Origin: Lentisphaeria bacterium UBA4640
GTDB taxonomy: Bacteria > Verrucomicrobiota > Lentisphaeria > Victivallales > UBA1829
Assembly (NCBI GenBank): GCA_002405835.1
Contig: DHMO01000042.1
Span: forward strand, 16,036-80,035
DNA length: 64,000 nt
Direction of reading: 5' to 3'
In this document: one piece after another, positions 1 to 64,000 of the stretch
Position numbering within the stretch: position 1 is the stretch's first letter
Layout of the letters: each line of letters begins with the position of its first letter
Translations under genes and position numbers: made by a program
Notes under the pieces: model-generated
What the model was told of the DNA's origin: nothing
The model's database searches: none
Seen by the model: only the letters and a program-made list of their open reading frames with translations

Positions 1-2524
1 TGCCTTTCGTGTCGTAGACCGTGATTGTCTTGTTGAAGGTGAAGACATTCTGAGCAAGAATGTATTTTCCTGTGCGCTGTTTCGCTCCGTCGAGCGTAAT
101 GGTGAAGTTTGCGCCCGAGTCGGAGATTCTGGACCAGTCGTTTACGATTGTGATGCCCGGAATTGCGGCTGCAACATCGAAGTTGAGCGTGCTTCCGGAA
201 TCGAGATACATGTTGCCACCCAATGTCATTTTTCCGGAAACTTTTGCTCCGCTTTTGACTCTGAGATATGCTCCGGAGTTGAGGGTCAGTATATCCGCTG
301 TTTCGCCTTCGTTCAGATACGCATTGCCGTTGACGGAAACATCATTGTACTTGTTTGCCGAGCCGATGGAAGCATATTCCGTATGTTTGTTCATTGTAAA
401 GCCGTTGAGGACTCCGCCGGCTTCCAGAACAATCTGGGTTACGGACGCTGCAGAGGTGTTTACGTCCAGAGTGCCGCCGGAGGAGACTGTGAGACCGGAA
501 GCATTTCCAGCGGCAGAGATGCGTGCCGAACCGCCGGAGGTGATGGTGAGCTGCGAAACGGACGCACCCTGGTAGACCTGAAGAACTCCGGCCAGGGTTC
601 CGCCGGTTATCGAGGTTTTGGCAAGAGCGCTCAGCCAGCCGCCCGAATAGACGGCTCCAAGAGTGGTCTTTGCGGCGACCAGCGTTGCTCTTCCGCCGCT
701 GCTGATGAAGAGATCGGAAACCGTTGCGGAAGTGACCGCCATTGAGCCGATGACGCTCACTCTGGACACAGACTGTCCTTCATAGAGCTTTGCATTGGCG
801 CCGGAAGAGACAACCGAGGAGCCGATGGATATGTTGGCGAGGTTGTCGAAAACCTGCGTCCGTTTCAGAGAGAATCCGTTCAGCGAACCGCCTGCGGAAA
901 CAGTGACATTTGTAACGAGTTCTCCATTGGAACCGATCAGGAAAAGCGTTCCGCCGACGTTGATTTTGATATCGGTGAGCGTCCGGGAGCGGTCGCTGTC
1001 AGTAATCAGGCGTCCGCCGGAGTTGACGATGATTCCGGAACCTTCGGCGAAGCCTTCAAAACGGGCGCTTCCTCCGGAGCTGATGTTCAGATTGGTTGTT
1101 CTGCCGTTCAGTGCGTTCAGGTATCCTCCGTTGAGAATATCGGATTGATCCAGTAATCCGCCGGAAGAAAGGGCTCCCGAACCGTAAAATTTGATGTTAC
1201 GGGCGGTTGCCCCATTGTAGACGGTCATGCTTCCGGTTGCAGCGATCTGTGTATTCGCGAGATATCCTCCGGATCTGACATACATCGTTCCGGAAACGGT
1301 GGTCATGGCGGCGGATTGTCCGGAATAGAGGTTTGCATAAACTCCGGAAGAGACAACTGCATTGCTGAACAGCAGCGAGGAGCCCTGCGGGAGTGTTATG
1401 TCTGTATTGAATGTGAAGCCGTTGACGGTGGCTCTGGAGCTGCAGGTGAGACCGCCGGTGTGAATGGAGGCTCCTTCGGCCAGATAGGCGCTTCCTCCGG
1501 CGTAAATTGTTCCGTTGACTTTTGCTCCGCTGGAGATCTGAGCCACGCCGGTGTTGTGAACATAAACTCTGGAGATGATTGCTCCGGAGGTGGCTGTCAG
1601 AGTTGCGCCGGAGATGTTGATGCTGGAGGCGACACCGTTGCTTTTGACGTCGATGAGTGTCCCGGAGGAAGCATTGAGAGACTGTACGCGTCCGTTGTTA
1701 ACCTCGATCGTTGCGCCGGCCGCCTCGATGCCGTAGGCGCTTCCTCTGACCATGAGGTATGCTCCGGAGCGGAGGGTTGCAGAGGTGAGGTTGGCACCGG
1801 ATGAGATGACTGCGCGTCCGCCGCTGGAAACGGTTGCGTTGGCAAGGCGTCCGCCGCTGGTGACTGTTACGTTTCCGGAGTTGAAGATGGTGATTTGATT
1901 AAGGTTTGCTCCGTAGGTCGCGGATACGTTCCCTGAGGTTTTCAGATATGTGACAGATCCTCCGTTACCGACTTCAAGCAGAGCGTTCGCGTAGAGCGTT
2001 GCGGAGGATACTGTCGCGCTCTGCACTTTTGCTTTCGCGTATGAGGAAAGTGTGAGATAGCTGGCATATCCTGCGTAAAACGTTGCGTTCCAAGCGGAAG
2101 AATTGTTTAAATTTGCGGAGTTTCCGGAGAGCTTAATATCCTGGGCGCTTCCTCCATAGAGAAGTAATTTGCCGAATGCGTTCACGGTCGGACCGTAGGA
2201 GAATGCTCCGGAGTTTACTTCGAGTTTTCCTGCGCTGGAGACTGTTATGTAGTTTGCGGAAGCTCCGGATGATACGATGAGGGAGGCGGAGTCTCTGACT
2301 CCGGTGCTTGTGACGAGTCCGCCGGAGCTGACACGAGCCGTAGCACCCCCGGCAATCAGTGAGGAGGTAAGTGTTCCGTAAACGTACAGCTGATCGAAAT
2401 TGCTTACCACGAGCCCGGATGAGGTAACGCCTTTTTTGATGGTGGACGATGCCGCATAAACCTGCACAGGCTCAAGCCCGTTTTCAGGAACGGTCATGAT
2501 GCCGCTTTGAAGTGTTGCTGTCAT
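1..2524 (-). CDS. Giant beta-helix repeat surface protein (AIDA / autotransporter-passenger-like repeats). This is the N-terminal 841 codons; the ORF continues past position 1.
   Basis: Absent from the supplied track because there is no in-window stop. My own minus-strand translation from the ATG at 2524-2522 (MTATLQSGIMTVPENGLEPVQVYAASSTIKKGVTSSGLVV...) stays open to base 2. An SD (aaggagag) lies about 8 nt upstream. The protein is a near-continuous array of ~19-20 aa units such as NATVSSGGRAVISSGANLTSATLRSGAYLMV and LTITSGGSARISAAGNASGLTVSSGGTLDV. Track ORFs 60..575, 383..745, 795..1148 and 1316..1804 (+) are its antisense shadows. Confidence 0.75.
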   Translation of the reverse strand, partial: MTATLQSGIMTVPENGLEPVQVYAASSTIKKGVTSSGLVVSNFDQLYVYGTLTSSLIAGGATARVSSGGLVTSTGVRDSASLIVSSGASANYITVSSAGKLEVNSGAFSYGPTVNAFGKLLLYGGSAQDIKLSGNSANLNNSSAWNATFYAGYASYLTLSSYAKAKVQSATVSSATLYANALLEVGNGGSVTYLKTSGNVSATYGANLNQITIFNSGNVTVTSGGRLANATVSSGGRAVISSGANLTSATLRSGAYLMVRGSAYGIEAAGATIEVNNGRVQSLNASSGTLIDVKSNGVASSINISGATLTATSGAIISRVYVHNTGVAQISSGAKVNGTIYAGGSAYLAEGASIHTGGLTCSSRATVNGFTFNTDITLPQGSSLLFSNAVVSSGVYANLYSGQSAAMTTVSGTMYVRSGGYLANTQIAATGSMTVYNGATARNIKFYGSGALSSGGLLDQSDILNGGYLNALNGRTTNLNISSGGSARFEGFAEGSGIIVNSGGRLITDSDRSRTLTDIKINVGGTLFLIGSNGELVTNVTVSAGGSLNGFSLKRTQVFDNLANISIGSSVVSSGANAKLYEGQSVSRVSVIGSMAVTSATVSDLFISSGGRATLVAAKTTLGAVYSGGWLSALAKTSITGGTLAGVLQVYQGASVSQLTITSGGSARISAAGNASGLTVSSGGTLDVNTSAASVTQIVLEAGGVLNGFTMNKHTEYASIGSANKYNDVSVNGNAYLNEGETADILTLNSGAYLRVKSGAKVSGKMTLGGNMYLDSGSTLNFDVAAAIPGITIVNDWSRISDSGANFTITLDGAKQRTGKYILAQNVFTFNKTITVYDTKG

Positions 2525-2526
2525 AA

Positions 2527-2587
2527 AATTCTCTCCTTTTGTTGCTTTTTATTGAATTTTAGAATGAATATGAGGCAGGAGAGAACC
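2527..2587 (-). promoter_or_regulatory. Candidate RBS-sequestering hairpin (anti-SD) in the 5' leader of the 1..2524 gene
   Basis: In the mRNA sense, GGUUCUCUCCU (plus-strand 2577-2587) can pair with AGGAGAGAAUU (plus-strand 2527-2537). The second arm contains the Shine-Dalgarno sequence. That gives 9 Watson-Crick pairs plus 2 G-U pairs, with a ~39-nt AU-rich loop. Confidence 0.3.
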
Positions 2588-2648
2588 ACATGGCTGCAGA
2601 GATATAAAGTAATAGTCATGGTAACCTGTCTCCTGATGTTTTTTTGTT

Positions 2649-2676
2649 ACTATACAGCGAAATATAAGAATGTCAA
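2649..2676 (-). promoter_or_regulatory. Sigma70-type promoter for the 1..2524 repeat-protein gene
   Basis: Minus-strand TTGACA (2676-2671), a 16-nt spacer, then TATAGT (2654-2649). This implies a ~120-nt leader. An AT-rich 8-bp hairpin (atgtcaaa/tttgacat, about 2670-2691) overlaps it just after the DUF1848 stop. Confidence 0.4.
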
Positions 2677-2694
2677 ATATTTTTTTGACATAGA

Positions 2695-3492
2695 TCAATT
2701 TGCATAGCAATAGACGCAGTTGTGGCGGCAGGTGGCGTAAGTGCCGATGTCGCGCGAAACGGCACAGCCGCATTCCGGACGCTGACTGCGGTCCTTCGTC
2801 CGCTTGATGATGTGTCCGGTGAGCGTTTCGATGAGATCCGGATCGATGCAGTGTGCGGGCTCGATTCCGGCTGAGGTCAGGTCAAGCGCTTCCGCACAGG
2901 CGGAAATGCGGAGTCCGCGCGATCGCGCCGTTGCGGAAAGCTCGGCGGCAAGGTCTAGCATCTCCGCTTCCGAAGGTTCCCGGAAGACGCGGCATTCCGG
3001 ACGGCGCAGGCATTTTCCGTAAAAATCCATAAAGGAGATGATGCACTGTTTCGTGTGCGGCGCGAGTGCATCGGCCATCCGGCGGAACATTTCGCAATGC
3101 CGTTCCGCAGTCCATTCCGCGGAGAAGATGACCGGATCGTAACGCCAGATCACCTTTCCCGCTCCGATCTGTTCCGAGAGGGAGCGGAAAGTCTGGAGAA
3201 TGCGCCGTTTCGGCGGGAGATTCCGCTCAATATCCGCGCCGTAGGGCGTGATGGTGAACTGAAAATAAAAGCGGTATCCGCGTTCCTCCAGTTCCGGTAG
3301 AAACGGCAGAAGCGGTTCCGGATTCTTGCTCCAGAAGACAATGCACTCCACATCCGCCGGGGCGAGCGACAGCCGTGTCTCCCGTCCCGAATACGGATTG
3401 CGGACGGTGCGGAATCCGGCGCGGATCGACTCCATGAATTCCCGTGCGAAAAACGCCGGAATATCGGTGCGCCTGCTTGCGGAAATAATCAT
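2695..3492 (-). CDS. DUF1848 family protein
   Basis: 265-aa track ORF. The N-terminus (MIISASRRTDIPAFF) and C-terminus (ECGCAVSRDIGTYATCRHNCVYCYAN) match what I recognise as the DUF1848 family. The C-terminal Cys cluster is C-x-C-x11-C-x3-C-x2-C. Confidence 0.8.
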   Translation of the reverse strand: MIISASRRTDIPAFFAREFMESIRAGFRTVRNPYSGRETRLSLAPADVECIVFWSKNPEPLLPFLPELEERGYRFYFQFTITPYGADIERNLPPKRRILQTFRSLSEQIGAGKVIWRYDPVIFSAEWTAERHCEMFRRMADALAPHTKQCIISFMDFYGKCLRRPECRVFREPSEAEMLDLAAELSATARSRGLRISACAEALDLTSAGIEPAHCIDPDLIETLTGHIIKRTKDRSQRPECGCAVSRDIGTYATCRHNCVYCYAN

Positions 3493-3653
3493 GGAGTCCT
3501 CTCCTTAAATAAAATCCGGACGTTCGGGAAGGGCGGACAGACATTGGCATCGGGAATGTGGAGTGAGGCCAACAGCCGTCCATCCGCCCAACCGTAGCCG
3601 GCGGCGATTCCGGACATTTCCGGCTCCTTTCTGAAAAAATAGGTGTTTGATTT

Positions 3654-3681
3654 TTTATAACACGGTTTCGGAAAAATGCAA
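3654..3681 (-). promoter_or_regulatory. Candidate promoter for the DUF1848 gene, implying a ~155-nt GC-rich leader
   Basis: Minus-strand TTGCAT (3681-3676), a 16-nt spacer, then TATAAA (3659-3654). The leader contains complementary segments, for example GGGCGGA...TCCGCCC. Confidence 0.3.
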
Positions 3682-3909
3682 GCTGTGGAATGTTTTTTGT
3701 GTTCTTTACAGAAAAAATCGCTCTCTATCTGAGCGGATTTGATAAGAATGATTTTTATTCAATAGATAATGAGTTTTTTAAATATAAGTTAATCGGAGAA
3801 TGGAAATTTTCCAGATGCTTACTTACATAGAACAGAGAGAAGATGGTTGCATGGTGAAATACTGTATTGGAATGGAGGTTCTGTTTTGAGTAAAGATGAT
3901 CTTTGATGC

Positions 3910-3937
3910 TTGACAAATTTGTTTTTTGGTGTATATT
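3910..3937 (+). promoter_or_regulatory. Near-consensus sigma70 promoter for the Pmp-repeat protein gene
   Basis: TTGACA (3910-3915), a 16-nt spacer, then TATATT (3932-3937). It lies about 115 nt upstream of the ATG at 4051. An SD (aaagggga) sits directly before the start. Confidence 0.45.
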
Positions 3938-4050
3938 ATTGTGCTAGAAGTGAGAGATTATTTGAGCGTTGCTCTTTGGCTTGATGGTTAAATGTAGCGA
4001 TTCTCTCTCATTGTAAAACTTGTAATTTATGTTGAGTATGAAAGGGGAAG

Positions 4051-7000
4051 ATGACTATGTCTACACTTGGACAGGGAAAAATAGAAGAAGTAAGAATCTG
4101 CAACAGTTGTGATTTTTTGTCAGGAGATATGTCAAAAAATTCAGAAGCGAGCCTTTATGAATTTTCTTATTCAAATAGTTTTAATGTTGCATCTTCAGAT
4201 GTGAAAACTATTGCAAATAGTAAATATTGCAGTAGTGGAACTGCTGTAGTTCAGAGTAGCGGTACTTTAAAGCTGGAGAATGTCGAATTTGTAAATAATA
4301 GCCGTGGAATGTTTCTTGAGAACACTGTTTTGGAAGGAAATTCTGTTACCTTTACCAGTCAAACCAGTGGAGGAATTGTACAAAATGGTGGAAATATGCG
4401 ACTTAGTAATGCTAGTTTTGTGGGTAATGTAGTTCGTTCTTCTGGAACAAATAAATCTGTTGTGGCATTAGGTGGTGCTGTTTTAAAATCAGGTGGACTC
4501 TTGGAAATAACTTCGGGGACGTTCGCGAAAAATGGAGCGTCTGCTTATTCCATCGTTTCTGCTAATACATCAGCTTTTGCTTATGGAGGGGCTGTTCTGC
4601 TTCAAAATGGAGATTTAAAATTACAGGCTGTTCGTTTTTTGTCAAATAATGTTTCTGCTTATGCTGATGGAAAAAACACAACATCTTTAGATGGGTCTTC
4701 TTATGCATCAGGAGGAGCCGTTGCAGGCTCTTATGGCAGTATGACTTTTAATTCTGTTGATTTTTTAGGGAATTATGCATCAGCATGTGCAGATGTATCC
4801 GCATATGCCTACGGAGGTGGGGTTGCAATGAAGACTGGGAGTATGCTTCTGTCTTCTACTATTTTTGCAAGTAATTATGTTTCAGCATATTCTTTTTATG
4901 ATAAATATGCCAGAGTTTCGGCTTTTGGTGGAGCAATGTCAATACAATCAGGAACAGTTGATGTCTTAAAAACAACTTTTGAAAATAATAAGGCTTTAGC
5001 TTCTGCTTCTGGATATAATCCTTTGACTTGTGCCAAAGGAGGAGGTATTTATCAAATATCAGGAAATATGGTATGTGACAATGGTATTTTTACTTCGAAT
5101 ATTGCTTCAGCAAAATATGCTCAAGGAGGGGCCATATATCATTCAAATGGAAGTATTCAGATGAATGATGTTACCTTTTCGGGCAATAGTGCATATGGAT
5201 ATGGAAGTATTTCTGGAGGCTTTTGTTCTGGAGGAGCTATTAATAAAAATGGAGGTAATATGAAGATTGCCTCTGCTTCATTTATCGGAAATGTTGCATC
5301 AGCATTCGGTGATGGGCCTGGAGATGGATATAGTTATGGGGGTACAATTAATATAGAGAATGCAGAAGAAATGTTTATTTCTTCTGCAAAGTTTTCAAGG
5401 AATCTTGCTGCTGCTACAGGTGATGGTTCTTGTTATGGAGGTGCTGTTAATGCAAAAAATGTTGAGCGTATTGTAATTTCATCGGCTGGGTTTTATGAAA
5501 ATATTGCATTGGCTTCTGGTTATAAAGATGCTGCATCAGCTTACGGTGGAGCAGTTAATGCTGCTGGTTGTAAAGATGTCGAGATTGATACTGTTGTTTT
5601 TCGTAATAATTCTGTATATGGAAGCAATGTCTTAGGTTATGGAGCTCGTGGCTATGGAGCTTATGGAGGAGCTGTTTATGTTGATGGAGGTGTAATAAAA
5701 TTTACAAATACCGTATTCTTGGAGAATAAGGCCAATAGTGGTAAGGCATATGGTTATGGGGGGGCAATCTACCTTGCAGATGGTTGCATGGGCACTTACA
5801 CAGTTACGAATGGTATGGTTGTTGAGAATATAGGAAATAATGCTTCCTGTGGAGGCTTTTTATATTTGGGCTTAGAATCAAAACTGACTTTTTGTGCTCA
5901 AGATTCCGCCAAAATAATCATTGGGAGTTCGAGTTTGGCGACAGATTCTATTGCAGGGACTGGAACATTGCTGAAAACAGGCAATGGCACAATGACGATT
6001 CATTCTGATATTTCCGGATTTTTGGGGCAGTGGCGCATTGTCAAAGGTCGCCTTGAACTTCTATCGCGTGCTCGTTCGATGTCTCTGGACAATTGGAATG
6101 TGGCTGCCTCTGCGGAAGTCGTGTTTGGTGATTTTGATGATTCGCTAACGATCAGCATGCAAAAAACGTTCGGGTATATTGATCTTGGAAATGGCGCAAA
6201 CAATATTTTCGTTGGAGCTGAAACTTCTTTTACAGAACTCAAATCCGGAGCCGGAAACGATATAGTTACCTTTGATGACACAGTTCGAGTTGGTTCTATC
6301 AATCTCGGGGCGGGAAGCAATCAAATCTATGTTAACAGTAAGTTGACCATTGGTTCTAGTATTATCCTCAATATTGACGGGGCGACGAATTTTGTTGTTG
6401 GGACGGAGGCTTCAATTGCAGATAATACATTAACCGCCGTTTTTCGGAATTCTTCTGCCAATCTTGGAACTGCAGGTTATAATTGGACCAATCTTATGAA
6501 TGTACAGAAAGTGCGGATTCAGGTGTCGTCAGATAAAACGTTCGACAGTCCGCAATTTACTTTGCTGCTTGAAAATGGCATAAAGGACTTTACATTGAAA
6601 TCGGACAAGGAGAATTATGTCCGACTACAGATTTTTGATGGGAAAAACTGGACTACTAGTTTGTTTACAGATGCCGTTGCGCCTGATCAAGTGACAGGGC
6701 TTCAGTCTGTGGCGTCGGAAAGAACTGTGGCTGTCGTTTGGGATGCGTCATCCGACAATCTTGGCGGAAGTGGAATTCAATATTACACAGTGCAGGTCGC
6801 ATCGGATTCTGACTTTACTGTTGATCTTAAAACATACAATGCAGCAGATACTTATCAGCTCCTTTCAAGTTTTGCTTCCGGTATGAATTACTGGCGTGTC
6901 CGGGCTGTGGATTACGCGGGGAACATTGGCGCTTGGAGCGCTGTTTCGAGCTTTAATTCAGATGTGATTCCTCCGACAAATCCTTCGGATCTTTCTGTAA

Positions 7001-8133
7001 ATGTGGATCGCCAGAATGCATTATTGAAATGGAGAGAAAGCTCGGATCACGGATCTGGTGTAAAAGAGTATATTGTGACTTGGTGGAACGGTTCCTCAAA
7101 GCATTCGGCAACAACCTCTTCAACAGGTTATTTGATTACCGGGCTTGCAGAATCTGGCTGGAGCTGGAGTGTTCAGGCCGTTGACAATGCTGGCAACAAG
7201 TCGGATATCGTATTCGGACGGTCTTTTAATGTTCTTGGAACAAATACTACTACAGTGAAGAATGACATCAATGGCAATCAGATCAGCGATGTTATCTTCC
7301 AGTTTACTGGCGGCGATAATCAGATTGGGTTCTGGATGGATGGAAAGGCTCTGTGGCGAGGTCAAGGGCTCGCAGAGCCTGCGGATTGGAAAGTCCTCGG
7401 AGCGTACGATATGAATTCAAATGGTAAAGCTGATGTTGTCATGTTGGGGAATGTTACCGTCAATGGTGTGAAAGGTGCGTATATCGGTTACCGCAAGGAT
7501 GGTGATATGGAAACATGGGAGAATATCAGTTATCTGACGAATTCCGATAATATAAACTGGAATATAAAGATTGGGAATGTTACAGGAAATGCCGCAAAGA
7601 ATTCGATTGTCTGGCATGCGGCCGAACTTGGCGTTCTCGGGGTGTGGACCGATGGTACCGATAACTGGATTTCTCTCGCGACCGGGTTTGATTCCAACTG
7701 GAAGATGATTGGAACAGGGGATTTTGGTGGCAACAGCAGAGATGAAATTCTTTTCCAGAATGGCTCCTCCTTCTATACAACAGATATTGATGGCAATTTC
7801 CGTGTGCTTGGCGGACTTGGTGAAGGGTGGAGCGTTAAAGCTATCGGTGATTTTCAGGGGGATCACAAGGAGGATATCATTTTGGAACATGAAGCAACCG
7901 GACTTTGTGCACGACTTGAAAATGGGCTCGCTTCTCAATACTTGATCTTAGGGCAGCTTGATACTTCTGACTGGTTTATCTGCGGAGCCGGAGACTATGA
8001 TGGTGATGGAAAAGATGATTTGTTGGTTCGTCAGCATTCAACAGGAATGCTCGGTTATTACTCTGGCGGAGATTTTTCAAAATGGAATGAAATGGGGCGC
8101 GGAGTTGATATGAACTGGGCTGTGATTGCCTGA
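4051..8133 (+). CDS. 1360-aa multidomain surface/adhesin-like protein. Domains: polymorphic-membrane-protein (Pmp) type GGA[ILV]/FxxN repeats, a PATR-like beta-strand repeat, 2 x fibronectin type III, and FG-GAP/VCBS-like beta-propeller repeats.
   Basis: - At least 14 alternating FxxN and GGA(I/V/L) motifs, e.g. FVNNSRG, FAKNGAS..YGGAVLL, FLSNNVS..SGGAVAG, FENNKAL..KGGGIYQ, FTSNIAS..QGGAIYH, FRNNSVY..YGGAVYV, FLENKAN..YGGAIYL.
- A PATR-like motif: AGTGTLLKTGNGTMTI...IVKGRLEL.
- Three degenerate GxGxD/N units: LGNGANNIF, SGAGNDIVT, LGAGSNQIY.
- Two FN3-like modules, around aa 876-1062 (..WRVRAVDYAGNIGAWS.. and ..WSVQAVDNAGNKS..).
- Five to six DxNGDGxxD-like blades: DINGNQISDVIF, DMNSNGKADVVM, GDFGGNSRDEILF, GDFQGDHKEDIIL, GDYDGDGKDDLLV.
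- No hydrophobic N-terminal signal peptide and no C-terminal beta-barrel. Confidence 0.9.
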   Translation: MTMSTLGQGKIEEVRICNSCDFLSGDMSKNSEASLYEFSYSNSFNVASSDVKTIANSKYCSSGTAVVQSSGTLKLENVEFVNNSRGMFLENTVLEGNSVTFTSQTSGGIVQNGGNMRLSNASFVGNVVRSSGTNKSVVALGGAVLKSGGLLEITSGTFAKNGASAYSIVSANTSAFAYGGAVLLQNGDLKLQAVRFLSNNVSAYADGKNTTSLDGSSYASGGAVAGSYGSMTFNSVDFLGNYASACADVSAYAYGGGVAMKTGSMLLSSTIFASNYVSAYSFYDKYARVSAFGGAMSIQSGTVDVLKTTFENNKALASASGYNPLTCAKGGGIYQISGNMVCDNGIFTSNIASAKYAQGGAIYHSNGSIQMNDVTFSGNSAYGYGSISGGFCSGGAINKNGGNMKIASASFIGNVASAFGDGPGDGYSYGGTINIENAEEMFISSAKFSRNLAAATGDGSCYGGAVNAKNVERIVISSAGFYENIALASGYKDAASAYGGAVNAAGCKDVEIDTVVFRNNSVYGSNVLGYGARGYGAYGGAVYVDGGVIKFTNTVFLENKANSGKAYGYGGAIYLADGCMGTYTVTNGMVVENIGNNASCGGFLYLGLESKLTFCAQDSAKIIIGSSSLATDSIAGTGTLLKTGNGTMTIHSDISGFLGQWRIVKGRLELLSRARSMSLDNWNVAASAEVVFGDFDDSLTISMQKTFGYIDLGNGANNIFVGAETSFTELKSGAGNDIVTFDDTVRVGSINLGAGSNQIYVNSKLTIGSSIILNIDGATNFVVGTEASIADNTLTAVFRNSSANLGTAGYNWTNLMNVQKVRIQVSSDKTFDSPQFTLLLENGIKDFTLKSDKENYVRLQIFDGKNWTTSLFTDAVAPDQVTGLQSVASERTVAVVWDASSDNLGGSGIQYYTVQVASDSDFTVDLKTYNAADTYQLLSSFASGMNYWRVRAVDYAGNIGAWSAVSSFNSDVIPPTNPSDLSVNVDRQNALLKWRESSDHGSGVKEYIVTWWNGSSKHSATTSSTGYLITGLAESGWSWSVQAVDNAGNKSDIVFGRSFNVLGTNTTTVKNDINGNQISDVIFQFTGGDNQIGFWMDGKALWRGQGLAEPADWKVLGAYDMNSNGKADVVMLGNVTVNGVKGAYIGYRKDGDMETWENISYLTNSDNINWNIKIGNVTGNAAKNSIVWHAAELGVLGVWTDGTDNWISLATGFDSNWKMIGTGDFGGNSRDEILFQNGSSFYTTDIDGNFRVLGGLGEGWSVKAIGDFQGDHKEDIILEHEATGLCARLENGLASQYLILGQLDTSDWFICGAGDYDGDGKDDLLVRQHSTGMLGYYSGGDFSKWNEMGRGVDMNWAVIA
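4282..5880 (+). repeat. Intragenic tandem array of Pmp-type (FxxN / GGA[ILV]) repeat units, each about 25-40 aa
   Basis: Motif periodicity seen across aa ~78-610 of the 4051..8133 product. This DNA is the most AT-rich part of the window. Confidence 0.7.
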
Positions 8134-8197
8134 ATCTTTCTTTGGGAAAGCGATAAAGGCTGAGCAAGGAGATGGTTGATCCATATCGTGCTATCTG

Positions 8198-9205
8198 TTA
8201 CTTTTTCCGGAAAAGTTCGCGGATGAGGGCGGAGATCTCCGGCTCAATGAGGGCGGAACCGACGACGAGAACCATTCCGCCGATCTGGCAGAGCGTAATC
8301 GTCTGGGCGAAAAACAGCCAGCCGAGAAGCGCGGTCAGCATCGGAGTGAAATAACCCGAAACTGCGAGCAGCCCGGTGGAAATGTAGCGCTGGGCATTGT
8401 TCCATGAGAAGAACGCGAGCGCGGTCGGAATCAGTCCGAGATAGGCTGTGCAGAGAATATCCGGAAGCAGTGCTGGAATATGGACCGGAAAGCCCGCCGC
8501 AAGCTGGAAGAGCAGAATCCAGAGTCCGGCGAAAAGAACGCTCCATGAGGTGTAAAGCAGACCGCCGATCCGTTTGATTGTCCGGTGGGCGAGCACGGTG
8601 TAGAGCGCCCAGCAGAACGCGCCGGCGAACACCATCGCGTCGCCAAAGGAAACGGAACTGATAGTCAGTCCTTTTGCGCTGATGACTTTCAGCACAAGCA
8701 TGCTTCCGGCAAAACCGGCGCAGAGACCCGCGGTCTGAAGCGCCGAGGTCGGATTCCGCAGAATGAAGAGTCCGAGCACGAAGATCATCAGAGGGGCCTC
8801 CGCCTCCAGCAGCGAGGCGTTGACGACCGGAATGCCGAGACTCTGTCCGTAAAACAGAAACACGCTCATTCCGGCGGCGAAAATACTCTGGAAAATCAGA
8901 TGAAACCAGTCTTTCCCGCGAATCTCCGCCCAGGGATGTTTGCGGTTCGCAACGGCAAAAACAAGGAGCATGACAACGCCCGCCATCAGGAAGCGCAGCT
9001 GCGCCATGCTGTAGCAGTCGACATTGCCGCGAGTGACCAGGAAGCTGACCGCCGGGAAAAGCGTTCCCCAGCACACAACACTGACCGCCGCCCAGAAAAT
9101 CCCCGGAACAGCGGGATGTGTTTTTGTGAATTCAGAAAGATTTGCGCTCATAGTTTGTCCTCTCATAGAATCCGGTAATATACCATCGGATGCCGTGCTT
9201 TTCAA
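8198..9205 (-). CDS. DMT superfamily (EamA-type) permease
   Basis: The track ORF has about 10 hydrophobic segments in two EamA-like halves. The true start is more likely the ATG at 9151 (MSANLSEFTKTHPAVPGIFWAAV...), because the 9205 start abuts the upstream stop. Confidence 0.8.
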   Translation of the reverse strand: MKSTASDGILPDSMRGQTMSANLSEFTKTHPAVPGIFWAAVSVVCWGTLFPAVSFLVTRGNVDCYSMAQLRFLMAGVVMLLVFAVANRKHPWAEIRGKDWFHLIFQSIFAAGMSVFLFYGQSLGIPVVNASLLEAEAPLMIFVLGLFILRNPTSALQTAGLCAGFAGSMLVLKVISAKGLTISSVSFGDAMVFAGAFCWALYTVLAHRTIKRIGGLLYTSWSVLFAGLWILLFQLAAGFPVHIPALLPDILCTAYLGLIPTALAFFSWNNAQRYISTGLLAVSGYFTPMLTALLGWLFFAQTITLCQIGGMVLVVGSALIEPEISALIRELFRKK

Positions 9206-10219
9206 TCAGATAAATTCCGCGGGGATGATGACGGAGCGCGGTTTGCGGCGTGTGTTGATGGCGTGGATCAGCTGTTCGGCAATCTTGATTCCGCATTCGC
9301 GGCGCGGGACTCTGACTGTATGGCGACCGGACGGGACGCCGGGGAGGGGGAGCCCGTCGCAGCCGATGACGGGGATGCTGATGTTGTGTTCGCGGAGCCC
9401 CTGGAGAATTCCGGGCAGCTGGTGGTCGTACGCGGCTATGAGGGCGTCCGGACGGGTTCGTTCGAGGAGATTTTCGAGCGCGGAGGCGCCGCTTTCCGCG
9501 AGCGGGCGGACGTTTTCGATGAGCGCGGGATCAGTCTGGCGGTATCGCTGAAGAGCCTTGAGATAGGCGTCGAACTTCCGCATCTGCTGGAGATTGACAT
9601 AGCTCCGGGTCTGCCCGATGAAGGCGATTTTTGAACAGCCCTGCGCGATGAGCCAGTCCACGGCGTCGCGGATGCCGTCTGTGAAATCGAACGCGACTTG
9701 CGGAATTGCGGGATCATCGACGGGGTCGCATGCGGAAATGAACGGGACATGGGCGGCGGCGATGCGGTCGAGCACATGTTTTTCGCCGATTCCGAGCACG
9801 ATTTTCCCTGTGGAAGCGCAAAGGGAGAAGCGGTCGAGACGCAGCAGTCCTGTTTCGGGGTCGGATTCGAGCATATTGAGAATGGTGCGGTATCCGGCGG
9901 CGGAGAGTTTCTGCATCATGCCTTCCCAGATTTCGTTCCAGAAGGGGTGAGTGAAGATGGTTGTGAAACCCTCGAAGATGACTTCGATCATGCGTTCTGG
10001 ATAGAGTTCTCTGCGGTTCTGGATGATGCGTGTTCCCGCCCGTTTTTTGCGTTCGAGCAGTCCCGCCTCGACGAGTCTTGCAACGGCTTTGTTTGCGGTT
10101 TTGATATTGACCCCGAATTCCTCCGCGAGGGTGAGCGTGTTGGGCAGCCGGTCGGTGTAGACTCCGTCCGCGATTCTCCGTTTCAGCTCCTCCGCAATAT
10201 GCGCCTGTTTGTATTCCAT
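9206..10219 (-). CDS. Transcriptional regulator with a GntR-type winged-helix N-terminus and a periplasmic-binding-protein (LacI-type sugar-binding) C-terminal domain
   Basis: The N-terminal HTH is LPNTLTLAEEFGVNIKTANKAVARLVEAGLLERKKRAGTRI. The remaining ~270 aa have the alternating beta/alpha pattern of the PBP type-1 fold (..KIAFIGQTRSY.., ..ALIAAYDHQLPGILQGLREHNISIP..VIGCDG). Confidence 0.8.
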   Translation of the reverse strand: MEYKQAHIAEELKRRIADGVYTDRLPNTLTLAEEFGVNIKTANKAVARLVEAGLLERKKRAGTRIIQNRRELYPERMIEVIFEGFTTIFTHPFWNEIWEGMMQKLSAAGYRTILNMLESDPETGLLRLDRFSLCASTGKIVLGIGEKHVLDRIAAAHVPFISACDPVDDPAIPQVAFDFTDGIRDAVDWLIAQGCSKIAFIGQTRSYVNLQQMRKFDAYLKALQRYRQTDPALIENVRPLAESGASALENLLERTRPDALIAAYDHQLPGILQGLREHNISIPVIGCDGLPLPGVPSGRHTVRVPRRECGIKIAEQLIHAINTRRKPRSVIIPAEFI

Positions 10220-10316
10220 GACTTACGCCTGACAGAATCCTTTATTGAAATTTCAGAAAAGATAGCACATGTTTTCGGAAAAACAAGAGATGAAAAACAG
10301 ATTCGGAAATAAAGAA

Positions 10317-10380
10317 CATGGTCACCGGCTCGGCCGGTGACCATGCGGGGATCGAGCGATTGCTCCGGAGGCAATCGCTC
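10317..10380 (-). terminator. Tandem hairpins ending the dehydrogenase/isomerase/GH57-like operon
   Basis: One perfect stem is catggtcaccgg/ccggtgaccatg (10317-10345). The second is gagcgattgc/gcaatcgctc (10354-10380). Both lie directly downstream of the stop at 10400 on the minus strand. The distal hairpin is followed by a T-rich run on the minus strand. Confidence 0.5.
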
Positions 10381-10399
10381 TCGGTGAATCAGTGGCGGA

Positions 10400-11779
10400 T
10401 TATTCGCCGAAATATTTCTGATCCATCAGTTCCTTCTCGATCAGCTTGATCTGCGTTTCCATCAGCGGTGCAGAGTAGATCGCACGCTTCTCAGCAATGC
10501 CGCCTTTCTCCATCGCTTCGCCGAGGAACTTGTTCGCGGCAAACAGATCGTCAATCGACTCGCGGACGTTGAAGCGTCCCGGGGTGGTCGGCAGCGGGGG
10601 CCAACGGGAGTCGGAAACGTATGCGGATGTCACAGCCTTCATCGCCTTGTCAAGCTCCGGCGTGTTGCCGATGTGCTTGCGGACCGCGACAATGCCGTCG
10701 TAGACCATGCGGCAGACCGGGTCGAAGATCAGAGAATAGCTCGTGTTCGCCCATGCCTTGTAGGTTCCGCCATGCCATGCGGCGCCGTTTTCGATGTGGT
10801 CGATCAGATCGTTCTTGATCAGCTCTGTGGCGTTGTTGATCACTTCACCCGGAGTGGTGAGTTCGTAGCCGATGCTCTTCGCCATGTCGAGAAGCTCTTT
10901 GAAGCGCTGGACGGACTTCGGTTCCGGCTCGAAGAAGCGGGCCTGGTTGAACTGCTTCACATAGAAGTAGGCGGAAGAACCGATGTATTCCGCATCTTCC
11001 GCGTACGGCATGATGAAGGAACCGGTCTGCGCAATGCGCGGCTGCCACTTCAGGAACATTTCCTTGATTTCGTCGAGGCTGACCGGAGTTTCGCGGCAGC
11101 CTTCCGTCGCGCCCATCAGGTACCAGAGCATCGGGTTTGCCATGCAGTCGGAGCGGAAGACCATGCGGAGACCGTTCGGAGCAACCGACGGATTCGTCAG
11201 GTACTTCAGGAATTCCGGCTTGTCCTTGATGTATTCTTCAATCTTGAAGAGGTGGTTCTTGTTGGAGTGACCCTGAACGTCATATTTGAGCCCGGTCGCC
11301 TGACGGATTTCCGGGAAGGAGAGGAAGAAGCTGTCGGCGTCCATGACGAGGTTTTTGTAGCCGGCTTCCTTGTAGATTTCGGGGAGGTAGGAGGCCCAGC
11401 CGCACTCCGGATTCCATCCGGTTTCGGGGCGGACGCCGGTGTATTTTTCCCATGCTTCAAGACCGTGCTTGAGGGTGTCCAGTCCGATTTCCGGCGGAAC
11501 GTTCGCGAGCATCACGTGGATGAACGGGGATGCAACCGGTTCAATTTTGCCTTCCTTGACCAGTTCACGGAGGAGGGCGAGGACGGCCGGAGCCTCCTGA
11601 TCCATCACTTCAAGCGTTCTGCCGGAAGCCTCGAACGCGACTTTGTAATCGCCGTCGCGGACGAGTTCAAAAAGCGGGCGGTAGCAGTTTTCGCAGACCC
11701 ATGCGCGGCGCTTCGGGTCGAGCTGCGAATACTGGATGTTCGCATGAGGCATAAAAATGACTTGCGGTTTGTTCGACAT
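10400..11779 (-). CDS. GH57-like glycoside hydrolase fold protein (family assignment tentative)
   Basis: 459 aa. GH57-like motifs: FMPHANIQY, GKIEPVASPFIHVMLANVPPE, and GWNPECGWASYLPEIYKEAGYKNLVMD (a W-x-P-E-type nucleophile region). Coding status is strong; function is uncertain. Confidence 0.55.
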   Translation of the reverse strand: MSNKPQVIFMPHANIQYSQLDPKRRAWVCENCYRPLFELVRDGDYKVAFEASGRTLEVMDQEAPAVLALLRELVKEGKIEPVASPFIHVMLANVPPEIGLDTLKHGLEAWEKYTGVRPETGWNPECGWASYLPEIYKEAGYKNLVMDADSFFLSFPEIRQATGLKYDVQGHSNKNHLFKIEEYIKDKPEFLKYLTNPSVAPNGLRMVFRSDCMANPMLWYLMGATEGCRETPVSLDEIKEMFLKWQPRIAQTGSFIMPYAEDAEYIGSSAYFYVKQFNQARFFEPEPKSVQRFKELLDMAKSIGYELTTPGEVINNATELIKNDLIDHIENGAAWHGGTYKAWANTSYSLIFDPVCRMVYDGIVAVRKHIGNTPELDKAMKAVTSAYVSDSRWPPLPTTPGRFNVRESIDDLFAANKFLGEAMEKGGIAEKRAIYSAPLMETQIKLIEKELMDQKYFGE

Positions 11780-11826
11780 TTATTTGTCTCCTTTATTTAG
11801 GTTGGTTGTGAATGTATTCTTCTGTT

Positions 11827-12642
11827 TCAAGCCTCGTGCGCTTTCAGGAAGTTCAGGCTGCGGGTCATGCCGTCTTCGACGTCTTCGGGAAGTTCGTACT
11901 CGATCATTGCGGGACCGTCGAACTCCTTGAGAACTTCCATGAGCCGCGCCCAGTTGAGGCGTCCTTCTCCGCACGCCGCCGGGCGCACGCCGCCTTCCAC
12001 ATCGCGGAAGTCCTTGAGGTGGACATAGGCGATGGCTTCCTTGAACTGACGGAAGAATCCGACGGCGCAGGTGGTTCCGACCGCGGTCAGATTCGCGGGG
12101 TCATAGGCGCAGGAAACACCCGTCTTCACGATCTCTTTCCAGATATCGGTACGGGTGGATGTACTGTTGAAATGCACGAGCGCGCCGTTATCCAGGCATG
12201 CGACTCCGCCGTGGGTTTCCACGCAGAGACGGACGCCGGTGTTTTTTGCGTAATCGCTGACTTCCTTCAGCGCTGCGAGCATCTTCACGAGCCGATCGCC
12301 GATGACCACACTGTCGGAATTGAATCCGGCGAAGATGCGGAGATAGCGGAGACCGAGCTTTGCGGCGATGTCGATGACTTCCTTCACCTTCTTGACCTGT
12401 TCGGCAACGTCGTCGCCGGTGAAGTCGTTTCCGGTGCAGCCGCACTCAAGACGGATTCCGTACTGGCGGAACAGCTCCTTCACATGTTCGATCTGCGCAT
12501 CGGTTGCGCCGAGCTGAAGGGCGTCCTTGTCATAGTTCGCAATGGAGAATTCCAGCAGTTCCAGTCCGAGCTTTTTTGTGAGGGCGAGCTGGGATTCGAG
12601 GGACTCTTCGCGGAGTCCCCAGGCGGCGAGACCGTACCGCAT
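11827..12642 (-). CDS. Sugar phosphate isomerase/epimerase (xylose isomerase-like TIM barrel)
   Basis: I trimmed the track ORF 11827..12810 to the ATG at 12642 (MRYGLAAWGL...), which overlaps the upstream stop as TGATG. It has typical AP-endonuclease-2/TIM-barrel segments (LRYLRIFAG, VRLCVETHGG, VHLKD, IEYE). Confidence 0.8.
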   Translation of the reverse strand: MRYGLAAWGLREESLESQLALTKKLGLELLEFSIANYDKDALQLGATDAQIEHVKELFRQYGIRLECGCTGNDFTGDDVAEQVKKVKEVIDIAAKLGLRYLRIFAGFNSDSVVIGDRLVKMLAALKEVSDYAKNTGVRLCVETHGGVACLDNGALVHFNSTSTRTDIWKEIVKTGVSCAYDPANLTAVGTTCAVGFFRQFKEAIAYVHLKDFRDVEGGVRPAACGEGRLNWARLMEVLKEFDGPAMIEYELPEDVEDGMTRSLNFLKAHEA

Positions 12643-13691
12643 CAGAGATCCCTCCAGTCGAAGAGAACCTTGAAGCAGTTCATGCCCTTTTCGGACTGGT
12701 ATTCGAACGCCTCTTTCGCTTTTCCGGCGGGCCAGATTTCGTAGGGAAGATGCGTGGTGTCGATTTTGCCTTCGCTGATCCACTGGAGGATCTGTCCTTT
12801 TGCACGCCACTTCATGGCGCAGGTCATGGACATATTGACGTTTTTGACGAACCAGCGGTGATAGTGGTCGAAGAGGAGTTTTTCGGGGTAGTCGCCGTTG
12901 AGGTGAATGTAGCCCGGCTCATCGTCATCCGCCCATCCGCCGTCCTTGATGAACTTGTAGAGGATTCCCGGAACCGCGGGGTTGCCGGAACATTCGATGA
13001 TTTTGTCCGCCTTTTTGCCGTTTGTGAGCTCTTCGAGCTTTTTGATTCCGGCTTCATCGGGAGTGATGACGAAGTTCGCGTAATGCTTTGCGATTTCCTG
13101 ACGGTAGGGATGCGGTTCGGCGATGATGATTTTCGCGTTCGGGGATTTGATGCGGATGATCTGCGCCGCGCCGATGCCGTTCATGCCCGCGCCGAAAACG
13201 AGAACCGTTCCGGTGTAATCGGGGGTGAGTCCGAGACGTTCCACGCCTTTGAGGGAGACGCAGAAGAGGTAAGCGAGGACCGCCTGTTCATCGGTGACGT
13301 TGTCGGGGATCTTGCAGAGGGGATCGCCCGCGCCGCCGGCGTTTGCGGAGTCTTTGTGAACAATCTGGGTTCCGCCGCCCCATGCCGCGCAGACGTCCAT
13401 GTAGGTGCGGCATTCGTTGATCATGACGCGGTCGCCTTTTTTGAATCCGGGAGCGTAGGAGCCTTCTTCGAGGACGATACCGATGTTTTCATAACCGGGG
13501 ACGAGAGGATACCAGCACTGCTCGGGGTGCTGCATTCCATGGTAGGTTTTCATGTCGGTGCCGGTGCTGATGGCGCTCATCAGGGTTTTGCAGACGACGG
13601 TGTCCTCGCGTTTCGGGGTCAGGGTCACTTCACGGAACGCCGCTTCGCCGGGACGTTCGATCACAGTTGCCATAGTTTTCACGAAAGACAT
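12642..13691 (-). CDS. Medium-chain (zinc-type) alcohol/polyol dehydrogenase family protein
   Basis: 349 aa. It has a GroES-like N-terminus (PLVPGYENIGIV..GDRV) and a Rossmann motif (VLVFGAGMNGIGAAQ). The SD aaggaaggtg lies upstream. Confidence 0.8.
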   Translation of the reverse strand: MSFVKTMATVIERPGEAAFREVTLTPKREDTVVCKTLMSAISTGTDMKTYHGMQHPEQCWYPLVPGYENIGIVLEEGSYAPGFKKGDRVMINECRTYMDVCAAWGGGTQIVHKDSANAGGAGDPLCKIPDNVTDEQAVLAYLFCVSLKGVERLGLTPDYTGTVLVFGAGMNGIGAAQIIRIKSPNAKIIIAEPHPYRQEIAKHYANFVITPDEAGIKKLEELTNGKKADKIIECSGNPAVPGILYKFIKDGGWADDDEPGYIHLNGDYPEKLLFDHYHRWFVKNVNMSMTCAMKWRAKGQILQWISEGKIDTTHLPYEIWPAGKAKEAFEYQSEKGMNCFKVLFDWRDL

Positions 13692-13734
13692 AATTCACCT
13701 TCCTTGATTTATGAGGTTGTTCGTGTATGGATAT

Positions 13735-13762
13735 ATTATAGAGTAGTTTACCCGCTTTTCAA
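13735..13762 (-). promoter_or_regulatory. Near-consensus sigma70 promoter of the dehydrogenase operon, with an overlapping imperfect palindrome
   Basis: Minus-strand TTGAAA (13762-13757), a 16-nt spacer, then TATAAT (13740-13735). An imperfect inverted repeat, gtttacccgctttt (13746-13759) / aaaagggaaac (13769-13779), overlaps the -35 element. Confidence 0.45.
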
Positions 13763-13833
13763 GAGAACAAAAGGGAAACAGGCTGGTTTTAATCAGATTT
13801 TTCTGTTTTTTGATATATGGTTTTTAAAGGACT

Positions 13834-13857
13834 GCCGCGGAAACGGCGTTCCGCGGC
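13834..13857 (-). terminator. Hairpin downstream of aroE, lacking a clear U-tract
   Basis: Stem gccgcggaa/ttccgcggc (9 bp) with a 6-nt loop, 14 nt after the aroE stop. Confidence 0.3.
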
Positions 13858-13870
13858 GGTTCATGAAAGG

Positions 13871-14710
13871 TTATTGCTTTTCGGCGTAGGCTTTGTTCAG
13901 CGCGGCGCGCATGGCCTCGACAGGGGCGGGACGTCCGGTCCAGAGCTCCAGAGAACGTGCGCCCTGATGCAGAAGCATTGCGAGTCCGTTTGCAAACGGA
14001 ATGCCGCGGCGTTCGCATTCGCGGACAATCGGGGTTTTCTTGTAGATCGTGTCGTAGACCCTGATTGACTGCGGAAGAAGCGAGAGATCAATCGGGGCGG
14101 GATCGTCGGGTTTGAGTCCGAGGCTGGTGCACTGGATGACCACATCCGAGGCGTTCAGAAATTCGGAAATCCGCGCATTGTCGTCAATGGTGCAGGTCCG
14201 CACATCGGTTCCGTAAGCGGTGCGCAGTTTTTCCGCGAGTTCATCGGCTTTGGCGACCGTGCGGTTGATGAGGAGAAGAGCCTGCGCGCCCTGCGAGGCG
14301 AAATATGCTGCGGCTGCATGGGCGGCGCCGCCGCAGCCGATGAATGCGATGCGTCCGCCGCGGACATCGAACTGAAACGCCTCTTTCAGCGCCTGAGCGA
14401 GCCCGTAGCCGTCGGTGGTGTCGCCGTAGAGACGTCCGCTTTTGACGGTGACGGTGTTGACGCTTCCCGCGACCTGAGCTTCCTTCGAGATGTGGTCGAG
14501 GAAGGGGAAAATCGCGTTTTTGTGGGGGACGGTGATGTTGAATCCGGCAAGCCCGCGGCGCGCCTGTTCGGTGAATTCCTTTAGATCATCGTGCCGGACA
14601 TGTTCCGCGAAGTATTCCGCATCAAGACCGAGGGCTTTGATTCCGGCGTTCTGCATGGCGGGGGAGAGCGAATGGGCGATCGGATCGCCGATAACTGCAA
14701 ATTTTATCAT
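13871..14710 (-). CDS. aroE: Shikimate dehydrogenase
   Basis: 279 aa. Signature segments: GDPIAHSLSPAMQNAG, FNITVPHKN, SVNTV and IGCGGAAHAAA. Confidence 0.9.
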   Translation of the reverse strand: MIKFAVIGDPIAHSLSPAMQNAGIKALGLDAEYFAEHVRHDDLKEFTEQARRGLAGFNITVPHKNAIFPFLDHISKEAQVAGSVNTVTVKSGRLYGDTTDGYGLAQALKEAFQFDVRGGRIAFIGCGGAAHAAAAYFASQGAQALLLINRTVAKADELAEKLRTAYGTDVRTCTIDDNARISEFLNASDVVIQCTSLGLKPDDPAPIDLSLLPQSIRVYDTIYKKTPIVRECERRGIPFANGLAMLLHQGARSLELWTGRPAPVEAMRAALNKAYAEKQ

Positions 14711-14783
14711 TTTTTTCCTCTATGCGGATTTGTTTCACCGCGTTTATCGTGTATATTGCTCTATATTAACATAGGTGCGTTTT

Positions 14784-15860
14784 ATGAAAAGTCAACTGGA
14801 AAATGAACTTGCGCTTGCGCGCGGGCTCATAAATGAATTTATAACGGATGATCCGTTTCCGTCGCAGATCCGTCCGGAGGCGCTGCGCAAGGCTGTGCGG
14901 CTCTATCCGATGCGGGGGGGCAAACGGCTTCGTCCGGTTCTCGCGCTCTGGTCCTGCGGCGCGGTCGGCGGCGATCCGGTGCGTGCGCTCAACGCGGCCG
15001 CCGCGTGCGAAATCTTCCATAACTGGACCCTCGTTCATGATGACATTATCGACTGTGACGAGGTGCGGCGCGGAAAGCCGACCTGTCACATGGAACTGCG
15101 GAAGGAGGGCTCAGCGCGGTTCGGGCTGCTTCCCGGCCGTGCGGAAAAATACGGAACGGATTTTGCCATTCTGACCGGAGACGTTCAGCAGGCGTGGGCT
15201 TCGGATGTTCTGCTGCGCTCGACCGACCGTGGCGTTTCCGCTGAAACCGCGCTTGCAATGGCGCGGAGAATGCAGTCTTTTCTCAACCGGGAGCTCATTT
15301 CCGGCGAAGCGCTGGATGTTGAATTTGAGTACCGCAAGGTGCTTCCGCCGAAAGCGGAGGTGATTGACATGATCCGCGGCAAGACGGGGGCTCTGCTCGC
15401 GTTTTCCGCCGAATGCGGCGCGATGGTGGGACTCGATACGCCCGACTGGACCGCAAAGCCGGCTGCCGCGCTTGCGGAGTTCGCTTCGGAACTCGGATAT
15501 GCATTCCAGCTCTGCGACGACCTGCTCGGCGTTTACGGCGACGAGGCGACGTTCGGCAAACCGCTCTGCTCGGATTTCCGCGAGGGCAAGCCGACCGTTC
15601 TTTACCTGGAAGCTCTGGAGCGTCTGACCGAATCCGGACGCGCCGAACTGGCGGCGCTGATGAAGCGGCCGGCGTATACGGAGGCGGACATTGCGAAAAT
15701 CCGCACTCTGCTGGAAGAATGCGGCGCGCGTGCGGCGGTTGTCCGTGCGGCGGAGGAGTCGTCGGATAAGGCAATGGCGAATCTCTCTTCGCTTCCCGAA
15801 AACAAATACCGTTCTCTGCTGGAAGATCTGGCGGAGGACCTGCTGAAACGAAATGTCTGA
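14784..15860 (+). CDS. Polyprenyl (geranylgeranyl/farnesyl) diphosphate synthase family protein
   Basis: The first Asp-rich motif is LVHDDIIDCDEVRRG and the second is CDDLLGVYGD. The track ORF begins at a GTG at 14775; the ATG at 14784 (MKSQLENE) is the more likely start. Confidence 0.85.
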   Translation: MKSQLENELALARGLINEFITDDPFPSQIRPEALRKAVRLYPMRGGKRLRPVLALWSCGAVGGDPVRALNAAAACEIFHNWTLVHDDIIDCDEVRRGKPTCHMELRKEGSARFGLLPGRAEKYGTDFAILTGDVQQAWASDVLLRSTDRGVSAETALAMARRMQSFLNRELISGEALDVEFEYRKVLPPKAEVIDMIRGKTGALLAFSAECGAMVGLDTPDWTAKPAAALAEFASELGYAFQLCDDLLGVYGDEATFGKPLCSDFREGKPTVLYLEALERLTESGRAELAALMKRPAYTEADIAKIRTLLEECGARAAVVRAAEESSDKAMANLSSLPENKYRSLLEDLAEDLLKRNV

Positions 15861-15884
15861 CCTTAAAATACAGGAGAAACAAAC

Positions 15885-16763
15885 ATGGCACACAAAAGAG
15901 TTGAATTCATGGGCTGGAAGAACTGCATTGAGATCTCCAGCGGCAAGCTGAAACTGATCGTTGCGACGGAGATCGGACCCCGTATCGTGGGCGCGTTCTT
16001 TGACGGCTCCGACAACCTTTTCCATATCTTCCCGGAAACGGCGGGACAGACCGGCGGCGACGAGTGGAACAACTACGGCGGACACCGTCTCTGGCACTCT
16101 CCCGAGGACAAGATCCGCACGCAGACCATCGACAATTTCCCGGTTGACGTCAAGGACACCGCGAAGGGCATCACGCTTCATGCCGGTCCCGATGCGAACG
16201 CCGGAATCGAGAAGACGATTGAAATCATTCCGGTCAAGGGCGATTCCTTCAAGATTGTGCACACCCTGCGCAACTGCAACCGCTGGGACGTCGAGCTTGC
16301 CGCGTGGGGCATCACGGTGATGGCTCCGGGCGGAAAGGCGATTATTCCGATGCCGCAGGGCGATCCCGAAGCGCTGCTTCCGAACACTTTCATTTCCCTC
16401 TGGCCGTATGTGACGCTTTCCGACGGCAGAATCCGTTTCGGTTCCAAGTACACGCTTGTTCAGCAGGATTCCAAGTGCGGACCCGCCAAGATGGGCTGCA
16501 ACTGCGAAGACGGCTGGATCGCCTACCAGAACAAGGGAATCACCTTCATCAAGAAGTACGAGCACTTCGTCGATGCGGAGTATCCGGACAACGGATGCAG
16601 CGTCGAGTGCTACACCAATGACCAGATGCTGGAAATCGAAACCCTCAGCCCGCTCTATCAGCTCGCTTACGGGGAAGAGGTTCAGCACACGGAAGTCTGG
16701 AGTGCGCTCCGTCTCAGCAAGGAAATCCTTGATGAAGCGGATGCCGAACTGGTCTTCGGCTGA
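15885..16763 (+). CDS. Hypothetical protein, possibly with a galactose-mutarotase-like beta-sandwich fold
   Basis: 292-aa ORF with GC-rich codon usage, 24 nt after the polyprenyl synthase gene. The weak similarity pattern (GPRI..., GGHRLWHSPE) is only suggestive. Confidence 0.55.
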   Translation: MAHKRVEFMGWKNCIEISSGKLKLIVATEIGPRIVGAFFDGSDNLFHIFPETAGQTGGDEWNNYGGHRLWHSPEDKIRTQTIDNFPVDVKDTAKGITLHAGPDANAGIEKTIEIIPVKGDSFKIVHTLRNCNRWDVELAAWGITVMAPGGKAIIPMPQGDPEALLPNTFISLWPYVTLSDGRIRFGSKYTLVQQDSKCGPAKMGCNCEDGWIAYQNKGITFIKKYEHFVDAEYPDNGCSVECYTNDQMLEIETLSPLYQLAYGEEVQHTEVWSALRLSKEILDEADAELVFG

Positions 16764-17473
16764 TGCGTTTCCCCCTGTGTTATCTTCCGCTTCTGCTCTC
16801 CGTTCCGCTTGCCGGCGCGGAGAGCTGGAATGTGCGCATTGAACCGTCGCTTGACGGGGAAATCGTTGCAACTGCGGCTGCGGATGCGTCTGCGGCCGTG
16901 CGGGAGAAGACGGGGGACTGGCGCGGAATCGACCTTCCGGAAAAAGCTCCGGTCTGGGTCGCTTCCGTCTTTTTGAATGCGGACGGTTCGCTGAAAGAGT
17001 CCGTCCGTCTGCGTTCGGGACCGGGCGTGATTTATCCCGCATATCATTACAGCCGTCCGGAAGGTCCGGAGAAGGTCCGGATTCTGGAACGGGCGTATGA
17101 CGGCGCCTGGCTCCGGATTGCTCCGCTGCGCGGTCTGCGCGGGTATGTGCACAGCCGCTTTTTCCGGGAATCCGTCGAACATTCCACGCCCTCCGTTCCG
17201 GTGAAACCGGATGAGAAGATCCGGCGCGACAATTATCTTATGACCGTGGAAGGCATCCCGGTCCGCCTTTCGGAACCGGTCGGTTCCGCCTCATATGAAC
17301 TGATACTGGAAATCAACGGCAAGAAACTTCCGATCGGCTATCTGCTTTCGCCCCGTCTGAATCTGAACCTGTGGGAAAACCGCATGGTGAGGATCACCGG
17401 ACGCCAGCTGTGGGTGAAAGGCATCCGGCGCCCGTTCTGGGAGATAGAGAAAGTTTCGCCGTCCTGGAAATAA
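16763..17473 (+). CDS. Secreted hypothetical protein with an SH3b-like segment
   Basis: N-terminal signal-like peptide MRFPLCYLPLLLSVPLAGAES. The SH3b-like stretch is VRLRSGPGVIYPAYHY...RILERAYDGAWLRI. The start overlaps the upstream stop (TGATG). Confidence 0.55.
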   Translation: MRFPLCYLPLLLSVPLAGAESWNVRIEPSLDGEIVATAAADASAAVREKTGDWRGIDLPEKAPVWVASVFLNADGSLKESVRLRSGPGVIYPAYHYSRPEGPEKVRILERAYDGAWLRIAPLRGLRGYVHSRFFRESVEHSTPSVPVKPDEKIRRDNYLMTVEGIPVRLSEPVGSASYELILEINGKKLPIGYLLSPRLNLNLWENRMVRITGRQLWVKGIRRPFWEIEKVSPSWK

Positions 17474-18538
17474 TCAGAACGGCAGTTCCTGCTGATCATC
17501 GGTGATTTTGCGCGCTCCGCGCCGCACTCCGTTCGGATAGAGCGGGGGAGTGAGACCGAACATGCGCCACGATTTATCCGAAACGATACGTCCCTGCGGC
17601 GTGCGCATCATGTATCCTTCCTGAATCAGATATGGTTCATAGACGTCTTCAATGGTATCCGCTTCTTCGCCGACTGCGACGGAGAGAGAGTTCAGACCGA
17701 CCGGTCCGCCTTTGAAATTGACCATGATCATCTCAAGAATGCGTTTGTCCATCTCGTCGAGTCCGCTGTCGTCGATGTCGAGCATAGTGAGCGCGGCCGC
17801 GGCGAGTTCCTGCGTGATGTGTCCTTTGCCTTTGACCTGGGCGAAGTCACGGGTCCAGCGGAGGAGATTGTTTGCGATTCGCGGAGTTCCGCGGCTGCGG
17901 CGTGCGATTTCAAACGCGCCTTCCGGGTCGATTTTGACTTTGAGAATTCCGGCGGACCGGAGAACAATGTCGCGCAGTTCCTCCGGACTGTAGTAGTCGA
18001 GACGGAGGGAGAGTTCGAAGCGGGAGCGCAGCGGAGCCGAGAGAAGCCCCTGGCGCGTGGTTGCGCCGATGAGCGTGAATTCGGGAATGGTCAGCCGCAC
18101 GGAGCGCGCACCGGGTCCCTGGTCGATCATGATGTCGATGAAGAAATCCTCCATGGCGCTGTAGAGATACTCTTCGACGGCGGTGTTCAGACGGTGGATT
18201 TCGTCGATGAACAGGATGTCGCCTTTTTCGAGCGAAGTGAGCAGTCCCGCGAGATCGCCGGGTTTTTCGATGACGGGGCCGCTGGAGGTTTTGATGTTCG
18301 CGCCTTTTTCATTGGCGATGATGTAGGCGAGCGTGGTCTTGCCGAGTCCCGGAGGACCGCTGAGGAGGAGATGTCCGAGCGGTTCGGAGCGGTTTTTCGC
18401 CGCGGCGACGTAGATTTCCAGACGGTCCTTCGTCTTGGTCTGTCCGGGAAAAGAGCTGAAGTTCTGCGGGCGCAGAGTGGTTTCCGCCTCTGCATCCTTC
18501 TTATTTAACGTGGAAGTTATGAATCTTTCGTTTTCCAT
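17474..18538 (-). CDS. ruvB: Holliday junction branch migration helicase RuvB
   Basis: Segments LRPQNF..F.GQ, the Walker [15 protein letters not shown], and [10 protein letters not shown]. 354 aa. Confidence 0.95.
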
Positions 18539-18632
18539 GACTTTAAATCCTGCTTTCCTGATGTATATTACAAGTGAGAGTATACTTTAACTTTTCAAAA
18601 AAGCAAACGGAAAAACAATTAAAGGAGCGAAA

Positions 18633-20624
18633 ATGTCGGATTTGAAATCTCTGAAGCTCGCGGCGGACACGGTCCGCCTGCTTTCTGCGGACGGCGTGCA
18701 GAAGGCAAAATCGGGTCACCCGGGCATGCCGATGGGAACGGCGGACATCGCCTTCACCCTCTGGTATAAATTCCTCAAACACAACCCCAAGAACCCGAAC
18801 TGGCTCGGACGTGACCGCTTTGTCCTTTCCGCCGGACACGGTTCTATGCTCATCTACAGCCTGCTTCATCTCTTCGGCTACGGGCTGACCATGGATGATC
18901 TCAAGAACTTCCGCCAGTGGGACAGCCTTACCCCGGGACATCCGGAATACGGGCACACCAAAGGCGTCGAAGTCACGACCGGACCGCTCGGAACCGGTTT
19001 CGCTTCCGCCGTCGGAATGGCCGCGGCCGCCAAGCACTTCGCCGCAGTGACCGGACTTGACAAGACGGGACTTCTTGACCGCAAAGTCTACATCGTCGCC
19101 GGGGACGGCTGCATGATGGAAGGCATCTCGCACGAAGCAGCTTCCTTCGCCGGACACCTCAAGCTCGACAATCTCGTCCTTTTCTATGACGACAACAGTA
19201 TCAGCATCGAAGGGTCCACCGGAATCGCCTTTACTGAAAATGTCGCCAAACGCTTTGAAGCCTACGGCTGGCGCACGCTCAAAATCGAAAACGCCAACGA
19301 TACGGAACAGGTTCTCAAGGGCATCGAAGCCGCGCAGGTTTCCGACGGCCGGCCGACGTTTGTCGACTGCCGCACGGTGATCGGTTTCGGTTCTCCCTCG
19401 AAGGCCGGTTCCTGCAAATCCCACGGCGAGCCGCTCGGCACGGATGATCTCGCCGGAGCCAAAGCCGCTCTCGGTTTTCCCCCGGACGCTTTCTACGTTC
19501 CTCAGGAAGTCCGCGACATGGTCGGCGCCCGCGTCGCAGAGCTCGAAAAAGAGGCTGCCGCATGGGATGCCGAATTCCAAAAATTCGTGGAAGCGAACCC
19601 GGACAAGGCGCAGCTCATCTCCGACATGCTCTCTCTGAAGGTTCCCGAAAACCTGCTGGAGCAGCTTCTTGCAGTTGCCCCGGTTGACAAGCCGGTTGCC
19701 ACGCGCGCATCGAGCGGCGCAATCCTTCAGAAGGTTGCGGAACAGGTTCCCGCCCTCTTCGGCGGAGCGGCCGACCTCGCGCCTTCGACGAAAACCGACA
19801 TCAAGAACGGCGGCGACTTCGCCCCCGAAAATTATGCCGGACGCAACATCCACTTCGGCGTCCGCGAACTTGCAATGAGCGTCATCGGAAACGGCATGGC
19901 GGTCTATGGCGGTCACATTCCGTATACATCGACCTTCTTCGTCTTCTCCGACTTCATGAAGCCGGGCATCCGCCTTGCCGCTCTCCAGAAGATCCGCTCC
20001 ATCTACGTCTTCACGCACGATTCCTTCTATGTCGGCGAAGACGGTCCGACGCATGAACCGATCGAGCAGCTTGCCATGCTCCGCACGATTCCGGGCATGA
20101 CGGTCATCCGTCCGGCGGAAGCGCATGAAGTTGCGCACGCCTGGGCTTATGCGGCGAACAGCAAGACTCCGGTTGCGCTGATTCTGACCCGTCAGGATCT
20201 CGCCCCGTACGATGCGGAGACCGCCGCGAAGGTTGATGTCACGAAGGGCGCCTATGTGGTTTCGGAAGATGCCGCGTATGACACGATTCTGATCGCGACC
20301 GGATCGGAAGTCAACACCGCGCTCGGCGCCGCGCACATCCTGCGGGAAAGCGGACGCCGCATCCGTGTTGTTTCGATGCCTTCCCGCGAGCTCTTCCTCG
20401 CCCAGAGCGCGGAATACCGCGAAAGCGTCATTCCGTCCGCCTGTGAGAAACGTGTGACGATTGAAGCCGCCAGCACGTTCGGCTGGGAGAAATTTGCCGG
20501 CGACAAAGGACTCTGCATCGGTCTTGATCACTTCGGCGCCTCCGCTCCGTACAAGGTTCTTGCGGAGAAGTTCGGTTTCACACCGGAAGCCGTTGCAAAG
20601 AAGATTGCGGAATTCTTCGCATAA
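18633..20624 (+). CDS. tkt: Transketolase
   Basis: 663 aa. Segments: SGHPGMPMG, GHGSMLIYSLLHL, the TPP motif GDGCMMEGISHEA, and THDSFYVGEDGPTHEPIEQL. Confidence 0.95.
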   Translation: MSDLKSLKLAADTVRLLSADGVQKAKSGHPGMPMGTADIAFTLWYKFLKHNPKNPNWLGRDRFVLSAGHGSMLIYSLLHLFGYGLTMDDLKNFRQWDSLTPGHPEYGHTKGVEVTTGPLGTGFASAVGMAAAAKHFAAVTGLDKTGLLDRKVYIVAGDGCMMEGISHEAASFAGHLKLDNLVLFYDDNSISIEGSTGIAFTENVAKRFEAYGWRTLKIENANDTEQVLKGIEAAQVSDGRPTFVDCRTVIGFGSPSKAGSCKSHGEPLGTDDLAGAKAALGFPPDAFYVPQEVRDMVGARVAELEKEAAAWDAEFQKFVEANPDKAQLISDMLSLKVPENLLEQLLAVAPVDKPVATRASSGAILQKVAEQVPALFGGAADLAPSTKTDIKNGGDFAPENYAGRNIHFGVRELAMSVIGNGMAVYGGHIPYTSTFFVFSDFMKPGIRLAALQKIRSIYVFTHDSFYVGEDGPTHEPIEQLAMLRTIPGMTVIRPAEAHEVAHAWAYAANSKTPVALILTRQDLAPYDAETAAKVDVTKGAYVVSEDAAYDTILIATGSEVNTALGAAHILRESGRRIRVVSMPSRELFLAQSAEYRESVIPSACEKRVTIEAASTFGWEKFAGDKGLCIGLDHFGASAPYKVLAEKFGFTPEAVAKKIAEFFA

Positions 20625-20643
20625 TCCGGCTTGACGGAACTGT

Positions 20644-20691
20644 AAAAAACGCGTTTCCCTGTGCACAAATGCCGGGAAACGCGTTTTTTTT
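20644..20691. terminator. Bidirectional rho-independent terminator after tkt
   Basis: Perfect 16-bp stem aaaaaacgcgtttccc (20644-20659) / gggaaacgcgtttttt (20674-20689), with a 14-nt loop. It has an A-tract 5' and a T-tract 3'. Confidence 0.7.
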
Positions 20692-20724
20692 CAACTTTTT
20701 TCGGTTTTTTTTCATTTTACCCCC

Positions 20725-20753
20725 TTCACAAAATCGCGTTTATGGTGCATAAT
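20725..20753 (+). promoter_or_regulatory. Candidate cspA promoter with a ~80-nt leader
   Basis: TTCACA (20725-20730), a 17-nt spacer, then CATAAT (20748-20753). A long 5' UTR is typical of cold-shock genes. Confidence 0.35.
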
Positions 20754-20836
20754 ATATAAGGCGACACGCCGGAGCATGAAAAAGCCCGTTCCGGAGGAGT
20801 GCCGCGTTAAACATTTCAAGGAGAGGTCTTTTCAGA

Positions 20837-21046
20837 ATGGACAAGGAAAAAGGTAAAGTCAAGTGGTTTAACAATGCCAAAGGATTCGGTTTCATCGAGC
20901 GTGAAGCGGGCGGCGATATTTTCGTTCACTACAGCTCCATCAAGGTCGACGGCTACCGGACTCTGAAGGAAGGACAGCAGGTCGAGTTCATCGTCTCTCA
21001 GGGAGACAAAGGTCTCCAGGCGGACGAAGTCGTCGCCCTGTCGTGA
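20837..21046 (+). CDS. cspA: Cold-shock protein (CspA family)
   Basis: 69 aa. The RNP1 and RNP2 motifs are KGFGFI and DIFVHYS. Confidence 0.95.
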
Positions 21047-22216
21047 TCACTTCCGGTGTTTCGCCTGAAACACCGCGCAGAACAGAAGGGCGGCGGAGGA
21101 AACAATGCCGCCTGCGCATCCGATCCATGCAAGGGAAAGATGCGTGCTCACCATTCCCCCGAACAGACTTCCCGTCGCAATGCCGAAATTGAAGATCCCG
21201 GAGAAGATTGACATTGCCACGGCCGTTCCGTTTTCCGGTGTGCTCCGGATCACTTCCGCCTGGCAGGTGACATTGAATGCCGTTCCGGCAATTCCCCACA
21301 CCGCACACAGCGCAAGAAGCATCCACAGGTGAGCTGCAGCGGGATAAAGCAGAAAGAGCGCTGCAGCAGTGAAGACCAGTGTCAGCAGCAGAAATGCGCG
21401 CGGCATCCGGTCGTAAAAACGGGAAAACAGCCAGCTTCCGGCGATTCCGGCACCTCCGAACAGCACCAGTATCCAGGTGATGAGCCCGTCGGGCTGATGT
21501 GCAATCTGTTTGAGAAACGGTTCTATGTAGCTGTATGCTGTGTAATACGCTGTCGCAAAGAGCGCGGAGAGCACGTAAATCCCGATGAGAAACGGGTTGT
21601 GCAGGAGCGCGGGCAGGTCGCGGACCGAGAACGAACCGCTGCCCGGAATCTTCGGTGCGGCAAACTGCAGATAGAGCAGAATTGCAAATGCAATGATTCC
21701 GACGCTCAGGAAAGTCATTCTCCAGCCGATCTGAAGTCCCACAAGCCGTCCGACGGGGAGCCCGACGATGATTGCAATCGAACTTCCAGTCACAATCATT
21801 CCGAGTGCGAGCGAACGGAATTTTTCCGGAACGAACCGCACCGCCATCGGCGAGGCGATTGACCAGAAGACAGAGTGAGCGCACGCGACGCCGATTCGCG
21901 ACGCCATCAGCATCCAGTAGTTTCCCGAGAAGGCGGAGAGCAGCTGACATCCGCCGAACAGCGCGAGCGTGCCGATCAGCAGACGTTTCATTTCCATCCG
22001 GCAGACGAGGAGCATCAGGGGAAGAGAGAGCAGCATGACCACCCACGCGTAGACGGAAATCAGCATTCCCGCCCGCGCTTCCGTAATCCTGAAATCCTCC
22101 GCAATATCCGTCAGCAACCCGATCGGCATGAATTCCGATGTGTTCAGAATGAATGTGGATGCCGTCATTCCGAGCAGCGGGAGCCATTCTTGGATAGACA
22201 GCCTGTCTTCAGGCAT
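21047..22216 (-). CDS. MFS transporter (sugar-efflux SotB/YdeA-like)
   Basis: 389 aa with 12 hydrophobic segments. The N-terminus EFMPIGLL..IA.DF and the loop motif RMEMKRLLIG are typical of this MFS subgroup. Confidence 0.8.
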   Translation of the reverse strand: MPEDRLSIQEWLPLLGMTASTFILNTSEFMPIGLLTDIAEDFRITEARAGMLISVYAWVVMLLSLPLMLLVCRMEMKRLLIGTLALFGGCQLLSAFSGNYWMLMASRIGVACAHSVFWSIASPMAVRFVPEKFRSLALGMIVTGSSIAIIVGLPVGRLVGLQIGWRMTFLSVGIIAFAILLYLQFAAPKIPGSGSFSVRDLPALLHNPFLIGIYVLSALFATAYYTAYSYIEPFLKQIAHQPDGLITWILVLFGGAGIAGSWLFSRFYDRMPRAFLLLTLVFTAAALFLLYPAAAHLWMLLALCAVWGIAGTAFNVTCQAEVIRSTPENGTAVAMSIFSGIFNFGIATGSLFGGMVSTHLSLAWIGCAGGIVSSAALLFCAVFQAKHRK

Positions 22217-23387
22217 TCTGCACCTTCTGCTTCATGAGAGTGTTCAGTCTTTCAATAATCAGAGTCATGAGAATCAGAAAGAAGAGGATGAACCAGGGAA
22301 AAATGTGCGTTCCGGTCCGTTCCGCCAGAATTCCGAAGAGCGGCGGCATGGTTGTGGAGCCGACATACGCGCTCGCCATTTGAATTCCGATGATCGCCTG
22401 CGAGTTCTGTTCTCCGAAGTTCGAAGGCGTCTGGTGGATGATTGCCGGATAGATCGGCGCGCATCCGGTTCCGAGCAGAAGGAGTCCGGCGAGCGGAACA
22501 AGGCTGAATTTGACCGGAAGCAGGAGCAGCAGAAGCCCGATGAGGAGCAGGATGGAGCCGTATCTGATCATATTCCGGTCGCCGATTCGGGGCGAAATGA
22601 AACCGCTGATGAGACGTCCCGCCATGATGCCGAAGAAGAAGAGCGCGCCCCATTTTGCCGCTTCCGCTGGAGAAAATCCGCGCGCAAGGGCGAGGTAGGA
22701 GCAGGACCAGACGATTGCAACGGATTCGAGCGAACAGTAGCAGCAGAATGCGGCAAGAATGTGTTTAACGCCCGGAATCCGCAGAGAGTCGGTCAGCTTG
22801 AGCGGAGCCGCGCTCTCCGGGGAGGCCGCATCTTCGCTGTTTCTCTTTTTCCAAAGCGGAAGACTGAGGAAAAGACAGAGCGTGAGAACAATCTGAATGA
22901 TGGAGACCGTGCGGTATCCGCTCTGCCAGCCGAGATTGCGCTGAAGGCAGACGCTCATGATGTACGGACTGATCGTCACGCCGACTCCCCAGAAGCAGTG
23001 GAGCCAGTTCATGTGTCTGGAGGAGTAGTGCAGGGCGACATAGTTGTTGAGCGCCGCATCGACAGCGCCCGCGCCGAGTCCGTACGGGATTGCCCAGAGA
23101 CAGAGCATCCAGAAGGAGCCGGAGATGGAAAATCCGAAGAGTGCGACAGCGGTCAGCAGGACGCTGAATGCTGTGACTTTCCCTGCGCCGAGCCAGCGCG
23201 TCATGCGGTCGGACATGAGGCTTGAGACGACTGTTCCGCATGAGATGATGAATGTAATGATTCCCGCAAACGAGAGCGGAACATTCAGCGTTTTGTAAAG
23301 GACCGGCCATGCCGCCCCGAGCAGAGCGTCGGGAAGTCCCAGGCTGATGAATGCAAGATAGATCATTGCAAGAAGCAGCGAAAACAT
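22209..23387 (-). CDS. MFS transporter
   Basis: I trimmed the track ORF 22209..23450 to the ATG at 23387 (MFSLLLAMIYLAFISLGLPD...). It has 12 hydrophobic segments and overlaps the downstream MFS gene by 8 nt. Confidence 0.75.
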   Translation of the reverse strand: MFSLLLAMIYLAFISLGLPDALLGAAWPVLYKTLNVPLSFAGIITFIISCGTVVSSLMSDRMTRWLGAGKVTAFSVLLTAVALFGFSISGSFWMLCLWAIPYGLGAGAVDAALNNYVALHYSSRHMNWLHCFWGVGVTISPYIMSVCLQRNLGWQSGYRTVSIIQIVLTLCLFLSLPLWKKRNSEDAASPESAAPLKLTDSLRIPGVKHILAAFCCYCSLESVAIVWSCSYLALARGFSPAEAAKWGALFFFGIMAGRLISGFISPRIGDRNMIRYGSILLLIGLLLLLLPVKFSLVPLAGLLLLGTGCAPIYPAIIHQTPSNFGEQNSQAIIGIQMASAYVGSTTMPPLFGILAERTGTHIFPWFILFFLILMTLIIERLNTLMKQKVQNA

Positions 23388-23460
23388 GAAAAAATTCCTT
23401 TCACTTGTTTGGTTTGGAGCAAAATATACTTCCGGAAAGGGAAAAATCAAGGAGAGAAAA

Positions 23461-23829
23461 TCAGGTTTTTTTCATGCTTTCAGCTGTGTTGCCGGCAAGT
23501 TTCAACGCTTTTCCGCCGGCGCAGAGGTCATCCCAGCCGGGAAAGTTCCATTCGAACGGAAAGGCGGAGCACTGATGCGGTTTCACCGGATTGATCCGGC
23601 AGGATTTCGCCGCATCGTCATAGTAAACGCAGCTGCCGTCCGCGGCCTCCATCAGGGAGAGTCCGCGGCGGTCGGGCGTCAGAACGGTGTGATGATTGAT
23701 GAAATCCTGCACTTCGATGTGGAGAAAGGCGGCGATCCGTTCGATCTCCGCCTCATTGACACGTACCGGTCCCTCCCACTTGCAGCAGGTTCCGCAGCGG
23801 AGGCACCGGAAGGAGGAAAGATGCGTCAT
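23461..23829 (-). CDS. YkgJ-family cysteine-cluster (CxxCxxCC) protein
   Basis: 122 aa with the motif FRCLRCGTCCKWEG near the N-terminus. It overlaps the lpxD stop by 4 nt. Confidence 0.75.
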   Translation of the reverse strand: MTHLSSFRCLRCGTCCKWEGPVRVNEAEIERIAAFLHIEVQDFINHHTVLTPDRRGLSLMEAADGSCVYYDDAAKSCRINPVKPHQCSAFPFEWNFPGWDDLCAGGKALKLAGNTAESMKKT

Positions 23830-24872
23830 TCGCCTTTCGTCTCTTTCAGAGTTTTCAGTTCCGTTTCGAGCGCTTCGATACGGGCGAGAAGGCGTTTCAC
23901 CTTGCGCGGGAGCATATGGCGTTCAAAGTATTCCGCATCGGTTTCGGCAGGCAGACCGAACACCGAGACTCCCGGCGGAACGCTGCGCTGCGCGGCGGAG
24001 GCGCCCGCAATGAAACAGCCGTCGCCGAGTGTGATGTGCCCGTTGACTCCGGCCTGGGCGGAGACGATTACGCCGCGTCCGATTTCCGCGCTTCCGGCAA
24101 CGCCGGACTGTCCGATGAGAACCGAGGATTCGCCGAGAATGACGTTGTGTCCAACCTGCACGAGATTGTCGATTTTCGCGCCTTTCTTGATCCAGGTTTT
24201 GCCGAAACGGGCGCGGTCGACGCAGGAATTCGCGCCGATTTCAACGTCGTTGTCGATCTGCACGATTCCGTTCTGGGGAACCTTGATGAGACCGCGGAAG
24301 GTCGGGGTGTAACCGAAGCCGTCGGCGCCGATGACGGAGCCCGCATGGATGATGACGCGGTCGCCGAGGATGCAGCGGTGCATGATGGAGACATTGGCGT
24401 TGATGATGCAGTTTTTGCCGACTTTGGCGTAGTGCCCGATATATGCGCCGCCGCCGATGACGGAGTTGTCACCGATTTCCGCGTGCGCCTGGACAACGGC
24501 GTTGGGACCGACGTAGACATTTTCGCCGAGCTTTGCGGTCGGGTCGACGTATGCGCCGGGGCAGATGCCCGGTTCGTAATGGATCGGTTCGGGAGCGTAT
24601 TCGTTGCAGAGACGCGTGAACGCCTTGTCGGGGGCTTCGCAGAAGACGAGCGTGCGGGTGTCGGTCGGTTCCAGTTTCATGCCGTTTTCGACGAGAACGA
24701 TTCCTGCTTTAGTCTCATCAAGCTGTTTGCGGTGCTTGATGGAGGCGAGGAAGGAGGCGTCGTCCGCCGTGGCGAGACGGAGGGAGTTGACGCCGGAAAT
24801 CATTCGCTGTTCGTCGCCCGCGACGGTTCCGTCGACGAGTTCCGCGATCTGTTTTGCACTGAATGTTTTCAT
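23826..24872 (-). CDS. lpxD: UDP-3-O-acylglucosamine N-acyltransferase
   Basis: 348 aa. It has the N-terminal LpxD domain (FSAKQIAELVDG...), a long hexapeptide-repeat left-handed beta-helix, and a C-terminal helix. Confidence 0.9.
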   Translation of the reverse strand: MKTFSAKQIAELVDGTVAGDEQRMISGVNSLRLATADDASFLASIKHRKQLDETKAGIVLVENGMKLEPTDTRTLVFCEAPDKAFTRLCNEYAPEPIHYEPGICPGAYVDPTAKLGENVYVGPNAVVQAHAEIGDNSVIGGGAYIGHYAKVGKNCIINANVSIMHRCILGDRVIIHAGSVIGADGFGYTPTFRGLIKVPQNGIVQIDNDVEIGANSCVDRARFGKTWIKKGAKIDNLVQVGHNVILGESSVLIGQSGVAGSAEIGRGVIVSAQAGVNGHITLGDGCFIAGASAAQRSVPPGVSVFGLPAETDAEYFERHMLPRKVKRLLARIEALETELKTLKETKGE

Positions 24873-24884
24873 GAAAAGCTCCTG

Positions 24885-25454
24885 TTATTTTCCGGCGGGT
24901 CTGCCGGTGTTGAGTTCTTTGAGTAGAGTTTCGCTGATTTCGATGGTTTTGCTGCTGTAGATGACAACCGGCATTCCGGTGGCGGAGACGGCGGATTTGT
25001 CAAGAATGAGCGTGTATCCTGCGAGAGCGGCGTGTTTTTCCGCCGCTTTCCGGATATCGTTCAGGATCGCCGCGTGTTCGCGGTCGCGGTCATCGCGGAG
25101 CTGTGCGGACTTTTCCCGGTCGTAGGTCGTAAGTTCGCGTTCCTTCGCAACGATTTCACGGTATTTGTCCTGTGCGGCAAGACGCTTGCTTTCCTGTGCG
25201 GCTTCGGTCAGAGTGATGTTCTGCGAAGCATCGCGGAGAGCCGTGAATTCCGACCGGAGTTTTGTGAGCGATTCCAGGAGTTTCTGCGCATAATCTTTGT
25301 AGACATCCGCCTGACGCTTGAGGTTCGCTTCCACAATTTTGGTTTTGTAATACTCCTGCACGACGCGGTCGAGATCGATAATGGCGATTTTCTGTTCCGC
25401 GGCGAACACCGCGGCGGAGAGGGTCAGCAGGGAGACGAGCAGAATTTTTTTCAT
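24885..25454 (-). CDS. skp: OmpH/Skp-family periplasmic chaperone
   Basis: 189 aa. It has a signal peptide (MKKILLVSLLTLSAAVFAAE), a coiled-coil-rich body, and the conserved position upstream of lpxD. Confidence 0.8.
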   Translation of the reverse strand: MKKILLVSLLTLSAAVFAAEQKIAIIDLDRVVQEYYKTKIVEANLKRQADVYKDYAQKLLESLTKLRSEFTALRDASQNITLTEAAQESKRLAAQDKYREIVAKERELTTYDREKSAQLRDDRDREHAAILNDIRKAAEKHAALAGYTLILDKSAVSATGMPVVIYSSKTIEISETLLKELNTGRPAGK

Positions 25455-25470
25455 TTGGAGGATTCCTTTC

Positions 25471-26709
25471 TCAGAGATAGCCTTTTGTTCCGCGCCAGCA
25501 GCGGCGGAATTCGCGGTTGAATTCGCGGGCGATCTCCTTGTTTTTTATGATGAGAATGTTTTCATCGTTGCTGCGTTCGGCGTTCCTGGAGAAGTTGTAG
25601 CTCCCGGTGATCACCGTTTCGTCGTCGATGATAATGACTTTATGATGCATTTTCCCCGAACGGTTCGGGGCGAGGCGGACCGCGACGCCGTTGCGTCCGA
25701 GGAATTTGTTCTGGCTGTATTTCCCGTGAGCCTGTCCGTTGTCGAACAGACAGCGGACGGAAACGCCGCGTTTTGCGAGAGATGTGAGTTCTTTTGCAAC
25801 TTCCGGCGCGGTGAAGGAGAACGCCATTATGCGGACGCTGTGTTTCGCCTTCGCGAGCTCTTCGAGGAGCCGCTTCTGCACGCCGTCCGAGGGGGAAAAC
25901 ATGACTTCGACGGGCAAGGTTCCGCCGATGACGACTTTGCCGCCGTTTGTTTTGCGCTTGGCTTTCGGACCGAATTTGCCGGAGAAATATTCTTCAAACT
26001 TTGTCTGATAGCATGCGGCGAGCTGCGGGGATTCGAGAATCAGCGCATTGTTGTCGTTCTTGCGCGAGCCGTTGATGGTGAAGTTGAAGGAACCTGTCCA
26101 GACATACTTCGCATCGACAACGACGAACTTGTTGTGCATGATTGCGGGGCGGTTGTCCGGTACGACGGGGATTTTCGCATCTTTGAGCCGGTTTACAGCC
26201 TGGAGCTTGAAGTTGTCGGTATCGGTGACGACGCGGACGGCAACGCCGCGTTTTTCCGCATCGGTGAGTGCGCGCGCCACATCGAAGAGATCAAGGTCGT
26301 AGATGCAGATGTCAACGGAGCTTTGCGCGGAGTCGATGAGTTTGCAGAGACCTTCGCGGATATGCGGGGAGGGCGCAAAATAGAGTTTGACCGGAGTTGA
26401 GTTCGGGACCGGCACAACGGCGGTGTCGTCGTAACGCGAGGAATCGGGAGCGACTTTCGCGATGACATTGTTGCGTGTGCGGAGGGTGAACGTATGAACC
26501 GGTTCGAGAGCATCCGGGATCCGTTCTTCGGGGACATAGGAGAACCCGATTCCCGCCGCGCCGAGCAGGAGTATTGCCGCAAGCATGTATCCGCGCAGGT
26601 GTTTCGCCGCAGTCCGTATCGCCTTGCCTTTTACTTTTCCGGCCGCGTGTCTGACCGCCTGATCGGCAATTTTTTTCGGTATTTTATTCTTTCCAGTGCT
26701 TCTGCCCAT
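25471..26709 (-). CDS. Membrane-anchored phospholipase D superfamily protein with two HKD motifs
   Basis: 412 aa with an N-terminal TM segment (LRGYMLAAILLLGAAGIGFSYV). The first HKD is IMHNKFVVVD...GSFNFT and the second is KMHHKVIIIDD...GSYNFS. Confidence 0.85.
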   Translation of the reverse strand: MGRSTGKNKIPKKIADQAVRHAAGKVKGKAIRTAAKHLRGYMLAAILLLGAAGIGFSYVPEERIPDALEPVHTFTLRTRNNVIAKVAPDSSRYDDTAVVPVPNSTPVKLYFAPSPHIREGLCKLIDSAQSSVDICIYDLDLFDVARALTDAEKRGVAVRVVTDTDNFKLQAVNRLKDAKIPVVPDNRPAIMHNKFVVVDAKYVWTGSFNFTINGSRKNDNNALILESPQLAACYQTKFEEYFSGKFGPKAKRKTNGGKVVIGGTLPVEVMFSPSDGVQKRLLEELAKAKHSVRIMAFSFTAPEVAKELTSLAKRGVSVRCLFDNGQAHGKYSQNKFLGRNGVAVRLAPNRSGKMHHKVIIIDDETVITGSYNFSRNAERSNDENILIIKNKEIAREFNREFRRCWRGTKGYL

Positions 26710-26768
26710 TTTTTACCTCGTTATCTCGGAAATATATCGGTGCAACGGCGAAAAGTCAAGTGCTTTTT

Positions 26769-28313
26769 TCAGCGTTTCCAGAATGATGGCATGAAAACGA
26801 CGAGGAGTGTGTAGATTTCAAGGCGTCCGAGGATCATGGCGAAGGATAACAGCACCTTTGCGGGGGCGCTCATCCAGGCGTAGGAGCTGGCGGGACCAAC
26901 CGCGCCGAACCCGGGACCGACGTTGCTGACGCAGGTCGCCGAAGCCGTCAGCGCGGTAATGAAATCCATCTTCGAAAGAAACGGAAGAAGAAGCGCCGTC
27001 ACCGCAATGATTCCCAGATACAGAACGACAAACGCAAGAGTCTTGTTGATTGTCGCCGCCTGAATGCGTTCCCCGTTCAGACGGATGTCCGGAATCGCCC
27101 GCGGGAAAAGACACCGGCGCAGTTCGGAAAGCACATGCTTGCAGAGAAGAAGCACACGGACGCATTTCAATCCGCCCGCTGTCGATCCGGTACAGCCGCC
27201 GAGCAGAGTCAGAAGAAAGAGAATCATCAGCGCCTGAGTCGGCCACTGCAGATAATCCGCGGTAGAAAAACCTCCGGTCGAGATGATGGAGGAGACCTGG
27301 AACGCCGCGTAGCGCAGCGACGTCAGCCAGCAGTTCGGTTCGGTCGCGCCGGTCATGGACTGAATTGTTTCCGGGTAGGCAAGACGCAGAACTGCGGCGA
27401 TGATCAGACTTGAAGCGACAACCGTCGCAAGGAAAAAGCGGAATTCCGCATCCTGAAAGTAAATCAGGCGCCGTTTGGTCAGCACCGCTTTGAAGAAGAG
27501 CGTGAAGTTGCACGCACCGAGGAACAGAAACGCGATGAACGTCCACTGAATGAACGGACTCGGATACGCCGCGATGCTCGCCTGTTTGGTTGAAAATCCG
27601 CAGGTCGAAACGGTCGAGAAGGAGTGGCAGACCGCATCGAACAGCGGCATTCCGCCAAGCGTGAGACACCCCGTTTGAAGGGCGGTGAGGACAACGTAGG
27701 TTCCCCAGACCAGTTTCGCTGTTCCGGCGATGCGCGGAGTCAGCTGGTCGGAGTTCATTTTCACACCCGGAACCTCTGCGTTGTAGAGCTGAGTCGCTCC
27801 GATTCCGAGGAACGGGAGAATCACCAGTGCGAACACGACAATTCCCATGCCTCCGAGCCAGGTGATCAGACAGCGCCAGAACTGCACGCAGTGCGGCAGG
27901 CTTTCCACTCCGTCGGGGAACACGGTCCCGTCCCAGCGCGGCAGATTCGGAGCGATAATCGACGCCCCGGTCGTCGTCAATCCCGATACGGTTTCAAACA
28001 GGGCGTCGGCCGGGTACATGCGGACAACGAACAGAAACGGCAGCGAGGCGAAAATCAATGCGGCGAGCCAGCCGAACGCAACGGTTGCAAAGCCTTCGCG
28101 GATTCCGGCTTTTCCGCTGTCCGCATGGCGTTTCCGCGTCGCAAAGATTCCGGCGAGACCGATGACAACGGCGGTTGCGGCGCAGACGGCGAATCCCGCA
28201 ACGACCGGAACGGGGTCATGCATCTGCCATCCGACCGGAATGCAGACAAGCATTGCGGAGCCGATGAAGGTTGTCAGAATGGAGATCAGATAGAGAACCG
28301 TTGCGGTGTTCAT
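26769..28313 (-). CDS. trkH: Trk-type K+ uptake membrane subunit
   Basis: 514 aa and polytopic. Pore-loop-like segments include TTTGASI, STCGFST, STGGFST and SNVGPGFG. Confidence 0.9.
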   Translation of the reverse strand: MNTATVLYLISILTTFIGSAMLVCIPVGWQMHDPVPVVAGFAVCAATAVVIGLAGIFATRKRHADSGKAGIREGFATVAFGWLAALIFASLPFLFVVRMYPADALFETVSGLTTTGASIIAPNLPRWDGTVFPDGVESLPHCVQFWRCLITWLGGMGIVVFALVILPFLGIGATQLYNAEVPGVKMNSDQLTPRIAGTAKLVWGTYVVLTALQTGCLTLGGMPLFDAVCHSFSTVSTCGFSTKQASIAAYPSPFIQWTFIAFLFLGACNFTLFFKAVLTKRRLIYFQDAEFRFFLATVVASSLIIAAVLRLAYPETIQSMTGATEPNCWLTSLRYAAFQVSSIISTGGFSTADYLQWPTQALMILFLLTLLGGCTGSTAGGLKCVRVLLLCKHVLSELRRCLFPRAIPDIRLNGERIQAATINKTLAFVVLYLGIIAVTALLLPFLSKMDFITALTASATCVSNVGPGFGAVGPASSYAWMSAPAKVLLSFAMILGRLEIYTLLVVFMPSFWKR

Positions 28314-28317
28314 GGCG

Positions 28318-29679
28318 TCACTTCGGGAAAAGCGGCTCGATGTCTTTGAGCCCCTTAGGGTTGACGATCGCGACGACGACGTCGCCGGGAGTCAGCACAG
28401 TCGTTCCGGCAGGCGGAATGACGTCGGCTCCGCGGAACAGAAGCGCCAGAACCACGGTCGGCGGCAGTTTGCATTCCATGATCATTTTGCCCGCAAGCGG
28501 GGATTTTGCGGAAACAGTGAATTCCGTGAGATGCGCATGGAAGCGCTGAAGTTTCGCATCAATCCGCATGGTTCCCGTTTCCAGAATCCGCAGAATCAGA
28601 TTGACGGAAACCAGAGTCGAGCTGATTCCGCTGTCGATCATCTCCATTGTCGGGACGATGCGGATGTATTCCGGTTTGTGAGTGACGGAAATGGTTTTTT
28701 TCGCGCCGAGACGTTTTGCCATGATGCAGGCGAGAATGTTCTCTTCGTCGTCATCGGCCGCGGCGACAAAGGCATCGCAGTTCTGAATGCCGGCTTCCTC
28801 CATGACCTGTTCATCGGTCGGGTCGCCTTTGATGACAAGCATTCCCTGCGGCATGGAATCGAGCAGACGTTCCCCGCGCAGTTCGCTTTTTTCGATGAAC
28901 CTGACTTCGACGTCTCGGTCGAGAAGTTCCCGTGCGAGAATGGTTCCGGTTGCGGTTGCGCCGGAGATGATGATCCGCAGCGGCGCGGAACGGACGGCGG
29001 GCGAGGGGGATATGACCTCGACGAAATCGTCCACATCGCTCTTTTTTCCGGCGACATAAACCTTGTCTCCGGGGACGAGGACGGTGTCTCCGTGCGGAAT
29101 GAGGAACTGGCGGTCGCGGACGATCGCCGCGAAGCGGACTTTGGAGAGCGCGTCGGAAACGGGGATGTCTTTGATTCTTGCTCCGGCGAGCATGGAGCTG
29201 GGGGTGATGGAAATCACCTCCATGAGTGCATCGGGGTTGGTGAACTGGATTTTTTCAAGGCATACCGGGTTGCCGAGCGTGTCAACGATTTTGCGAACAC
29301 ACTGTTCCGGGGGGGAGAAGGCGCGCCAGATGCCGAAAAATTCGGGTGTGATTCCATCCGCGGGAGAGAAGCAGTCGAGGGAATAGAAACGGCAGACTGT
29401 TTTTTTTACGCCGAATTTTCCTGCGATTTTGCAGGCGAGAATGTTTGCCGCTTCGTCGCCGCTGACCGCAATGAGGGTGTCGCAGCTCTGGATTCCGGCC
29501 TGTTTGAGGATGGATACATCGGAGCAGGAACCTTCAATGACCATGAGGTCGAGGTTTTCTTTCAGCCGTTCAAAGTTTTCGCTGGAGGAATCGATGACGA
29601 CGACGTCGTGATTTTCCGCGCAGAGCGTGGAAGCGAGCAGCCGTCCGAGTTCTCCGGCTCCGATGATGATTGCCTTCAT
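28318..29679 (-). CDS. trkA: Trk system NAD-binding subunit with two RCK (TrkA-N/TrkA-C) repeats
   Basis: 453 aa. There are two Rossmann motifs (MKAIIIGAGELG and RIIISGATATG), each followed by a TrkA-C-like domain. Confidence 0.9.
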   Translation of the reverse strand: MKAIIIGAGELGRLLASTLCAENHDVVVIDSSSENFERLKENLDLMVIEGSCSDVSILKQAGIQSCDTLIAVSGDEAANILACKIAGKFGVKKTVCRFYSLDCFSPADGITPEFFGIWRAFSPPEQCVRKIVDTLGNPVCLEKIQFTNPDALMEVISITPSSMLAGARIKDIPVSDALSKVRFAAIVRDRQFLIPHGDTVLVPGDKVYVAGKKSDVDDFVEVISPSPAVRSAPLRIIISGATATGTILARELLDRDVEVRFIEKSELRGERLLDSMPQGMLVIKGDPTDEQVMEEAGIQNCDAFVAAADDDEENILACIMAKRLGAKKTISVTHKPEYIRIVPTMEMIDSGISSTLVSVNLILRILETGTMRIDAKLQRFHAHLTEFTVSAKSPLAGKMIMECKLPPTVVLALLFRGADVIPPAGTTVLTPGDVVVAIVNPKGLKDIEPLFPK

Positions 29680-29691
29680 GCGTGCTCCGGA

Positions 29692-29970
29692 TCAGTTCTG
29701 CGGAGGAAAATCGTATTCGCGTTCAAAGGCGGCGGCGATGATTTCGATCGCTTCGGCTTCGTTTTTCCCTGTCGCCTGAAGGGTCGCTTCGTCGCCCTGC
29801 TGGAGTCCGAGCGCGAGAAGTTCGAGAATGCTGTGCATGGAGGCGGTTCCGCTTTCCGCTCTGAGTTCAAAGCTGACGTCCGGGAATTTGTCAACTTCCG
29901 CCATGATGGCGCTTGACGGTCTGCAGTGAATTCCGGCGCGGTTCTTGATGACGACTTTTTTTGCAACCAT
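29692..29970 (-). CDS. ptsH: HPr-family phosphocarrier protein
   Basis: 92 aa. The active-site region NRAGIHCRPSS keeps the His15 and Arg17 equivalents. The Ser46-like region is ASMHSILELLALGLQQG. Confidence 0.85.
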   Translation of the reverse strand: MVAKKVVIKNRAGIHCRPSSAIMAEVDKFPDVSFELRAESGTASMHSILELLALGLQQGDEATLQATGKNEAEAIEIIAAAFEREYDFPPQN

Positions 29971-30150
29971 GATTGTTCGGTTCCTCCGGTTGTGTTGATA
30001 GTGTACGGACTTTCTTAAATATAGCTCATGAACGCCGATGTTGCAAACCCGTGAAGAGGTTTTCCGGTGTTTTTTGCAATTTGATTTGAATTCCGCAAAA
30101 AAGATGATATTTTACCAGTTGAAAATGAACTTTATTTTAAAGGAGTTTTT

Positions 30151-31482
30151 ATGGCTATTACTACGGAAGGCGAGCTGATGGACAAGATCGTTACGCTGTG
30201 CAAGCGTCGCGGTTTTGTGTTTCAGAGTTCGGAAATTTACGGCGGTTTCAACGGTTTCTGGGATTACGGTCCGTACGGAACCGCGATGAAACGCGCGATC
30301 GAACAGCTCTGGTGGAGCGAAATGGTGGAAAAACGCGATGACGTCGTCGGACTCGACTCCACGGTCATCTGTCACCCGAAAGTCTGGAAGGCTTCCGGTC
30401 ATATCGACCGTTTCGGCGACATCATGTGCGACTGCAAACACTGCAAGGCGCGTCACCGCGTCGATCAGATGCCTGACCCGAAGGTCTGCCCGAACTGCGG
30501 GTCCACCGACCTTACCCCGCCGCGCGAGTTCAACCTCATGATGAAAACTTACGTCGGACCTGTCTTTGACGATGAACACGTCGCTTACCTCCGTGCGGAA
30601 ACCTGCCAGCCGATCTTCGTGGATTTCCACCTGATCCGCATTGCGACCCGCATGCAGCTGCCGTTCGGTATTGCCCAGATCGGAAAATCCTTCCGTAACG
30701 AAATCACCCCGCGCATGTTCACCTTCCGTTCCCGTGAATTCACGCAGATGGAAATGGAATATTTCTGCCCGGACAAGGGTTCGATGGAAGTCTGGGAACA
30801 CTGGCGTGACACCCGCTACAAATACTATCGCGAGAAACTCCAGTTCCGCGAAGACGAGATTCAGTTCCATCCGCACGACAAACTTGCGCACTATGCGAAA
30901 GCTGCGGTTGATATTGAGTTCAAGTTCCCGTTCGGCTGGGGCGAACTCGAAGGCATTCATCACCGCGGAACCTGGGATATGTCCCGTCATCAGGAATATT
31001 CTTCGCAGAATCTCGAATATTTCGATCCCGCCACCGGCGAGAAGTATCTCCCGACCGTTGTCGAGACCTCTGTCGGACTCGACCGCACGTTCCTTGCTGT
31101 TCTCTCCCACGCCTACGACGAGCAGAAGGCTCCGACGAAGAAAGAGGGAATGGAAGAGGACGTCCGCATTGTTCTGCACATCCCGCCGCGCATTGCGCCG
31201 GTTCAGGTTGCCGTGATGCCGCTTTCCAAGAAGCTGAACGACAAGGCTCTTGCTCTCCGCAAGGATCTCTGGGACAGCTTCCGCACCGAGGCGGACGTTA
31301 CGGGCAACATCGGCAAGCGCTATCGCCGTCAGGACGAAATCGGCACGCCGTTCTGCGTGACCTACGACTTCGATTCCGAGAGCGACAATGCCGTCACGGT
31401 CCGCGACCGCGACACGATGGAGCAGGAGCGTGTCTCCCTTGACAATCTGAAAGCCTATCTCTCCGAGAAGATCAACGGCTGA
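30151..31482 (+). CDS. glyQS: Glycine--tRNA ligase (dimeric GlyQS type)
   Basis: 443 aa. Segments: RRGFVFQSSEIYGG..G.WDYGPYG, IGKSFRNEITPR, and a C-terminal anticodon-binding domain. Confidence 0.95.
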   Translation: MAITTEGELMDKIVTLCKRRGFVFQSSEIYGGFNGFWDYGPYGTAMKRAIEQLWWSEMVEKRDDVVGLDSTVICHPKVWKASGHIDRFGDIMCDCKHCKARHRVDQMPDPKVCPNCGSTDLTPPREFNLMMKTYVGPVFDDEHVAYLRAETCQPIFVDFHLIRIATRMQLPFGIAQIGKSFRNEITPRMFTFRSREFTQMEMEYFCPDKGSMEVWEHWRDTRYKYYREKLQFREDEIQFHPHDKLAHYAKAAVDIEFKFPFGWGELEGIHHRGTWDMSRHQEYSSQNLEYFDPATGEKYLPTVVETSVGLDRTFLAVLSHAYDEQKAPTKKEGMEEDVRIVLHIPPRIAPVQVAVMPLSKKLNDKALALRKDLWDSFRTEADVTGNIGKRYRRQDEIGTPFCVTYDFDSESDNAVTVRDRDTMEQERVSLDNLKAYLSEKING

Positions 31483-31693
31483 TGATATTTTCTCCCTCTT
31501 TTTTCGATATATAAAAATGTCGCGAAAAGAGGGAGGGAAAACTCCATAGTATGAAGAAGTTTTTTTCTTTTATCTTCTATCTTGCAAATGTGCGCAATAA
31601 TTCGGACACTACCAAAGGACACGGATCGGAAACAGGTTCTTCTGAAATACTTCAAGCAGAATAAGAGACGTTGATCTGACGGCGCATGACAGT

Positions 31694-31726
31694 AAAAAAG
31701 CGGAGGTGCTGCCTCCGCTTTTTTTT
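31694..31726. terminator. Bidirectional rho-independent terminator between glyQS and rsmG
   Basis: aaaaaa-gcggagg-tgctg-cctccgc-tttttttt: a 7-bp GC stem flanked by A- and T-tracts. Confidence 0.6.
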
Positions 31727-31744
31727 GAAAATGCCGTATGTTTT

Positions 31745-32407
31745 TTACTTTTTCCTGTGAACCGGAGGGAGGGTCATGAAAAGACGGGTGCCGGCGTTGT
31801 CGGGGAGCTCAAAGGTGTCGGTGCAGCGGAAACGGAGTGCAAGTTTCTGAAGCTCCGGCTTCTCTTTGTCGCGCTGGTCCGGAGTGCGGTAGACGTAGAG
31901 CAGCGCATCCTTGCGGAGAAGTCCGGAAACTTCCTTGATCAGTTTCATGGAATCCGAAACTGCCCGCGCGGTGACAATCTCAAAATGATGTCCGTAATCC
32001 TCCGATGATGCAAGCTCGTTCGCCCGGGCGTGGAGAGCTTCCAGATTGTCAAGTCCCATCGCTTCCGCCGCGCGATTCACAAAATCAATTTTCTTGCGGG
32101 TCGAATCGACAGAGGTAATCTGAAGATCCGGAAAAGCGGCGGCAAGAGGAAGCGAGGGAAAACCCGCGCCGCAGCCGACGTCGCAAAGATTGAATTTTCC
32201 CTTCAGATACGGGGCAATCGAAACGGAATCCGCAATGTGCTTGCTCCAGAAATCCTCCGGCGGAATACGGGTCAGATTCATGGTCTTGTTCGTTTCGTAA
32301 AGGATATCTTCAAAAATCGAACAGGCTTTCATGAAGTCGTCAAAACGGGTCTCCGGGACAAAGCGTTTCAGAAAGGCGAGGCATTCGGCGGACGGTGTGG
32401 TGCTCAT
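31745..32407 (-). CDS. rsmG: 16S rRNA (guanine527-N7)-methyltransferase
   Basis: 220 aa. Segments: NLTRI...FW.KHI.DS and the SAM motif DVGCGAGFPSLPLA. Confidence 0.9.
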   Translation of the reverse strand: MSTTPSAECLAFLKRFVPETRFDDFMKACSIFEDILYETNKTMNLTRIPPEDFWSKHIADSVSIAPYLKGKFNLCDVGCGAGFPSLPLAAAFPDLQITSVDSTRKKIDFVNRAAEAMGLDNLEALHARANELASSEDYGHHFEIVTARAVSDSMKLIKEVSGLLRKDALLYVYRTPDQRDKEKPELQKLALRFRCTDTFELPDNAGTRLFMTLPPVHRKK

Positions 32408-32973
32408 ATTTTGTCAGCTCCGGTAAGATTCAGAATAAAGGTTGCAAGTGAAACAAGTGCGAAAAGAAACAGGAAAACCGGCATTGCCGGACGGTATTTC
32501 GTCACGGAAAGGCGGATGATTTCCCGCGTGAGGTGGGGTTTGCCGGAAATGAAGATGCCGATCGTTCCGAAAATCAGACAGAACGTCGCGAAGACGGCGG
32601 AGAACATGGTCGGGCAGGCAAACGATTCTTTCAGGTAGAAGTGCGCCGTCAGGATCATGAAGCCGCCGATCGCGCGCGAAAACAGGTGGTCGAGCGCGCA
32701 ATAAGCGAGAATGATCAGCAGAATCGCAAGCGGCAGCAGATATTTATGCAGCGATTCGGGGAGAATCGGCATGGCGTTCGGGATGCACCAGAGCAGGTCG
32801 ATGATTCCGAGAATGGCGCCGGGGAGCGCAGCCCGCGGAAGTTTTTCCCGTTTCTCCAGGTTTTCTTTATTTACTTTCAGCAGCAGGATTCCTCCCGCGA
32901 TGCACAGAACGGCGCAGAGCGGAAGAAGAATCAGATACATGAGACGGGGATTGAAAAATTCAAACATGGTCAT
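32404..32973 (-). CDS. Polytopic membrane protein of unknown function (last accessory gene of the Tad-like operon)
   Basis: 189 aa with about 5-6 hydrophobic segments. It overlaps its neighbours by 4 nt on both sides. There is no GGGD(V/A)K-type prepilin-peptidase motif. Confidence 0.6.
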   Translation of the reverse strand: MTMFEFFNPRLMYLILLPLCAVLCIAGGILLLKVNKENLEKREKLPRAALPGAILGIIDLLWCIPNAMPILPESLHKYLLPLAILLIILAYCALDHLFSRAIGGFMILTAHFYLKESFACPTMFSAVFATFCLIFGTIGIFISGKPHLTREIIRLSVTKYRPAMPVFLFLFALVSLATFILNLTGADKI

Positions 32974-34292
32974 TCCTCGCGTTTCAGGGGGGCTGTGGAT
33001 TCGATGTCTTCGCGCTTGTAGGAGTAAGTCACGCCCGGTTCCGGTTCAAAAATGACGCTTTTGTTTGACTGGGAAATAAGGCGTCCGTGGATCTGTTCGC
33101 CGGATTTGAGTTTCAGCAGGGTGTTCGCAATCCACATTTTCTGGGTGTCCAGACGTTTGATTTCTCCTTTGGCAACGTTGACTTTGACAATTTTCCGGTC
33201 GGGGCGCGCATGTTTGTGCACAAGCTGAAGCGTGTGCATTCCGGGCTTCAGACCGCGGACGGAGAATACTTTGGAGTTGTCCGAATTGGCGTCGGGGATG
33301 GTTGCACCGAGTTCCTTGCCGTCGAGATAGACCGTGATTCCGGCGGGGTAGGTGGCGAAGTCGATGCCGCCGGTGTTGACCTTCATGGAGAATGTATGCG
33401 AAAGTTTTTCGCCGGCGGGGAGATCGAGCTGGACGGTTTCGGTGTCATAGCCGCTGCGGGAGGCGGTGACGGTGTACTTGCCGACCGGGAGGTTTTTGAC
33501 GGTGACGGGCGCGGTTCCGTAGTCTTTGCCGTTGATGCGGATTGAGGCGTTGACCGGCTCGGTTGTGATGGAGAGCGCGCCGGGAAGCGGATTCAGTTTT
33601 ACATTGACTGCCGTTGTTTTGTCGCGGTGGATTGTGACGGCCTGCTGGTAGGGCGTGTAGCCGCTGCTCTGGATTTTCAGCGTGTATCTGCCCTGTTCGT
33701 GCGAGCCGGAGTAGGGGGTGCGGCCGACGTCCTGTCCGTCAAGGTAGACGATTGCGGCTTTCGGGGCGGATTTGACGGAGAGTGTGCCGACGTTTGACTG
33801 AAGGACGGTTTGAACCAGGCGCGGGCGGGCGTCGGAGATTTCCCATTCGACATTCCGCTGTGCATAGCCGCTGAGCTTCAGTGTTGCGGTGTACTTCCCG
33901 ACGGGCAGATCCCGGACGCTGAACGGGGTCACACCGAGTTCTTTGCCGTCCATGATTACGGCGGCGCCCGCGGGTGTTGTCTGGAAGAGGACGGAGGCGG
34001 TCTGCTGTTTCAGCGTTTCCGTGATGTGAAGTTTCTGGCGGGGCTCCAGTCTGATGATTTTCCAGACGGTTTCATAGCCCGGTTTGGAGAGTTTGAGCAG
34101 GTGTGTTCCGGCGGGAATGCGGCAGCCGAACGGGGTTTTACCCTGCGGTTTGCCGAGAAGCACGACTTCCGCATCCTGCGGCTTCGAGTTGATGCGGAGT
34201 ATCGCGCGCGGATCTTCCTGTTTTTTTTCTCCGCATCCTGCGAGGAGCAGGGCGAGTGCGGAAACAAGGGCGAAAAGAGAATATTTTTTCAT
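32970..34292 (-). CDS. Lipoprotein with five tandem PEGA domains
   Basis: The signal peptide plus lipobox is MKKYSLFALVSALALLLAGC. There are five ~68-aa repeats of PEGA type, for example TTPAGAAVIMDGKELGVTPFSVRDLPVGKYTATLKLSGY and TEPVNASIRINGKDYGTAPVTVKNLPVGKYTVTASRSGY. Confidence 0.8.
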   Translation of the reverse strand: MKKYSLFALVSALALLLAGCGEKKQEDPRAILRINSKPQDAEVVLLGKPQGKTPFGCRIPAGTHLLKLSKPGYETVWKIIRLEPRQKLHITETLKQQTASVLFQTTPAGAAVIMDGKELGVTPFSVRDLPVGKYTATLKLSGYAQRNVEWEISDARPRLVQTVLQSNVGTLSVKSAPKAAIVYLDGQDVGRTPYSGSHEQGRYTLKIQSSGYTPYQQAVTIHRDKTTAVNVKLNPLPGALSITTEPVNASIRINGKDYGTAPVTVKNLPVGKYTVTASRSGYDTETVQLDLPAGEKLSHTFSMKVNTGGIDFATYPAGITVYLDGKELGATIPDANSDNSKVFSVRGLKPGMHTLQLVHKHARPDRKIVKVNVAKGEIKRLDTQKMWIANTLLKLKSGEQIHGRLISQSNKSVIFEPEPGVTYSYKREDIESTAPLKREE

Positions 34293-34296
34293 GAGG

Positions 34297-35637
34297 TCAC
34301 TTCCTTCTCAGCTGCCTGTCGAATTCGAGCTTGTAGGTTTTGAGTTTGGGATATGCTTTGCTGTCGGGTCCGAGCAGATCCATGGCTTTCTGACATTCGG
34401 CGGAGGCGCGGGCGTAGTCGCGCAGTTTGTAGAACTGCTGAATATTGAATTCAAGGTCGCGGCGGAGTTTTTCGAATTTCTGTTCCGCTTCAGCGAGATG
34501 TTTGCGGGCCACATCCCATTCCTGCGGTTTGGGGGAGAACTGCTCGAAGTATTCCATGGCGAGTTTGTAGCGGGAGATGGCCTGACGGAGGTTTTCCGGT
34601 TTCGCCTGATAGGATTCGTAAAGGTCCTCAGCCTTGCGGAAGGTCAGATGCGCATATTTTTGCATCTCTTCGACATTCATGGAGACGGAGATCAGACCGT
34701 TGTTGTCGGAGAAGCGGTTGATGGCGTTTTCGATGGCTTCAAAGGAGCTTTTTGCGAAATTGTTGTGAACGGTGATGGTGTTCTGTTTATTGTTCTGGAC
34801 AATGGTCAGGGTGCGGGTTTCGTCGGTATCCGTGGTGACGACATCATCAGAATCCTGCTGGAGCTTCATGAAGTCGGTGGCGAGAACGGCGTCGCGCAGC
34901 TCCTGCATTGCCTGCTCGGGAACGGCGGGAATCGTCTTCTGAAAATGGCGGTTGTATTTGAGATCGTCGAGCGTGAAATGCGCGGTGTTGTTCTCGACGG
35001 TCAGAGCAAAACGGAAGATGTTGCCCGGTTCGGTTTTCGTGCGCTGGTAGTTCAGGACGAAATCCGGTTTCTTGACAGCCGCTGCACGGGAGTTCTCCGC
35101 TTTGGGTTCGACCATGTTGAGTTTGACGAAGACTGCGAGGACGATCAGCGCGAGTGCGAAGACAAGGACCGGATAGAGAAGTTTGAATTTTTTCTGTGCC
35201 GGAGCGGCCCCCTTCTTTTCCTCCTCTTTCTTTTTGTCTTTGGAAAAGAGCGTTTCGAGGGATTTCAGGTCGACGGACGGTTTGGACGGCTGTTCCGGGG
35301 CGGGAGTTGGAGCCGGGGCGGACGCTTCGGTTTTCGAGTCGGGGGTGACGAGCCGTTCGGCGAAAATGAGCGTCTGGTCGCCGATGACAATGGTGTCGCC
35401 GTCCGCAAGAACGGTTTCGGCGGAAATCTGCTTGCCGTTGAGGCGGGTTCCGTTGGTGCTGCCGAGATCAAGGATGGACCATGCGGAGCCGTTGAAGGTT
35501 ATTTTCGCATGATAGCGCGAAACGCCGGTGACGAGAAGCTGGACGTCGTTGTCCTCTTCGCGTCCGACGGATACGCCGGGCGGTGTGAGTTCCATGCTGG
35601 TTCCCGCTCTGGGGCCGTTCAGAAAAAAGAGTTTCAT
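34297..35637 (-). CDS. FHA-domain / single-TM / periplasmic-domain protein
   Basis: 446 aa.
- The N-terminal FHA carries all hallmark residues: VGRE...VSRYHA...LGSTNGTRLNG...GDTIVIG.
- An Ala/Pro-rich linker and a Lys/Glu patch follow.
- The TM segment is LLYPVLVFALALIVLAVFV.
- A ~270-aa C-terminal domain ends in helical, TPR-like repeats. Confidence 0.8.
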   Translation of the reverse strand: MKLFFLNGPRAGTSMELTPPGVSVGREEDNDVQLLVTGVSRYHAKITFNGSAWSILDLGSTNGTRLNGKQISAETVLADGDTIVIGDQTLIFAERLVTPDSKTEASAPAPTPAPEQPSKPSVDLKSLETLFSKDKKKEEEKKGAAPAQKKFKLLYPVLVFALALIVLAVFVKLNMVEPKAENSRAAAVKKPDFVLNYQRTKTEPGNIFRFALTVENNTAHFTLDDLKYNRHFQKTIPAVPEQAMQELRDAVLATDFMKLQQDSDDVVTTDTDETRTLTIVQNNKQNTITVHNNFAKSSFEAIENAINRFSDNNGLISVSMNVEEMQKYAHLTFRKAEDLYESYQAKPENLRQAISRYKLAMEYFEQFSPKPQEWDVARKHLAEAEQKFEKLRRDLEFNIQQFYKLRDYARASAECQKAMDLLGPDSKAYPKLKTYKLEFDRQLRRK

Positions 35638-36062
35638 GATTTGTCTCCGAATAAGTTCGTTGGTGCGGGAGCTGTTCCGGCGAGTCCGGACGGACGGGCG
35701 TTCAGTTCCGGAAGCAGTTCCACATCCAGATCAATATAATCTCCGGTCTGCGTGCCGGTCCGTGCGAGGGTCCCGGCGGGCAGTTCGATGGTGAGCACGG
35801 CTGCGCGGCAGCCTTCACAGAGCCGCCAGGGCGGAAAGGCTGTGCGCTGATGAACAATCCGGTTGTTGCCGGAAAGAAACAGAAGGTCGATGGGCTGCGA
35901 CATGAAGAGCGAATGAACGGCACTGCAGTGTTCAAAGACAAGGGCGTCGAAGTCGTCCGAGAAGCGGCGTCCGATCATGCCGCGCATCCGCGTGAAGAAG
36001 GCGCGCGCGCGGCGCGGTTCCTTCGCGAGAACAGTTTTGCGTGTGACATTGTGCAGAATCAT
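35634..36062 (-). CDS. DUF192 (COG1430) family protein
   Basis: 142 aa. RMRGMIGR...LVFEHCSAVHSLFMSQPIDLLFL...ELPAG matches the DUF192 pattern as I know it. It overlaps the downstream FHA gene by 4 nt. Confidence 0.7.
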   Translation of the reverse strand: MILHNVTRKTVLAKEPRRARAFFTRMRGMIGRRFSDDFDALVFEHCSAVHSLFMSQPIDLLFLSGNNRIVHQRTAFPPWRLCEGCRAAVLTIELPAGTLARTGTQTGDYIDLDVELLPELNARPSGLAGTAPAPTNLFGDKS

Positions 36063-36065
36063 AGG

Positions 36066-36950
36066 TCAGCGCATCGCTTTCATTGCCTGGAGAATTACGG
36101 GACCGAGCATCAGCAGGAAGACGGCGGGGAAGATGAAGAGAACGACCGGCATGAGGAGTTTTACCGGAGCTTCGCCGGCGAGTTTTTCCGCGAGGGCGAA
36201 ACGCTTGTTGCGGAGCTGATCGCTCTGAATGCGGAGGAGTCCGCCGATGCTGATACCGAGTTCATCCGCCTGGACGATGGCGTTCAGGACGGCGGAAAGT
36301 TCGGGCTGCTGGGTGCGCTGCGCCATGTCGCGGAGCGCGGTCTGGCGTTTTTTGCCGAGCTGAATTTCCTGAAGCGCGCGCATGAACTCTTCGCCGAGGG
36401 GGTCGACCGGGCGCCGCGCGAGGATGTCCTTGAGTGCGGAAAGAAAGTCTTTTCCGGCTTCGACGGAAAGTGTGAGCAGGTCGAGAAGGTTCGGGAGGGC
36501 GCGGAGAATCGAGAAATGGCGTTTGCTTACCATGTTGCGCAGCCAGGCACCGGGATAGATGTAGAACATGGCGAGGAGGACGAGTCCGTAAAGCAGTTTG
36601 CCCGCGGTTCCGCAGAGAATCATGACGATGACGCCGAGTCCGAGCAGCAGAATGCGCGCGGCGAGGAAACGTTCCGCGGAAAGCGTCTGGTCGTATCCCG
36701 CCATCATGAGCTGGTTTGAGGTCTTGCGGAGGGAGTCCTGAAAGAGCTGCGCGTGCATGAGCGGAAGAAGGTTGCCTGTCAGCGGAAGCACGATTTTGAT
36801 GAGAACCGGAACCGGCTTGCGGATTTCGAGCGGTTCGCCCGCGTTCTTGTCGAATTCAATGGAGGAGAGGGCGCCGATGATGAGACAGAGCACCGCGGTG
36901 CAGGAAATTCCGGCGCAGAGCGCGGCGGCGGTTGTCAGAAGCAGATCCAT
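36066..36950 (-). CDS. tadC: Tad/type II secretion system F-family platform protein (TadC-like)
   Basis: 294 aa. It has an N-terminal TM segment, a cytoplasmic T2SSF domain (LPNLLDLLTLSVEAGKDFLSAL), and two C-terminal TM segments. Confidence 0.8.
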   Translation of the reverse strand: MDLLLTTAAALCAGISCTAVLCLIIGALSSIEFDKNAGEPLEIRKPVPVLIKIVLPLTGNLLPLMHAQLFQDSLRKTSNQLMMAGYDQTLSAERFLAARILLLGLGVIVMILCGTAGKLLYGLVLLAMFYIYPGAWLRNMVSKRHFSILRALPNLLDLLTLSVEAGKDFLSALKDILARRPVDPLGEEFMRALQEIQLGKKRQTALRDMAQRTQQPELSAVLNAIVQADELGISIGGLLRIQSDQLRNKRFALAEKLAGEAPVKLLMPVVLFIFPAVFLLMLGPVILQAMKAMR

Positions 36951-36965
36951 GAGCCGTTGTCCTCC

Positions 36966-37856
36966 TTAAATGTCGATGTTGGTGATTTTGCGGATGACGA
37001 GAAAGCCGGTCACAACCAGTGCAATCGCGGCGAACAGCAGAAGAATTCCGAGCGGGGAATTCAGAAAAGCGTTGACCATGTCGGGAGCGATGTACGCCAT
37101 TGCGGCGAGGAGCAGGAACGGCATGGCGCCGATGATGATCGCCTGAAGCCTCCCCTGGGCGGTCAGCGCGGAAACTTTGCGGGTGATGCGGAGACGTTCC
37201 CGGATGACGTAGGCGAGACGTTCCAGAACGTTTGTCAGTTCGCCGCCTGTCTGACGCGCGGTGATGACGGCGATGGCGACCAGTTCAAAATCTTTGGAGC
37301 CGACGCGTTTGGACATTTTCGAGAAGGCTTCATCGAAGCTCACGCCGAGTCGCAGCTCCTGTGTCAGGAGATTGAATTCGAAGGAGATCGGGTGGCGGTT
37401 GGCTTTTGCGATTTCATCGAGCGCCTGCGGAAGGCTGAATCCCGCCTTGAGCGAGCCGCTGATGGAGAGAAGCGCATCTTCGAGCTGTTCATTGAATTTC
37501 GCGAGACGCTGGTTTTTGAGGAAACGCAGGTAGAAGCGCGGCGCAGGGAAGGCGACGATAAGCCCGACTGTCCCGAAAAGGAAAATTTTTGCAGCGGAGA
37601 GCGTTCCTGTGAAGGCGGCGAACGCGATTCCGAGGAATGCGCCGAGTCCGGCGAATGCGAGGCTCAGATAAAAAATTTTCTCCGGCGGCATCTGAAGCAG
37701 AATGTCGTCGTACTGCACGGAGGTTTCTTCGATGTACCGCTCCTTGTAGCGGTTGGAGGCTTCGGTGATGAAGTCGACAATGACAATGGTCGCGCAGGTG
37801 ACGGCGAGCGCGGAGCAGAGGCATGCGATCAGAGTCAGGTTGGTCAGCAGTTCCAT
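36966..37856 (-). CDS. tadB: Tad/type II secretion system F-family platform protein (TadB-like)
   Basis: 296 aa. It has a T2SSF domain (LEDALLSISGSLKAGFSLPQAL...ITARQTGGELT) flanked by TM segments. Confidence 0.8.
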   Translation of the reverse strand: MELLTNLTLIACLCSALAVTCATIVIVDFITEASNRYKERYIEETSVQYDDILLQMPPEKIFYLSLAFAGLGAFLGIAFAAFTGTLSAAKIFLFGTVGLIVAFPAPRFYLRFLKNQRLAKFNEQLEDALLSISGSLKAGFSLPQALDEIAKANRHPISFEFNLLTQELRLGVSFDEAFSKMSKRVGSKDFELVAIAVITARQTGGELTNVLERLAYVIRERLRITRKVSALTAQGRLQAIIIGAMPFLLLAAMAYIAPDMVNAFLNSPLGILLLFAAIALVVTGFLVIRKITNIDI

Positions 37857-39574
37857 CAGCGATCCTCTCCTTTCAGCATTCCTCGGGTGAAGATTTCGAG
37901 GTCGAGTTTGAGCCCGGCGCGCTTGATGTCCTCCATGAACGAAGGCAGATTGCCGGAGGGAACGTGGCGCCCTGTCATTTTGCCGTTGGCGTCCCAGCCG
38001 TCCTGATGATAGGTGAAGATATCCTGCATGGTGATCATATCGCCTTCCATGCGGGTGATTTCAGAGATGTTTGTGACTTTTCGCGTGCCGTCCTTTTCGC
38101 GGTTGATCTGAACGATGATTGCAATAGCGGAGGCGATCTGTTCGCGGATTGCGCGGAGCGGCAGGTCGAATCCCGCCATGAGGACGAGTGTTTCGAGACG
38201 CGAAAGAGCGTCGCGCGGAGTGTTCGCGTGGATGGTGGTGAGCGAGCCGTCGTGGCCGGTGTTCATTGCCTGAAGCATGTCGAGCGCTTCACCGCCGCGG
38301 CACTCGCCGATGACGATGCGGTCTGGACGCATTCGCAGGGAGTTGCGGACGAGGTCGCGGATATTGACTTCGCCCTTGCCTTCGATGTTTGCGGGACGCG
38401 ATTCGAGACGGACCACATGGTCCTGGCGCAGCTGGAGTTCCGCCGCGTCTTCAATGGTGATGATGCGTTCGGTATCGGGCAGGAACGAGCTCAGAATGTT
38501 GAGCAGCGTCGTTTTTCCGGAACCGGTTCCGCCGGAGATGATGATATTTTTGCGGAGTTTGACGCAGACGTTCAGGAAATCCGCCATTTCATAAGAGATG
38601 GAGCCGAAACGGACAAGGTCGTCGATCTGCAGCGGGTTCCGCGAGAATTTACGGATGGTGATTGTCGGCCCGACAAGCGAGAGCGGCGGGATGATTGCGT
38701 TTACACGGGAACCGTCCTGGAGACGCGCGTCGACCATCGGGGAGCTTTCATCGATGCGGCGTCCGAGGGGCGAGACGATGCGTTCGATTGCCGCGATGAC
38801 CTGGTGATTGTCGGCAAACGCCATATCGGTTTTATGCAGAACGCCTTTGGTTTCGACGTAGACGCTGTCGGGTCCGTTCACCATGATTTCGGAGATTTCC
38901 GGCATGGCGATGAGGTCTTCAAGCGGTCCGAGCCCGATGGCTTCATGAACGAGTTCGCGTTCAATCTTGTCGGTTGTCACGCCCGCGGGGAGGGTGACGG
39001 TGAGCTCGGAGATGATTTCATGAATGGTGTCTTTCGCCTTTTTCTCAAGATCTTCCTGCGCGGTTCCTGCGAGGACCATGCGTTTGAGGTTCAGGCGTTT
39101 GAGCAGTTCGATGTGTGCAAGACGTTTGATTTCCTGTACGAACGGGCGTGCGGCAAGCGGAATTCCGGAGACTGCGAGAATCGGAATTTCATGTTTGCCC
39201 TGATTGTTCAGCGGACGCGGCGCGGGTGTGTGCGGAGGTGGTGCGGGAACGGGTTTCGGCGGTTCCGGCTTCTGCGCTTCGCGGTCTTCTGTGCCGAGTG
39301 CGAGGATTTCCGCTTCGCCGATGCGGACGCGGCTGCCGGGGCGGATGTGAACGGTCGTGTCATGAAACGCTTCGCCGTCGACTTCAATTCCTCCGCCGAG
39401 ATCGGCGATTTTGAGGTCGGTATCGGTTGCGATGAACTGGCAGTGACGCGGAACCACGCCCGGCGCATTGAGCGTCAGGTGGCTTGCGGGGCTTGAACCG
39501 ACCCGGTAGGTTCCCGGAACGAGGCGGGCTTTGATTTCGTCGCGCCCGGGAATTCTGATCAGGATTTCATACAT
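37856..39574 (-). CDS. cpaF: CpaF/TadA-family secretion ATPase with an N-terminal FHA-like domain and a Pro-rich linker
   Basis: 572 aa.
- aa 1-95 form an FHA-like beta-sandwich pattern: YRVGSS..SHLTL....VPRHCQF......[14 protein letters not shown]...[17 protein letters not shown].
- aa 96-125 are [19 protein letters not shown].
- The ATPase core has Walker [13 protein letters not shown] (nt about 38510-38533), [10 protein letters not shown] and the His box [12 protein letters not shown]. Confidence 0.9.
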
Positions 39575-39577
39575 GAA

Positions 39578-40372
39578 TCAGTACCTCAGACGCGTGTTTT
39601 TCTGTTCCCGTTCCTTCATATAGCGGTTGACGTTCTGCTGGAGGTATTTCCAGTTGACGCTCTGCAGGTCGGTGGCGACGGCGGCGTCTTCATAGTTGCG
39701 CAGGCTCATCTGAATGCGTCCCTTCTGGGAAGCGAAGATGATCATTTCAACCTCTTTGGGGGAGAGTTCGAGAGTAACGGTCGAATATCCGCGGGCGATG
39801 CGTTTGCCTTCCTGCACGCCGTAATCGGTTCCGGTTGCGATGACGCGCACTTTCTGAAGGATGGTGAGCGTGATGGTGTCGAGCGTGGAGTCGCCGCGCA
39901 TGTCGGGGAACTTGAAGGTTCCGATGAGATCGACGTAGTTGTTCGGCTGGACGAGTCCGGAAACGGATGCGGTCTGGTCGACGGCGATGGAGACTGCGCG
40001 GTATCCGGGCTGAATGAGGCGGGTGAGTCCCTCTTTGCCGCCTGAGACGGCGTTCTGCAGGTCATTCCACTGCAGGATTTTTCCGCGCTGGATGGAGAGC
40101 TGCGCTTTGCGGTTGATGATGAGGCTCTTCTGGCTGTATGGAATATGACGGCTGGAGGAGAGCTGCGAGGCGTACATTTTGATTTTTGCGCCGCGGATGG
40201 CGTCTTCGGTGATCGGTTCGTTTTCTGCGATGTCTTTCACGAGCTGAATGACGGCGACTTCGGTGGTTGCCGCCTGGATTTTTTTCTTTTCCTGGTTGAT
40301 CTGCTGGAATGTGAGCATGAAAGCCATCACTCCGAAAAACACTGCCGCCAAAAGTAAAAGTTTCTGCTTCAT
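39578..40372 (-). CDS. cpaB: CpaB/RcpC-family Flp pilus assembly protein
   Basis: I trimmed the track ORF 39578..40435 to the ATG at 40372 (MKQKLLLLAAVFFGVMAFML...). It has an N-terminal TM anchor, a SAF-like region, and an RcpC-like core (GYRAVSIAVDQTASVSGLVQPNNYVDLI). Confidence 0.8.
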   Translation of the reverse strand: MKQKLLLLAAVFFGVMAFMLTFQQINQEKKKIQAATTEVAVIQLVKDIAENEPITEDAIRGAKIKMYASQLSSSRHIPYSQKSLIINRKAQLSIQRGKILQWNDLQNAVSGGKEGLTRLIQPGYRAVSIAVDQTASVSGLVQPNNYVDLIGTFKFPDMRGDSTLDTITLTILQKVRVIATGTDYGVQEGKRIARGYSTVTLELSPKEVEMIIFASQKGRIQMSLRNYEDAAVATDLQSVNWKYLQQNVNRYMKEREQKNTRLRY

Positions 40373-40407
40373 CGTCAAATCCCTGTTAGAAGTTAGTCTC
40401 AGGGGAG

Positions 40408-40435
40408 AATATAATTGAACAAAAGCAAAAATCAA
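40408..40435 (-). promoter_or_regulatory. Candidate sigma70 promoter of the Tad-like operon
   Basis: Minus-strand TTGATT (40435-40430), a 16-nt spacer, then TATATT (40413-40408). It sits between the fldA terminator and the cpaB start. Confidence 0.35.
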
Positions 40436-40465
40436 GGCGGGAAAAATTGTTTTTATGAGAGGAAT

Positions 40466-40504
40466 ATAAAAAATCTCCCGGAAATTGCAGATTTTCCGGG
40501 AGAT
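40466..40504 (-). terminator. Rho-independent terminator of the DUF3793-fldA operon
   Basis: On the minus strand, a 12-bp stem (atctcccggaaa / tttccgggagat) is followed by TTTTTTAT. It lies 28 nt after the fldA stop. Confidence 0.6.
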
Positions 40505-40531
40505 GATGCGGCGGGAAGTCCGGCGGTTGTG

Positions 40532-41026
40532 TTATTTCATTTCTGCGCGGAGCTGATCGCACCACTTTGCGATGCGGTCGGCGGTCTTGTCCGGCTCGTT
40601 CGTGTCGTCGAGTGCGAGCCCGCAGAAGAAACCGTCCTGATCCGCCGTTGACGCTGTATGCGTGTAGCCTGCGGAGGAGGTTTTGCCGATGAGCGCTGCT
40701 CCGCGTTCTTCCAGTTTGTCGGCGAGGGTGCGCATGGAATCGACGTAGGAGTCGGCGAATCCGCACTGGTCGCCCATGGCGAAGACGGCGGCTTTTTTGC
40801 CTTTGAGGTCGATGCCGTCCAGCATCTGAACTCCGGCGAACCAGTCGTCCTGCAGGTCTCCGACGCCCCAGGTGGAAGTTCCGAGGATAAGCAGATCCGC
40901 CTGGAAATCGGCAGGGGCTGCGTTTGCGACATTAATCGCCGTTGTTCCGAAGTTTGCCGCGATGATGTTCGCGGCGGCTTCCGTGCATCCGGTTGTGCTT
41001 CCGAAGATTACTTTTACGTCAGACAT
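40532..41026 (-). CDS. fldA: Long-chain flavodoxin
   Basis: 164 aa. Segments: KVIFGSTTGCTE (FMN phosphate loop) and LGTSTWGVGDLQDDW. Confidence 0.9.
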   Translation of the reverse strand: MSDVKVIFGSTTGCTEAAANIIAANFGTTAINVANAAPADFQADLLILGTSTWGVGDLQDDWFAGVQMLDGIDLKGKKAAVFAMGDQCGFADSYVDSMRTLADKLEERGAALIGKTSSAGYTHTASTADQDGFFCGLALDDTNEPDKTADRIAKWCDQLRAEMK

Positions 41027-41639
41027 AACTGACCTCCTTCATATTGATTTCCGAGGTTATTTTTTCAAGACATACTCCGATGTCCTGATAGGTTTCGAGA
41101 ATTTTTTCCGCGAGGCTTTCGACGGAGCTGTAGAGTTTCATTCTGCGGAGCGACTCCGCCGGGTCGCCGAACACCTGCCAGATTCCGTGCGGAACCGGCG
41201 TCCGTTTTTCTTTGCGCAGATAGCCGATGACGTCTTTCGGCGGATATCCGAGGAAGAATCCGATTTCATGCGGCAGATTTTCTTCGTCAAACCGCTTCTG
41301 CAGAAATTTCAAAGCCGCGGCGACGGAGAGTTCTTCCGGATAGCCGAGCCGTGCGAGTTCCTCCCGGATGACCGGATTGCGGAGAGTCTCCTGCAGCAGT
41401 TCCGGCTGATAGAACAGAAGTAGCGAACTTTCCGCATCTTTGCGGAGAAAACGGCATGGAAGACGGAGTGTCGCGAGGATTTCCGCCTGATGAATGCAGA
41501 AACTCTGTTCGGGTTTGCTCCGGTAGCATTTTCTGACCCGCAGGAATTCCGCCGGTTTGACGCCGCTCCGCACAGGGGCGGTTTTAATCAGAAGAAACTT
41601 CATCAGCTCCTTCCGGTGTTCGCACTGTTCGCCGCTCAT
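41019..41639 (-). CDS. DUF3793-like protein
   Basis: 206 aa. The SGVKPAEFL and LPHEIGFFLGYPPKDVIGYL segments match my recollection of DUF3793. It overlaps fldA by 8 nt. Confidence 0.55.
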   Translation of the reverse strand: MSGEQCEHRKELMKFLLIKTAPVRSGVKPAEFLRVRKCYRSKPEQSFCIHQAEILATLRLPCRFLRKDAESSLLLFYQPELLQETLRNPVIREELARLGYPEELSVAAALKFLQKRFDEENLPHEIGFFLGYPPKDVIGYLRKEKRTPVPHGIWQVFGDPAESLRRMKLYSSVESLAEKILETYQDIGVCLEKITSEINMKEVSYV

Positions 41640-41896
41640 GTCTCCTCTTTCTGTTTTATGTAATTAGTTTTAGCTAACTCCTTGTTTCTGAAAAGCTATT
41701 CTCCTTTAAAATGAATTGAATGGAGTTGCTTTTCTTGCGGAATAAGGAAATATATCCTCTGTTTCAGAAAATTCAAATTAGAAACATCTAATTTTTTGAA
41801 AAAAGAAAAAGTCCGATTTCTGGAGATTTTCTGCAAACCTTATTGGAATAAAGCGGAATCGGGTTGTATATTATCAGCTGTATTTAAAAAGAGAGG

Positions 41897-42247
41897 ATGC
41901 AGAGAGCGCGGCGTATGAAATTTCTGATTTCGTTTTTGCTGTTTTTTACCGGAATCGTGCTGGGGCTGGCTGCGGCGGGAGCCGGGCTGGTGCTGGCGGT
42001 ATCCGGAGCGGCGCAAGGCTGGCGCGCGGCGGGAATCTCGCCCGGCTTCTGGGGGTACATGATGCTTTCCGCCGCGAACGCGATGATGTCGGTCGGGATC
42101 ATTCTTTCGCTGGTTTCGGCGGGGAGCTCGGCGTGTCTCTGTCTCCTGAGTTTTATATTTAAAAGCTGGAGCCGTGCGGTTGTCGCCGGGGCGATGTGCG
42201 CCGGGTCGGTCTGCGTGTGGCTCTATTTACTGGAGTGCAAATTATGA
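41897..42247 (+). CDS. Small hydrophobic membrane protein, hypothetical
   Basis: 116 aa with 3-4 hydrophobic segments. Its stop overlaps the ispF ATG (ATGA). The start is uncertain; an internal MKFLISF is possible. Confidence 0.4.
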   Translation: MQRARRMKFLISFLLFFTGIVLGLAAAGAGLVLAVSGAAQGWRAAGISPGFWGYMMLSAANAMMSVGIILSLVSAGSSACLCLLSFIFKSWSRAVVAGAMCAGSVCVWLYLLECKL

Positions 42248-42726
42248 ACCATTTCCGGATTGGGAGCGGATACGATGCGCACCGTTTCGCGGAGGGGCGT
42301 CCGCTTATACTCTGCGGGGTGACGATTCCGTATGACCGCGGGCTTGCGGGGCACAGCGACGCCGACGCCGCCGCCCATGCGCTGACCGACGCACTGCTCG
42401 GCGCGCTTGCGCTGGGAGATATCGGCAAGATGTTTCCCGATACAGACGAACGTTTCCGCGGGGCGGACAGCATTGTTCTGCTGAAGCAGGCATTCTCGCG
42501 TCCCGAATTCGCGGAATGGAGCATTTCCAACATCGACATTACGATCGTTGCACAGCGTCCGAAGATTTCCCCGTTTACCGCCGCGATGCGGGAACGGATT
42601 GCGGAGGCGCTCGGCATTGCGGTCGATCAGGTTTCCATCAAAGGCAAAACAACGGAGGGCATGGGCTTCTGCGGACGCGGCGAAGGCGTCGAAACTTACG
42701 CAACAGTCCTGCTCGAAAGAAAGTGA
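42244..42726 (+). CDS. ispF: 2-C-methyl-D-erythritol 2,4-cyclodiphosphate synthase
   Basis: I trimmed the track ORF to the ATG at 42244 ([15 protein letters not shown]...). Supporting segments are [19 protein letters not shown] and [10 protein letters not shown]. Confidence 0.95.
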
Positions 42727-42733
42727 GATTGAT

Positions 42734-43279
42734 ATGATTGAAAATGAAATCCGCCAGATACTTCTCGACCTCGGCGAAGATCCGGAACGCGAAGGCCTGC
42801 TCAAGACTCCGGAGCGCGTCCGCAAAAGCCTTCAGTTTCTGACGCGCGGCTACAAGCAGAACATCGACGAAGTGATCAACGGCGCAATCTTCAACGAGGA
42901 CTGCGACGACATGATCATTGTCCGCGACATTGAGTTTTACAGCATGTGCGAACACCATATGCTTCCGTTCTTCGGCAAAGTGCATCTCGGCTACGTTCCG
43001 CGCGGCAAAGTCTTCGGCGTCAGCAAACTGGCGCGTCTGGTGGACGTTTTCGCCCGCCGCCTCCAGATTCAGGAGCGCATGACACGGCAGATTGCGGCGC
43101 AGATCATGGAGAGCATCATGCCGGAAGGCGTGGGTGTTGTGGTGGAAGCGCAGCATCTCTGCATGCTCATGCGCGGAGTGGAAAAACAGAATTCCGTCAT
43201 GAAAACCTCCTGCATGCTCGGCAGTTTCCGCCGCGAGGAGGCAACACGCCTTGAATTCCTCAATCTGATCAAGGGGTGA
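42734..43279 (+). CDS. folE: GTP cyclohydrolase I
   Basis: I trimmed the track ORF to the ATG at 42734 ([29 protein letters not shown]...). Supporting segments are [13 protein letters not shown] and [13 protein letters not shown]. Confidence 0.95.
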
Positions 43280-43282
43280 GCT

Positions 43283-43729
43283 ATGCGGCTTCTGATTCAG
43301 CGCGCCGCAAAAGGCTCGGTTTCGATTGACGGCGAAGTGGTCGGACAGACCGGAAAAGGTCTCGTCGTTCTGGTCGGCGTTACGCACACGGATACCGCTG
43401 AGGACGCCGAATACCTGGCGAACAAATGCGTCAATCTGCGCATTTTCACCGATGAGAACGACAAGATGAATCATTCTCTTCTGGACATCAAGGGCGGAAT
43501 GCTTGCGATTTCCCAGTTCACGCTTTACGGGGACTGTGTGAAGGGGCGCCGTCCCGGTTTTGATCTGGCGGCGCGTCCGGAGATCGCGGAACCGCTCTAT
43601 GAGAAGTTCGTGGAACTTGTGCGCAATTTCGGCGTGCATGTCGAGACCGGACGTTTCGGCGCGGATATGATGGTGGAGATTCACAACGACGGTCCCGTGA
43701 CCTTCATGCTGGAGAGCCGCCCGAAATGA
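43283..43729 (+). CDS. dtd: D-aminoacyl-tRNA deacylase
   Basis: 148 aa. Segments: [20 protein letters not shown] and GRRP.F. Confidence 0.95.
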
Positions 43730-44859
43730 GACGTGTCGTCATTCTGGGTTCAACCGGTTCAGTCGGCGAGAGCGCGGTGCGTGTCGCCGCCGCCCTGCGC
43801 GACCGCATCCATGTGATCGGCGTGGTCGGGAACCGCAATGTGAAACGTCTGGCGGAACAGGCCGCACTGCTCGACTGCGAGTTCGCCGCGACCGGTTCTC
43901 CGGAGCGTCTCGGTGAACTGGCATCTGCGCTTCCCCCGCCGTGCCGCGCGTATGCGGGGACGGAGGCTGTTGCGGAACTGGTTCAGGCGGAGAATGTGGA
44001 TATGATTCTCTGCGCGATTGTCGGAACCGCCGGGTTCCCGCTGGTGCTTTCGGCAATTGACGCGGGCAAGGAGATCGCGCTGGCAAGCAAAGAGGTGCTC
44101 GTCATGGCGGGACGGCTCGTCATGGACCGCGTCCGCGAAAAAAATATCCGTCTGATTCCGGTCGACAGCGAACACAGCGCGATTTTCCAGTGTCTTCAAG
44201 GACACGGCAATGTCCGCAATGTCGTTTTGACGGCGAGCGGCGGACCGTTCCGCAAATCGTCGAAGGAGGAGCTGGCGCGCGTGACCTGCGCCGACGCCCT
44301 GAAGCATCCGACCTGGAGCATGGGACCGAAAGTGACCATTGATTCGGCGTCGCTGATGAACAAGGCTCTGGAAATGGTTGAGGCGCATCATCTTTTCCAT
44401 GTCGGGGCGGACCGGATCAAGGTGCTTGTTCATCCGCAGTCGATCGTGCATTCGATGGCGGAGTTCGAGGACGGAGCGTTTCTTGCGCACATGAGTGTGC
44501 CGGATATGCGTTTCCCGATTCAGTACGCGTTCACCTGGCCGGAGCGCTGCGACGGCGGACTGAAGCGTCTGGATCTGACCGCGCTTTCCGGGCTGACGTT
44601 CGAGAAGCCGGATATGGACCGTTTCCCGTCGCTGGGCTACGGTTACGAGGCGATCCGCATGGGCGGAACCGCCGGATCCGTGATGAACGCTGCAAATGAG
44701 GTCGCCGTTGAGCGTTTTGCAAAAGGCGAAATCGGTTTTACAGATGTTTTCCGTATTGTGGAACGGACCATGGAGCGTTTCGCCCGCGGCGGCGACGCCG
44801 GAATGGATGAAATTCTGGATGCGGATCATAATGCGCGCGCATTTGCGCGTCAAATCTAA
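43726..44859 (+). CDS. dxr: 1-deoxy-D-xylulose 5-phosphate reductoisomerase
   Basis: 377 aa. Segments: [38 protein letters not shown] and HPQSIVHSM. Confidence 0.95.
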
Positions 44860-44872
44860 AAAGGAGTTTTGA

Positions 44873-46567
44873 ATGGGTATCGGACATATTCTGTCGATCA
44901 TCGGGTCGGCGATTTTTATGATTTTCTTTTTCGGTCTTTGCATTTTCGTGCATGAACTCGGACACTTCCTTGTCGCCAAATGGCGCGGGTTCCATGTGAT
45001 CGCCTTTTCCATCGGGTTCCGCAAAATCTGGGGGAAGAAATACAAGGGCGTGGAGTACCGCATCGGCTGGATTCCGTTCGGCGGATACGTCGATATTCCG
45101 CAGATTGATTCGACCGGAGAGGCGAAGGACGAAAACGGCAATCCGCTCCCGAAGGGCAAGCCTGTGGACCGCATTCTCGCGGCTGCGGCGGGACCTGTCT
45201 TCAACATCATTTTCGGATTCATTCTCGCGGTTGCCGTCTGGATCGGCGGACTGCCGCAGGAGACGCCGAAGCTGTCGACCATCGAAGTTGCAACCATCGA
45301 ACAGGAGAGTCCGGAATACCGTGCCGGTCTGCGCGAAGGCGATAAGATTCTGAAGCTCAACGGTAAAACTTTCAATGCCACCTGGCGCGAATTCGTAACG
45401 GAGATTCTCACGATCATCGGCGATGTGACGCTGGACGTGGAGCGCGACGGGAAAGTGATTCAGGTCACTTACCGTCCGGTTGTGAACAAGGCGGTCAGTC
45501 CGGTCGATGAGATTGCATATCCGTTCTTCCGTCCGAAACTTCCGCTGCGTCTCTATCCCGAATCCGGTTCCGCCGCCGCGAAAGCCGGAGTGCTTGCCGG
45601 CGATGAGGTGGTCGCCGCGAACGGACAGAAGATTGCCGGATTCGATGACTTGGAGATTTTCCTCTCCATGAACTCCGACAAACCGTTCACTCTTACCGTG
45701 AAACGCGATGGCAAAACGGTTGAAATCCCGAATATCGTTCCCGAGCCGTTGAAGGTTCAGGGGCGTGACGGCGTTTACCGCATCGGCTTCACGTTCTCTG
45801 CGAAGGACGGCGGAATGAAGATTGAAAAAGTTTCACCCGGAATGCCTGCGGAGACCGCAGGTCTGCAGCCCGGCGACGTGATTGTCAAGGCGGACGGCAA
45901 GCCAATTGCGACCCCCTCGCTTTTCCCCTCCACACTCGGTGACAAGGCGGTTCAGCTGACCGTGAAGCGCGGAGAAAAGGAACTGGAGCTCACTCTGGTT
46001 CCGCGCTTCATCCGCTTCACAACAATCGGCGTGGATTTCGTCTATCTGACGCATCCGACGCCGTGGAGCCAGTTCACGCATGTGATTGACATGACGGTCA
46101 AATCCCTGCGCAGTCTCGGCGTCAGTCTCGGCAACAAGCTCGGTCTGACAAAGGCGCACACCACGATCAAGCCCAGCCACCTGAGCGGTCCGATCGGCAT
46201 CGGACGCGTCCTTTACATTTCCGTCTATCGCGGTTCGATTGTCCAGGGGCTCAGCCTTGTGGTTCTGGTTTCGTTCAGTCTCGGACTCTTCAATCTGCTT
46301 CCGATTCCGGTTCTCGACGGCGGACATATTCTGCTTGCGATTCTGGAGCTGATTTTCCGCCGCCCGGTTTCGGCAAAGGTGCTTGAACCGATTATGATGG
46401 GCTTCATCGGACTGCTGATTGCGTTCATGCTCTACGTTTCGTTCTATGACGTCCGCCGGGTGATCGGGTCGATTGCTCCGGAAGCAATCGGCATTGAATC
46501 GAAGGCTCCGGCGACAGCCGTGTCAGCAAAGGATGGAAAAGATGTCCAGAATGACAAGAAGGATTAA
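44873..46567 (+). CDS. rseP: RIP metalloprotease RseP (M50 site-2 protease with PDZ domains)
   Basis: 564 aa. It has the HELGHFLVAKW zinc motif, multiple PDZ-like segments (SPEYRAGLREGDKIL, AAKAGVLAGDEVV, AETAGLQPGDVIV), and NLLPIPVLDGGH. Confidence 0.9.
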   Translation: MGIGHILSIIGSAIFMIFFFGLCIFVHELGHFLVAKWRGFHVIAFSIGFRKIWGKKYKGVEYRIGWIPFGGYVDIPQIDSTGEAKDENGNPLPKGKPVDRILAAAAGPVFNIIFGFILAVAVWIGGLPQETPKLSTIEVATIEQESPEYRAGLREGDKILKLNGKTFNATWREFVTEILTIIGDVTLDVERDGKVIQVTYRPVVNKAVSPVDEIAYPFFRPKLPLRLYPESGSAAAKAGVLAGDEVVAANGQKIAGFDDLEIFLSMNSDKPFTLTVKRDGKTVEIPNIVPEPLKVQGRDGVYRIGFTFSAKDGGMKIEKVSPGMPAETAGLQPGDVIVKADGKPIATPSLFPSTLGDKAVQLTVKRGEKELELTLVPRFIRFTTIGVDFVYLTHPTPWSQFTHVIDMTVKSLRSLGVSLGNKLGLTKAHTTIKPSHLSGPIGIGRVLYISVYRGSIVQGLSLVVLVSFSLGLFNLLPIPVLDGGHILLAILELIFRRPVSAKVLEPIMMGFIGLLIAFMLYVSFYDVRRVIGSIAPEAIGIESKAPATAVSAKDGKDVQNDKKD

Positions 46568-47633
46568 TGTCGGTTCCGTTGCAATCGGCGGCGGCGCACC
46601 GGTTTCGCTTCAGTCCATGACGAATACGCGCACTTCGGATGCGCCGGCGACTCTTGCGCAAATCCGCGAGCTGGCGAATGCCGGATGCGACATCATCCGC
46701 TGCGCTGTCCCAGATGAAGAAGCTCTCCGCGCTCTGCCGGAGATTCTAGACGGAACACCGATTCCGGTGATTGCTGATATTCATTTTGATTACCGTCTTG
46801 CGCTCGGGGCCATCAAAGCGGGAATTCACGGAATCCGCATCAACCCGGGCAACATCGGCTCCGCGGACCGTGTCCGCGCGGTTGCCGAAGCCGCGGGGGA
46901 GGCGGGGGTTCCGATCCGCGTCGGCGCAAACTCCGGAAGTCTGCCGCATGGACTTTACGATTCCAAACTTGCCGCCGGGCTTGCTCCGCGCGATGCGATG
47001 GCGCAGGCGCTTGCGGAGGCTGCACTCGGACAGGTGAAGCTGCTGGAGCAGTACGGTTTCCGGCAGATTAAAGTATCCCTCAAATCCAGTTCGGTGGTAT
47101 CGACGGTTGATGCGTGCCGCCGTTTTGCGGAAATCAGCGATATTCCGCTTCACATCGGCGTTACGGAGGCGGGTGTTCCGGCAACGGGACTCATCAAATC
47201 CGCGGTCGGCATCGGTGCTTTGCTGCTGGAGGGAATCGGCGAAACCATGCGGGTGAGTCTGACCGCCGATCCAGTGGAGGAGATCCGTACGGGTTTGCAG
47301 ATCCTGGAAGCCGCCGGACTGCGCAAGCCGGAACCGGAATTCGTGTCGTGTCCGACTTGCGGACGCACGCGGATTGACCTGACCGGGCTTGCTTCCGAGG
47401 TCTATGAGTACATTCAGTCGCTGAAGCGCGCGGGGCGTCATATCGGTTTCCGCAAAATAGCCGTGATGGGCTGTGTCGTGAACGGTCCCGGCGAGGCGCA
47501 CGATGCGGATATCGGTCTTGCGGGCGGCGACGGCAAAGCTGTGATTTTCAAATCCGGAAAAATCGCTGCAACGCTTCCCGAAGCGGAAGCTCTTGAGCTT
47601 CTCAAGCGCGAGATTCTGGAACATTCCAGATAA
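46533..47633 (+). CDS. ispG: 4-hydroxy-3-methylbut-2-enyl diphosphate synthase
   Basis: Segments: INVGSVAIGGGAPVSLQSMTNT, IRINPGNIG and VSCPTCGR. The start is ambiguous among the in-frame ATGs at 46533, 46542 and 46551, all of which overlap the rseP 3' end. The track ORF start at 46473 is probably too long. Confidence 0.9.
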   Translation: MEKMSRMTRRINVGSVAIGGGAPVSLQSMTNTRTSDAPATLAQIRELANAGCDIIRCAVPDEEALRALPEILDGTPIPVIADIHFDYRLALGAIKAGIHGIRINPGNIGSADRVRAVAEAAGEAGVPIRVGANSGSLPHGLYDSKLAAGLAPRDAMAQALAEAALGQVKLLEQYGFRQIKVSLKSSSVVSTVDACRRFAEISDIPLHIGVTEAGVPATGLIKSAVGIGALLLEGIGETMRVSLTADPVEEIRTGLQILEAAGLRKPEPEFVSCPTCGRTRIDLTGLASEVYEYIQSLKRAGRHIGFRKIAVMGCVVNGPGEAHDADIGLAGGDGKAVIFKSGKIAATLPEAEALELLKREILEHSR

Positions 47634-47643
47634 AAATAAATTT

Positions 47644-47696
47644 AAAACCTGCGGAGCCTTCCGTTTTTCATGAACGGCAAGGCTCCGCAGGTTTTT
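47644..47696. terminator. Bidirectional rho-independent terminator between ispG and the GH36-like gene
   Basis: aaaacctgcggagccttccgtt ... aacggcaaggctccgcaggttttt: an ~18-bp stem with one bulge, flanked by A- and T-tracts. Confidence 0.65.
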
Positions 47697-47710
47697 GTTT
47701 CTTATGAAAT

Positions 47711-49597
47711 TCAGAACTGATAGAGTGCGCAGGAGTATTCCTCCGGGAGCACGGCTTTCAGCTTGGAACCTTCCACAACGGCGGAACCGCCGCCGAAAAT
47801 CTTCCGGACCGATTGACCGAACGGAAGATCGAATTCATATTCCGCATTCTCCGCTCCGTTGCGGTAGACCGCGATAAATCCTTCGCTGTAATCCGGAGCG
47901 ACCGAGACGATGGCGCTCCAGGTTCCCTTCATCGGCATTTCGCCTTCGGAGATTGTGAGATACTTCTGGAACTTTCTGCGGTACGGGGCGATCATCGCAT
48001 AGAACGCCTTCATTTCCGCCTGACGGTCCGCCGGGGTGTTGTCAATCACTCCCCAGTAGAGCGGCGAGGCGAAAATTGTGGTTCCGAGGATGTATTCAAG
48101 CGGGTAATCCATCGCCTGCGGCATCATCTCGATTTCGCAATGGCTTGCGGGGGCGAACTTCAGAGTGTACCAGAGATTGCCGAGCGCCATGTACGGATGA
48201 TAGTAGCGGTGATCGGGAATGTTGCGTCCGCGGTTTTCCAGGAAGAGCCGTCCGTAGTCGAGTCCGAAATCGAAGTTCGGGCGTCCGCGACGGGTGACAT
48301 CCATTGAAACGACAAGCCCCGGAATCTCTTTTTTGATTGCATCCATGAACGCGCGGTAGGCTTCATAATGCATCTGCGCATCGCCGAGAAGCGTGTTGTA
48401 ATAGAAGAGGTGGTACATGTCGAATTTGAAATGGCGGATTCCGTATTCGCGGTTGAGTGCGACCAGCTTGTTTTTGATGTGCTCAAAATAGCCGGGGTTC
48501 ATGAGGTCTGCGGAATAGTAGCCGCGTCCGTCGCCGACGTACTGTTCGACGGGCTGGTAATCTTTGTCGCGGGCGAGCCAGTTCCAGGGATTGGGTTCCA
48601 GCATGGTGTCGTGACATTCGGCGCCGTCCCACTGAACGACGCGCGGATCTTTGTAATCCATGCAGAGCGGATTGCACCAGAGACCGATTTCGATGTTGTA
48701 TCCGCGCGCGATTTCGGCAAGTTTGGTGAACTTGTTCGGGAACTTGGTTTCATCAATTTCCCCCATGAAGGCGGAGAACCAGCCGTCATCGATGAAGACG
48801 ACGTTGACGCCGGCTTTTGCCGCTCCGTGAAGTTCTTTGGTGATCGCCTCCTCTGTGACGCCGAAGGTGAGGTCGGGCCAGGAGTTCGCGAGAACTTCGG
48901 CCGCAGTGCTTTCGGGATAATCGGGATAGCGTTCGAGCCAGTAGCGCTGAAGTCCGAAGTCGCGGGTCAGTCCGAGAACAACGCCGTTTGCGCGGCGCGG
49001 TTCGCCCTTGCGGAGATTGTCGAAGCCGAGCCCGAGCATCTCGGCGGTATTGGCTTCCGGATTGTAAAGGAAGTCATATTCGCACGGGATGGGCTGGGAG
49101 TCGGGCATGGGACCCTCCTTGTAAAGGAACATGCCGTTACCGGTGAAGTATGCGCCGGCGTTTTTGCCCGGTTTCGCGGGCCCCTTGATCATGCGGTGAT
49201 TCGACTGATCGCTGCACGAATAGAAATTGATGACTTCTGCATCGTGCGCATCCGTATGGAACTGCGCATTGACGAGCGTGGAGTAGCAGACGGCCGCCAG
49301 GTCGGTCTCCGTCTCGAACGTGTCGTACCAGCGCAGCGCGGGGGCGTTCTGCCAGAAGAAACAGTGCCGGGTCAGAGTGACGGGACCGTTTTTCCAGGAG
49401 AAGTTCCAGCCCTGCGGAGTCTGATTCGTGCCGATGAGTTTGTAATCCGCAAGCACTTCGCGGTCGGCGACAAACTTCGGGGTTCCGGTGGAGAGCATGT
49501 TCTTTCCGGTCTTGAGGTCCGTGAAGGAGTCAATGCGGAAGAACGGTTCAAGCTCCACGCAGATTTCAACAAATGAATTTTTGAATGTGATCTGCAT
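47711..49597 (-). CDS. GH36-like alpha-galactosidase-family glycoside hydrolase (tentative)
   Basis: 628 aa. VVFIDDGWF and IRHFKFDMY resemble the GH36/GH27 DDGW and K-x-D nucleophile regions. The expected GLW-x-EPE segment instead reads GLWCNPLCM. Confidence 0.6.
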   Translation of the reverse strand: MQITFKNSFVEICVELEPFFRIDSFTDLKTGKNMLSTGTPKFVADREVLADYKLIGTNQTPQGWNFSWKNGPVTLTRHCFFWQNAPALRWYDTFETETDLAAVCYSTLVNAQFHTDAHDAEVINFYSCSDQSNHRMIKGPAKPGKNAGAYFTGNGMFLYKEGPMPDSQPIPCEYDFLYNPEANTAEMLGLGFDNLRKGEPRRANGVVLGLTRDFGLQRYWLERYPDYPESTAAEVLANSWPDLTFGVTEEAITKELHGAAKAGVNVVFIDDGWFSAFMGEIDETKFPNKFTKLAEIARGYNIEIGLWCNPLCMDYKDPRVVQWDGAECHDTMLEPNPWNWLARDKDYQPVEQYVGDGRGYYSADLMNPGYFEHIKNKLVALNREYGIRHFKFDMYHLFYYNTLLGDAQMHYEAYRAFMDAIKKEIPGLVVSMDVTRRGRPNFDFGLDYGRLFLENRGRNIPDHRYYHPYMALGNLWYTLKFAPASHCEIEMMPQAMDYPLEYILGTTIFASPLYWGVIDNTPADRQAEMKAFYAMIAPYRRKFQKYLTISEGEMPMKGTWSAIVSVAPDYSEGFIAVYRNGAENAEYEFDLPFGQSVRKIFGGGSAVVEGSKLKAVLPEEYSCALYQF

Positions 49598-49609
49598 GAC
49601 TGTTCCCTT

Positions 49610-50614
49610 TTATTTGCTGCGGATGGAGTCGAAAACCTCTTTTTCATCGGGCACGAGGAGGGAGCCGTCGGCATTGAAAACGTCATGGAACGGAATGCTG
49701 AGATCAGCGGTATTCATCATGCCCGCCCACGGGAAGACTGTCTGCGTTTTGCCGGAGACGAGTCCCCAGTTGATTGCGCTGACGTTGTTTTCCTTGAGAA
49801 CGGGGAGGCAGTCGCGGAAGGTGCTTCCGGCGTGCCGCGCCATGTATTCGGAACAGAGCAGGGGGCGTCCGTCGGCGATGTAGCGGATGAAGTTGATGCG
49901 TTCGCGGAGCTCCGCCGGAGGATTGTAGGAGTGGAAGGAGACGACTTCGGAGCGGTCGAACATGAAACGGTTGATTTCATCGAAGCTCTTTGCGAAGTTC
50001 CAGGGACCTGCGGTGATCGGCTGGTCGGGGGAGACTTCTTCCGCCCACTGGAAGACGTCGCGCAGAAGCGGGAGGGAAGCGGATTCGCGGAGCCCTGTCT
50101 TGGTGACGTGGTCGCCGGAGGAACCGTTTCCGGGTTCGTTGTAGAGATCCCAGAGCGCAATGCGGCTGTCATGAGCGAAATGGTTCAGAACGCCTTTGAC
50201 GTAGCGCTCAAGACGCGGTCTCTGGGAGAGGTCGTCGGCCGCGCGGTTTCCGGGGGACTGAATCCAGCCGGAGTTGTGGGTGCGCGGAACGGGGGCGGGC
50301 TGCTTGCCGAGGGCGAATTCCGGTTTCCAGCAGTCGTCGAAGAAGACGAACATGGTTTTGATTCCGGTGCCGTCGGCGATTTCCAGATACTGTTCCATGC
50401 GTTTGAGGAACCCTTCGGAATCCTGTTCCCAGAGGAGGTCGTGGAGGAAAACGCGCATGAGGTTCATGCCGATTCCTGCCGCGTATCCGAGTTCGCGCCG
50501 TATGGTTTCCGGATCAAAGGTTTCCGCCTGCCACATCTCGAGCTGATTGATTGCGGTCGAGGGAATGAAGTTCGCGCCGAAATACCACGTATTGTTCCAG
50601 TTGAATTTTCTCAT
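49610..50614 (-). CDS. Clan GH-A (GH5-like) glycoside hydrolase
   Basis: 334 aa. GMNLMRVF and IALWDLYNEPGN (an N-E-P acid/base motif) are typical of (beta/alpha)8 GH-A enzymes. There is no signal peptide. Confidence 0.6.
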   Translation of the reverse strand: MRKFNWNNTWYFGANFIPSTAINQLEMWQAETFDPETIRRELGYAAGIGMNLMRVFLHDLLWEQDSEGFLKRMEQYLEIADGTGIKTMFVFFDDCWKPEFALGKQPAPVPRTHNSGWIQSPGNRAADDLSQRPRLERYVKGVLNHFAHDSRIALWDLYNEPGNGSSGDHVTKTGLRESASLPLLRDVFQWAEEVSPDQPITAGPWNFAKSFDEINRFMFDRSEVVSFHSYNPPAELRERINFIRYIADGRPLLCSEYMARHAGSTFRDCLPVLKENNVSAINWGLVSGKTQTVFPWAGMMNTADLSIPFHDVFNADGSLLVPDEKEVFDSIRSK

Positions 50615-50802
50615 AACAGTCCTTTTGGTTTAATGTTGCTGGTTGAAATCTATCATTGAAAGTGTTCTTTGCAAGCGTGTTTCGGACCGATTCGGCATTT
50701 TTCCGGAAAATCTTGCAAAAAAATCTGCGGAATATGTTGCATTCCTGTATTTTTAAGGTAAATTAAGACATCTTACGACTAATAAAGAGAAGGGATTCGG
50801 AA

Positions 50803-52467
50803 GTGAACCAGTTTCCTGAAGAAGATTTGGCAGCCGTTGCGCAACTGCGGAAAAACGGAATAGAAGTACCGGAATACTACAACTTCGCCTACGACGTGGT
50901 CGACAAATGGGCGGAAAAAGAGCGGAACCGTCTCGCGATGATCTGGGTGAACCAGCAGGGGCGCGAACGGAAGCTCACCTATTTTGATTTCAGCCGGCTT
51001 TCCAACCAGGCCGCGAATCTTCTGTTTAAACACGGCGTTTCGAAGGGCGACCGCGTGTTCATCATGCTTCCCCGCATTCCTGAGTGGTGGATTTTCTCGC
51101 TGGCTCTGATGAAACTCGGCGCCGTGCAGTGTTCCTCGCCCTCCCTCCTGACTCCGGAAGACCTCCGCGGACGTCTGAACTACGGCAAATTCAAAGTCGT
51201 CATCAGCGACCAGGAGAACGCACACAAGTTCGATGAAATCTACGATGACTGCCCGCTCCTCAACTTCCGCATGATCGTGGACGGCGAGCGCAAGGGCTGG
51301 CTCAGCTACCCGCAGGAGATCAAGGGAATGCCGCTCTCCCGCAGCCGCGTCAAAACTCCGACACAGGTCCGCACCAAGAGCTCCGATCCGCTGCTCCTCT
51401 CCTTCACCTCGGGAACGAGCAAGATGCCGAAGGTGGTTCAGCATACCCATGCGTATCCGCTCGGACACCGCATTACCGCGGAAATGTGGCACGGACTCAA
51501 TAAAAACGACCTCCACTACTCCCTGAGCGACGCCGGCTGGGCGAAAAATCTGTGGGGCAACTACTTCGGTCAGTGGATCGTCGGCTGCTGCGTCTTCATT
51601 TACGATATTCGCGGCAAATTCATTCCGGATGAAATTCTTCCGATTCTGGAAAAATACCAGATCACTTCGTTCTGCGCGCCTCCGACCGTCTACCGCATGA
51701 TTGTCATCAACGACCTCAAGCGGTTCGACCTTTCGGAACTGAAAAAATGCACCAGCGCAGGTGAAGCGCTCAATGTCGATACCATCCGTCTCTGGAAAGA
51801 GGGAACCGGACTCACCATCCGCGAGGCTTACGGTCAGACGGAAACGGTCTGCATGATCGGAAACTATATCGACATTCCGACCCAGCCCGGCTCCATGGGA
51901 CAGCCCGCTCCGGGCTGGTTCATCGAACTTCATGACGACAACGGCAACCCTGTTCCGCAGGGCGAGCCGGGACGCATCGCAGTCAAAGTCGACCCTGAAC
52001 ACCGCCCGGTCGGTCTGATGGACAAGTACCTCTTCAATGAAGAGGAGAACACCAGGAGTTTCATCAACGGCTTCTACTACACCGGCGACAAAGCGTACAT
52101 GAACGAGAAGGGCTACTTCTTCTTCGTGGGACGCAGCGACGATATCATCAAGAGTTCCGGTTACCGTATCGGACCTCTGGAAGTGGAAGAGGTTCTGATG
52201 TCGCATCCCGCCTGCTGTGAAGTTGCAGTCGTCGGCGCTCCGGATCCGATCCGCGGAGCCAAGGTCAAGGCGTATGTGATCCTCAACCCCGGCTACGAGC
52301 CCACCGAGTCGCTGGTCCGCGAGCTTCAGCAGCACGCAAAGCATCACAGCGCTCCGTACAAGTATCCGCGTGAAATCGAGTTCGTAAAGACATTGCCGAA
52401 GACCCTTTCCGGCAAAGTCAAACGCGATATTCTCCGCAAGCATGCGGAAACCGGGGAAGCGTGGTAA
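50803..52467 (+). CDS. AMP-forming acyl-CoA synthetase (medium-chain ACSM-like)
   Basis: 554 aa with a GTG start. Segments: FTSGTSKMPK, YGQTE, YYTGDKAY, GRSDDIIKSSGYRIGPLEVE and LPKTLSGKVKR. Confidence 0.85.
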   Translation: MNQFPEEDLAAVAQLRKNGIEVPEYYNFAYDVVDKWAEKERNRLAMIWVNQQGRERKLTYFDFSRLSNQAANLLFKHGVSKGDRVFIMLPRIPEWWIFSLALMKLGAVQCSSPSLLTPEDLRGRLNYGKFKVVISDQENAHKFDEIYDDCPLLNFRMIVDGERKGWLSYPQEIKGMPLSRSRVKTPTQVRTKSSDPLLLSFTSGTSKMPKVVQHTHAYPLGHRITAEMWHGLNKNDLHYSLSDAGWAKNLWGNYFGQWIVGCCVFIYDIRGKFIPDEILPILEKYQITSFCAPPTVYRMIVINDLKRFDLSELKKCTSAGEALNVDTIRLWKEGTGLTIREAYGQTETVCMIGNYIDIPTQPGSMGQPAPGWFIELHDDNGNPVPQGEPGRIAVKVDPEHRPVGLMDKYLFNEEENTRSFINGFYYTGDKAYMNEKGYFFFVGRSDDIIKSSGYRIGPLEVEEVLMSHPACCEVAVVGAPDPIRGAKVKAYVILNPGYEPTESLVRELQQHAKHHSAPYKYPREIEFVKTLPKTLSGKVKRDILRKHAETGEAW

Positions 52468-52474
52468 TCCGCGC

Positions 52475-53191
52475 ATGAACCTGCTGATCATCCGTCCCGA
52501 AGATCTCTCCCCGGAACGCCGTTTCACGGTGACCGGGGAGCGTGCGGAGCATATCCGCACCGTTCTCCGGGCGAAGATCGGCGACCCCGTCAAAACCGGA
52601 TTTCTGAACGGCAAAACCGGAGTTTCGACTCTGCTTGAGCTGGAAAAAGGACGTGCCGTTCTGAAAGCCGGAGAGTTCACCGCGGAGCCGCCGAAACCGC
52701 TTCCGCTTTCGCTGATCGTCTCTCTGCCGCGTCCGCAGAGCTTCAAAAAAGTGCTTCATTTCGCCGTTTCCTCCGGCGTCAAACAGATCATCTTCACCCA
52801 TTCCGCTAAAGTTGAAAAAAGCTATTGGAACAGCACGGTTCTTGCACCGGAATCCATTCGCACGGAGGTGATTGAGGGATTGGAACAGGGCTTTGACACG
52901 GTCATGCCCGAGATTCGTTTTTACCGTTATCTGAAAGAATTCTTTGCCGATGCGGAGACTTTGTTTCCATCGGATTCCCTGAAAATCATCGCGCATCCCG
53001 GCCGTTCCGCCGAAACTCTTCCTTCAGGAGCTCCGCACACCGTTCTTGCGATCGGACCCGAAGGCGGCTATGTCAATTCTGAAGTTGAAGCGTTTGCCGC
53101 CGCCGGTTTTATTCCCGCCGCATTCGGTTCACACATCCTGCGCGTGGAATTCGCCGCCGCATTCATTGCCGGCTTTCTGATGCACCGCTGA
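52475..53191 (+). CDS. rsmE: 16S rRNA (uracil1498-N3)-methyltransferase
   Basis: I trimmed the track ORF to the ATG at 52475 (MNLLIIRPEDL...). Supporting segments are AIGPEGGY...E and LG.HILRVE. Confidence 0.85.
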   Translation: MNLLIIRPEDLSPERRFTVTGERAEHIRTVLRAKIGDPVKTGFLNGKTGVSTLLELEKGRAVLKAGEFTAEPPKPLPLSLIVSLPRPQSFKKVLHFAVSSGVKQIIFTHSAKVEKSYWNSTVLAPESIRTEVIEGLEQGFDTVMPEIRFYRYLKEFFADAETLFPSDSLKIIAHPGRSAETLPSGAPHTVLAIGPEGGYVNSEVEAFAAAGFIPAAFGSHILRVEFAAAFIAGFLMHR

Positions 53192-53197
53192 AAGTGC

Positions 53198-53231
53198 AAA
53201 AAAAACGGACTTGCCGTTCTGACAAGTCCGT
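53198..53231 (-). terminator. Rho-independent terminator of the FKBP gene (minus strand)
   Basis: Stem acggacttg/caagtccgt (53205-53213 / 53223-53231), followed on the minus strand by an 8-nt T-tract (plus-strand A-tract 53198-53205). Confidence 0.45.
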
Positions 53232-53255
53232 CTTCAGAGGAATCAGAAACTCTGA

Positions 53256-53882
53256 TTACTTCTTAATGTCGAGCAGTTCCACTTCAAAAATCAGCATCTG
53301 ATCGGGTCCGATGAGCTGACCTGCGCCGCGTTTGCCGTAGGCGAGGGCTGCGGGGATGAAGAGTTTGAACTTGCTGCCGACCTGCATGAGCTGCAGAGCT
53401 TCGGTCCAGCCGGCAATCACGCCGTTGACCGGGAAGGTCGCGGGTTCGCCGCGCTGAACGGAGCTGTCGAACACTGTGCCGTCGGGGAGCGTGCCGGTGT
53501 AGTGAACGGTGACCGTGCTTTCTCTTGTCGGCTTGTCGCCGCTGCCCTGCTTGAGAACCTTGTACTGGAGTCCGGTTCCGGTGGTGACGACGTCTTTGTC
53601 CTCTTTGTTTTTTGCGAGGAATTCGGCTTCCTGTTTCTGGTTTTCGGCGCCTGCCGCGGCGGCCTGTTTTTCAGCTGCGGCGCGGAGTTCCATCTGGAAT
53701 TTGCGCATGAGTTCCATGAACTCCTGTTCGCCGACCTGCGGCTTCTCGCCGCTGTACATGTCGGTGATGCCCGCGATTGCGGCTTCGAGGTTGATTTCAA
53801 CCGGAAGTTTTTTGAAGGACATTCCGATATCCATTCCGAGACAGTAGCTGGTCTTGTCGCTGTCGTTCTGAAGATTTGCCAT
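53256..53882 (-). CDS. FKBP-type peptidyl-prolyl cis-trans isomerase with an N-terminal dimerisation domain (FklB/FkpA-like)
   Basis: 208 aa. Segments: GLQYKVLKQGSG, V.VHYTGTL.DGTVFDSS, GVI.GWTEAL and LFIP..LAYG. There is no signal peptide. Confidence 0.9.
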   Translation of the reverse strand: MANLQNDSDKTSYCLGMDIGMSFKKLPVEINLEAAIAGITDMYSGEKPQVGEQEFMELMRKFQMELRAAAEKQAAAAGAENQKQEAEFLAKNKEDKDVVTTGTGLQYKVLKQGSGDKPTRESTVTVHYTGTLPDGTVFDSSVQRGEPATFPVNGVIAGWTEALQLMQVGSKFKLFIPAALAYGKRGAGQLIGPDQMLIFEVELLDIKK

Positions 53883-53953
53883 GATTATTCCTTTTGTTGG
53901 GGTTCGTATACCATACTTGCAATTGGCGCGGATTCAAGCCGCGTTTCGTATTT

Positions 53954-56428
53954 TCAGAGAAATCTTCCGGTGCGGCTTTCCGGATTTGCACGGATCTGTT
54001 CCGGCGTTCCTGCGGCGACGATGCGTCCTCCCTCGGTTCCACCGCCCGGCCCCATGTCGATGATGAAATCGGCACTGCGGATGACGTCGAGATCATGCTC
54101 AATGACGAGAACCGTTGCGCCGCTGCCGATCAGTTTCCGGAAGACTCCGAGGAGAGTGCGGACGTCCAGGGGATGCAGACCGATGGTCGGCTCATCGAAA
54201 ACAAAAACGGTATCGGACTGACCGCGTCCCATTTCACTGGAAAGTTTGAGTCTCTGGGCTTCACCGCCGGAAAGACGCGGTGTCTCCTCTCCGAGCGTCA
54301 GATAGCCGAGTCCGAGTTCCCGGAGCGTGTTCAGCCGCTGCTGCACAAGTTTCAGATTTCCACAGACTTTGATGGCGGAATTAACGTCCATGTCCATCAG
54401 TTCGGGAAGCGAGACGGAGCCGTCCGAAGCCGGCAGCCGCACCGAGTCCGCCTCTTTCGCATAGCGCGAGCCGCGGCAGTCGGGGCAGGGAATCTCGACA
54501 TCGGGAAGAAACTGCACGTCAAGACTGATTTCTCCGGTTCCGTCGCAGGTCGGACAGCGCAGTTTTCCGGTGTTGTAGGAGAAGTCTCCCGCTTTGAATC
54601 CGCGCGCTTTGGCATCGGGTGTTTTCGCGAAGATTTTGCGGAGTTCATCATGAACATTCGCGTAAGTCGCGACGGTGGAGCGGACGTTGATTCCGATCGG
54701 AGTAGCGTCAATGAGCTTGACCTGGCGGATTCCCTCCGCTTCGATTGCCCGCACGTGTCCGGGCAGACGTCCGCCCGCAATTTTCGCTTCAAGCGCGGGA
54801 ATGAGGCTCTCCAGAATGAGCGTGGTTTTGCCCGAACCGGAAACGCCTGTGACAACGGTCAGCCGCCCCTTGGGAATGTCTGCTTCCAGCGGCTGAACGG
54901 TATGGATCGCTCCGGTGGAAAGGTGAATGTGTCCTTCGCGGAACAGTTCTGCTTCCGGAGTGCGGGGGCGCAATGGGGCTTTCGGTCCGCCGGAGAGGAA
55001 CGGACCGATCAGGGATTGCGGGTTCTTTGCGATTTCCGCGATTGTTCCTTCCGCGAGAACGCGTCCGCCTTCGGCTCCGGCTTCAGGACCCATTTCAATC
55101 ATCCAGTCGGCCTCCGCAAGCACCTGTGTATCGTGGTCGACGAGGATGACGGAGTTCCCGTCCGCAATCAGATCGTGCATGACGCCGGTCAGTCCCGCGA
55201 TGTTTACGGGATGCAGTCCGATGGAGGGTTCATCAAGGACGTAGAGGACGCCGGTTGTGCGGTTGCGGACTGCGCGCGCAAGCTGCATCCTCTGCCGTTC
55301 CCCGGTGGAGAGCGTGGCGGAGGCGCGGTCGAGCGTCAGATAACCGAGTCCGAGGTCAAGCAGCCGCCGCGCTGCATCGTGGAAGGATTCGCAGATGTTC
55401 TCCGCCATTGTCCGCATGGGCGCGGGCAGGGAGGCGGGAACTCCGCGCACCCAGGTGGAAAGTCCGGAAAGCGTCATGCGGCATGCCTGATCAAGCGAAA
55501 TTCCGCGCACGAGCGGTGCGCGGGCTGCAGCGGAAAGACGGCTTCCGCCGCATTCGGGGCAGACCTCCTGTTTGAGGAAGCGTTCGACGCGTTTCATGCC
55601 GCTTTCGTCCTTGACTTTGGCAAGGGCGTTTTCCACGGTGTAGACGGCGTTGTAGTAGGTGAAATCAAGTTCACCTGCGGTATCGGAGTTCTTCGCCTTG
55701 TAGAAAATATGTTTTTTGACGGCGGGGCCGTTGAAGACAATGTCGCGTTCCTTTTCGGTGAGTTCGGAGAACGGTACATCGGTGCGGACACCCATTGCAC
55801 GGCAGACGTCGGTCATGAGCGACCACATCAGCGTGTTCCAGGGGGCGACTGCGCCGTCGTCGATGGAGAGCGATTCATCGGGAACGAGCGTCGCGCGGTC
55901 AACCGTGCGCACAAGTCCGGTACCGTCGCACTTCGGGCAGGCTCCCTGACTGTTGAACGCAAGCTGTTCGGCGGATGGCGCATAGAATTCTGCTCCGCAG
56001 ACCGGACAGCGCAGTTCCTGTTCCGCCGCAACCGCGAGCGCCGGTTCCAGGTAATGTCCGCTCGGGCAGCGGTGGTGTGCGAGACGCGAAAACATCAGGC
56101 GGAGACTGTTCAGCAGTTCCGTTCCGGTTCCGAATGTGCTGCGGATTCCCGGAACGCCCGGTCTCTGATGCAGTGCAAGCGCGGCGGGGACATAGAGAAC
56201 TTCGTCGACCACGGCTTTTGCCGCCTGGGTCATGCGGCGGCGGGTGTAAGTCGAGAGGGCTTCCAGATAACGGCGCGAGCCTTCCGCATAGAGCACTCCG
56301 AGCGCAAGCGACGATTTGCCCGATCCGGAAACTCCGGAGACCGCAACGATTCTGTTCAGCGGAATATCAACATTGATGTTTTTCAGATTGTGAACGCGGG
56401 CGCCGCGGACCTTGATGTGATCAACCAT
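53954..56428 (-). CDS. uvrA: UvrA-family ABC ATPase, short form lacking the UvrB-binding insert (class II UvrA-like paralog)
   Basis: 824 aa. The N-terminus is VRGARVHNLKNINVDIP with Walker A GVSGSGKSSLA, and the second Walker A is GVSGSGKTTL. Only ~17 residues separate the zinc-module halves HHRCPSGH and LRCPVCG, the position where E. coli UvrA carries a ~130-aa UvrB-binding domain. Confidence 0.85.
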   Translation of the reverse strand: MVDHIKVRGARVHNLKNINVDIPLNRIVAVSGVSGSGKSSLALGVLYAEGSRRYLEALSTYTRRRMTQAAKAVVDEVLYVPAALALHQRPGVPGIRSTFGTGTELLNSLRLMFSRLAHHRCPSGHYLEPALAVAAEQELRCPVCGAEFYAPSAEQLAFNSQGACPKCDGTGLVRTVDRATLVPDESLSIDDGAVAPWNTLMWSLMTDVCRAMGVRTDVPFSELTEKERDIVFNGPAVKKHIFYKAKNSDTAGELDFTYYNAVYTVENALAKVKDESGMKRVERFLKQEVCPECGGSRLSAAARAPLVRGISLDQACRMTLSGLSTWVRGVPASLPAPMRTMAENICESFHDAARRLLDLGLGYLTLDRASATLSTGERQRMQLARAVRNRTTGVLYVLDEPSIGLHPVNIAGLTGVMHDLIADGNSVILVDHDTQVLAEADWMIEMGPEAGAEGGRVLAEGTIAEIAKNPQSLIGPFLSGGPKAPLRPRTPEAELFREGHIHLSTGAIHTVQPLEADIPKGRLTVVTGVSGSGKTTLILESLIPALEAKIAGGRLPGHVRAIEAEGIRQVKLIDATPIGINVRSTVATYANVHDELRKIFAKTPDAKARGFKAGDFSYNTGKLRCPTCDGTGEISLDVQFLPDVEIPCPDCRGSRYAKEADSVRLPASDGSVSLPELMDMDVNSAIKVCGNLKLVQQRLNTLRELGLGYLTLGEETPRLSGGEAQRLKLSSEMGRGQSDTVFVFDEPTIGLHPLDVRTLLGVFRKLIGSGATVLVIEHDLDVIRSADFIIDMGPGGGTEGGRIVAAGTPEQIRANPESRTGRFL

Positions 56429-57231
56429 CAGTAAAGCTCCCAGGGAACGGACCGCATTTCATAGTTGTCCCAGCCGTTGTGCTCATAGAACACTTTCATG
56501 AGGAAGAGTCCGGCGGCGGGGGCTGTGTCGCGCGCGCAGGAACGGTCGCGCATTTCCAGCATTTCCGGAATGATTTCGGGCGGCAGACGGTTGCGTCCGA
56601 TTTCCGCAAGCACGCCGACCATGCTGCGCACCATTTTGTAAAGAAAACCGTCGCCGATGAAATGGATGCACTTCAACGGACCGCATTCGTAGATTTCGGC
56701 GCGGATGATTGAGCGGACCGGGTCGTCATATTTTTTCGATTCGACGGCGAAGCTGGTGAAGTCGTGCGTGCCGCGGAGGAAATCGAGAGCTGTCTGGACG
56801 GCGGCGATGTTCTGGAAATCGAAGAGCCGCCAGCTCCAGCGGGATGTGAACGGATTGACTTCTCCGCTGTTGATGACATAGACATACGATTTGCCTTTTG
56901 CTGCAAAGCGCGCATTGAATTCGGGCGGAACGACTTCCACGGAGCGGATGCGGATGTCGTCGGGAAGCAGGCGGTTCATCGCCTTCAGAATTTTCCAGTC
57001 GGGGATGTTGCGGCGTTCCGGCGCGCGGAAAGAGGCGACCATGCCGAGCGCGTGGACGCCGGAATCGGTGCGGCTGCTGCCCTGAATGCGGATTGGAATA
57101 TTGCCGAAAAGCCGTCCGAGCCGCTCTTCGATTGCCTGCTGGACGGCGAGCCCGTTCGGCTGAGTCTGCCAGCCGTGGTAGTTGGTGCCGTCGAAGGCGA
57201 TTTCCATTTTGAAAGTGAGCTGTTCTTCCAT
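56428..57231 (-). CDS. truA: tRNA pseudouridine(38-40) synthase
   Basis: I trimmed the 406-aa track ORF to the ATG at 57231 (MEEQLTFKMEIAFDGTNYHGWQTQ...). The catalytic region is GSSRTDSGVHALG. The longer ORF would overlap tsaE out of frame. Confidence 0.9.
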   Translation of the reverse strand: MEEQLTFKMEIAFDGTNYHGWQTQPNGLAVQQAIEERLGRLFGNIPIRIQGSSRTDSGVHALGMVASFRAPERRNIPDWKILKAMNRLLPDDIRIRSVEVVPPEFNARFAAKGKSYVYVINSGEVNPFTSRWSWRLFDFQNIAAVQTALDFLRGTHDFTSFAVESKKYDDPVRSIIRAEIYECGPLKCIHFIGDGFLYKMVRSMVGVLAEIGRNRLPPEIIPEMLEMRDRSCARDTAPAAGLFLMKVFYEHNGWDNYEMRSVPWELY

Positions 57232-57232
57232 T

Positions 57233-57658
57233 TCAGTCCCGGATGGTGATGATGCGGTGGTGCTCGTCATCGGTGTGCGCAATTTCGATATTGATTGCGT
57301 CCGGCGGATAGAGATCCTCCGCGCGTTCGGGCCATTCGATGAGAGAGATTGCGTTCGGGGCAAACAGGAAATCATCGATTCCGAAAGCGAGCGCGGCGTC
57401 CGAATTGTTAATGCGGTAGAGGTCCATGTGGTACAGCATTTCGCCGTCTCCATACGGATATTCCTGAACGATGGTGAAAGTCGGGCTGGAAACGGGATCG
57501 GTGATGCCGAGTCCGCGAGCGAATCCGCGGGTGAATGCCGTTTTGCCCGCACCGAGATTTCCGCGCAGGAGAATGATGGTTCCTGGTTTGGTTTCAGACG
57601 CGATCCGCGCTGCGAGCGCCTCGGTTTCTTCGGGGGAGTGTGTGTCAAACTGTTTCAT
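57233..57658 (-). CDS. tsaE: tRNA t6A37 biosynthesis ATPase TsaE
   Basis: 141 aa. It has the Walker A LRGNLGAGKTAFTRG, plus SPTF and YHMDLYR. Confidence 0.9.
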   Translation of the reverse strand: MKQFDTHSPEETEALAARIASETKPGTIILLRGNLGAGKTAFTRGFARGLGITDPVSSPTFTIVQEYPYGDGEMLYHMDLYRINNSDAALAFGIDDFLFAPNAISLIEWPERAEDLYPPDAINIEIAHTDDEHHRIITIRD

Positions 57659-58526
57659 GGAAGTGATCGAATCCTTTCTTTGTCAAAACCGGGAGACCGG
57701 AAATATTTCCGGGAATCCCCCGCGTGAATTTACCCATTGGCGTCAGATGCGGAAAGGCGCTGCGGAGCGTTTCCGCGGCATCTGGAGCGACGGCGCAGAT
57801 CAGCTCATAGTCTTCACCGTCGCAAAGTGCATCTTCCGTTGTCGCCCCGTCGCGGAGCGGAATGGAAGCGCAGTCGAATTCCAGCGCAAGACCGGAGTCA
57901 AGCGCCATTCTCCGTGCGTCTTTGAGCAGACCGTCGCTGACGTCCATCATCGCATGAACCGCTTCGCACTGGCCGAGAAACTGACCTTCGCGCAGGCGCG
58001 GTTCGAAATCCAGATGATGTTCCGTTTCGAAGGAACGTCCGTAACATCCGGTTCCGCAGAGCAGGTCGCCCGGACGCGCCGTGCGCCGGAGCTTGACGGT
58101 TCCAGGGGCGGAATATCCGAAAATGGAAAGTGTGAAAACTGCGCCGGGCGAGGGGAGCGAGGAGATGTCTCCGCCGACCACGCACATTCCGTATTTTGCG
58201 CATGTCTTCTGCACACCGCGGTGAAACTCCGCAAGGAATTCCGGAGAGAGGGGATTCATGGTCGCGGTCAGCATGGCGTAAGCGGGAGAGCCGCCCATTG
58301 CGGCAATGTCGCTGACGTTCCGTTTCACCAGTTTCGCCGCAATGCGTTCCGGCGGTTCCCCGGGCAGAAAATGGACGGATTCGACCACTTGATCTACCGC
58401 AGCCAGAAGCAGAAGTTCCGAATCCGGAAGATGAATGACGGCGCAGTCGTCGCCCGGACCTTCCGCAACTTCGGGACGTTGCGGGAAAACGCTTTTCAGA
58501 TCCGCAACGAGCTTTTCCTCATCCAT
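57645..58526 (-). CDS. thiL: Thiamine-monophosphate kinase
   Basis: 293 aa. GPGDDCAVI, the AIR-synthase-like N-domain (AAVDQVVESVHF) and VVGGDIS support the call. Confidence 0.8.
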   Translation of the reverse strand: MDEEKLVADLKSVFPQRPEVAEGPGDDCAVIHLPDSELLLLAAVDQVVESVHFLPGEPPERIAAKLVKRNVSDIAAMGGSPAYAMLTATMNPLSPEFLAEFHRGVQKTCAKYGMCVVGGDISSLPSPGAVFTLSIFGYSAPGTVKLRRTARPGDLLCGTGCYGRSFETEHHLDFEPRLREGQFLGQCEAVHAMMDVSDGLLKDARRMALDSGLALEFDCASIPLRDGATTEDALCDGEDYELICAVAPDAAETLRSAFPHLTPMGKFTRGIPGNISGLPVLTKKGFDHFHETV

Positions 58527-58531
58527 GACCG

Positions 58532-59134
58532 TTACACTCTTTCCACGAGAAACCGGGAAGGATCGAGCGGTTTGACGAGACGCACCAGCGTTCCGGTCGG
58601 CAGATCTTCATCGGCAACAGCCGTGACTTCGCGTGTTTCTCCGCGCACGGCGACGGTCACTTTCCCGCTGGCGGAGCGTCCGGCTGGAATGTTCATGTAG
58701 ACGGTTCCGTTGAGTCCCGCCATATCCTGAGCGGAGATGTTTCCGGAGTGCTGGAGTTTGAGCATGAGCCAGACCGCGAGGGCGGTAAGGAACATGGCGA
58801 AGAGCCCGATGAGGAGCGCGGCGAGAAAACCGAGCCATCCGTGGTGTCCCCAGACGACGCCGACCCAGCCGAACATTGTGACGAATGCGAAAATGGATTT
58901 GATGCTGATGAACTGGAAGTCGGTGAATCCGGTGTCGACATGTTCGAGCGTATCGAATGTGCCGTCCGGCGCGGTATCGGGCGTATCGACTCCGCTGATT
59001 TCAAACGAGGAGAAAATGAGCGAAATGAGGAAGAAGACTGTTCCTCCGACCGCCGCACACCAGTAGAGTGTCATGGCGATGTCGCCCGCAAGAAAAGTTC
59101 CGATGCTGTGTACCGTTTCCTGAATCATAGTCAC
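58532..59134 (-). CDS. NfeD/YqiJ-like membrane protein with a C-terminal OB-fold
   Basis: 200 aa with three to four TM segments. The soluble tail GTVYMNIPAGRSASGKVTVAVRGETREVTAVADEDLPTGTLVRLVK is typical of the NfeD C-terminal domain. Confidence 0.6.
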   Translation of the reverse strand: MTMIQETVHSIGTFLAGDIAMTLYWCAAVGGTVFFLISLIFSSFEISGVDTPDTAPDGTFDTLEHVDTGFTDFQFISIKSIFAFVTMFGWVGVVWGHHGWLGFLAALLIGLFAMFLTALAVWLMLKLQHSGNISAQDMAGLNGTVYMNIPAGRSASGKVTVAVRGETREVTAVADEDLPTGTLVRLVKPLDPSRFLVERV

Positions 59135-59140
59135 CTCCGT

Positions 59141-59485
59141 TTAGTGTCTGAACATGAAATAAACTGCTCCGGTCAGGCAGAGTGCCGCCCAGACGTAATC
59201 GAGCTTGAATCCCTCCTTCATATAGAGAATGGAGAAGGGCACAAAGACCGAGAGCGTGATCACCTCCTGCATGATCTTGAGCTGCGCGAGTGTCAGTCCC
59301 CCCGCATATCCCATCCGGTTCGCGGGAACCTGGATCAGATATTCGAACAGCGCAATTCCCCAGCTCACGAGCGCCGCGATGTACCAGGGCTTGGAGGACA
59401 TGTCCTTCAAATGTCCGTACCAGGCGAACGTCATGAACAGATTGGAGCAGACCAGCAGAAGTCCGGTAGTAACTATAACAGGCAT
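59141..59485 (-). CDS. DUF486 (small DMT-superfamily) membrane protein
   Basis: 114 aa. FMTFAWYGHLK and LAQLKIMQEVITL are signature stretches of this family. Confidence 0.8.
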   Translation of the reverse strand: MPVIVTTGLLLVCSNLFMTFAWYGHLKDMSSKPWYIAALVSWGIALFEYLIQVPANRMGYAGGLTLAQLKIMQEVITLSVFVPFSILYMKEGFKLDYVWAALCLTGAVYFMFRH

Positions 59486-59487
59486 AT

Positions 59488-60309
59488 TTATTTTTTCAAC
59501 CCTTTTTGGTCTAAAAGATTTAAACTTATCAGCAGATCGGATGCTCTCCGGAGTGCGGGATCGGTCTTTTGTGTGTCGCCCGGCGCTTCCGGCTGTTTTT
59601 CCGTTGTGATTTGCGGTATGATTTTTTCGTATGGCACGTCTGCTGCGTCTTTCGGCGGACGGGGCAGGAGCCAGGTGCGGGAGCCGACGTGCACCAGTTC
59701 ACGCGGGTAGGGGCGTCCCGCAGACGGCTCGCCGATTCCGATTCCGCGATGCGCGGTCATCAGCTTTGCTGCGAGAATTTCAGCCGCTCCGCAGGTTTTT
59801 GAACTTAAAAGAATAGCCGTGTGAATCGGCTGTTCCGCAAGCAGTTTTTCAAACGCATTGCCATCCCAGATTCCTCCGGAGCAGTTGCGGAGATCAAGGA
59901 TGAGTCCGCTTCCGTTTGCCGCATCGCGATAAATGCGGAGCAGTTCGCGGAACGCGCTGGCGCTGAGGATGTTGATTTGCAGACAGCGCGGTTCGTTCTG
60001 CTGCCCGGATATGGAGAATTCCAGTACTGCATTTTTCTGCGTTGGAATGTGTTCCGGTTTTTCCGCCGGTTCGATTCCCCGGCGCAGGGCGTGCATGGCG
60101 GCGGCAAGCGCGCGCTCCGCATCCGTCCGGTTCAGAGAGTCCATGAATTCCGGAACGCGCTGTTTCAGTGTTTCAAAGAGAGCGTTGAACTCCTGCTGAA
60201 ATGCCGGCTGAAACTGAAATTTTTCCGTTTGCCCCGGAGAGCCGACAGCCTCCTCTCCGGAGAGAGGGAGGAATAGACCGAGTGCGAGGAAAACGGAGAA
60301 GTGTTTCAT
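59488..60309 (-). CDS. Secreted S41 (C-terminal processing peptidase)-like protein, probably catalytically inactive
   Basis: I trimmed the 347-aa track ORF to the ATG at 60309 (MKHFSVFLALGLFLPLSGEEA, a signal peptide). The S41 core is recognisable (LILDLRNCSGG; LLSSKTCGAAEILAAKL; GIGEPSAGRP). The positions I align with the catalytic Ser and Lys read Gly and Arg. Confidence 0.6.
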   Translation of the reverse strand: MKHFSVFLALGLFLPLSGEEAVGSPGQTEKFQFQPAFQQEFNALFETLKQRVPEFMDSLNRTDAERALAAAMHALRRGIEPAEKPEHIPTQKNAVLEFSISGQQNEPRCLQINILSASAFRELLRIYRDAANGSGLILDLRNCSGGIWDGNAFEKLLAEQPIHTAILLSSKTCGAAEILAAKLMTAHRGIGIGEPSAGRPYPRELVHVGSRTWLLPRPPKDAADVPYEKIIPQITTEKQPEAPGDTQKTDPALRRASDLLISLNLLDQKGLKK

Positions 60310-60319
60310 ATTCAACGGT

Positions 60320-60826
60320 TTATTTGAGTTTTGCAAGTTCCGCCTGGATGGCCGCATCGGCCTCTTCGACCTTGCTGCTCTGTTCGGCGCGGAAGGCTTT
60401 GAGCTTTGCCGCAAGTTCCGGATTGGAGAGCGCGAGCATGGAGATTGCGAGCAGGGCCGCATTCTTTGCTCCGGCTTTTCCGGCGGTGACGGTTGCCACG
60501 GGAATTCCCGGAGGCATCTGGACCATTGCAAGAAGCGCGTCGAATCCGTTGAACGGTTCGCAGGCCATCGGAATGCCGATGACGGGGAGTGTGGTGTGCG
60601 CCGCGATCACTCCGGCGAGGTGTGCGGCCATTCCGGCGGCGCAGATGATGACTTTAATTCCGTTCGCTTCCGCGTTTTTTGCAAAATCGGCGGCGGCGTC
60701 CGGGGTGCGGTGTGCGGACATGACGCGCGCGGTGAATTCAACATTGAAGCTGTTGAGTGTGTCGAATGCGCCTTTGAGCGAGAGCAGATCGCTTTTGCTG
60801 CCCATGATGATGGCGATTTCGGGCAT
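60320..60826 (-). CDS. purE: N5-carboxyaminoimidazole ribonucleotide mutase
   Basis: 168 aa. Segments: IIMGSKSD, SAHRTP, AGMAAHLAGV and PVIGIP. Confidence 0.95.
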   Translation of the reverse strand: MPEIAIIMGSKSDLLSLKGAFDTLNSFNVEFTARVMSAHRTPDAAADFAKNAEANGIKVIICAAGMAAHLAGVIAAHTTLPVIGIPMACEPFNGFDALLAMVQMPPGIPVATVTAGKAGAKNAALLAISMLALSNPELAAKLKAFRAEQSSKVEEADAAIQAELAKLK

Positions 60827-60842
60827 GGAAATGTTCCTTTCT

Positions 60843-60874
60843 AAAAAAGACGCGCCGTCGCAATGGACGGCGCG
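60843..60874 (-). terminator. Rho-independent terminator after rpoZ
   Basis: Stem cgcgccgtc/gacggcgcg (60851-60859 / 60866-60874), with a T6 tract following on the minus strand (plus-strand A-tract 60843-60848). Confidence 0.55.
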
Positions 60875-60899
60875 CAGATTCTCTTCCGGACGGGGAGGA

Positions 60900-61196
60900 T
60901 CACTCCTCGTTTGCCGGATGATTGTGTCTCATTCTGATTTCGCCGTTTTCGCGTCTCGCTGCTTCTCTTGCAGCGATGATTTCCTGCATGAAATCATCAG
61001 GCTTCGCATCGAAGTCGGCGGCGAGTTTGCCTTCGGCGATTTCGAGGAGAGCCACATCAAGGTGGTTCTCGTCTTTGCAGCGCACCATCGGGCGCATTCC
61101 GTAGGCGAGCTCCGTGGCTCTTCTGGAAGCGAGGAGGATGAGTGTTTTTGCATCCGGGACAACTTTTTTTGCCCGTTCCAGATATTCGTTGTTCAT
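60900..61196 (-). CDS. rpoZ: DNA-directed RNA polymerase omega subunit
   Basis: 98 aa. The pattern LILLASRRATELAYGMRPMV......HLDVALLEIAEGKL matches the RpoZ core. Confidence 0.75.
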   Translation of the reverse strand: MNNEYLERAKKVVPDAKTLILLASRRATELAYGMRPMVRCKDENHLDVALLEIAEGKLAADFDAKPDDFMQEIIAAREAARRENGEIRMRHNHPANEE

Positions 61197-61214
61197 GGTA
61201 TCCGTTTCTCCTTA

Positions 61215-62906
61215 TCAGTAGTCAATGACGTCGCGGTGTTTCTCGATCGTCGAGAGATCGCCGCTCATAATGACCTGATAGTTACGTTCAAAGTCGTGTG
61301 CCGCATCGAGAATGTAGCGTTCCGCGAGCGGGAGACGTTTTGCATCCTTCTTGGCGTCGCGCAGCATCAGGAGGGAGACGAAAACGAAGGTTTCGTTCTC
61401 GACCAGATTTCTGGCGCGGAGGTCGTGGTACGCGGAATCCTTTTTGTCAGCGACGAACTGGACCGCCTCTTTCTGCTTGGCGAACATCACGCCGACTTTC
61501 TTGAGGAGAGCCGGGTCGAAGCCTTCGCAGGACATTCCGAGCATTTCGGAGATGATCGGGTCAAGCACACGCTGCATGATACCGCCGATTGCCGCGACAA
61601 CCTGGAGCTGGGTGGTGCCTTCGTAGATATTGGTGATGCGGGCGTCGCGGTAGTAGCGTTCCACATCGAAGTCGTGCATGTAGCCGGTTCCGCCGTGGAT
61701 CTGAATGCTGTCGTAAGCGACCTGGTTGGCGATTTCCGTTGCGAGCGCTTTGCACATCGGGGTGAGGACGGCGGCGACTTTGGAGTAGAATTTCGCCTTT
61801 TCGCTGCGTTCATCCTGTGCGACGTAAGCGTAGCGGAGGTCAACCATGCGTGTGGTCTCGTAGAGGAGAGCACGCGCGGCGGTGACTTTGATTTTCATCT
61901 TGGCGAGCATGTCGTAGATCGCGGGGAACTGGTCGATGCTCTGCTTGAACTGGACGCGTTCGGAAGCGTATTTTTTCGCTTCGCGGTACGCGGCTTCGGC
62001 GATGCCGAGCGCCTGACCGCTGATGGCGACGCGTGCGCCGTTCATCAGGCTCATGACGTACTTGGTCAGACCGCGGCGTTCCTGTCCGCAGAGTTCCGCG
62101 GGAACGTTGTTGTACTGAAGTTCAGCGGTCGGAACGCCGTGGATGCCGAGCTTGTGCTCAATGCGGCGGACTTTGAGTTCCGGGCAGGCTTCGCAGATGA
62201 ACATGGAGAGTCCGCGTCCGTCAACGGTTCCCTCTTTGGAACGCGCGAGGACGAGGTGAATCTTGGAGCATCCGTTGGTGATGAAGCGTTTCATGCCGTT
62301 CAGGTACCACTTGCCATCTTCACCTTTGGTTGCTTTGAGGCGGACGGACTGAAGGTCGGAGCCGGAATCGGGCTCGGTGAGGTCCATGGAGCCGTCGGCT
62401 TCACCGGAAGCGAAACGCGGAAGGTATTTCTGACGCTGTTCTTCGGAACCGAATTCGCAGATGGTTTCCGCGATGTCCTGAAGACCGATGAGGTTCTGAA
62501 GGGAGGCATCGGCGCGGGCGACCATTTCCGTCATCATCGTGTAGATGGTGGTCGGGAAGTTGAGGCCGCCGTACTGACGGGGAAGCATGACGCCCATGAC
62601 GCCCGCATCCTTGAGGTCCTGCAGGTTCTTGTCGGTCAGCGGATGGTACTTGACCACGCCGTCCTTGAAGGTCGGACCCTCTTCATCGACCTGGCGGGAA
62701 CGGGGAGCGATGCGCTCGCCGGTGATCTCGCCGATTTCGGTCATGACGCGCTTGTAGTTGTCCATTGCGTCCTCGTAGTTCTCGGGGGCGTAATCGAACT
62801 GTTCCGCCTGTTTGTAATCGTTTTCGCGGAGCGCGACGATTTCTTCCATATCCAGATTCTTGAGCGTGAACATCAGGTCCGGATTATCGGTAAAAAAGTT
62901 GGACAT
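61215..62906 (-). CDS. Acyl-CoA dehydrogenase (long, ~560-aa form)
   Basis: 563 aa. The ACAD middle-domain segment is DLTEPDSGSDL...KRFITNG. The C-terminal helical domain has QIHGGTGYM..F.VERYYRDARIT.IYEGT, followed by an extra C-terminal extension. Confidence 0.9.
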   Translation of the reverse strand: MSNFFTDNPDLMFTLKNLDMEEIVALRENDYKQAEQFDYAPENYEDAMDNYKRVMTEIGEITGERIAPRSRQVDEEGPTFKDGVVKYHPLTDKNLQDLKDAGVMGVMLPRQYGGLNFPTTIYTMMTEMVARADASLQNLIGLQDIAETICEFGSEEQRQKYLPRFASGEADGSMDLTEPDSGSDLQSVRLKATKGEDGKWYLNGMKRFITNGCSKIHLVLARSKEGTVDGRGLSMFICEACPELKVRRIEHKLGIHGVPTAELQYNNVPAELCGQERRGLTKYVMSLMNGARVAISGQALGIAEAAYREAKKYASERVQFKQSIDQFPAIYDMLAKMKIKVTAARALLYETTRMVDLRYAYVAQDERSEKAKFYSKVAAVLTPMCKALATEIANQVAYDSIQIHGGTGYMHDFDVERYYRDARITNIYEGTTQLQVVAAIGGIMQRVLDPIISEMLGMSCEGFDPALLKKVGVMFAKQKEAVQFVADKKDSAYHDLRARNLVENETFVFVSLLMLRDAKKDAKRLPLAERYILDAAHDFERNYQVIMSGDLSTIEKHRDVIDY

Positions 62907-62918
62907 TCTCTATTCTCC

Positions 62919-63950
62919 TCACGCTTTGGCTTTGTAGGCTTTGATCATCATCGGGATGACCTGGTTGAGGTCTCCGACGATTCCGTAGTGCGCAACCGAG
63001 AAGATCGGCGCGGCGGGATCGGTGTTGATCGCGATGATCTTTTTGCTTTCGCTCATGCCGGCGCAGTGCTGGACGGAGCCGCTGATGCCGCAGGCGATGT
63101 AAAGTTTCGGACGGACGGTGACACCGGTCTGACCGATCTGGTGGTCGTGGTCAATCCATCCGGCGTCAACTGCCGCGCGGGAGGCGCCGACTTCGCCGCC
63201 GAGCACCTGTGCGAGTTCGTGGATGAGCTTGAAGTTCTCTTTGGAACCGACACCGTAGCCGCCGGCGACGATGATCTGTGCGCCTTTGAGGTTCACGGTC
63301 TTGTCCTGACGGACGCGCTCAATGACCTTGACGACGGTTTCCGCCTGAGTGAGGGCGACGTCGACTTTGACGATTTCTCCGGTTGCTCCGGCTTTGGGCT
63401 CCGCCATTTTCATGACGCCTTCGCGGACGGTGACCATCTGGGGATCGTCCCAGGTGTTGACGATTGTCGCGATGATGTTTCCGCCGAATGCGGGACGGAT
63501 CTGCATGAGTTTGTTCTTGTAGAACTTCTTGTTGACCTTGTCGTCGAAGTCGTCGATTCTGAGGTCGGTGCAGTCTGCGGTGAGTCCGGCGAGCTTTTCG
63601 GAGGAGATGCGCGGGGCGAGTTCACGTCCCTTCATCGTCGCGCCGAAGAGCAGGATGTTCGGTTTGTGCTCGCGGATGAGGTCCATAATGACCTTTGCGA
63701 ACGGGAGAACCGTGAACGGTTCGAGGCGCGGGTCATCGGCGAGGAAAACTTTTTTGCAGCCGTATTCGAAGAGGGTTTTGCAGCAGTGTTCGACATTGGA
63801 GCCGAGGAGGACGCCTTCGACGTCGACTCCGAGCTGGGCGGCGAGTTCCGCGCCCTTGCTGACGAGTTCCAGACTGACGTCCGCGATCTTTCCGCCTTCC
63901 TGCTCAATAAAAACCCAGACATTTCCAATTTGTTCAGACATGTTAATCAC
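62919..63950 (-). CDS. etfA: Electron transfer flavoprotein alpha subunit
   Basis: 343 aa. Segments: IVAGGYGVG, ASRAAVDAGW..HDHQIGQTG..V.PKLYIACGISGSVQH..GM and IIAINTDP.APIF. The track start appears to be a GTG; an ATG (MSEQIGN) lies three codons downstream. Confidence 0.9.
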   Translation of the reverse strand: MINMSEQIGNVWVFIEQEGGKIADVSLELVSKGAELAAQLGVDVEGVLLGSNVEHCCKTLFEYGCKKVFLADDPRLEPFTVLPFAKVIMDLIREHKPNILLFGATMKGRELAPRISSEKLAGLTADCTDLRIDDFDDKVNKKFYKNKLMQIRPAFGGNIIATIVNTWDDPQMVTVREGVMKMAEPKAGATGEIVKVDVALTQAETVVKVIERVRQDKTVNLKGAQIIVAGGYGVGSKENFKLIHELAQVLGGEVGASRAAVDAGWIDHDHQIGQTGVTVRPKLYIACGISGSVQHCAGMSESKKIIAINTDPAAPIFSVAHYGIVGDLNQVIPMMIKAYKAKA

Positions 63951-64000
63951 CCTAATGTATGGTCTTCAATGAGTTCGTGAATGAGGTTCGTGACCCCGGT
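63947..64000 (-). CDS. etfB: Probable 3' end of the electron transfer flavoprotein beta subunit gene (17 codons in the window)
   Basis: The minus-strand frame reads ...TGVTNLIHELIEDHTLG* and its stop overlaps the etfA start (GTGA). The call rests mainly on the conserved etfB-etfA order. Confidence 0.35.
   Translation of the reverse strand, partial: TGVTNLIHELIEDHTLG

Follow-up and report, generated by a model that had tools for sequence, protein, structure and literature searches.

The DNA analysed here, a 64-kb window (i.e., the whole stretch under analysis) of a Lentisphaeria contig, carries between two conserved genes an AT-rich block with a single very long gene. The question raised by this locus is whether the block is native, its composition being imposed by the repeats of the encoded protein, or whether it was brought in from elsewhere, and what kind of protein it carries. 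The AT-rich stretch is a real, recently acquired, strain-specific insertion with one gene for a giant beta-helix protein of the surface type, and the whole explanation developed below, that of an islet acquired from a donor of lower G+C with a surface-type protein as its cargo, is considered probable.

Composition, codon usage and content of the island

When computed over 500 nt, the G+C content falls from 0.51–0.61 in the flanks to 0.32–0.46 over about 3500–8250, and elsewhere in the 64 kb the lowest 2-kb value is never below 0.51. An AT-rich island had been described at 3640–8190 in the initial annotation, and the computation confirms it, given that G+C is 0.409 (40.9%) over this interval versus 0.565 (56.5%) in the remaining window (0.410 for the island proper, 3684..8197). 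The 500-nt windows outside (n = 581) have a mean G+C of 0.565 (sd 0.034), those inside the island a mean of 0.411 (z = -4.5), and the highest one inside reaches 0.478 (z = -2.6). The right edge is as abrupt as had been claimed, as the AT-rich composition breaks off at 8196|8197, a single base short of the stop codon of the convergent EamA gene.

Similar results are obtained from codon usage, where the host reference, as for composition, is the 64-kb window only. The island gene has a G+C of 0.417 (41.7%) and a GC3 of 0.319, versus a GC3 of 0.702 in the host genes, while its codon adaptation index (CAI), calculated against the host genes, is 0.383 versus 0.704 +/- 0.063 (z = -5.1), and TTA codons amount to 11 per 1000, versus 0.4 in the host genes (27-fold). 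GC1 and GC2 lie slightly under the host values. The G+C deficit of the gene is synonymous: re-encoding of the same protein with host codon preferences yields a G+C of 0.553 and a GC3 of 0.698, and only about 0.025 of the 0.16 deficit is due to amino-acid content. The repeat-driven constraint offered earlier as the other reading of the island is rejected, because host codons would give the same protein 55% G+C. The non-coding part of the island (367 nt) has a G+C of 0.324. A codon match as poor as this could limit the expression of the gene.

The island gene is, moreover, a compositional mosaic, in which GC3 steps from 0.18 upstream to 0.42 downstream of about codon 553 (nt 5707..5712, about 5709), as located by a single maximum-likelihood change point with a log-likelihood gain of 45. 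The shift had been thought strongest over 3640–6000; the computed step lies at about 5709. Mosaics with a low-GC3 5' part and a high-GC3 3' part are also present in several homologs.

The island proper, with a length of about 4.5 kb (3684..8197, plus strand), has edges defined by the empty-site comparison given below, with an uncertainty of 6 nt on the left (3684 or 3690). Its content agrees with the promoter, leader and 1360-aa gene that had been listed, in that there is one ORF at 4051–8133, preceded by a candidate sigma-70-like promoter (3910..3937, plus strand), which is composed of TTGACA (3910–3915), a 16-nt spacer and TATATT (3932–3937), matches 11 of the 12 consensus positions and is the best site in 3400–8400. 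A putative 5' leader of about 106–113 nt (3944..4056, plus strand) includes the ribosome-binding site AAAGGGG at 4041–4047; it folds no better than shuffled sequences (z = -0.86) and has no match in Rfam. The gene (4051..8133, plus strand) encodes 1360 aa from the ATG at 4051, and its ORF cannot be extended to an upstream start, whereas the public gene calls start at the ATG at 4057 and give 1358 aa. The remaining ORFs of the island are only antisense ones within the big gene.

As for mobility, the absence of tRNA, integrase, transposase and flanking repeats noted at first stands. The scans found no tRNA gene in the 64-kb window and no terminal direct or inverted repeats or target-site duplication at the island, the big gene is the sole island gene, with no integrase or transposase beside it, and comparison of the island with plasmids, phages and viral contigs gave no match.

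The locus among conspecific and sister-species strains

On the left of the island lies a DUF1848 gene (2695..3492, minus strand; Pfam PF08902, E 1.9e-97), where the window has 99.8% nucleotide identity to conspecific contigs as far as 3537. On the right lies the convergent gene of an EamA-family transporter (8198..9151, minus strand; Pfam EamA, E 2.1e-35), on whose side identity to the conspecifics starts again at 8197. The breakpoints against the conspecific contigs are 3537|3538 and 8196|8197, and in place of the block 3538–8196 four conspecific contigs (L099, L100, L102 and L103), the flanks of which are 99.1–99.8% identical to the window on both sides, carry an operon of three genes (LacI, GH3 and a 283-aa protein). 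The same three genes occupy the locus in nine contigs of a sister species (L001, L089–L094, L096 and L097), and another sister-species contig, L095, presents an empty site with a 19-bp spacer, the sequence being GCAAGC|GGGGGAGAGAGGAGGGGGA|TTACTTTTT. The island is absent from four conspecific and ten sister-species contigs and present in at least four samples. With three or more haplotypes, the locus is clearly a hot spot. The three-gene operon occurs in both species and has a host-like G+C (0.58–0.64). The host is, besides, rich in glycoside hydrolases.

These comparisons also give the polarity of the change. The spacers of L001 and L099 are homologous to the 19-bp spacer of L095, and the island is the derived state because the spacer is shared by the two other haplotypes and by the two species. 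The island sits in, and mostly replaces, this G-rich spacer, which has a LacI-like upstream remnant on one side and the stop codon of EamA on the other. The remnant segment of the variable block (3538..3683, minus strand) is formed by a 42-codon remnant ORF, the start codon of which (3617–3615) overlaps the DUF1848 start, and by the LacI-like upstream region (3615–3683); its identity is 91.6% to the “deleted” haplotype of L095 and 79% to the LacI upstream region of the conspecific L099. The foreign origin put forward in the initial annotation came through both comparisons by which it could be judged, given that GC3 and CAI deviate from those of the host and that the gene is missing at the locus in relatives.

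The junctions were recovered more than once. In an independent assembly (L088), 2.4 kb of the left flank run on into the initial 900 nt of the island with 99.97% identity, and two separate bubble contigs of about 4.8 kb, L105 and L106, correspond to window positions 3483–8282 and 3508–8257 with 100% identity, each having 30–86 nt of correct flank at either end. In one sample, the coverage of L105 is 26, versus 63 for the flank contig L101, which ends at 8228, where L104 stops as well; this separate contig of lower coverage suggests that the sample contains a mixture of island-bearing and island-free strains. The exact island protein is also recorded on contigs of 20–200 kb.

The island protein and the family of its C-terminal propeller

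The island protein is acidic (pI 4.7, 143 kDa) and repetitive, with 12.9% G, 11.3% S, 9.0% A and 8.2% N. Its N-terminal 43 residues (4051..4179, plus strand) are hydrophilic and predicted to be disordered (pLDDT <50 for residues 1–43). No Sec signal peptide is found, the maximum Kyte-Doolittle value (15-residue window) being 0.42 in the first 75 aa, and a motif search of the protein gave no lipobox and no twin-arginine motif. From aa about 44 to 730 (4180..6240, plus strand) the AlphaFold model predicts a right-handed beta-solenoid, with short beta strands all along (mean pLDDT 84.4, pTM 0.88). At aa about 80–605 of this part, 14 GGx[ILVM] motifs alternate with 15 FxxN motifs at a period of 29–42 residues, which amounts to about 13 Pmp-like turns of 29–42 residues.

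The label of Pmp repeats that the region had received is appropriate at the level of these motifs and fails at the level of the family. The top Pfam match of the repeat region is Chlam_PMP (PF02415), with 12.8 bits against a cut-off of 20.6 (E 0.16); no Pmp-type model is listed in the NCBIfam scan (E <= 0.1), and the autotransporter beta-barrel PF03797 has no Pfam match in the protein. Similarity to the passengers of Pmp and autotransporter proteins is remote (E 1e-4 to 1e-7). Membership in either group was rejected, given the lack of a signal peptide and of an autotransporter barrel and the Chlam_PMP score below threshold. In the fold search of the solenoid, the top matches are all beta-helix proteins, none of them significant (E > 0.002), and neither Pfam nor NCBIfam gives a catalytic family for the protein. 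For the AT-rich N-terminal half, no relative among 5.8 billion proteins exceeds 29–36% identity; the best one, P0264, carries the generic Pfam Beta_helix domain.

The solenoid is followed by two fibronectin type III (FN3) domains at aa about 880–1070 (6670..7260, plus strand), as given by Pfam (fn3, aa 977–1050, E 1.7e-6), by the AlphaFold model and by Foldseek, in which the region matches tandem FN3 structures (E 1e-8 to 1e-9). The last 290 aa (aa 1071–1360; 7261..8130, plus strand), which end in ...GVDMNWAVIA, form a predicted FG-GAP-type beta-propeller. When scanned alone, they score 29.0 bits for FG-GAP (cut-off 22.1) and 27.3 bits for FG-GAP_3 (cut-off 26.9), and the model (pLDDT about 90) has roughly six four-stranded blades, with D-x-D/N-x-D/N-G calcium-loop motifs. 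Foldseek matches the propeller region to the propellers of ROS1/Sevenless, LRP6 and UmbA4, receptors that combine FN3 with a propeller are matched at E 1e-10 to 1e-13, and the identity to the solved propellers in these matches is 9–14%.

It is this C-terminal propeller, with its end G(R/Y)GVDMNW(A/T)VIA, that defines the protein family, which is large, unannotated and so far undescribed. The family comprises at least 224 cluster representatives (clusters at 50% identity, E <= 1e-30), and in nearly all of the best 75 of these 224 the whole module lies at the extreme C-terminus. Residues 1071–1360 are 48–75% identical to the C-termini of P0001–P0008, P0011 and P0114–P0182, the module being 67–75% identical to that of many proteins whose N-terminal parts are unrelated; across the family of giant proteins, the N-terminal solenoids are variable, these regions being either unrelated or just 25–36% identical. 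An alignment of 13 sequences of the module has 37 invariant columns, every family member inspected ends in VIA, and none of about 80 N-termini inspected resembles a signal peptide. The named close relatives of the window host are Lentisphaeria, the protein libraries searched carrying no taxonomy.

A genome region can hold more than one copy, with two in this window and two at each of three homolog loci. The second copy of the window is its left neighbour (1..2524, minus strand), a resident paralog of 1173 aa from the same family, of which the window covers the N-terminal 841 aa; the C-terminal propeller lies beyond the window start. These 841 aa are 100% identical to the 1173-aa gene of the conspecific L099 and 99.3% identical to P0119, whose end is ...GVDMDWTVIA. 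The paralog has AIDA-like SSGG repeats, a weak Pfam AIDA match, no signal peptide and host-like GC3 values (0.61 and 0.76). The C-terminal modules of the island gene and of this paralog share only 67% of their amino acids and 64% of their nucleotides, which rules out a recent local duplication as the source of the island gene.

With regard to export, none of the 15 window ORFs scanned is a gene of type I secretion (ABC transporter, membrane fusion protein, TolC), and no such genes are called beside homologs at the loci inspected. The island protein has no RTX nonapeptides (GGxGxDxUx) by regular expression and no match to the Pfam RTX repeat. The homologs P0003 and P0010 adjoin genes of TibC-type adhesin heptosyltransferases, and P0010 and P0012 adjoin glycosyltransferase and Wzm/Wzt clusters; a search of the 64-kb window found no TibC-like gene.

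Origin of the islet and competing explanations

Under the preferred explanation, a gut Lentisphaeria carries the block 3538–8196 in its chromosome as a strain-specific replacement haplotype, the core of which (3684/3690–8197) is a horizontally acquired islet of 4.5 kb, set in a background haplotype without the LacI-GH3-283aa operon that most strains have. The cargo of the islet consists of its own near-consensus promoter and one gene. Entry through illegitimate recombination is proposed as most likely, since neither a transposase nor a site-specific integrase has left a trace, and the present spread through the population may proceed by homologous recombination via the conserved DUF1848 and EamA flanks. 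Because neither half of the gene (GC3 0.18 and 0.42) fits the host (0.70), a donor of lower G+C is suggested and the gene itself would be recombinant. The donor was most likely a relative of lower G+C within the same bacterial lineage, given that the family of the C-terminal domain is also represented by the resident paralog next door. No donor was found among 5.8 billion proteins, and we infer from composition alone where the transfer came from and which way it went.

Three other accounts of the block must be weighed against this one. A gene that is native and old, made AT-rich by its Gly/Ser/Asn/Ala-rich repeats or by selection on them, would fit a repetitive protein rich in G, S, A and N with GC1 and GC2 a little under those of the host, but it can hardly be credited, as host codons would bring the sequence to 55.3% G+C and a GC3 of 0.698 instead of the observed 41.7% and 0.319, the 367 non-coding nt of the island are at 32% G+C, conspecifics with 99.1–99.8% identical flanks do not have the gene, and the resident paralog, with similar repeats, has a GC3 of 0.61–0.76. 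No more plausible is an artefact of assembly or binning, in which a piece of a lower-G+C organism was wrongly joined to the contig. In favour of this, the contig probably stems from a metagenome-assembled genome, separate short contigs of the island occur as well in two samples, and several flank contigs end at its edge (L101 and L104 at 8228); against this, however, the independent L088 crosses from the left flank into the island at 99.97% identity, L105 and L106 have correct flanking sequence on either side with 100% identity, the exact protein recurs on contigs of 20–200 kb, the C-terminal domain family has a resident paralog, given as 500 nt away, and bubble contigs of lower coverage are the expected product of strain polymorphism. 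It is also very unlikely, if slightly less so, that the island is ancestral at the locus and was deleted elsewhere, with the LacI-GH3-283aa operon as the newcomer. Such an order of events could draw on the hot-spot nature of the locus, with its three or more haplotypes, and on the remnant at 3538–3689, an old diverged allele that is 79% identical to the conspecific haplotype and 92% to L095, but the operon is host-like in G+C and present in both species, the 19-bp spacer is common to the three-gene and L095 haplotypes and missing only at the island, and the composition of the island is unlike that of the host.

On the other hand, the origin may be the same and the protein an enzyme built on a beta-helix, either secreted or at the surface (a polysaccharide lyase, epimerase or glycosidase), whose propeller serves as a lectin-like domain that targets glycans. 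Among the closest folds are those of alginate lyases and epimerases, pectin methylesterase, capsule depolymerases and phage tailspikes, P0264 carries Beta_helix, the propeller resembles the glycan-binding lectin UmbA4 (TMq 0.50), and glycoside hydrolases abound in the host. This alternative is nevertheless unlikely, given that all of the fold matches are non-significant (E > 0.002) and no catalytic family is found by Pfam or NCBIfam, while the GGA[ILV]/FxxN periodicity, the remote similarity to Pmp and autotransporter passengers and the TibC-type glycosyltransferase genes beside homologs all point to passengers of the adhesin type.

Returning to the acquired islet with a surface-type protein, the C-terminal propeller may direct export of the protein and/or anchor it at the cell surface, perhaps via a surface glycan, so that the variable beta-helix would be displayed as an adhesin or variable surface antigen, and the gain or loss of such genes would alter the surface of the strain. 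A more speculative proposal, which we hold only tentatively, is that the propeller is the recognition or anchoring domain of an undescribed pathway, possibly specific to Lentisphaeria, for the export and display of giant beta-helix proteins that have no signal peptide, the AT-rich islands and GC3 mosaics being the footprint of cassette exchange. The propeller would then play a part similar to that of the type IX C-terminal domain in Bacteroidota. In such an exchange of cassettes, the conserved C-terminal module would receive variable N-terminal “heads” of diverse origin by recombination, causing the surface to vary between strains.

The islet represents an ordinary kind of event that is unusually well resolved, with base-level breakpoints, an empty site and three coexisting haplotypes. 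In a little-studied lineage of the human gut, an operon of sugar utilisation has been swapped for a giant surface-type protein, and a strain-level difference of this kind can influence how a strain colonises and how the immune system recognises it. Of more use than the islet itself is that a large unannotated propeller family has been delimited, the members of which have no signal peptide; their export route is a testable question.

Among known systems, genomic islets with strain-variable surface genes are similar in their aberrant G+C and codon usage, their sporadic occurrence among near-identical strains, their single cargo gene with its own promoter, their intergenic position 3' of a conserved gene and their alternative haplotypes, whereas classical islands differ, given that the present one has no integrase, transposase, tRNA or direct repeats and its cargo gene is a two-part mosaic. 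Chlamydial Pmp proteins (type Va autotransporters) share the GGA[ILV] and FxxN motifs about 30–40 residues apart, the predicted right-handed beta-helix and the occurrence in the PVC superphylum, but the island protein has neither signal peptide nor barrel and bears FN3 domains and an FG-GAP propeller at its C-terminus. AIDA-I, TibA and Ag43 likewise have a long beta-helix passenger, Ag43 being among the top, non-significant fold matches; family members, including the neighbouring paralog, match AIDA repeats weakly, and TibC-type heptosyltransferase genes adjoin P0003 and P0010. Unlike these adhesins, the island protein has no Sec signal and no barrel, and no TibC-like gene was found in the 64-kb window.

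As with the C-terminal sorting domains of type IX and type I secretion, one conserved C-terminal domain is shared by many unrelated giant proteins, with several paralogs per genome, and the island protein is acidic and free of a signal peptide, as type I substrates are. The type IX domain is, however, a small beta-sandwich instead of a 290-aa FG-GAP propeller, and its substrates have Sec signals, whereas the RTX adhesins of type I differ by their nonapeptides, which are not found here, nor are ABC or membrane fusion protein genes among the window ORFs scanned; a sorting role is only proposed for the propeller. Finally, UmbA4, a glycan-binding component of the umbrella toxin particles of Streptomyces, is matched by Foldseek with a TMq of 0.50, although the systems to which it belongs differ in having toxin and umbrella components, absent here, and identity to solved propellers is 9–14%; the module resembles FG-GAP/integrin-alpha-type and lectin propellers, with which it shares an above-threshold FG-GAP match, the calcium-loop motifs and about six blades.

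Composition, synteny and haplotypes of the island

Between the DUF1848 gene (2695-3492, -) and the EamA gene (8198-9151, -) lies a strain-specific, compositionally foreign insertion of 4.5 kb, which brings a promoter-like site and a single intact gene, and which is polymorphic within populations. The initial annotation had placed an AT-rich island at 3640-8190 by eye, and the computed G+C of 0.409 for this interval, vs 0.565 for the remainder of the window, bears this out. In 500-nt windows, the value falls from 0.51-0.61 in the flanks to 0.32-0.46 across approximately 3500-8250, and the island mean lies 4.5 sd below that of the 581 outside windows (mean 0.565, sd 0.034), the lowest 2-kb G+C outside the island being at least 0.51 throughout the 64 kb. 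Further short dips, far smaller than the island and probably intergenic, reach 0.42-0.48 in 500-nt windows at 41401-41900, 50301-51100, 29701-30400 and 31301-32000.

Codon usage, assessed against a host reference of 29 genes of the window (10,889 codons), is also aberrant, with a GC3 of 0.319 in the island gene vs 0.702 in host genes, a CAI (built on the host genes) of 0.383 vs 0.704 +/- 0.063 (z = -5.1), and 11 TTA per 1000 codons vs 0.4, while the 367 non-coding bases of the island have a G+C of 0.324. Change-point analysis places a GC3 step within the gene at codon 553 (~nt 5709; log-likelihood gain 45), from 0.18 upstream to 0.42 downstream, neither half being host-like; the step agrees with the initial annotation, in which the shift was judged most marked over 3640-6000.

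With genes for LpxD, a type II/IV secretion ATPase, a tRNA synthetase, RuvB and a transketolase, the window is an ordinary stretch of chromosome, and the named members of the 90%-identity clusters of the flanking proteins are recorded as 'Lentisphaeria bacterium'. In the species-level collection, UMGS1182 (contig L001), a MAG from the human gut, was the only close genome; no mention of it was found in the literature, and its flanks are 92-94% identical in nucleotides. A population sample of contigs was obtained through exact-protein look-ups. In four conspecific contigs (L099, L100, L102 and L103), which match the window at 99.1-99.8% identity in both flanks, the place of 3538-8196 between DUF1848 and EamA is taken by a 3.66-kb operon of host-like G+C, comprising, according to Pfam, a LacI regulator, a GH3 hydrolase and a 283-aa protein, and these genes are also found in nine sister-species contigs (L001, L089-L094, L096 and L097). 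Another sister-species contig, L095, has neither the operon nor the island, and its empty site reads GCAAGC/GGGGGAGAGAGGAGGGGGA/TTACTTTTT. The island is absent at this locus from four conspecific and 10 sister-species contigs, and its absence from near-identical conspecifics, together with its aberrant composition, supports the foreign origin proposed initially.

The remnant segment at 3538-3689 of the window is 91.6% identical to L095 and only 79% to the conspecific three-gene form, and at least three haplotypes therefore exist at the locus, one with the three-gene operon, one 'deleted' and retaining a small remnant ORF, and one in which the island is added to the deleted form. The island proper extends from 3684 (or 3690) to 8197, its right end lying one base before the EamA stop codon, in keeping with the abrupt edge described at this convergent gene. 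The start region of the remnant ORF (3492-3617, -, in the window; 9789-10004 in L095) is LacI-like, and the ORF overlaps the start codon of DUF1848; it has 42 codons in the window and 71 in L095, the window copy having an extra 87-bp deletion relative to L095.

The initial annotation had also allowed for a native gene whose composition is driven by its repeats, a reading refuted by re-encoding the protein with host codon preferences, which gives a predicted G+C of 0.553 and a GC3 of 0.698. Amino-acid content accounts for just ~0.025 of the 0.16 G+C deficit, the remainder being synonymous choice, and the paralog next door has comparable repetitive content, yet a GC3 of 0.61-0.76. It is unlikely that the island is ancestral and was lost in the other strains, given both its composition and the G-rich 19-bp spacer that marks the insertion point, which is common to both other haplotypes and both species and makes the island the derived state.

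Misassembly is also unlikely as an explanation of the arrangement. The flank contigs L101 and L104, from two samples, end at 8228, and in these samples the island lies on contigs of its own (L105, 3483-8282; L106, 3508-8257), both 100% identical to the window and including, besides the variable block, 30-86 nt of flank at each end, a pattern produced by assembly-graph bubbles. These bubbles indicate that island-bearing and island-free strains share one gut sample; in sample ERZ26859199, the coverage taken from contig names is 26 for the island contig vs 63 for the flank contig. Against an artefact, L088, from an independent assembly, matches 1129-4586 at 99.97% identity and crosses the left junction, L105 and L106 hold both flanks, and the exact island protein is also recorded on contigs of 20-200 kb.

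The island gene and its protein

The interval holds a single ORF (4051-8133, +; 1360 aa), as first described, and no other credible gene was found in the island, the antisense ORFs within the gene (6000-6320, 7120-7365 and 7417-7938) being judged spurious. Public gene calls begin the gene at the second ATG, 4057, where the spacing from the AAAGGGG ribosome-binding site is better. The near-consensus promoter reported upstream (TTGACA at 3910, 16 nt, TATATT at 3937) was recovered as the top site of the region, with 11 of 12 consensus positions, and the leader, previously put at ~115 nt, measures ~106-113 nt. A regulatory RNA in this leader was ruled out, given that no Rfam model matches it at E <= 1 and that it folds no better than its shuffles (z = -0.86); an invertible promoter or phase-variation switch was rejected for want of inverted repeats around 3684-4050, and the T6 tract within the promoter spacer is not long enough to make a case for slippage. 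At the left edge, a terminator-like minus-strand hairpin with a T-run (3719-3735, -), aimed at DUF1848, could insulate the flank from antisense transcription leaving the island.

Scans found no tRNA in the 64-kb window, and neither terminal direct or inverted repeats of the island nor a target-site duplication at its insertion, in line with the tRNA and direct repeats that the initial annotation had failed to see. An insertion of the transposon or integrase type was rejected on these grounds.

The encoded protein (143 kDa, pI 4.7, 14 Cys) begins with a hydrophilic, predicted disordered stretch (residues 1-43), and no signal peptide, lipobox or twin-arginine motif was found at its N-terminus. 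A predicted beta-solenoid follows (residues ~44-730; mean pLDDT 84.4, pTM 0.88), with ~13 turns of 29-42 residues and 14 GGx[ILVM] and 15 FxxN motifs, which are Pmp signature motifs, and then two FN3 domains (~880-1070) and an FG-GAP propeller modelled with about six blades (1071-1360; pLDDT ~90), for which Pfam FG-GAP gives 29.0 bits vs a cut-off of 22.1 on these residues alone. Foldseek returned FN3-plus-propeller receptors at E 1e-10 to 1e-13, as well as the glycan-binding UmbA4 (TMq 0.50), and a sequence search of solved structures gave nothing significant.

The label 'Pmp-repeat' held for the motifs but not for the family. Remote matches of the protein are Pmp/autotransporter proteins (E 1e-4 to 1e-7), but Pfam Chlam_PMP stays below its threshold (12.8 bits vs 20.6), the NCBIfam scan gave no Pmp-type model, and no autotransporter barrel or RTX motif was found in the protein, nor any type I secretion genes among the window ORFs scanned. 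Given the lack of a signal peptide and of a barrel, and the sub-threshold score, the protein is not a Pmp or an autotransporter, though its helix is Pmp-like. The fold of the solenoid matches exclusively beta-helices (Ag43, pertactin, tailspikes and lyases), none of them significantly, and it is improbable that the helix is enzymatic rather than adhesive.

The propeller family and the origin of the island

Of 1.84 billion cluster representatives searched with the C-terminal module, 224 match at E <= 1e-30; in the best 75 of these, from proteins of ~300-5340 aa, nearly all have the whole module at the extreme C-terminus. Among the best matches, nearly all of the ~70 termini inspected end in G(R/Y)GVDMNW(A/T)VIA, and no signal-peptide-like N-terminus was seen in these members. 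Beyond generic FG-GAP repeat models, no Pfam or NCBIfam model specific to the family matched, and no paper describing it was found with the search terms tried. The family is large and uncharacterised, its members lacking a signal peptide and ending in a propeller.

On the left side of the island, beyond DUF1848, the paralog at 1-2524 (-) is a resident member with host-like composition and GC3; it is 1173 aa long in the conspecific L099 (16699-20220), carries AIDA-like repeats and lacks a signal peptide. Its module is just 64% identical to that of the island in nucleotides and 67% in amino acids, which rules out a recent duplication. In the sister species (L001 10983-11470), the paralog is a frameshifted 103-aa remnant, with N-terminal repeats fused to the last 60 aa of the propeller.

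The upstream neighbours of the homologs P0003 and P0010 are heptosyltransferase genes of the TibC type (PF21129; L082 1533-2594; L083 5978-7249), and glycosyltransferase and Wzm/Wzt ABC-transporter genes lie downstream of P0010 and P0012 (L081 4046-13229; L083 11628-20092). Given these neighbours, which fit AIDA/TibA-type glycosylated surface adhesins, the evidence suggests that family members are glycosylated or tied to surface-glycan synthesis; no TibC-like glycosyltransferase was found in the 64-kb window.

With its best relatives, the whole island protein has 72-75% identity over the C-terminal 290 aa alone and at most 34-36% in the N-terminal part; a second database search, restricted to the AT-rich 551 aa of the N-terminus, reached 29% at best. 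A phage, plasmid or viral origin was rejected, given that the block had no blastn match in 72,556 plasmids and 50,697 phages, that the N-terminal half had none in a viral-contig scan, and that viral fold matches were generic beta-helices, none at E <= 0.001 (best 0.0023). On the other hand, the module family has a resident paralog and homologs on contigs with PVC-type genes, such as L079, which carries a DUF1559/SBP_bac_10 gene, and window 60.4-64 kb has a syntenic counterpart, at 76% identity, in the homolog contig L080. This makes a different, lower-G+C bacterium of the same lineage the probable donor.

The low 5' and high 3' GC3 of the island gene recurs in the homologs P0002 (0.24, 0.41, 0.77), P0003 and P0010, which suggests that variable N-terminal parts were repeatedly recombined onto the conserved module; P0007, P0008 and P0011 lack this pattern and are uniform. 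The mosaic homolog genes lie at L079 8581-11670, L082 2994-7892 and 12014-13399, and L083 339-5870 and 7281-11618, and their C-terminal propeller is GC-rich even on contigs of only 45-51% G+C.

The island would have been gained from such a lower-G+C relative and may have spread by homologous recombination via the DUF1848 and EamA flanks. The protein may be exported by a C-terminus-dependent route, in which case the conserved propeller would hold it at the cell surface and the variable beta-helix would be displayed as an adhesin or surface antigen. Small genomic islands with a strain-variable surface-protein gene are already known as a class; what is less ordinary here is that the gene is a mosaic of two parts in composition, that the island takes the place of a glycan-utilisation operon at a locus with three haplotypes, and that the protein belongs to a large and uncharacterised family whose members lack a signal peptide and have the propeller at the C-terminus.

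Other variation near the locus

UMGS1182 has an AT-rich 2.8-kb insertion of its own (L001 1477-4260, +; window 10228/10234; G+C 0.40-0.52), between the GntR/LacI regulator and GH57, which carries a complete MmeI-type IIG restriction-modification gene and is found neither in the window nor in the other sister-species contigs. One more indel within the same 10-kb neighbourhood is an acetyl xylan esterase (AXE1) gene between AP_endonuc_2 and GH57 in the sister-species contigs (window 11826-11829; L089 1409-2689), absent from the window and the conspecifics. A SNP hot spot, centred on the intergenic region 10220-10400, gives 19 differences per 500 nt at 10000-10500 relative to L099, L100, L102 and L103, vs 0-8 elsewhere, and L101 has zero differences there.

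Follow-up and report, generated by a model that had tools for sequence, protein, structure and literature searches.

Tad pili function in adhesion, in surface sensing and, in predators, in killing, and what is known of their accessory and regulatory components comes from only a few proteobacterial models. The canonical Tad/Flp systems (Aggregatibacter tad, Caulobacter cpa and Pseudomonas rcp-tad) have orthologues of CpaF, TadB, TadC and CpaB/RcpC in common with the locus described here, which lies in 64 kb of DNA from Lentisphaeria bacterium UBA4640 (the whole stretch analysed, hereafter the window). The expected arrangement is also the same: a rotary ATPase under a TadB/TadC platform, with the filament passing through a CpaB ring. 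Unlike those systems, the present locus has no flp, tadV/cpaA, rcpA/cpaC, tadZ/cpaE, tadD, rcpB/cpaD or tadE/F/G in cis, places cpaF directly after cpaB, encodes a CpaB with a short C-terminus, and carries additional genes for a DUF192 protein, an FHA protein with a transmembrane helix (FHA-TM) and a PEGA lipoprotein.

Among known systems, the Tad-like Kil apparatus of Myxococcus xanthus (Seef et al. 2021, PMC8460266), which is split and rich in FHA proteins, comes closest. KilF is a CpaF with an N-terminal FHA domain, as found here, and MXAN_4649, an FHA protein of the PrgH/YscD type, lies beside KilH/KilG/KilB, adjoining both platform genes and CpaB; the initial annotation had named an FHA component of Kil, and did so correctly. 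Our FHA-TM protein resembles MXAN_4649 in domain type and position, with only the DUF192 gene separating it from tadC. Further points of likeness are the presence of other FHA/TPR proteins, the lack of TadZ, TadD and RcpB, and the spread of genes over separate loci, the Kil pilin cluster holding a TadG-like gene. However, Kil has a short secretin (KilC) and a peptidase (KilA) beside KilF, whereas here neither lies in cis in any lineage, and no DUF192 protein or multi-PEGA lipoprotein has been reported for Kil. The FHA scaffold here also differs in bearing a transmembrane helix and a periplasmic beta-platform/TPR-like domain, and it belongs to a gut-dwelling anaerobe of the PVC group. No predatory function is implied. 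Bdellovibrio bacteriovorus likewise has a dispersed Tad system, with FHA and TPR genes near the tad genes and PilD supplying the peptidase.

The FHA-TM protein also resembles YscD/EscD/PrgH of type III (T3SS) and TagH/Fha1 of type VI (T6SS) secretion systems in having a cytoplasmic FHA domain, a single transmembrane helix and a periplasmic domain, and its Yop-YscD_cpl match, above cutoff, adds to the likeness to YscD. Its periplasmic domain, however, has neither ring-building motifs nor a structural match to either system. YscD-class FHA domains are reported to be without the canonical phosphothreonine (pThr)-binding residues, whereas the present one retains them. Fha1/TagH is a pThr reader that gates an envelope machine, the T6SS, the same regulatory logic as we propose below for the FHA-TM protein. 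The window contains no T3SS genes, and the locus has neither T3SS nor T6SS genes in its vicinity.

A Tad motor with a short CpaB

Nine minus-strand ORFs (g1–g9) occupy positions 31745–40372 (Table 1). Re-derivation of the ORFs and of their overlaps and short gaps bore out the run that had been placed from 40372 down to 31745, junctions included, and Pfam and NCBIfam profile searches on g1–g9, from which all domain calls are taken, upheld the assigned identities from cpaB to rsmG. The initial annotation had treated the nine genes as one unit. Seven of them, from CpaB to the PEGA lipoprotein, do form a cassette of conserved order, but g8 and rsmG are a separate pair.

Table 1. Genes and regulatory signals of the locus (window coordinates)
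Feature	Coordinates	Strand	Evidence and remarks
Upstream intrinsic terminator	40473..40504	-	12-bp stem with 6 GC pairs, then TTTTTTATATT; found by scan
Sigma-70-like promoter candidate, TTGATT-16-TATATT	40408..40435	-	36 nt 5' of cpaB ATG; consensus scan only
g1 CpaB/RcpC	39578..40372	-	Pfam RcpC E 1.7e-26; TIGR03177 154 bits (cutoff 71)
g2 class III CpaF/TadA motor ATPase	37856..39574	-	T2SSE E 2.3e-64; FHA E 1e-5 (weak)
g3 TadB-type platform protein	36966..37856	-	T2SSF E 1.4e-19
g4 TadC-type platform protein	36066..36950	-	T2SSF E 9.9e-13
g5 DUF192 protein	35634..36062	-	DUF192 E 8.3e-13; no signal peptide (cytoplasmic)
g6 FHA-TM bitopic protein	34297..35637	-	FHA E 1.9e-18; Yop-YscD_cpl 63.8 bits (cutoff 33.2)
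g7 five-PEGA lipoprotein	32970..34292	-	PEGA E 2.5e-64; lipobox LLAGC
g8 polytopic membrane protein	32404..32973	-	no Pfam or NCBIfam match
g9 rsmG, 16S rRNA m7G methyltransferase (housekeeping)	31745..32407	-	GidB E 1.3e-35
Bidirectional intrinsic terminator	31694..31726	.	GCGGAGG-cagca-CCTCCGC between A-run and T-run

The first four genes supply core components of a Tad system: a CpaF/TadA-type ATPase, two single-domain platform proteins and an RcpC/CpaB protein. CpaB (g1), whose start is the ATG at 40372 (a TTG at 40435 was rejected), consists of an N-terminal transmembrane helix, SAF/RcpC periplasmic domains and a short C-terminal tail. It matches the RcpC dodecamer 9gzr (E 4e-7) in an alignment that stops at residue 229, with about 35 aa remaining, and thus appears to be without the C-terminal beta-hairpin region by which Pseudomonas aeruginosa RcpC binds its secretin. 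The two platform proteins (T2SSF; 296 and 294 aa) are encoded side by side after an ATPase (g2) whose sequence shows a Walker A motif (GGTGSGKTT) and a His box and which matches the solved Caulobacter CpaF 9e24 over residues 100–559 (E 3.7e-128).

In g2 the ATPase is preceded by a degenerate FHA-like domain, which also matches Yop-YscD_cpl, and by a proline-rich disordered linker. FHA–CpaF is a recognised class III architecture, and the fusion is kept in 115 g2 homologs. The FHA-like N-terminus assigned earlier to CpaF is present, but it is not an intact FHA domain, since these homologs show no conservation of the canonical residues R, S and N. Matches of 800 aa of the P0136 type were rejected as cassette members, being tandem-duplicated CpaF proteins of a different, VWA-associated Tad-like system.

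Fixed partners of the motor in PVC bacteria

The seven-gene order is kept in at least eight diverged Lentisphaerota lineages with unrelated flanks (loci L003, L006, L007, L008, L083/84, L085 and L086; g6 identity down to 29%), and because it recurs in many diverged genomes it is beyond chance. The DUF192, FHA-TM and PEGA genes are strictly conserved beside cpaF across these loci, as had been claimed for the window, which disposes of the concern raised with that claim, namely that the three might not be conserved there in related genomes. The DUF192 gene separates tadC from the FHA-TM gene in L003, L006–8, L083–86 and L090 (it is absent in L092), and the PEGA gene always directly follows the FHA-TM gene, even at L005, L091 and L092, whose motor genes lie elsewhere. 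Conservation shows these three proteins, as judged from gene neighborhoods, to be fixed partners in PVC bacteria; the trio is new, and the cassette represents a widespread PVC-specific version of the Tad machinery. For DUF192 proteins and multi-PEGA lipoproteins, this is the first definite machine to which they can be assigned. A literature search on DUF192 in a pilus context returned nothing relevant. The hosts include human-gut Victivallales, in which surface appendages are essentially unstudied.

The absence in cis of the canonical partner genes could be taken to mean that the locus is a decaying, non-functional Tad remnant that has lost pilin, secretin and peptidase, and nothing else speaks for this reading. 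It is effectively refuted, and we consider it extremely improbable: dN/dS lies between 0 and 0.14 in all seven genes (window versus L003), the catalytic motifs are intact, synteny is strict among lineages at 29–68% identity, and the family of the signature periplasmic domain of g6 comprises some 400 clusters at 50% identity (E<=1e-10) that keep the same architecture. A contig scan with the g6 alignment, keyed on a generic FHA motif, gave useful loci in L003–L008 only; 74 of its 80 loci held unrelated FHA proteins, from Solirubrobacterales among others, whose genes have no Tad genes beside them.

The g6 protein is bitopic. A canonical FHA domain (residues 1–95) and a proline-rich disordered linker (99–150) face the cytoplasm, and beyond the transmembrane helix (151–175) lie a beta-sheet/two-helix platform (~190–312) and a TPR-like helical domain (~316–446). 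The FHA motifs GR, SRxH and TNG are invariant in all 24 homologs compared, and by this measure the intact pThr pocket is confined to the FHA-TM protein and is not found in the CpaF FHA domain, a division that is also new. AF2 models of g6 had pLDDT values of 82 and 87. A fold search with the full-length model returned FHA matches only, while a Foldseek search with the periplasmic domain modelled alone returned a Mago-nashi-like fold (E 1e-4) and weak TPR matches, and among PDB structures no pilus or secretion component and no T3SS chain. In g7, four PEGA stretches score independently, and a fifth PEGA-like unit (~307–385) and a small C-terminal domain of about 55 aa are visible by eye.

From topology and fold, we propose that g6 acts as an alignment or scaffold subunit, a functional analogue of GspL/PilN and YscD/PrgH, and that its periplasmic TPR-like end and the elongated PEGA lipoprotein may connect the motor with the outer membrane; a role for the DUF192 protein is put forward on the same basis. 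The pThr pocket of g6 may read a signal from a Ser/Thr kinase, its possible targets being Pro/Thr-rich linkers in CpaF or in g6 itself, and this reading could gate assembly as Fha1/TagH does for the T6SS. With one FHA pocket clearly functional by its residues and one degenerate, such a model of phosphorylation-gated assembly is directly testable. Ser/Thr signalling genes lie near two of the cassettes, a Pkinase gene by L086 only and a PP2C gene by L083 only, and no Ser/Thr kinase gene is consistently linked across the cassette loci.

Filament subunits, peptidase and secretin

The initial annotation saw no place for pilin, prepilin peptidase, secretin, TadZ or TadD in the block, and our data agree. 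The gene block has neither room nor an ORF for the first four of these; a six-frame motif scan found no pilins in the whole window; peptidase, secretin and TadZ genes are likewise missing from the 64 kb, and all four kinds of gene are missing within 5–10 kb of any cassette in eight lineages; and TadD is absent in cis here and at at least eight diverged cassette loci. In L085, cpaB is preceded by a gap of 930 nt, and no plausible pilin ORF lies in it. No Peptidase_A24 gene occurs in any annotated neighborhood examined, and neither Secretin nor BON family matches occur at any locus examined; the absence of a secretin in cis at every locus is a further new feature. CpaF directly follows CpaB in all loci, and the flanks contain no ParA/MinD-like (TadZ/CpaE) gene.

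Pilins are nevertheless encoded by related bacteria. The pilins of this clade are of the GQxxxE type, and the generalised motif used in our scan detects those of L091, L093 and L094. The Verrucomicrobiae locus L091 has the order flp65-flp84-tadE-TadG(PF13400)-172-241-RcpC-FHA-CpaF, with an FHA-TM and PEGA pair, a remote member of the g6/g7 family, 8 kb away; its flp, tadE, tadG and other pseudopilin genes thus immediately precede RcpC-FHA-CpaF. One Victivallales MAG (L093) carries a stand-alone flp(GQAMVEY)-tadE-tadG module and a Victivallaceae MAG (L094) a stand-alone tadE-tadG module with two pseudopilins; the module of L093 is a homologue of that in L091 (Flp 40–42%, TadG 31–33%). Pilin modules in trans are thus shown only for other members of the order. 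We found no paper linking Lentisphaerae to Tad pili.

Given the cis pilins of L091 and the stand-alone modules of Victivallales, a split Tad/Kil-type machine is the most likely explanation, and the cassette is probably the inner-membrane and periplasmic core of an FHA-rich, genetically split Tad (type IVc) filament machine. By homology, the hexameric CpaF ATPase would dock under the TadB/TadC platform, with CpaB as a periplasmic conduit or alignment ring. The filament subunits (Flp, TadE and TadG-like) would be encoded at another locus, as in other Victivallales MAGs, and a prepilin peptidase, and a secretin if there is one, would be supplied in trans; both are known as "loners", which different systems may share. 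Against this reading, no secretin, A24 peptidase or TadZ gene occurs at any of about 12 loci, even at L091 with its cis pilins, CpaB appears to lack the secretin-binding hairpin, and the periplasmic domain of g6 matches no known pilus or secretion component.

Alternatively, CpaF, TadB and TadC may have been repurposed to drive something other than a type IV pilin filament, as the initial annotation implied in describing a Tad motor without pilins. The lack of any pilin-like ORF in the window or in the 5–10 kb around the cassettes of eight lineages is consistent with this, the more so as the scan does detect the pilins of L091, L093 and L094. However, the same accessory family occurs beside cis pilins, next to RcpC-FHA-CpaF, in L091; homologous pilin modules are present in Victivallales; and known CpaF/TadBC systems all polymerise pilins, with CpaB as the filament conduit. 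We therefore judge a pilin-less motor improbable. Since related bacteria keep pilin genes at another locus, the cassette is better seen as a variant of a known machine than as a pilus-less oddity.

How, or whether, the filament of a split Tad machine crosses the outer membrane is a question posed by the absence of secretin and TadZ in cis together with the shortened CpaB. The host is a diderm, with LpxD and Skp genes in the window and LpxK adjoining the cassette at L083. One tentative and rather unlikely answer is a secretin-independent Tad machine, in which a scaffold of the FHA-TM and PEGA proteins would span the envelope and replace secretin, pilotin and TadZ, and the filament would either stay in the periplasm, working like a piston as an endopilus in secretion or in contact-dependent delivery, or exit by an unknown route. 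No locus has a secretin or TadZ gene in cis, L091 with its cis pilins included; the tail of CpaB leaves too little length for a secretin-binding beta-hairpin; no other unit of the system is as tightly linked as g6–g7; and a lipoprotein with five Ig-like PEGA domains could reach across a periplasm. Yet secretins are often unlinked or shared, the argument from the CpaB tail is alignment-based rather than structural, and to our knowledge PEGA domains are not outer-membrane pore formers. In its fullest form, to which we give the same low probability, this answer would make the cassette a kinase-gated type IV filament machine of diderm PVC bacteria (Lentisphaerota and some Verrucomicrobiota) with an undescribed envelope architecture. 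The pThr-reading FHA-TM (Mago-like/TPR), five-PEGA and DUF192 proteins might then, with no greater likelihood, stand in for TadZ, for the pilotin, for the end of CpaB that binds the secretin and perhaps for the secretin as well.

Flanking genes and signals

Both terminators that had been described as bracketing the block are present. The upstream one ends a flavodoxin gene (40532–41026) and forms the upstream boundary of the cassette. The downstream one, AAAAAAAAGCGGAGGcagcaCCTCCGCTTTTTT (~31694–31726), was read directly from the sequence and is missing from the terminator scan output. The candidate promoter is weak evidence, since such sites are no more numerous in the region than in shuffled sequence.

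The possibility that g8 is a hidden A24 prepilin peptidase was rejected: D95 is the sole invariant aspartate among four homologs, there is no GxGD motif, and the gene travels with rsmG. In L086 a pair of g8-like and GidB genes is found 4 kb upstream of the cassette; in L085 and L007 the cassette has no such pair near it. By its neighborhoods, g8 pairs with rsmG and is separate from the cassette; here, its 4-nt overlap with g7 suggests that it is probably co-transcribed with it.

A conserved seven-gene cassette

All nine minus-strand open reading frames proposed in the initial annotation were recovered, with the claimed overlaps of 1-4 nt and gaps of at most 15 nt, and profile searches upheld each of its domain calls (see table); the same searches gave zero family matches for g8, a 189-aa membrane protein. 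The g2 product is a true CpaF, matching the solved Caulobacter CpaF at E 3.7e-128. The two terminators also proved real features of the sequence: the upstream hairpin ends a flavodoxin gene and is followed by a promoter-like site, while the downstream bidirectional element was missed by our terminator scan, likely because its A and T runs pair, lengthen the stem, and consume the T-tail. The window otherwise carries housekeeping genes of a diderm (TrkAH, Skp, LpxD, Tkt, RuvB, Dxr, RseP, GcpE), plus a 1360-aa open reading frame with one fn3 domain, a weak FG-GAP match, and nothing more. It lies in a stretch low in GC (38-45% versus about 56% elsewhere in the window), and its product may be a large, horizontally acquired surface protein.

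The core genes are homologous to Tad motor genes, and the seven-gene order running from CpaB to PEGA is the same in loci L003, L006, L007, L008, L083/84, L085, and L086. L003 is the human-gut MAG UMGS1182, which carries DNA near-identical to the window; together these loci represent distinct lineages (g6 identity from 92% down to 29%, CpaF 60-98%) and have unrelated flanks in every case. Named homologs belong to Lentisphaeria, Victivallales, or Victivallaceae. Consistent with the variable flanks, mobile-element-like genes follow the cassette in L085 and L007. Between the window and L003, dN/dS is 0-0.14 across genes, indicating strong purifying selection and contradicting the reading of the locus as a remnant of a Tad locus, which we consider highly implausible. 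The fastest-evolving cassette gene is g6 (92% amino acid identity, dN 0.036, dS 0.32), whereas its neighbors are 97-100% identical, with dS at about 0.16-0.22; local recombination or relaxed linker regions are possible explanations.

The g8-rsmG pair adjoins the cassette in some genomes, lies 4 kb upstream of it in L086, and is absent nearby in others. Since its position is independent of the cassette, the nine-gene system first proposed reduces to a seven-gene unit, with g8 and rsmG falling outside. Directly upstream of rsmG, and overlapping it, there is always a gene for a g8-like polytopic membrane protein of 180-190 aa, a conserved pairing that persists even where the two genes lie apart from the Tad cassette. 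Residues invariant in this protein include E43, K44, R47, N66, D95, R100, H111, and K145. We rejected g8 as an A24 peptidase because the motif is missing.

Features of the window and of loci (L numbers) in other genomes
Feature	Locus	Coordinates	Content
g1-g9	window	31745-40372 (-)	nine genes
g1	window		RcpC/CpaB; TIGR03177, 154 bits (cutoff 71)
g2	window		T2SSE; weak FHA at N-terminus
g3, g4	window		T2SSF in each
g5	window		DUF192
g6	window	34297-35637	FHA; Yop-YscD_cpl
g6	L003	10001-11335
g7	window		PEGA
g9	window		GidB
g8-rsmG pair	window	31745-32973
g8-rsmG pair	L086	4242-5455
g8-rsmG pair	L083	12828-14050
Upstream terminator	window	40504-40473	hairpin
Downstream terminator	window	31694-31726	A-run/hairpin/T-run
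1360-aa ORF	window	4051-8133 (+)
Low-GC stretch	window	about 4001-8000
g6-g7 pair	L005	5081-7918	alone amid metabolic genes
g6-g7 pair	L091	10001-12675	8 kb from the pilin-RcpC-FHA-CpaF operon
g6-g7 pair	L092	8180-12723	with TadB/TadC only; no DUF192
Mobile-element-like genes	L085	13379-15472	serine recombinase, DUF2924
Mobile-element-like genes	L007	15374-21258	ParB-like, DUF4406, DUF6291
Signaling genes	L086	1889-4043	Ser/Thr kinase, guanylate cyclase; 5-7 kb upstream of cassette
Signaling gene	L083	20656-21455	GAF-SpoIIE (PP2C) phosphatase; 7 kb downstream of cassette
Signaling genes	L093	891-1469	192-aa FHA protein, AAA ATPase; 8 kb from pilin module
Tad-like variant	L089	10001-18072	see text

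Pilin modules at other loci

Pfam annotation and motif scans bore out the absence of pilin, peptidase, secretin, and TadZ genes from the block, and found none elsewhere in the window or within 5-10 kb of any cassette. The key lead on where pilins reside was P0316, a remote g6-family member from a Verrucomicrobiae MAG (L091). An operon there encodes, in order, a small protein, flp65, flp84, tadE, TadG (PF13400), two pseudopilin-like proteins, RcpC, and FHA-CpaF, with pilin leaders of the G|Q(A/S)(M/L)xE type. Using this TadG as a query retrieved homologs in Victivallales (L093) and Victivallaceae (L094), in stand-alone pilin modules amid metabolic genes: flp68, flp80 (KG|QAMVEY), tadE, and TadG in the former, and tadE, TadG, and two pseudopilins in the latter. 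The L091 and L093 modules are mutually homologous. A generalized pilin motif scan, positive on the pilins of all three loci, returned zero hits in the window or the cassette loci. Since pilin modules occur in L091, L093, and L094 and none occurs at the cassettes, we infer that this lineage has a split Tad machine, with motor cassette and pilin module lying apart but co-occurring in the same genome. The "motor without pilin" initially described is therefore probably an artefact of viewing one locus, and a truly pilin-less, repurposed motor seems quite improbable.

Accessory proteins of the cassette

In AlphaFold2 models (pLDDT 82 and 87), the g6 protein begins with an FHA domain, followed by a disordered Pro-rich linker, a single transmembrane helix, a periplasmic domain of two helices and a six-stranded sheet, and a TPR-like helical domain. 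Its FHA domain retains the canonical phosphothreonine pocket (GR, SRxH, and TNG invariant), whereas that of CpaF has lost these residues. The periplasmic domain is similar in structure to the Mago-nashi fold and to TPR proteins only, with no pilus or secretion component among its matches. Its profile matched 628 proteins at E<=1e-3 (400 at E<=1e-10) among 1.84 billion representatives, and among the best 150 of the 628 the domain is C-terminal in proteins of mostly 420-650 aa, the exceptions being shorter and probably partial.

The g7 product is a lipoprotein carrying five PEGA units, with a small domain at its C-terminus. Its gene comes after g6 at every locus, even at the three (L005, L091, and L092) that have non-adjacent motor genes; the system is modular. 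The DUF192 protein (g5) has no signal peptide. Almost all loci, the remote L090 among them, carry its gene between tadC and g6; no link between DUF192 and pili was found in the literature searched.

Relation to known Tad systems and a proposed mechanism

FHA-CpaF here has the recognized class III architecture, and the closest known kind is the Kil/Bdellovibrio Tad type. The Myxococcus xanthus Kil apparatus (Seef et al. 2021, PMC8460266), to which the initial annotation had pointed, resembles the cassette, with an FHA-KilF and a PrgH-like FHA protein, MXAN_4649, directly beside KilH/KilG/KilB. Kil also has FHA-TPR proteins, lacks TadZ and TadD, and is encoded in two separate clusters, with a TadG-like gene amid its pilins; Bdellovibrio, too, has its Tad genes scattered, in the vicinity of FHA and TPR genes, and depends on PilD. 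What sets the cassette apart is that it has no secretin or peptidase in cis, adds DUF192 and PEGA partners, and extends its FHA scaffold by transmembrane and periplasmic parts.

No secretin, A24 peptidase, or TadZ was found at any locus examined, L091 included. A beta-hairpin at the C-terminal end of Pseudomonas aeruginosa RcpC binds its secretin, but only about 35 residues follow the D2 domain in g1, versus about 70 in RcpC; in this alignment, the short tail hints at a different outer partner. A secretin-independent architecture nevertheless appears rather unlikely. We give moderate credence to a split Tad machine, FHA-gated and scaffolded by g6/g7, within which we infer all roles of g5, g6, and g7. 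CpaF6 below TadB/TadC would polymerize Flp-type pilins that come from a different locus and that an unlinked peptidase cleaves, and the CpaB ring would provide passage for the filament. The g6 protein would scaffold the complex across the inner membrane and may read a Ser/Thr-kinase signal through its FHA pocket, perhaps on Pro/Thr-rich linkers, and so gate assembly. Its TPR-like end and the PEGA lipoprotein would link the machine with the outer membrane. The cytoplasmic DUF192 protein may be a motor-associated factor.

Signaling genes near L086, L083, and L093 are not conserved between loci. At L089, which has a different Tad-like variant, two T2SSE ATPase domains stand in tandem in one 832-aa protein; next come a 353-aa protein, a VWA protein of 816 aa, TadB and TadC, and small open reading frames resembling pilins.
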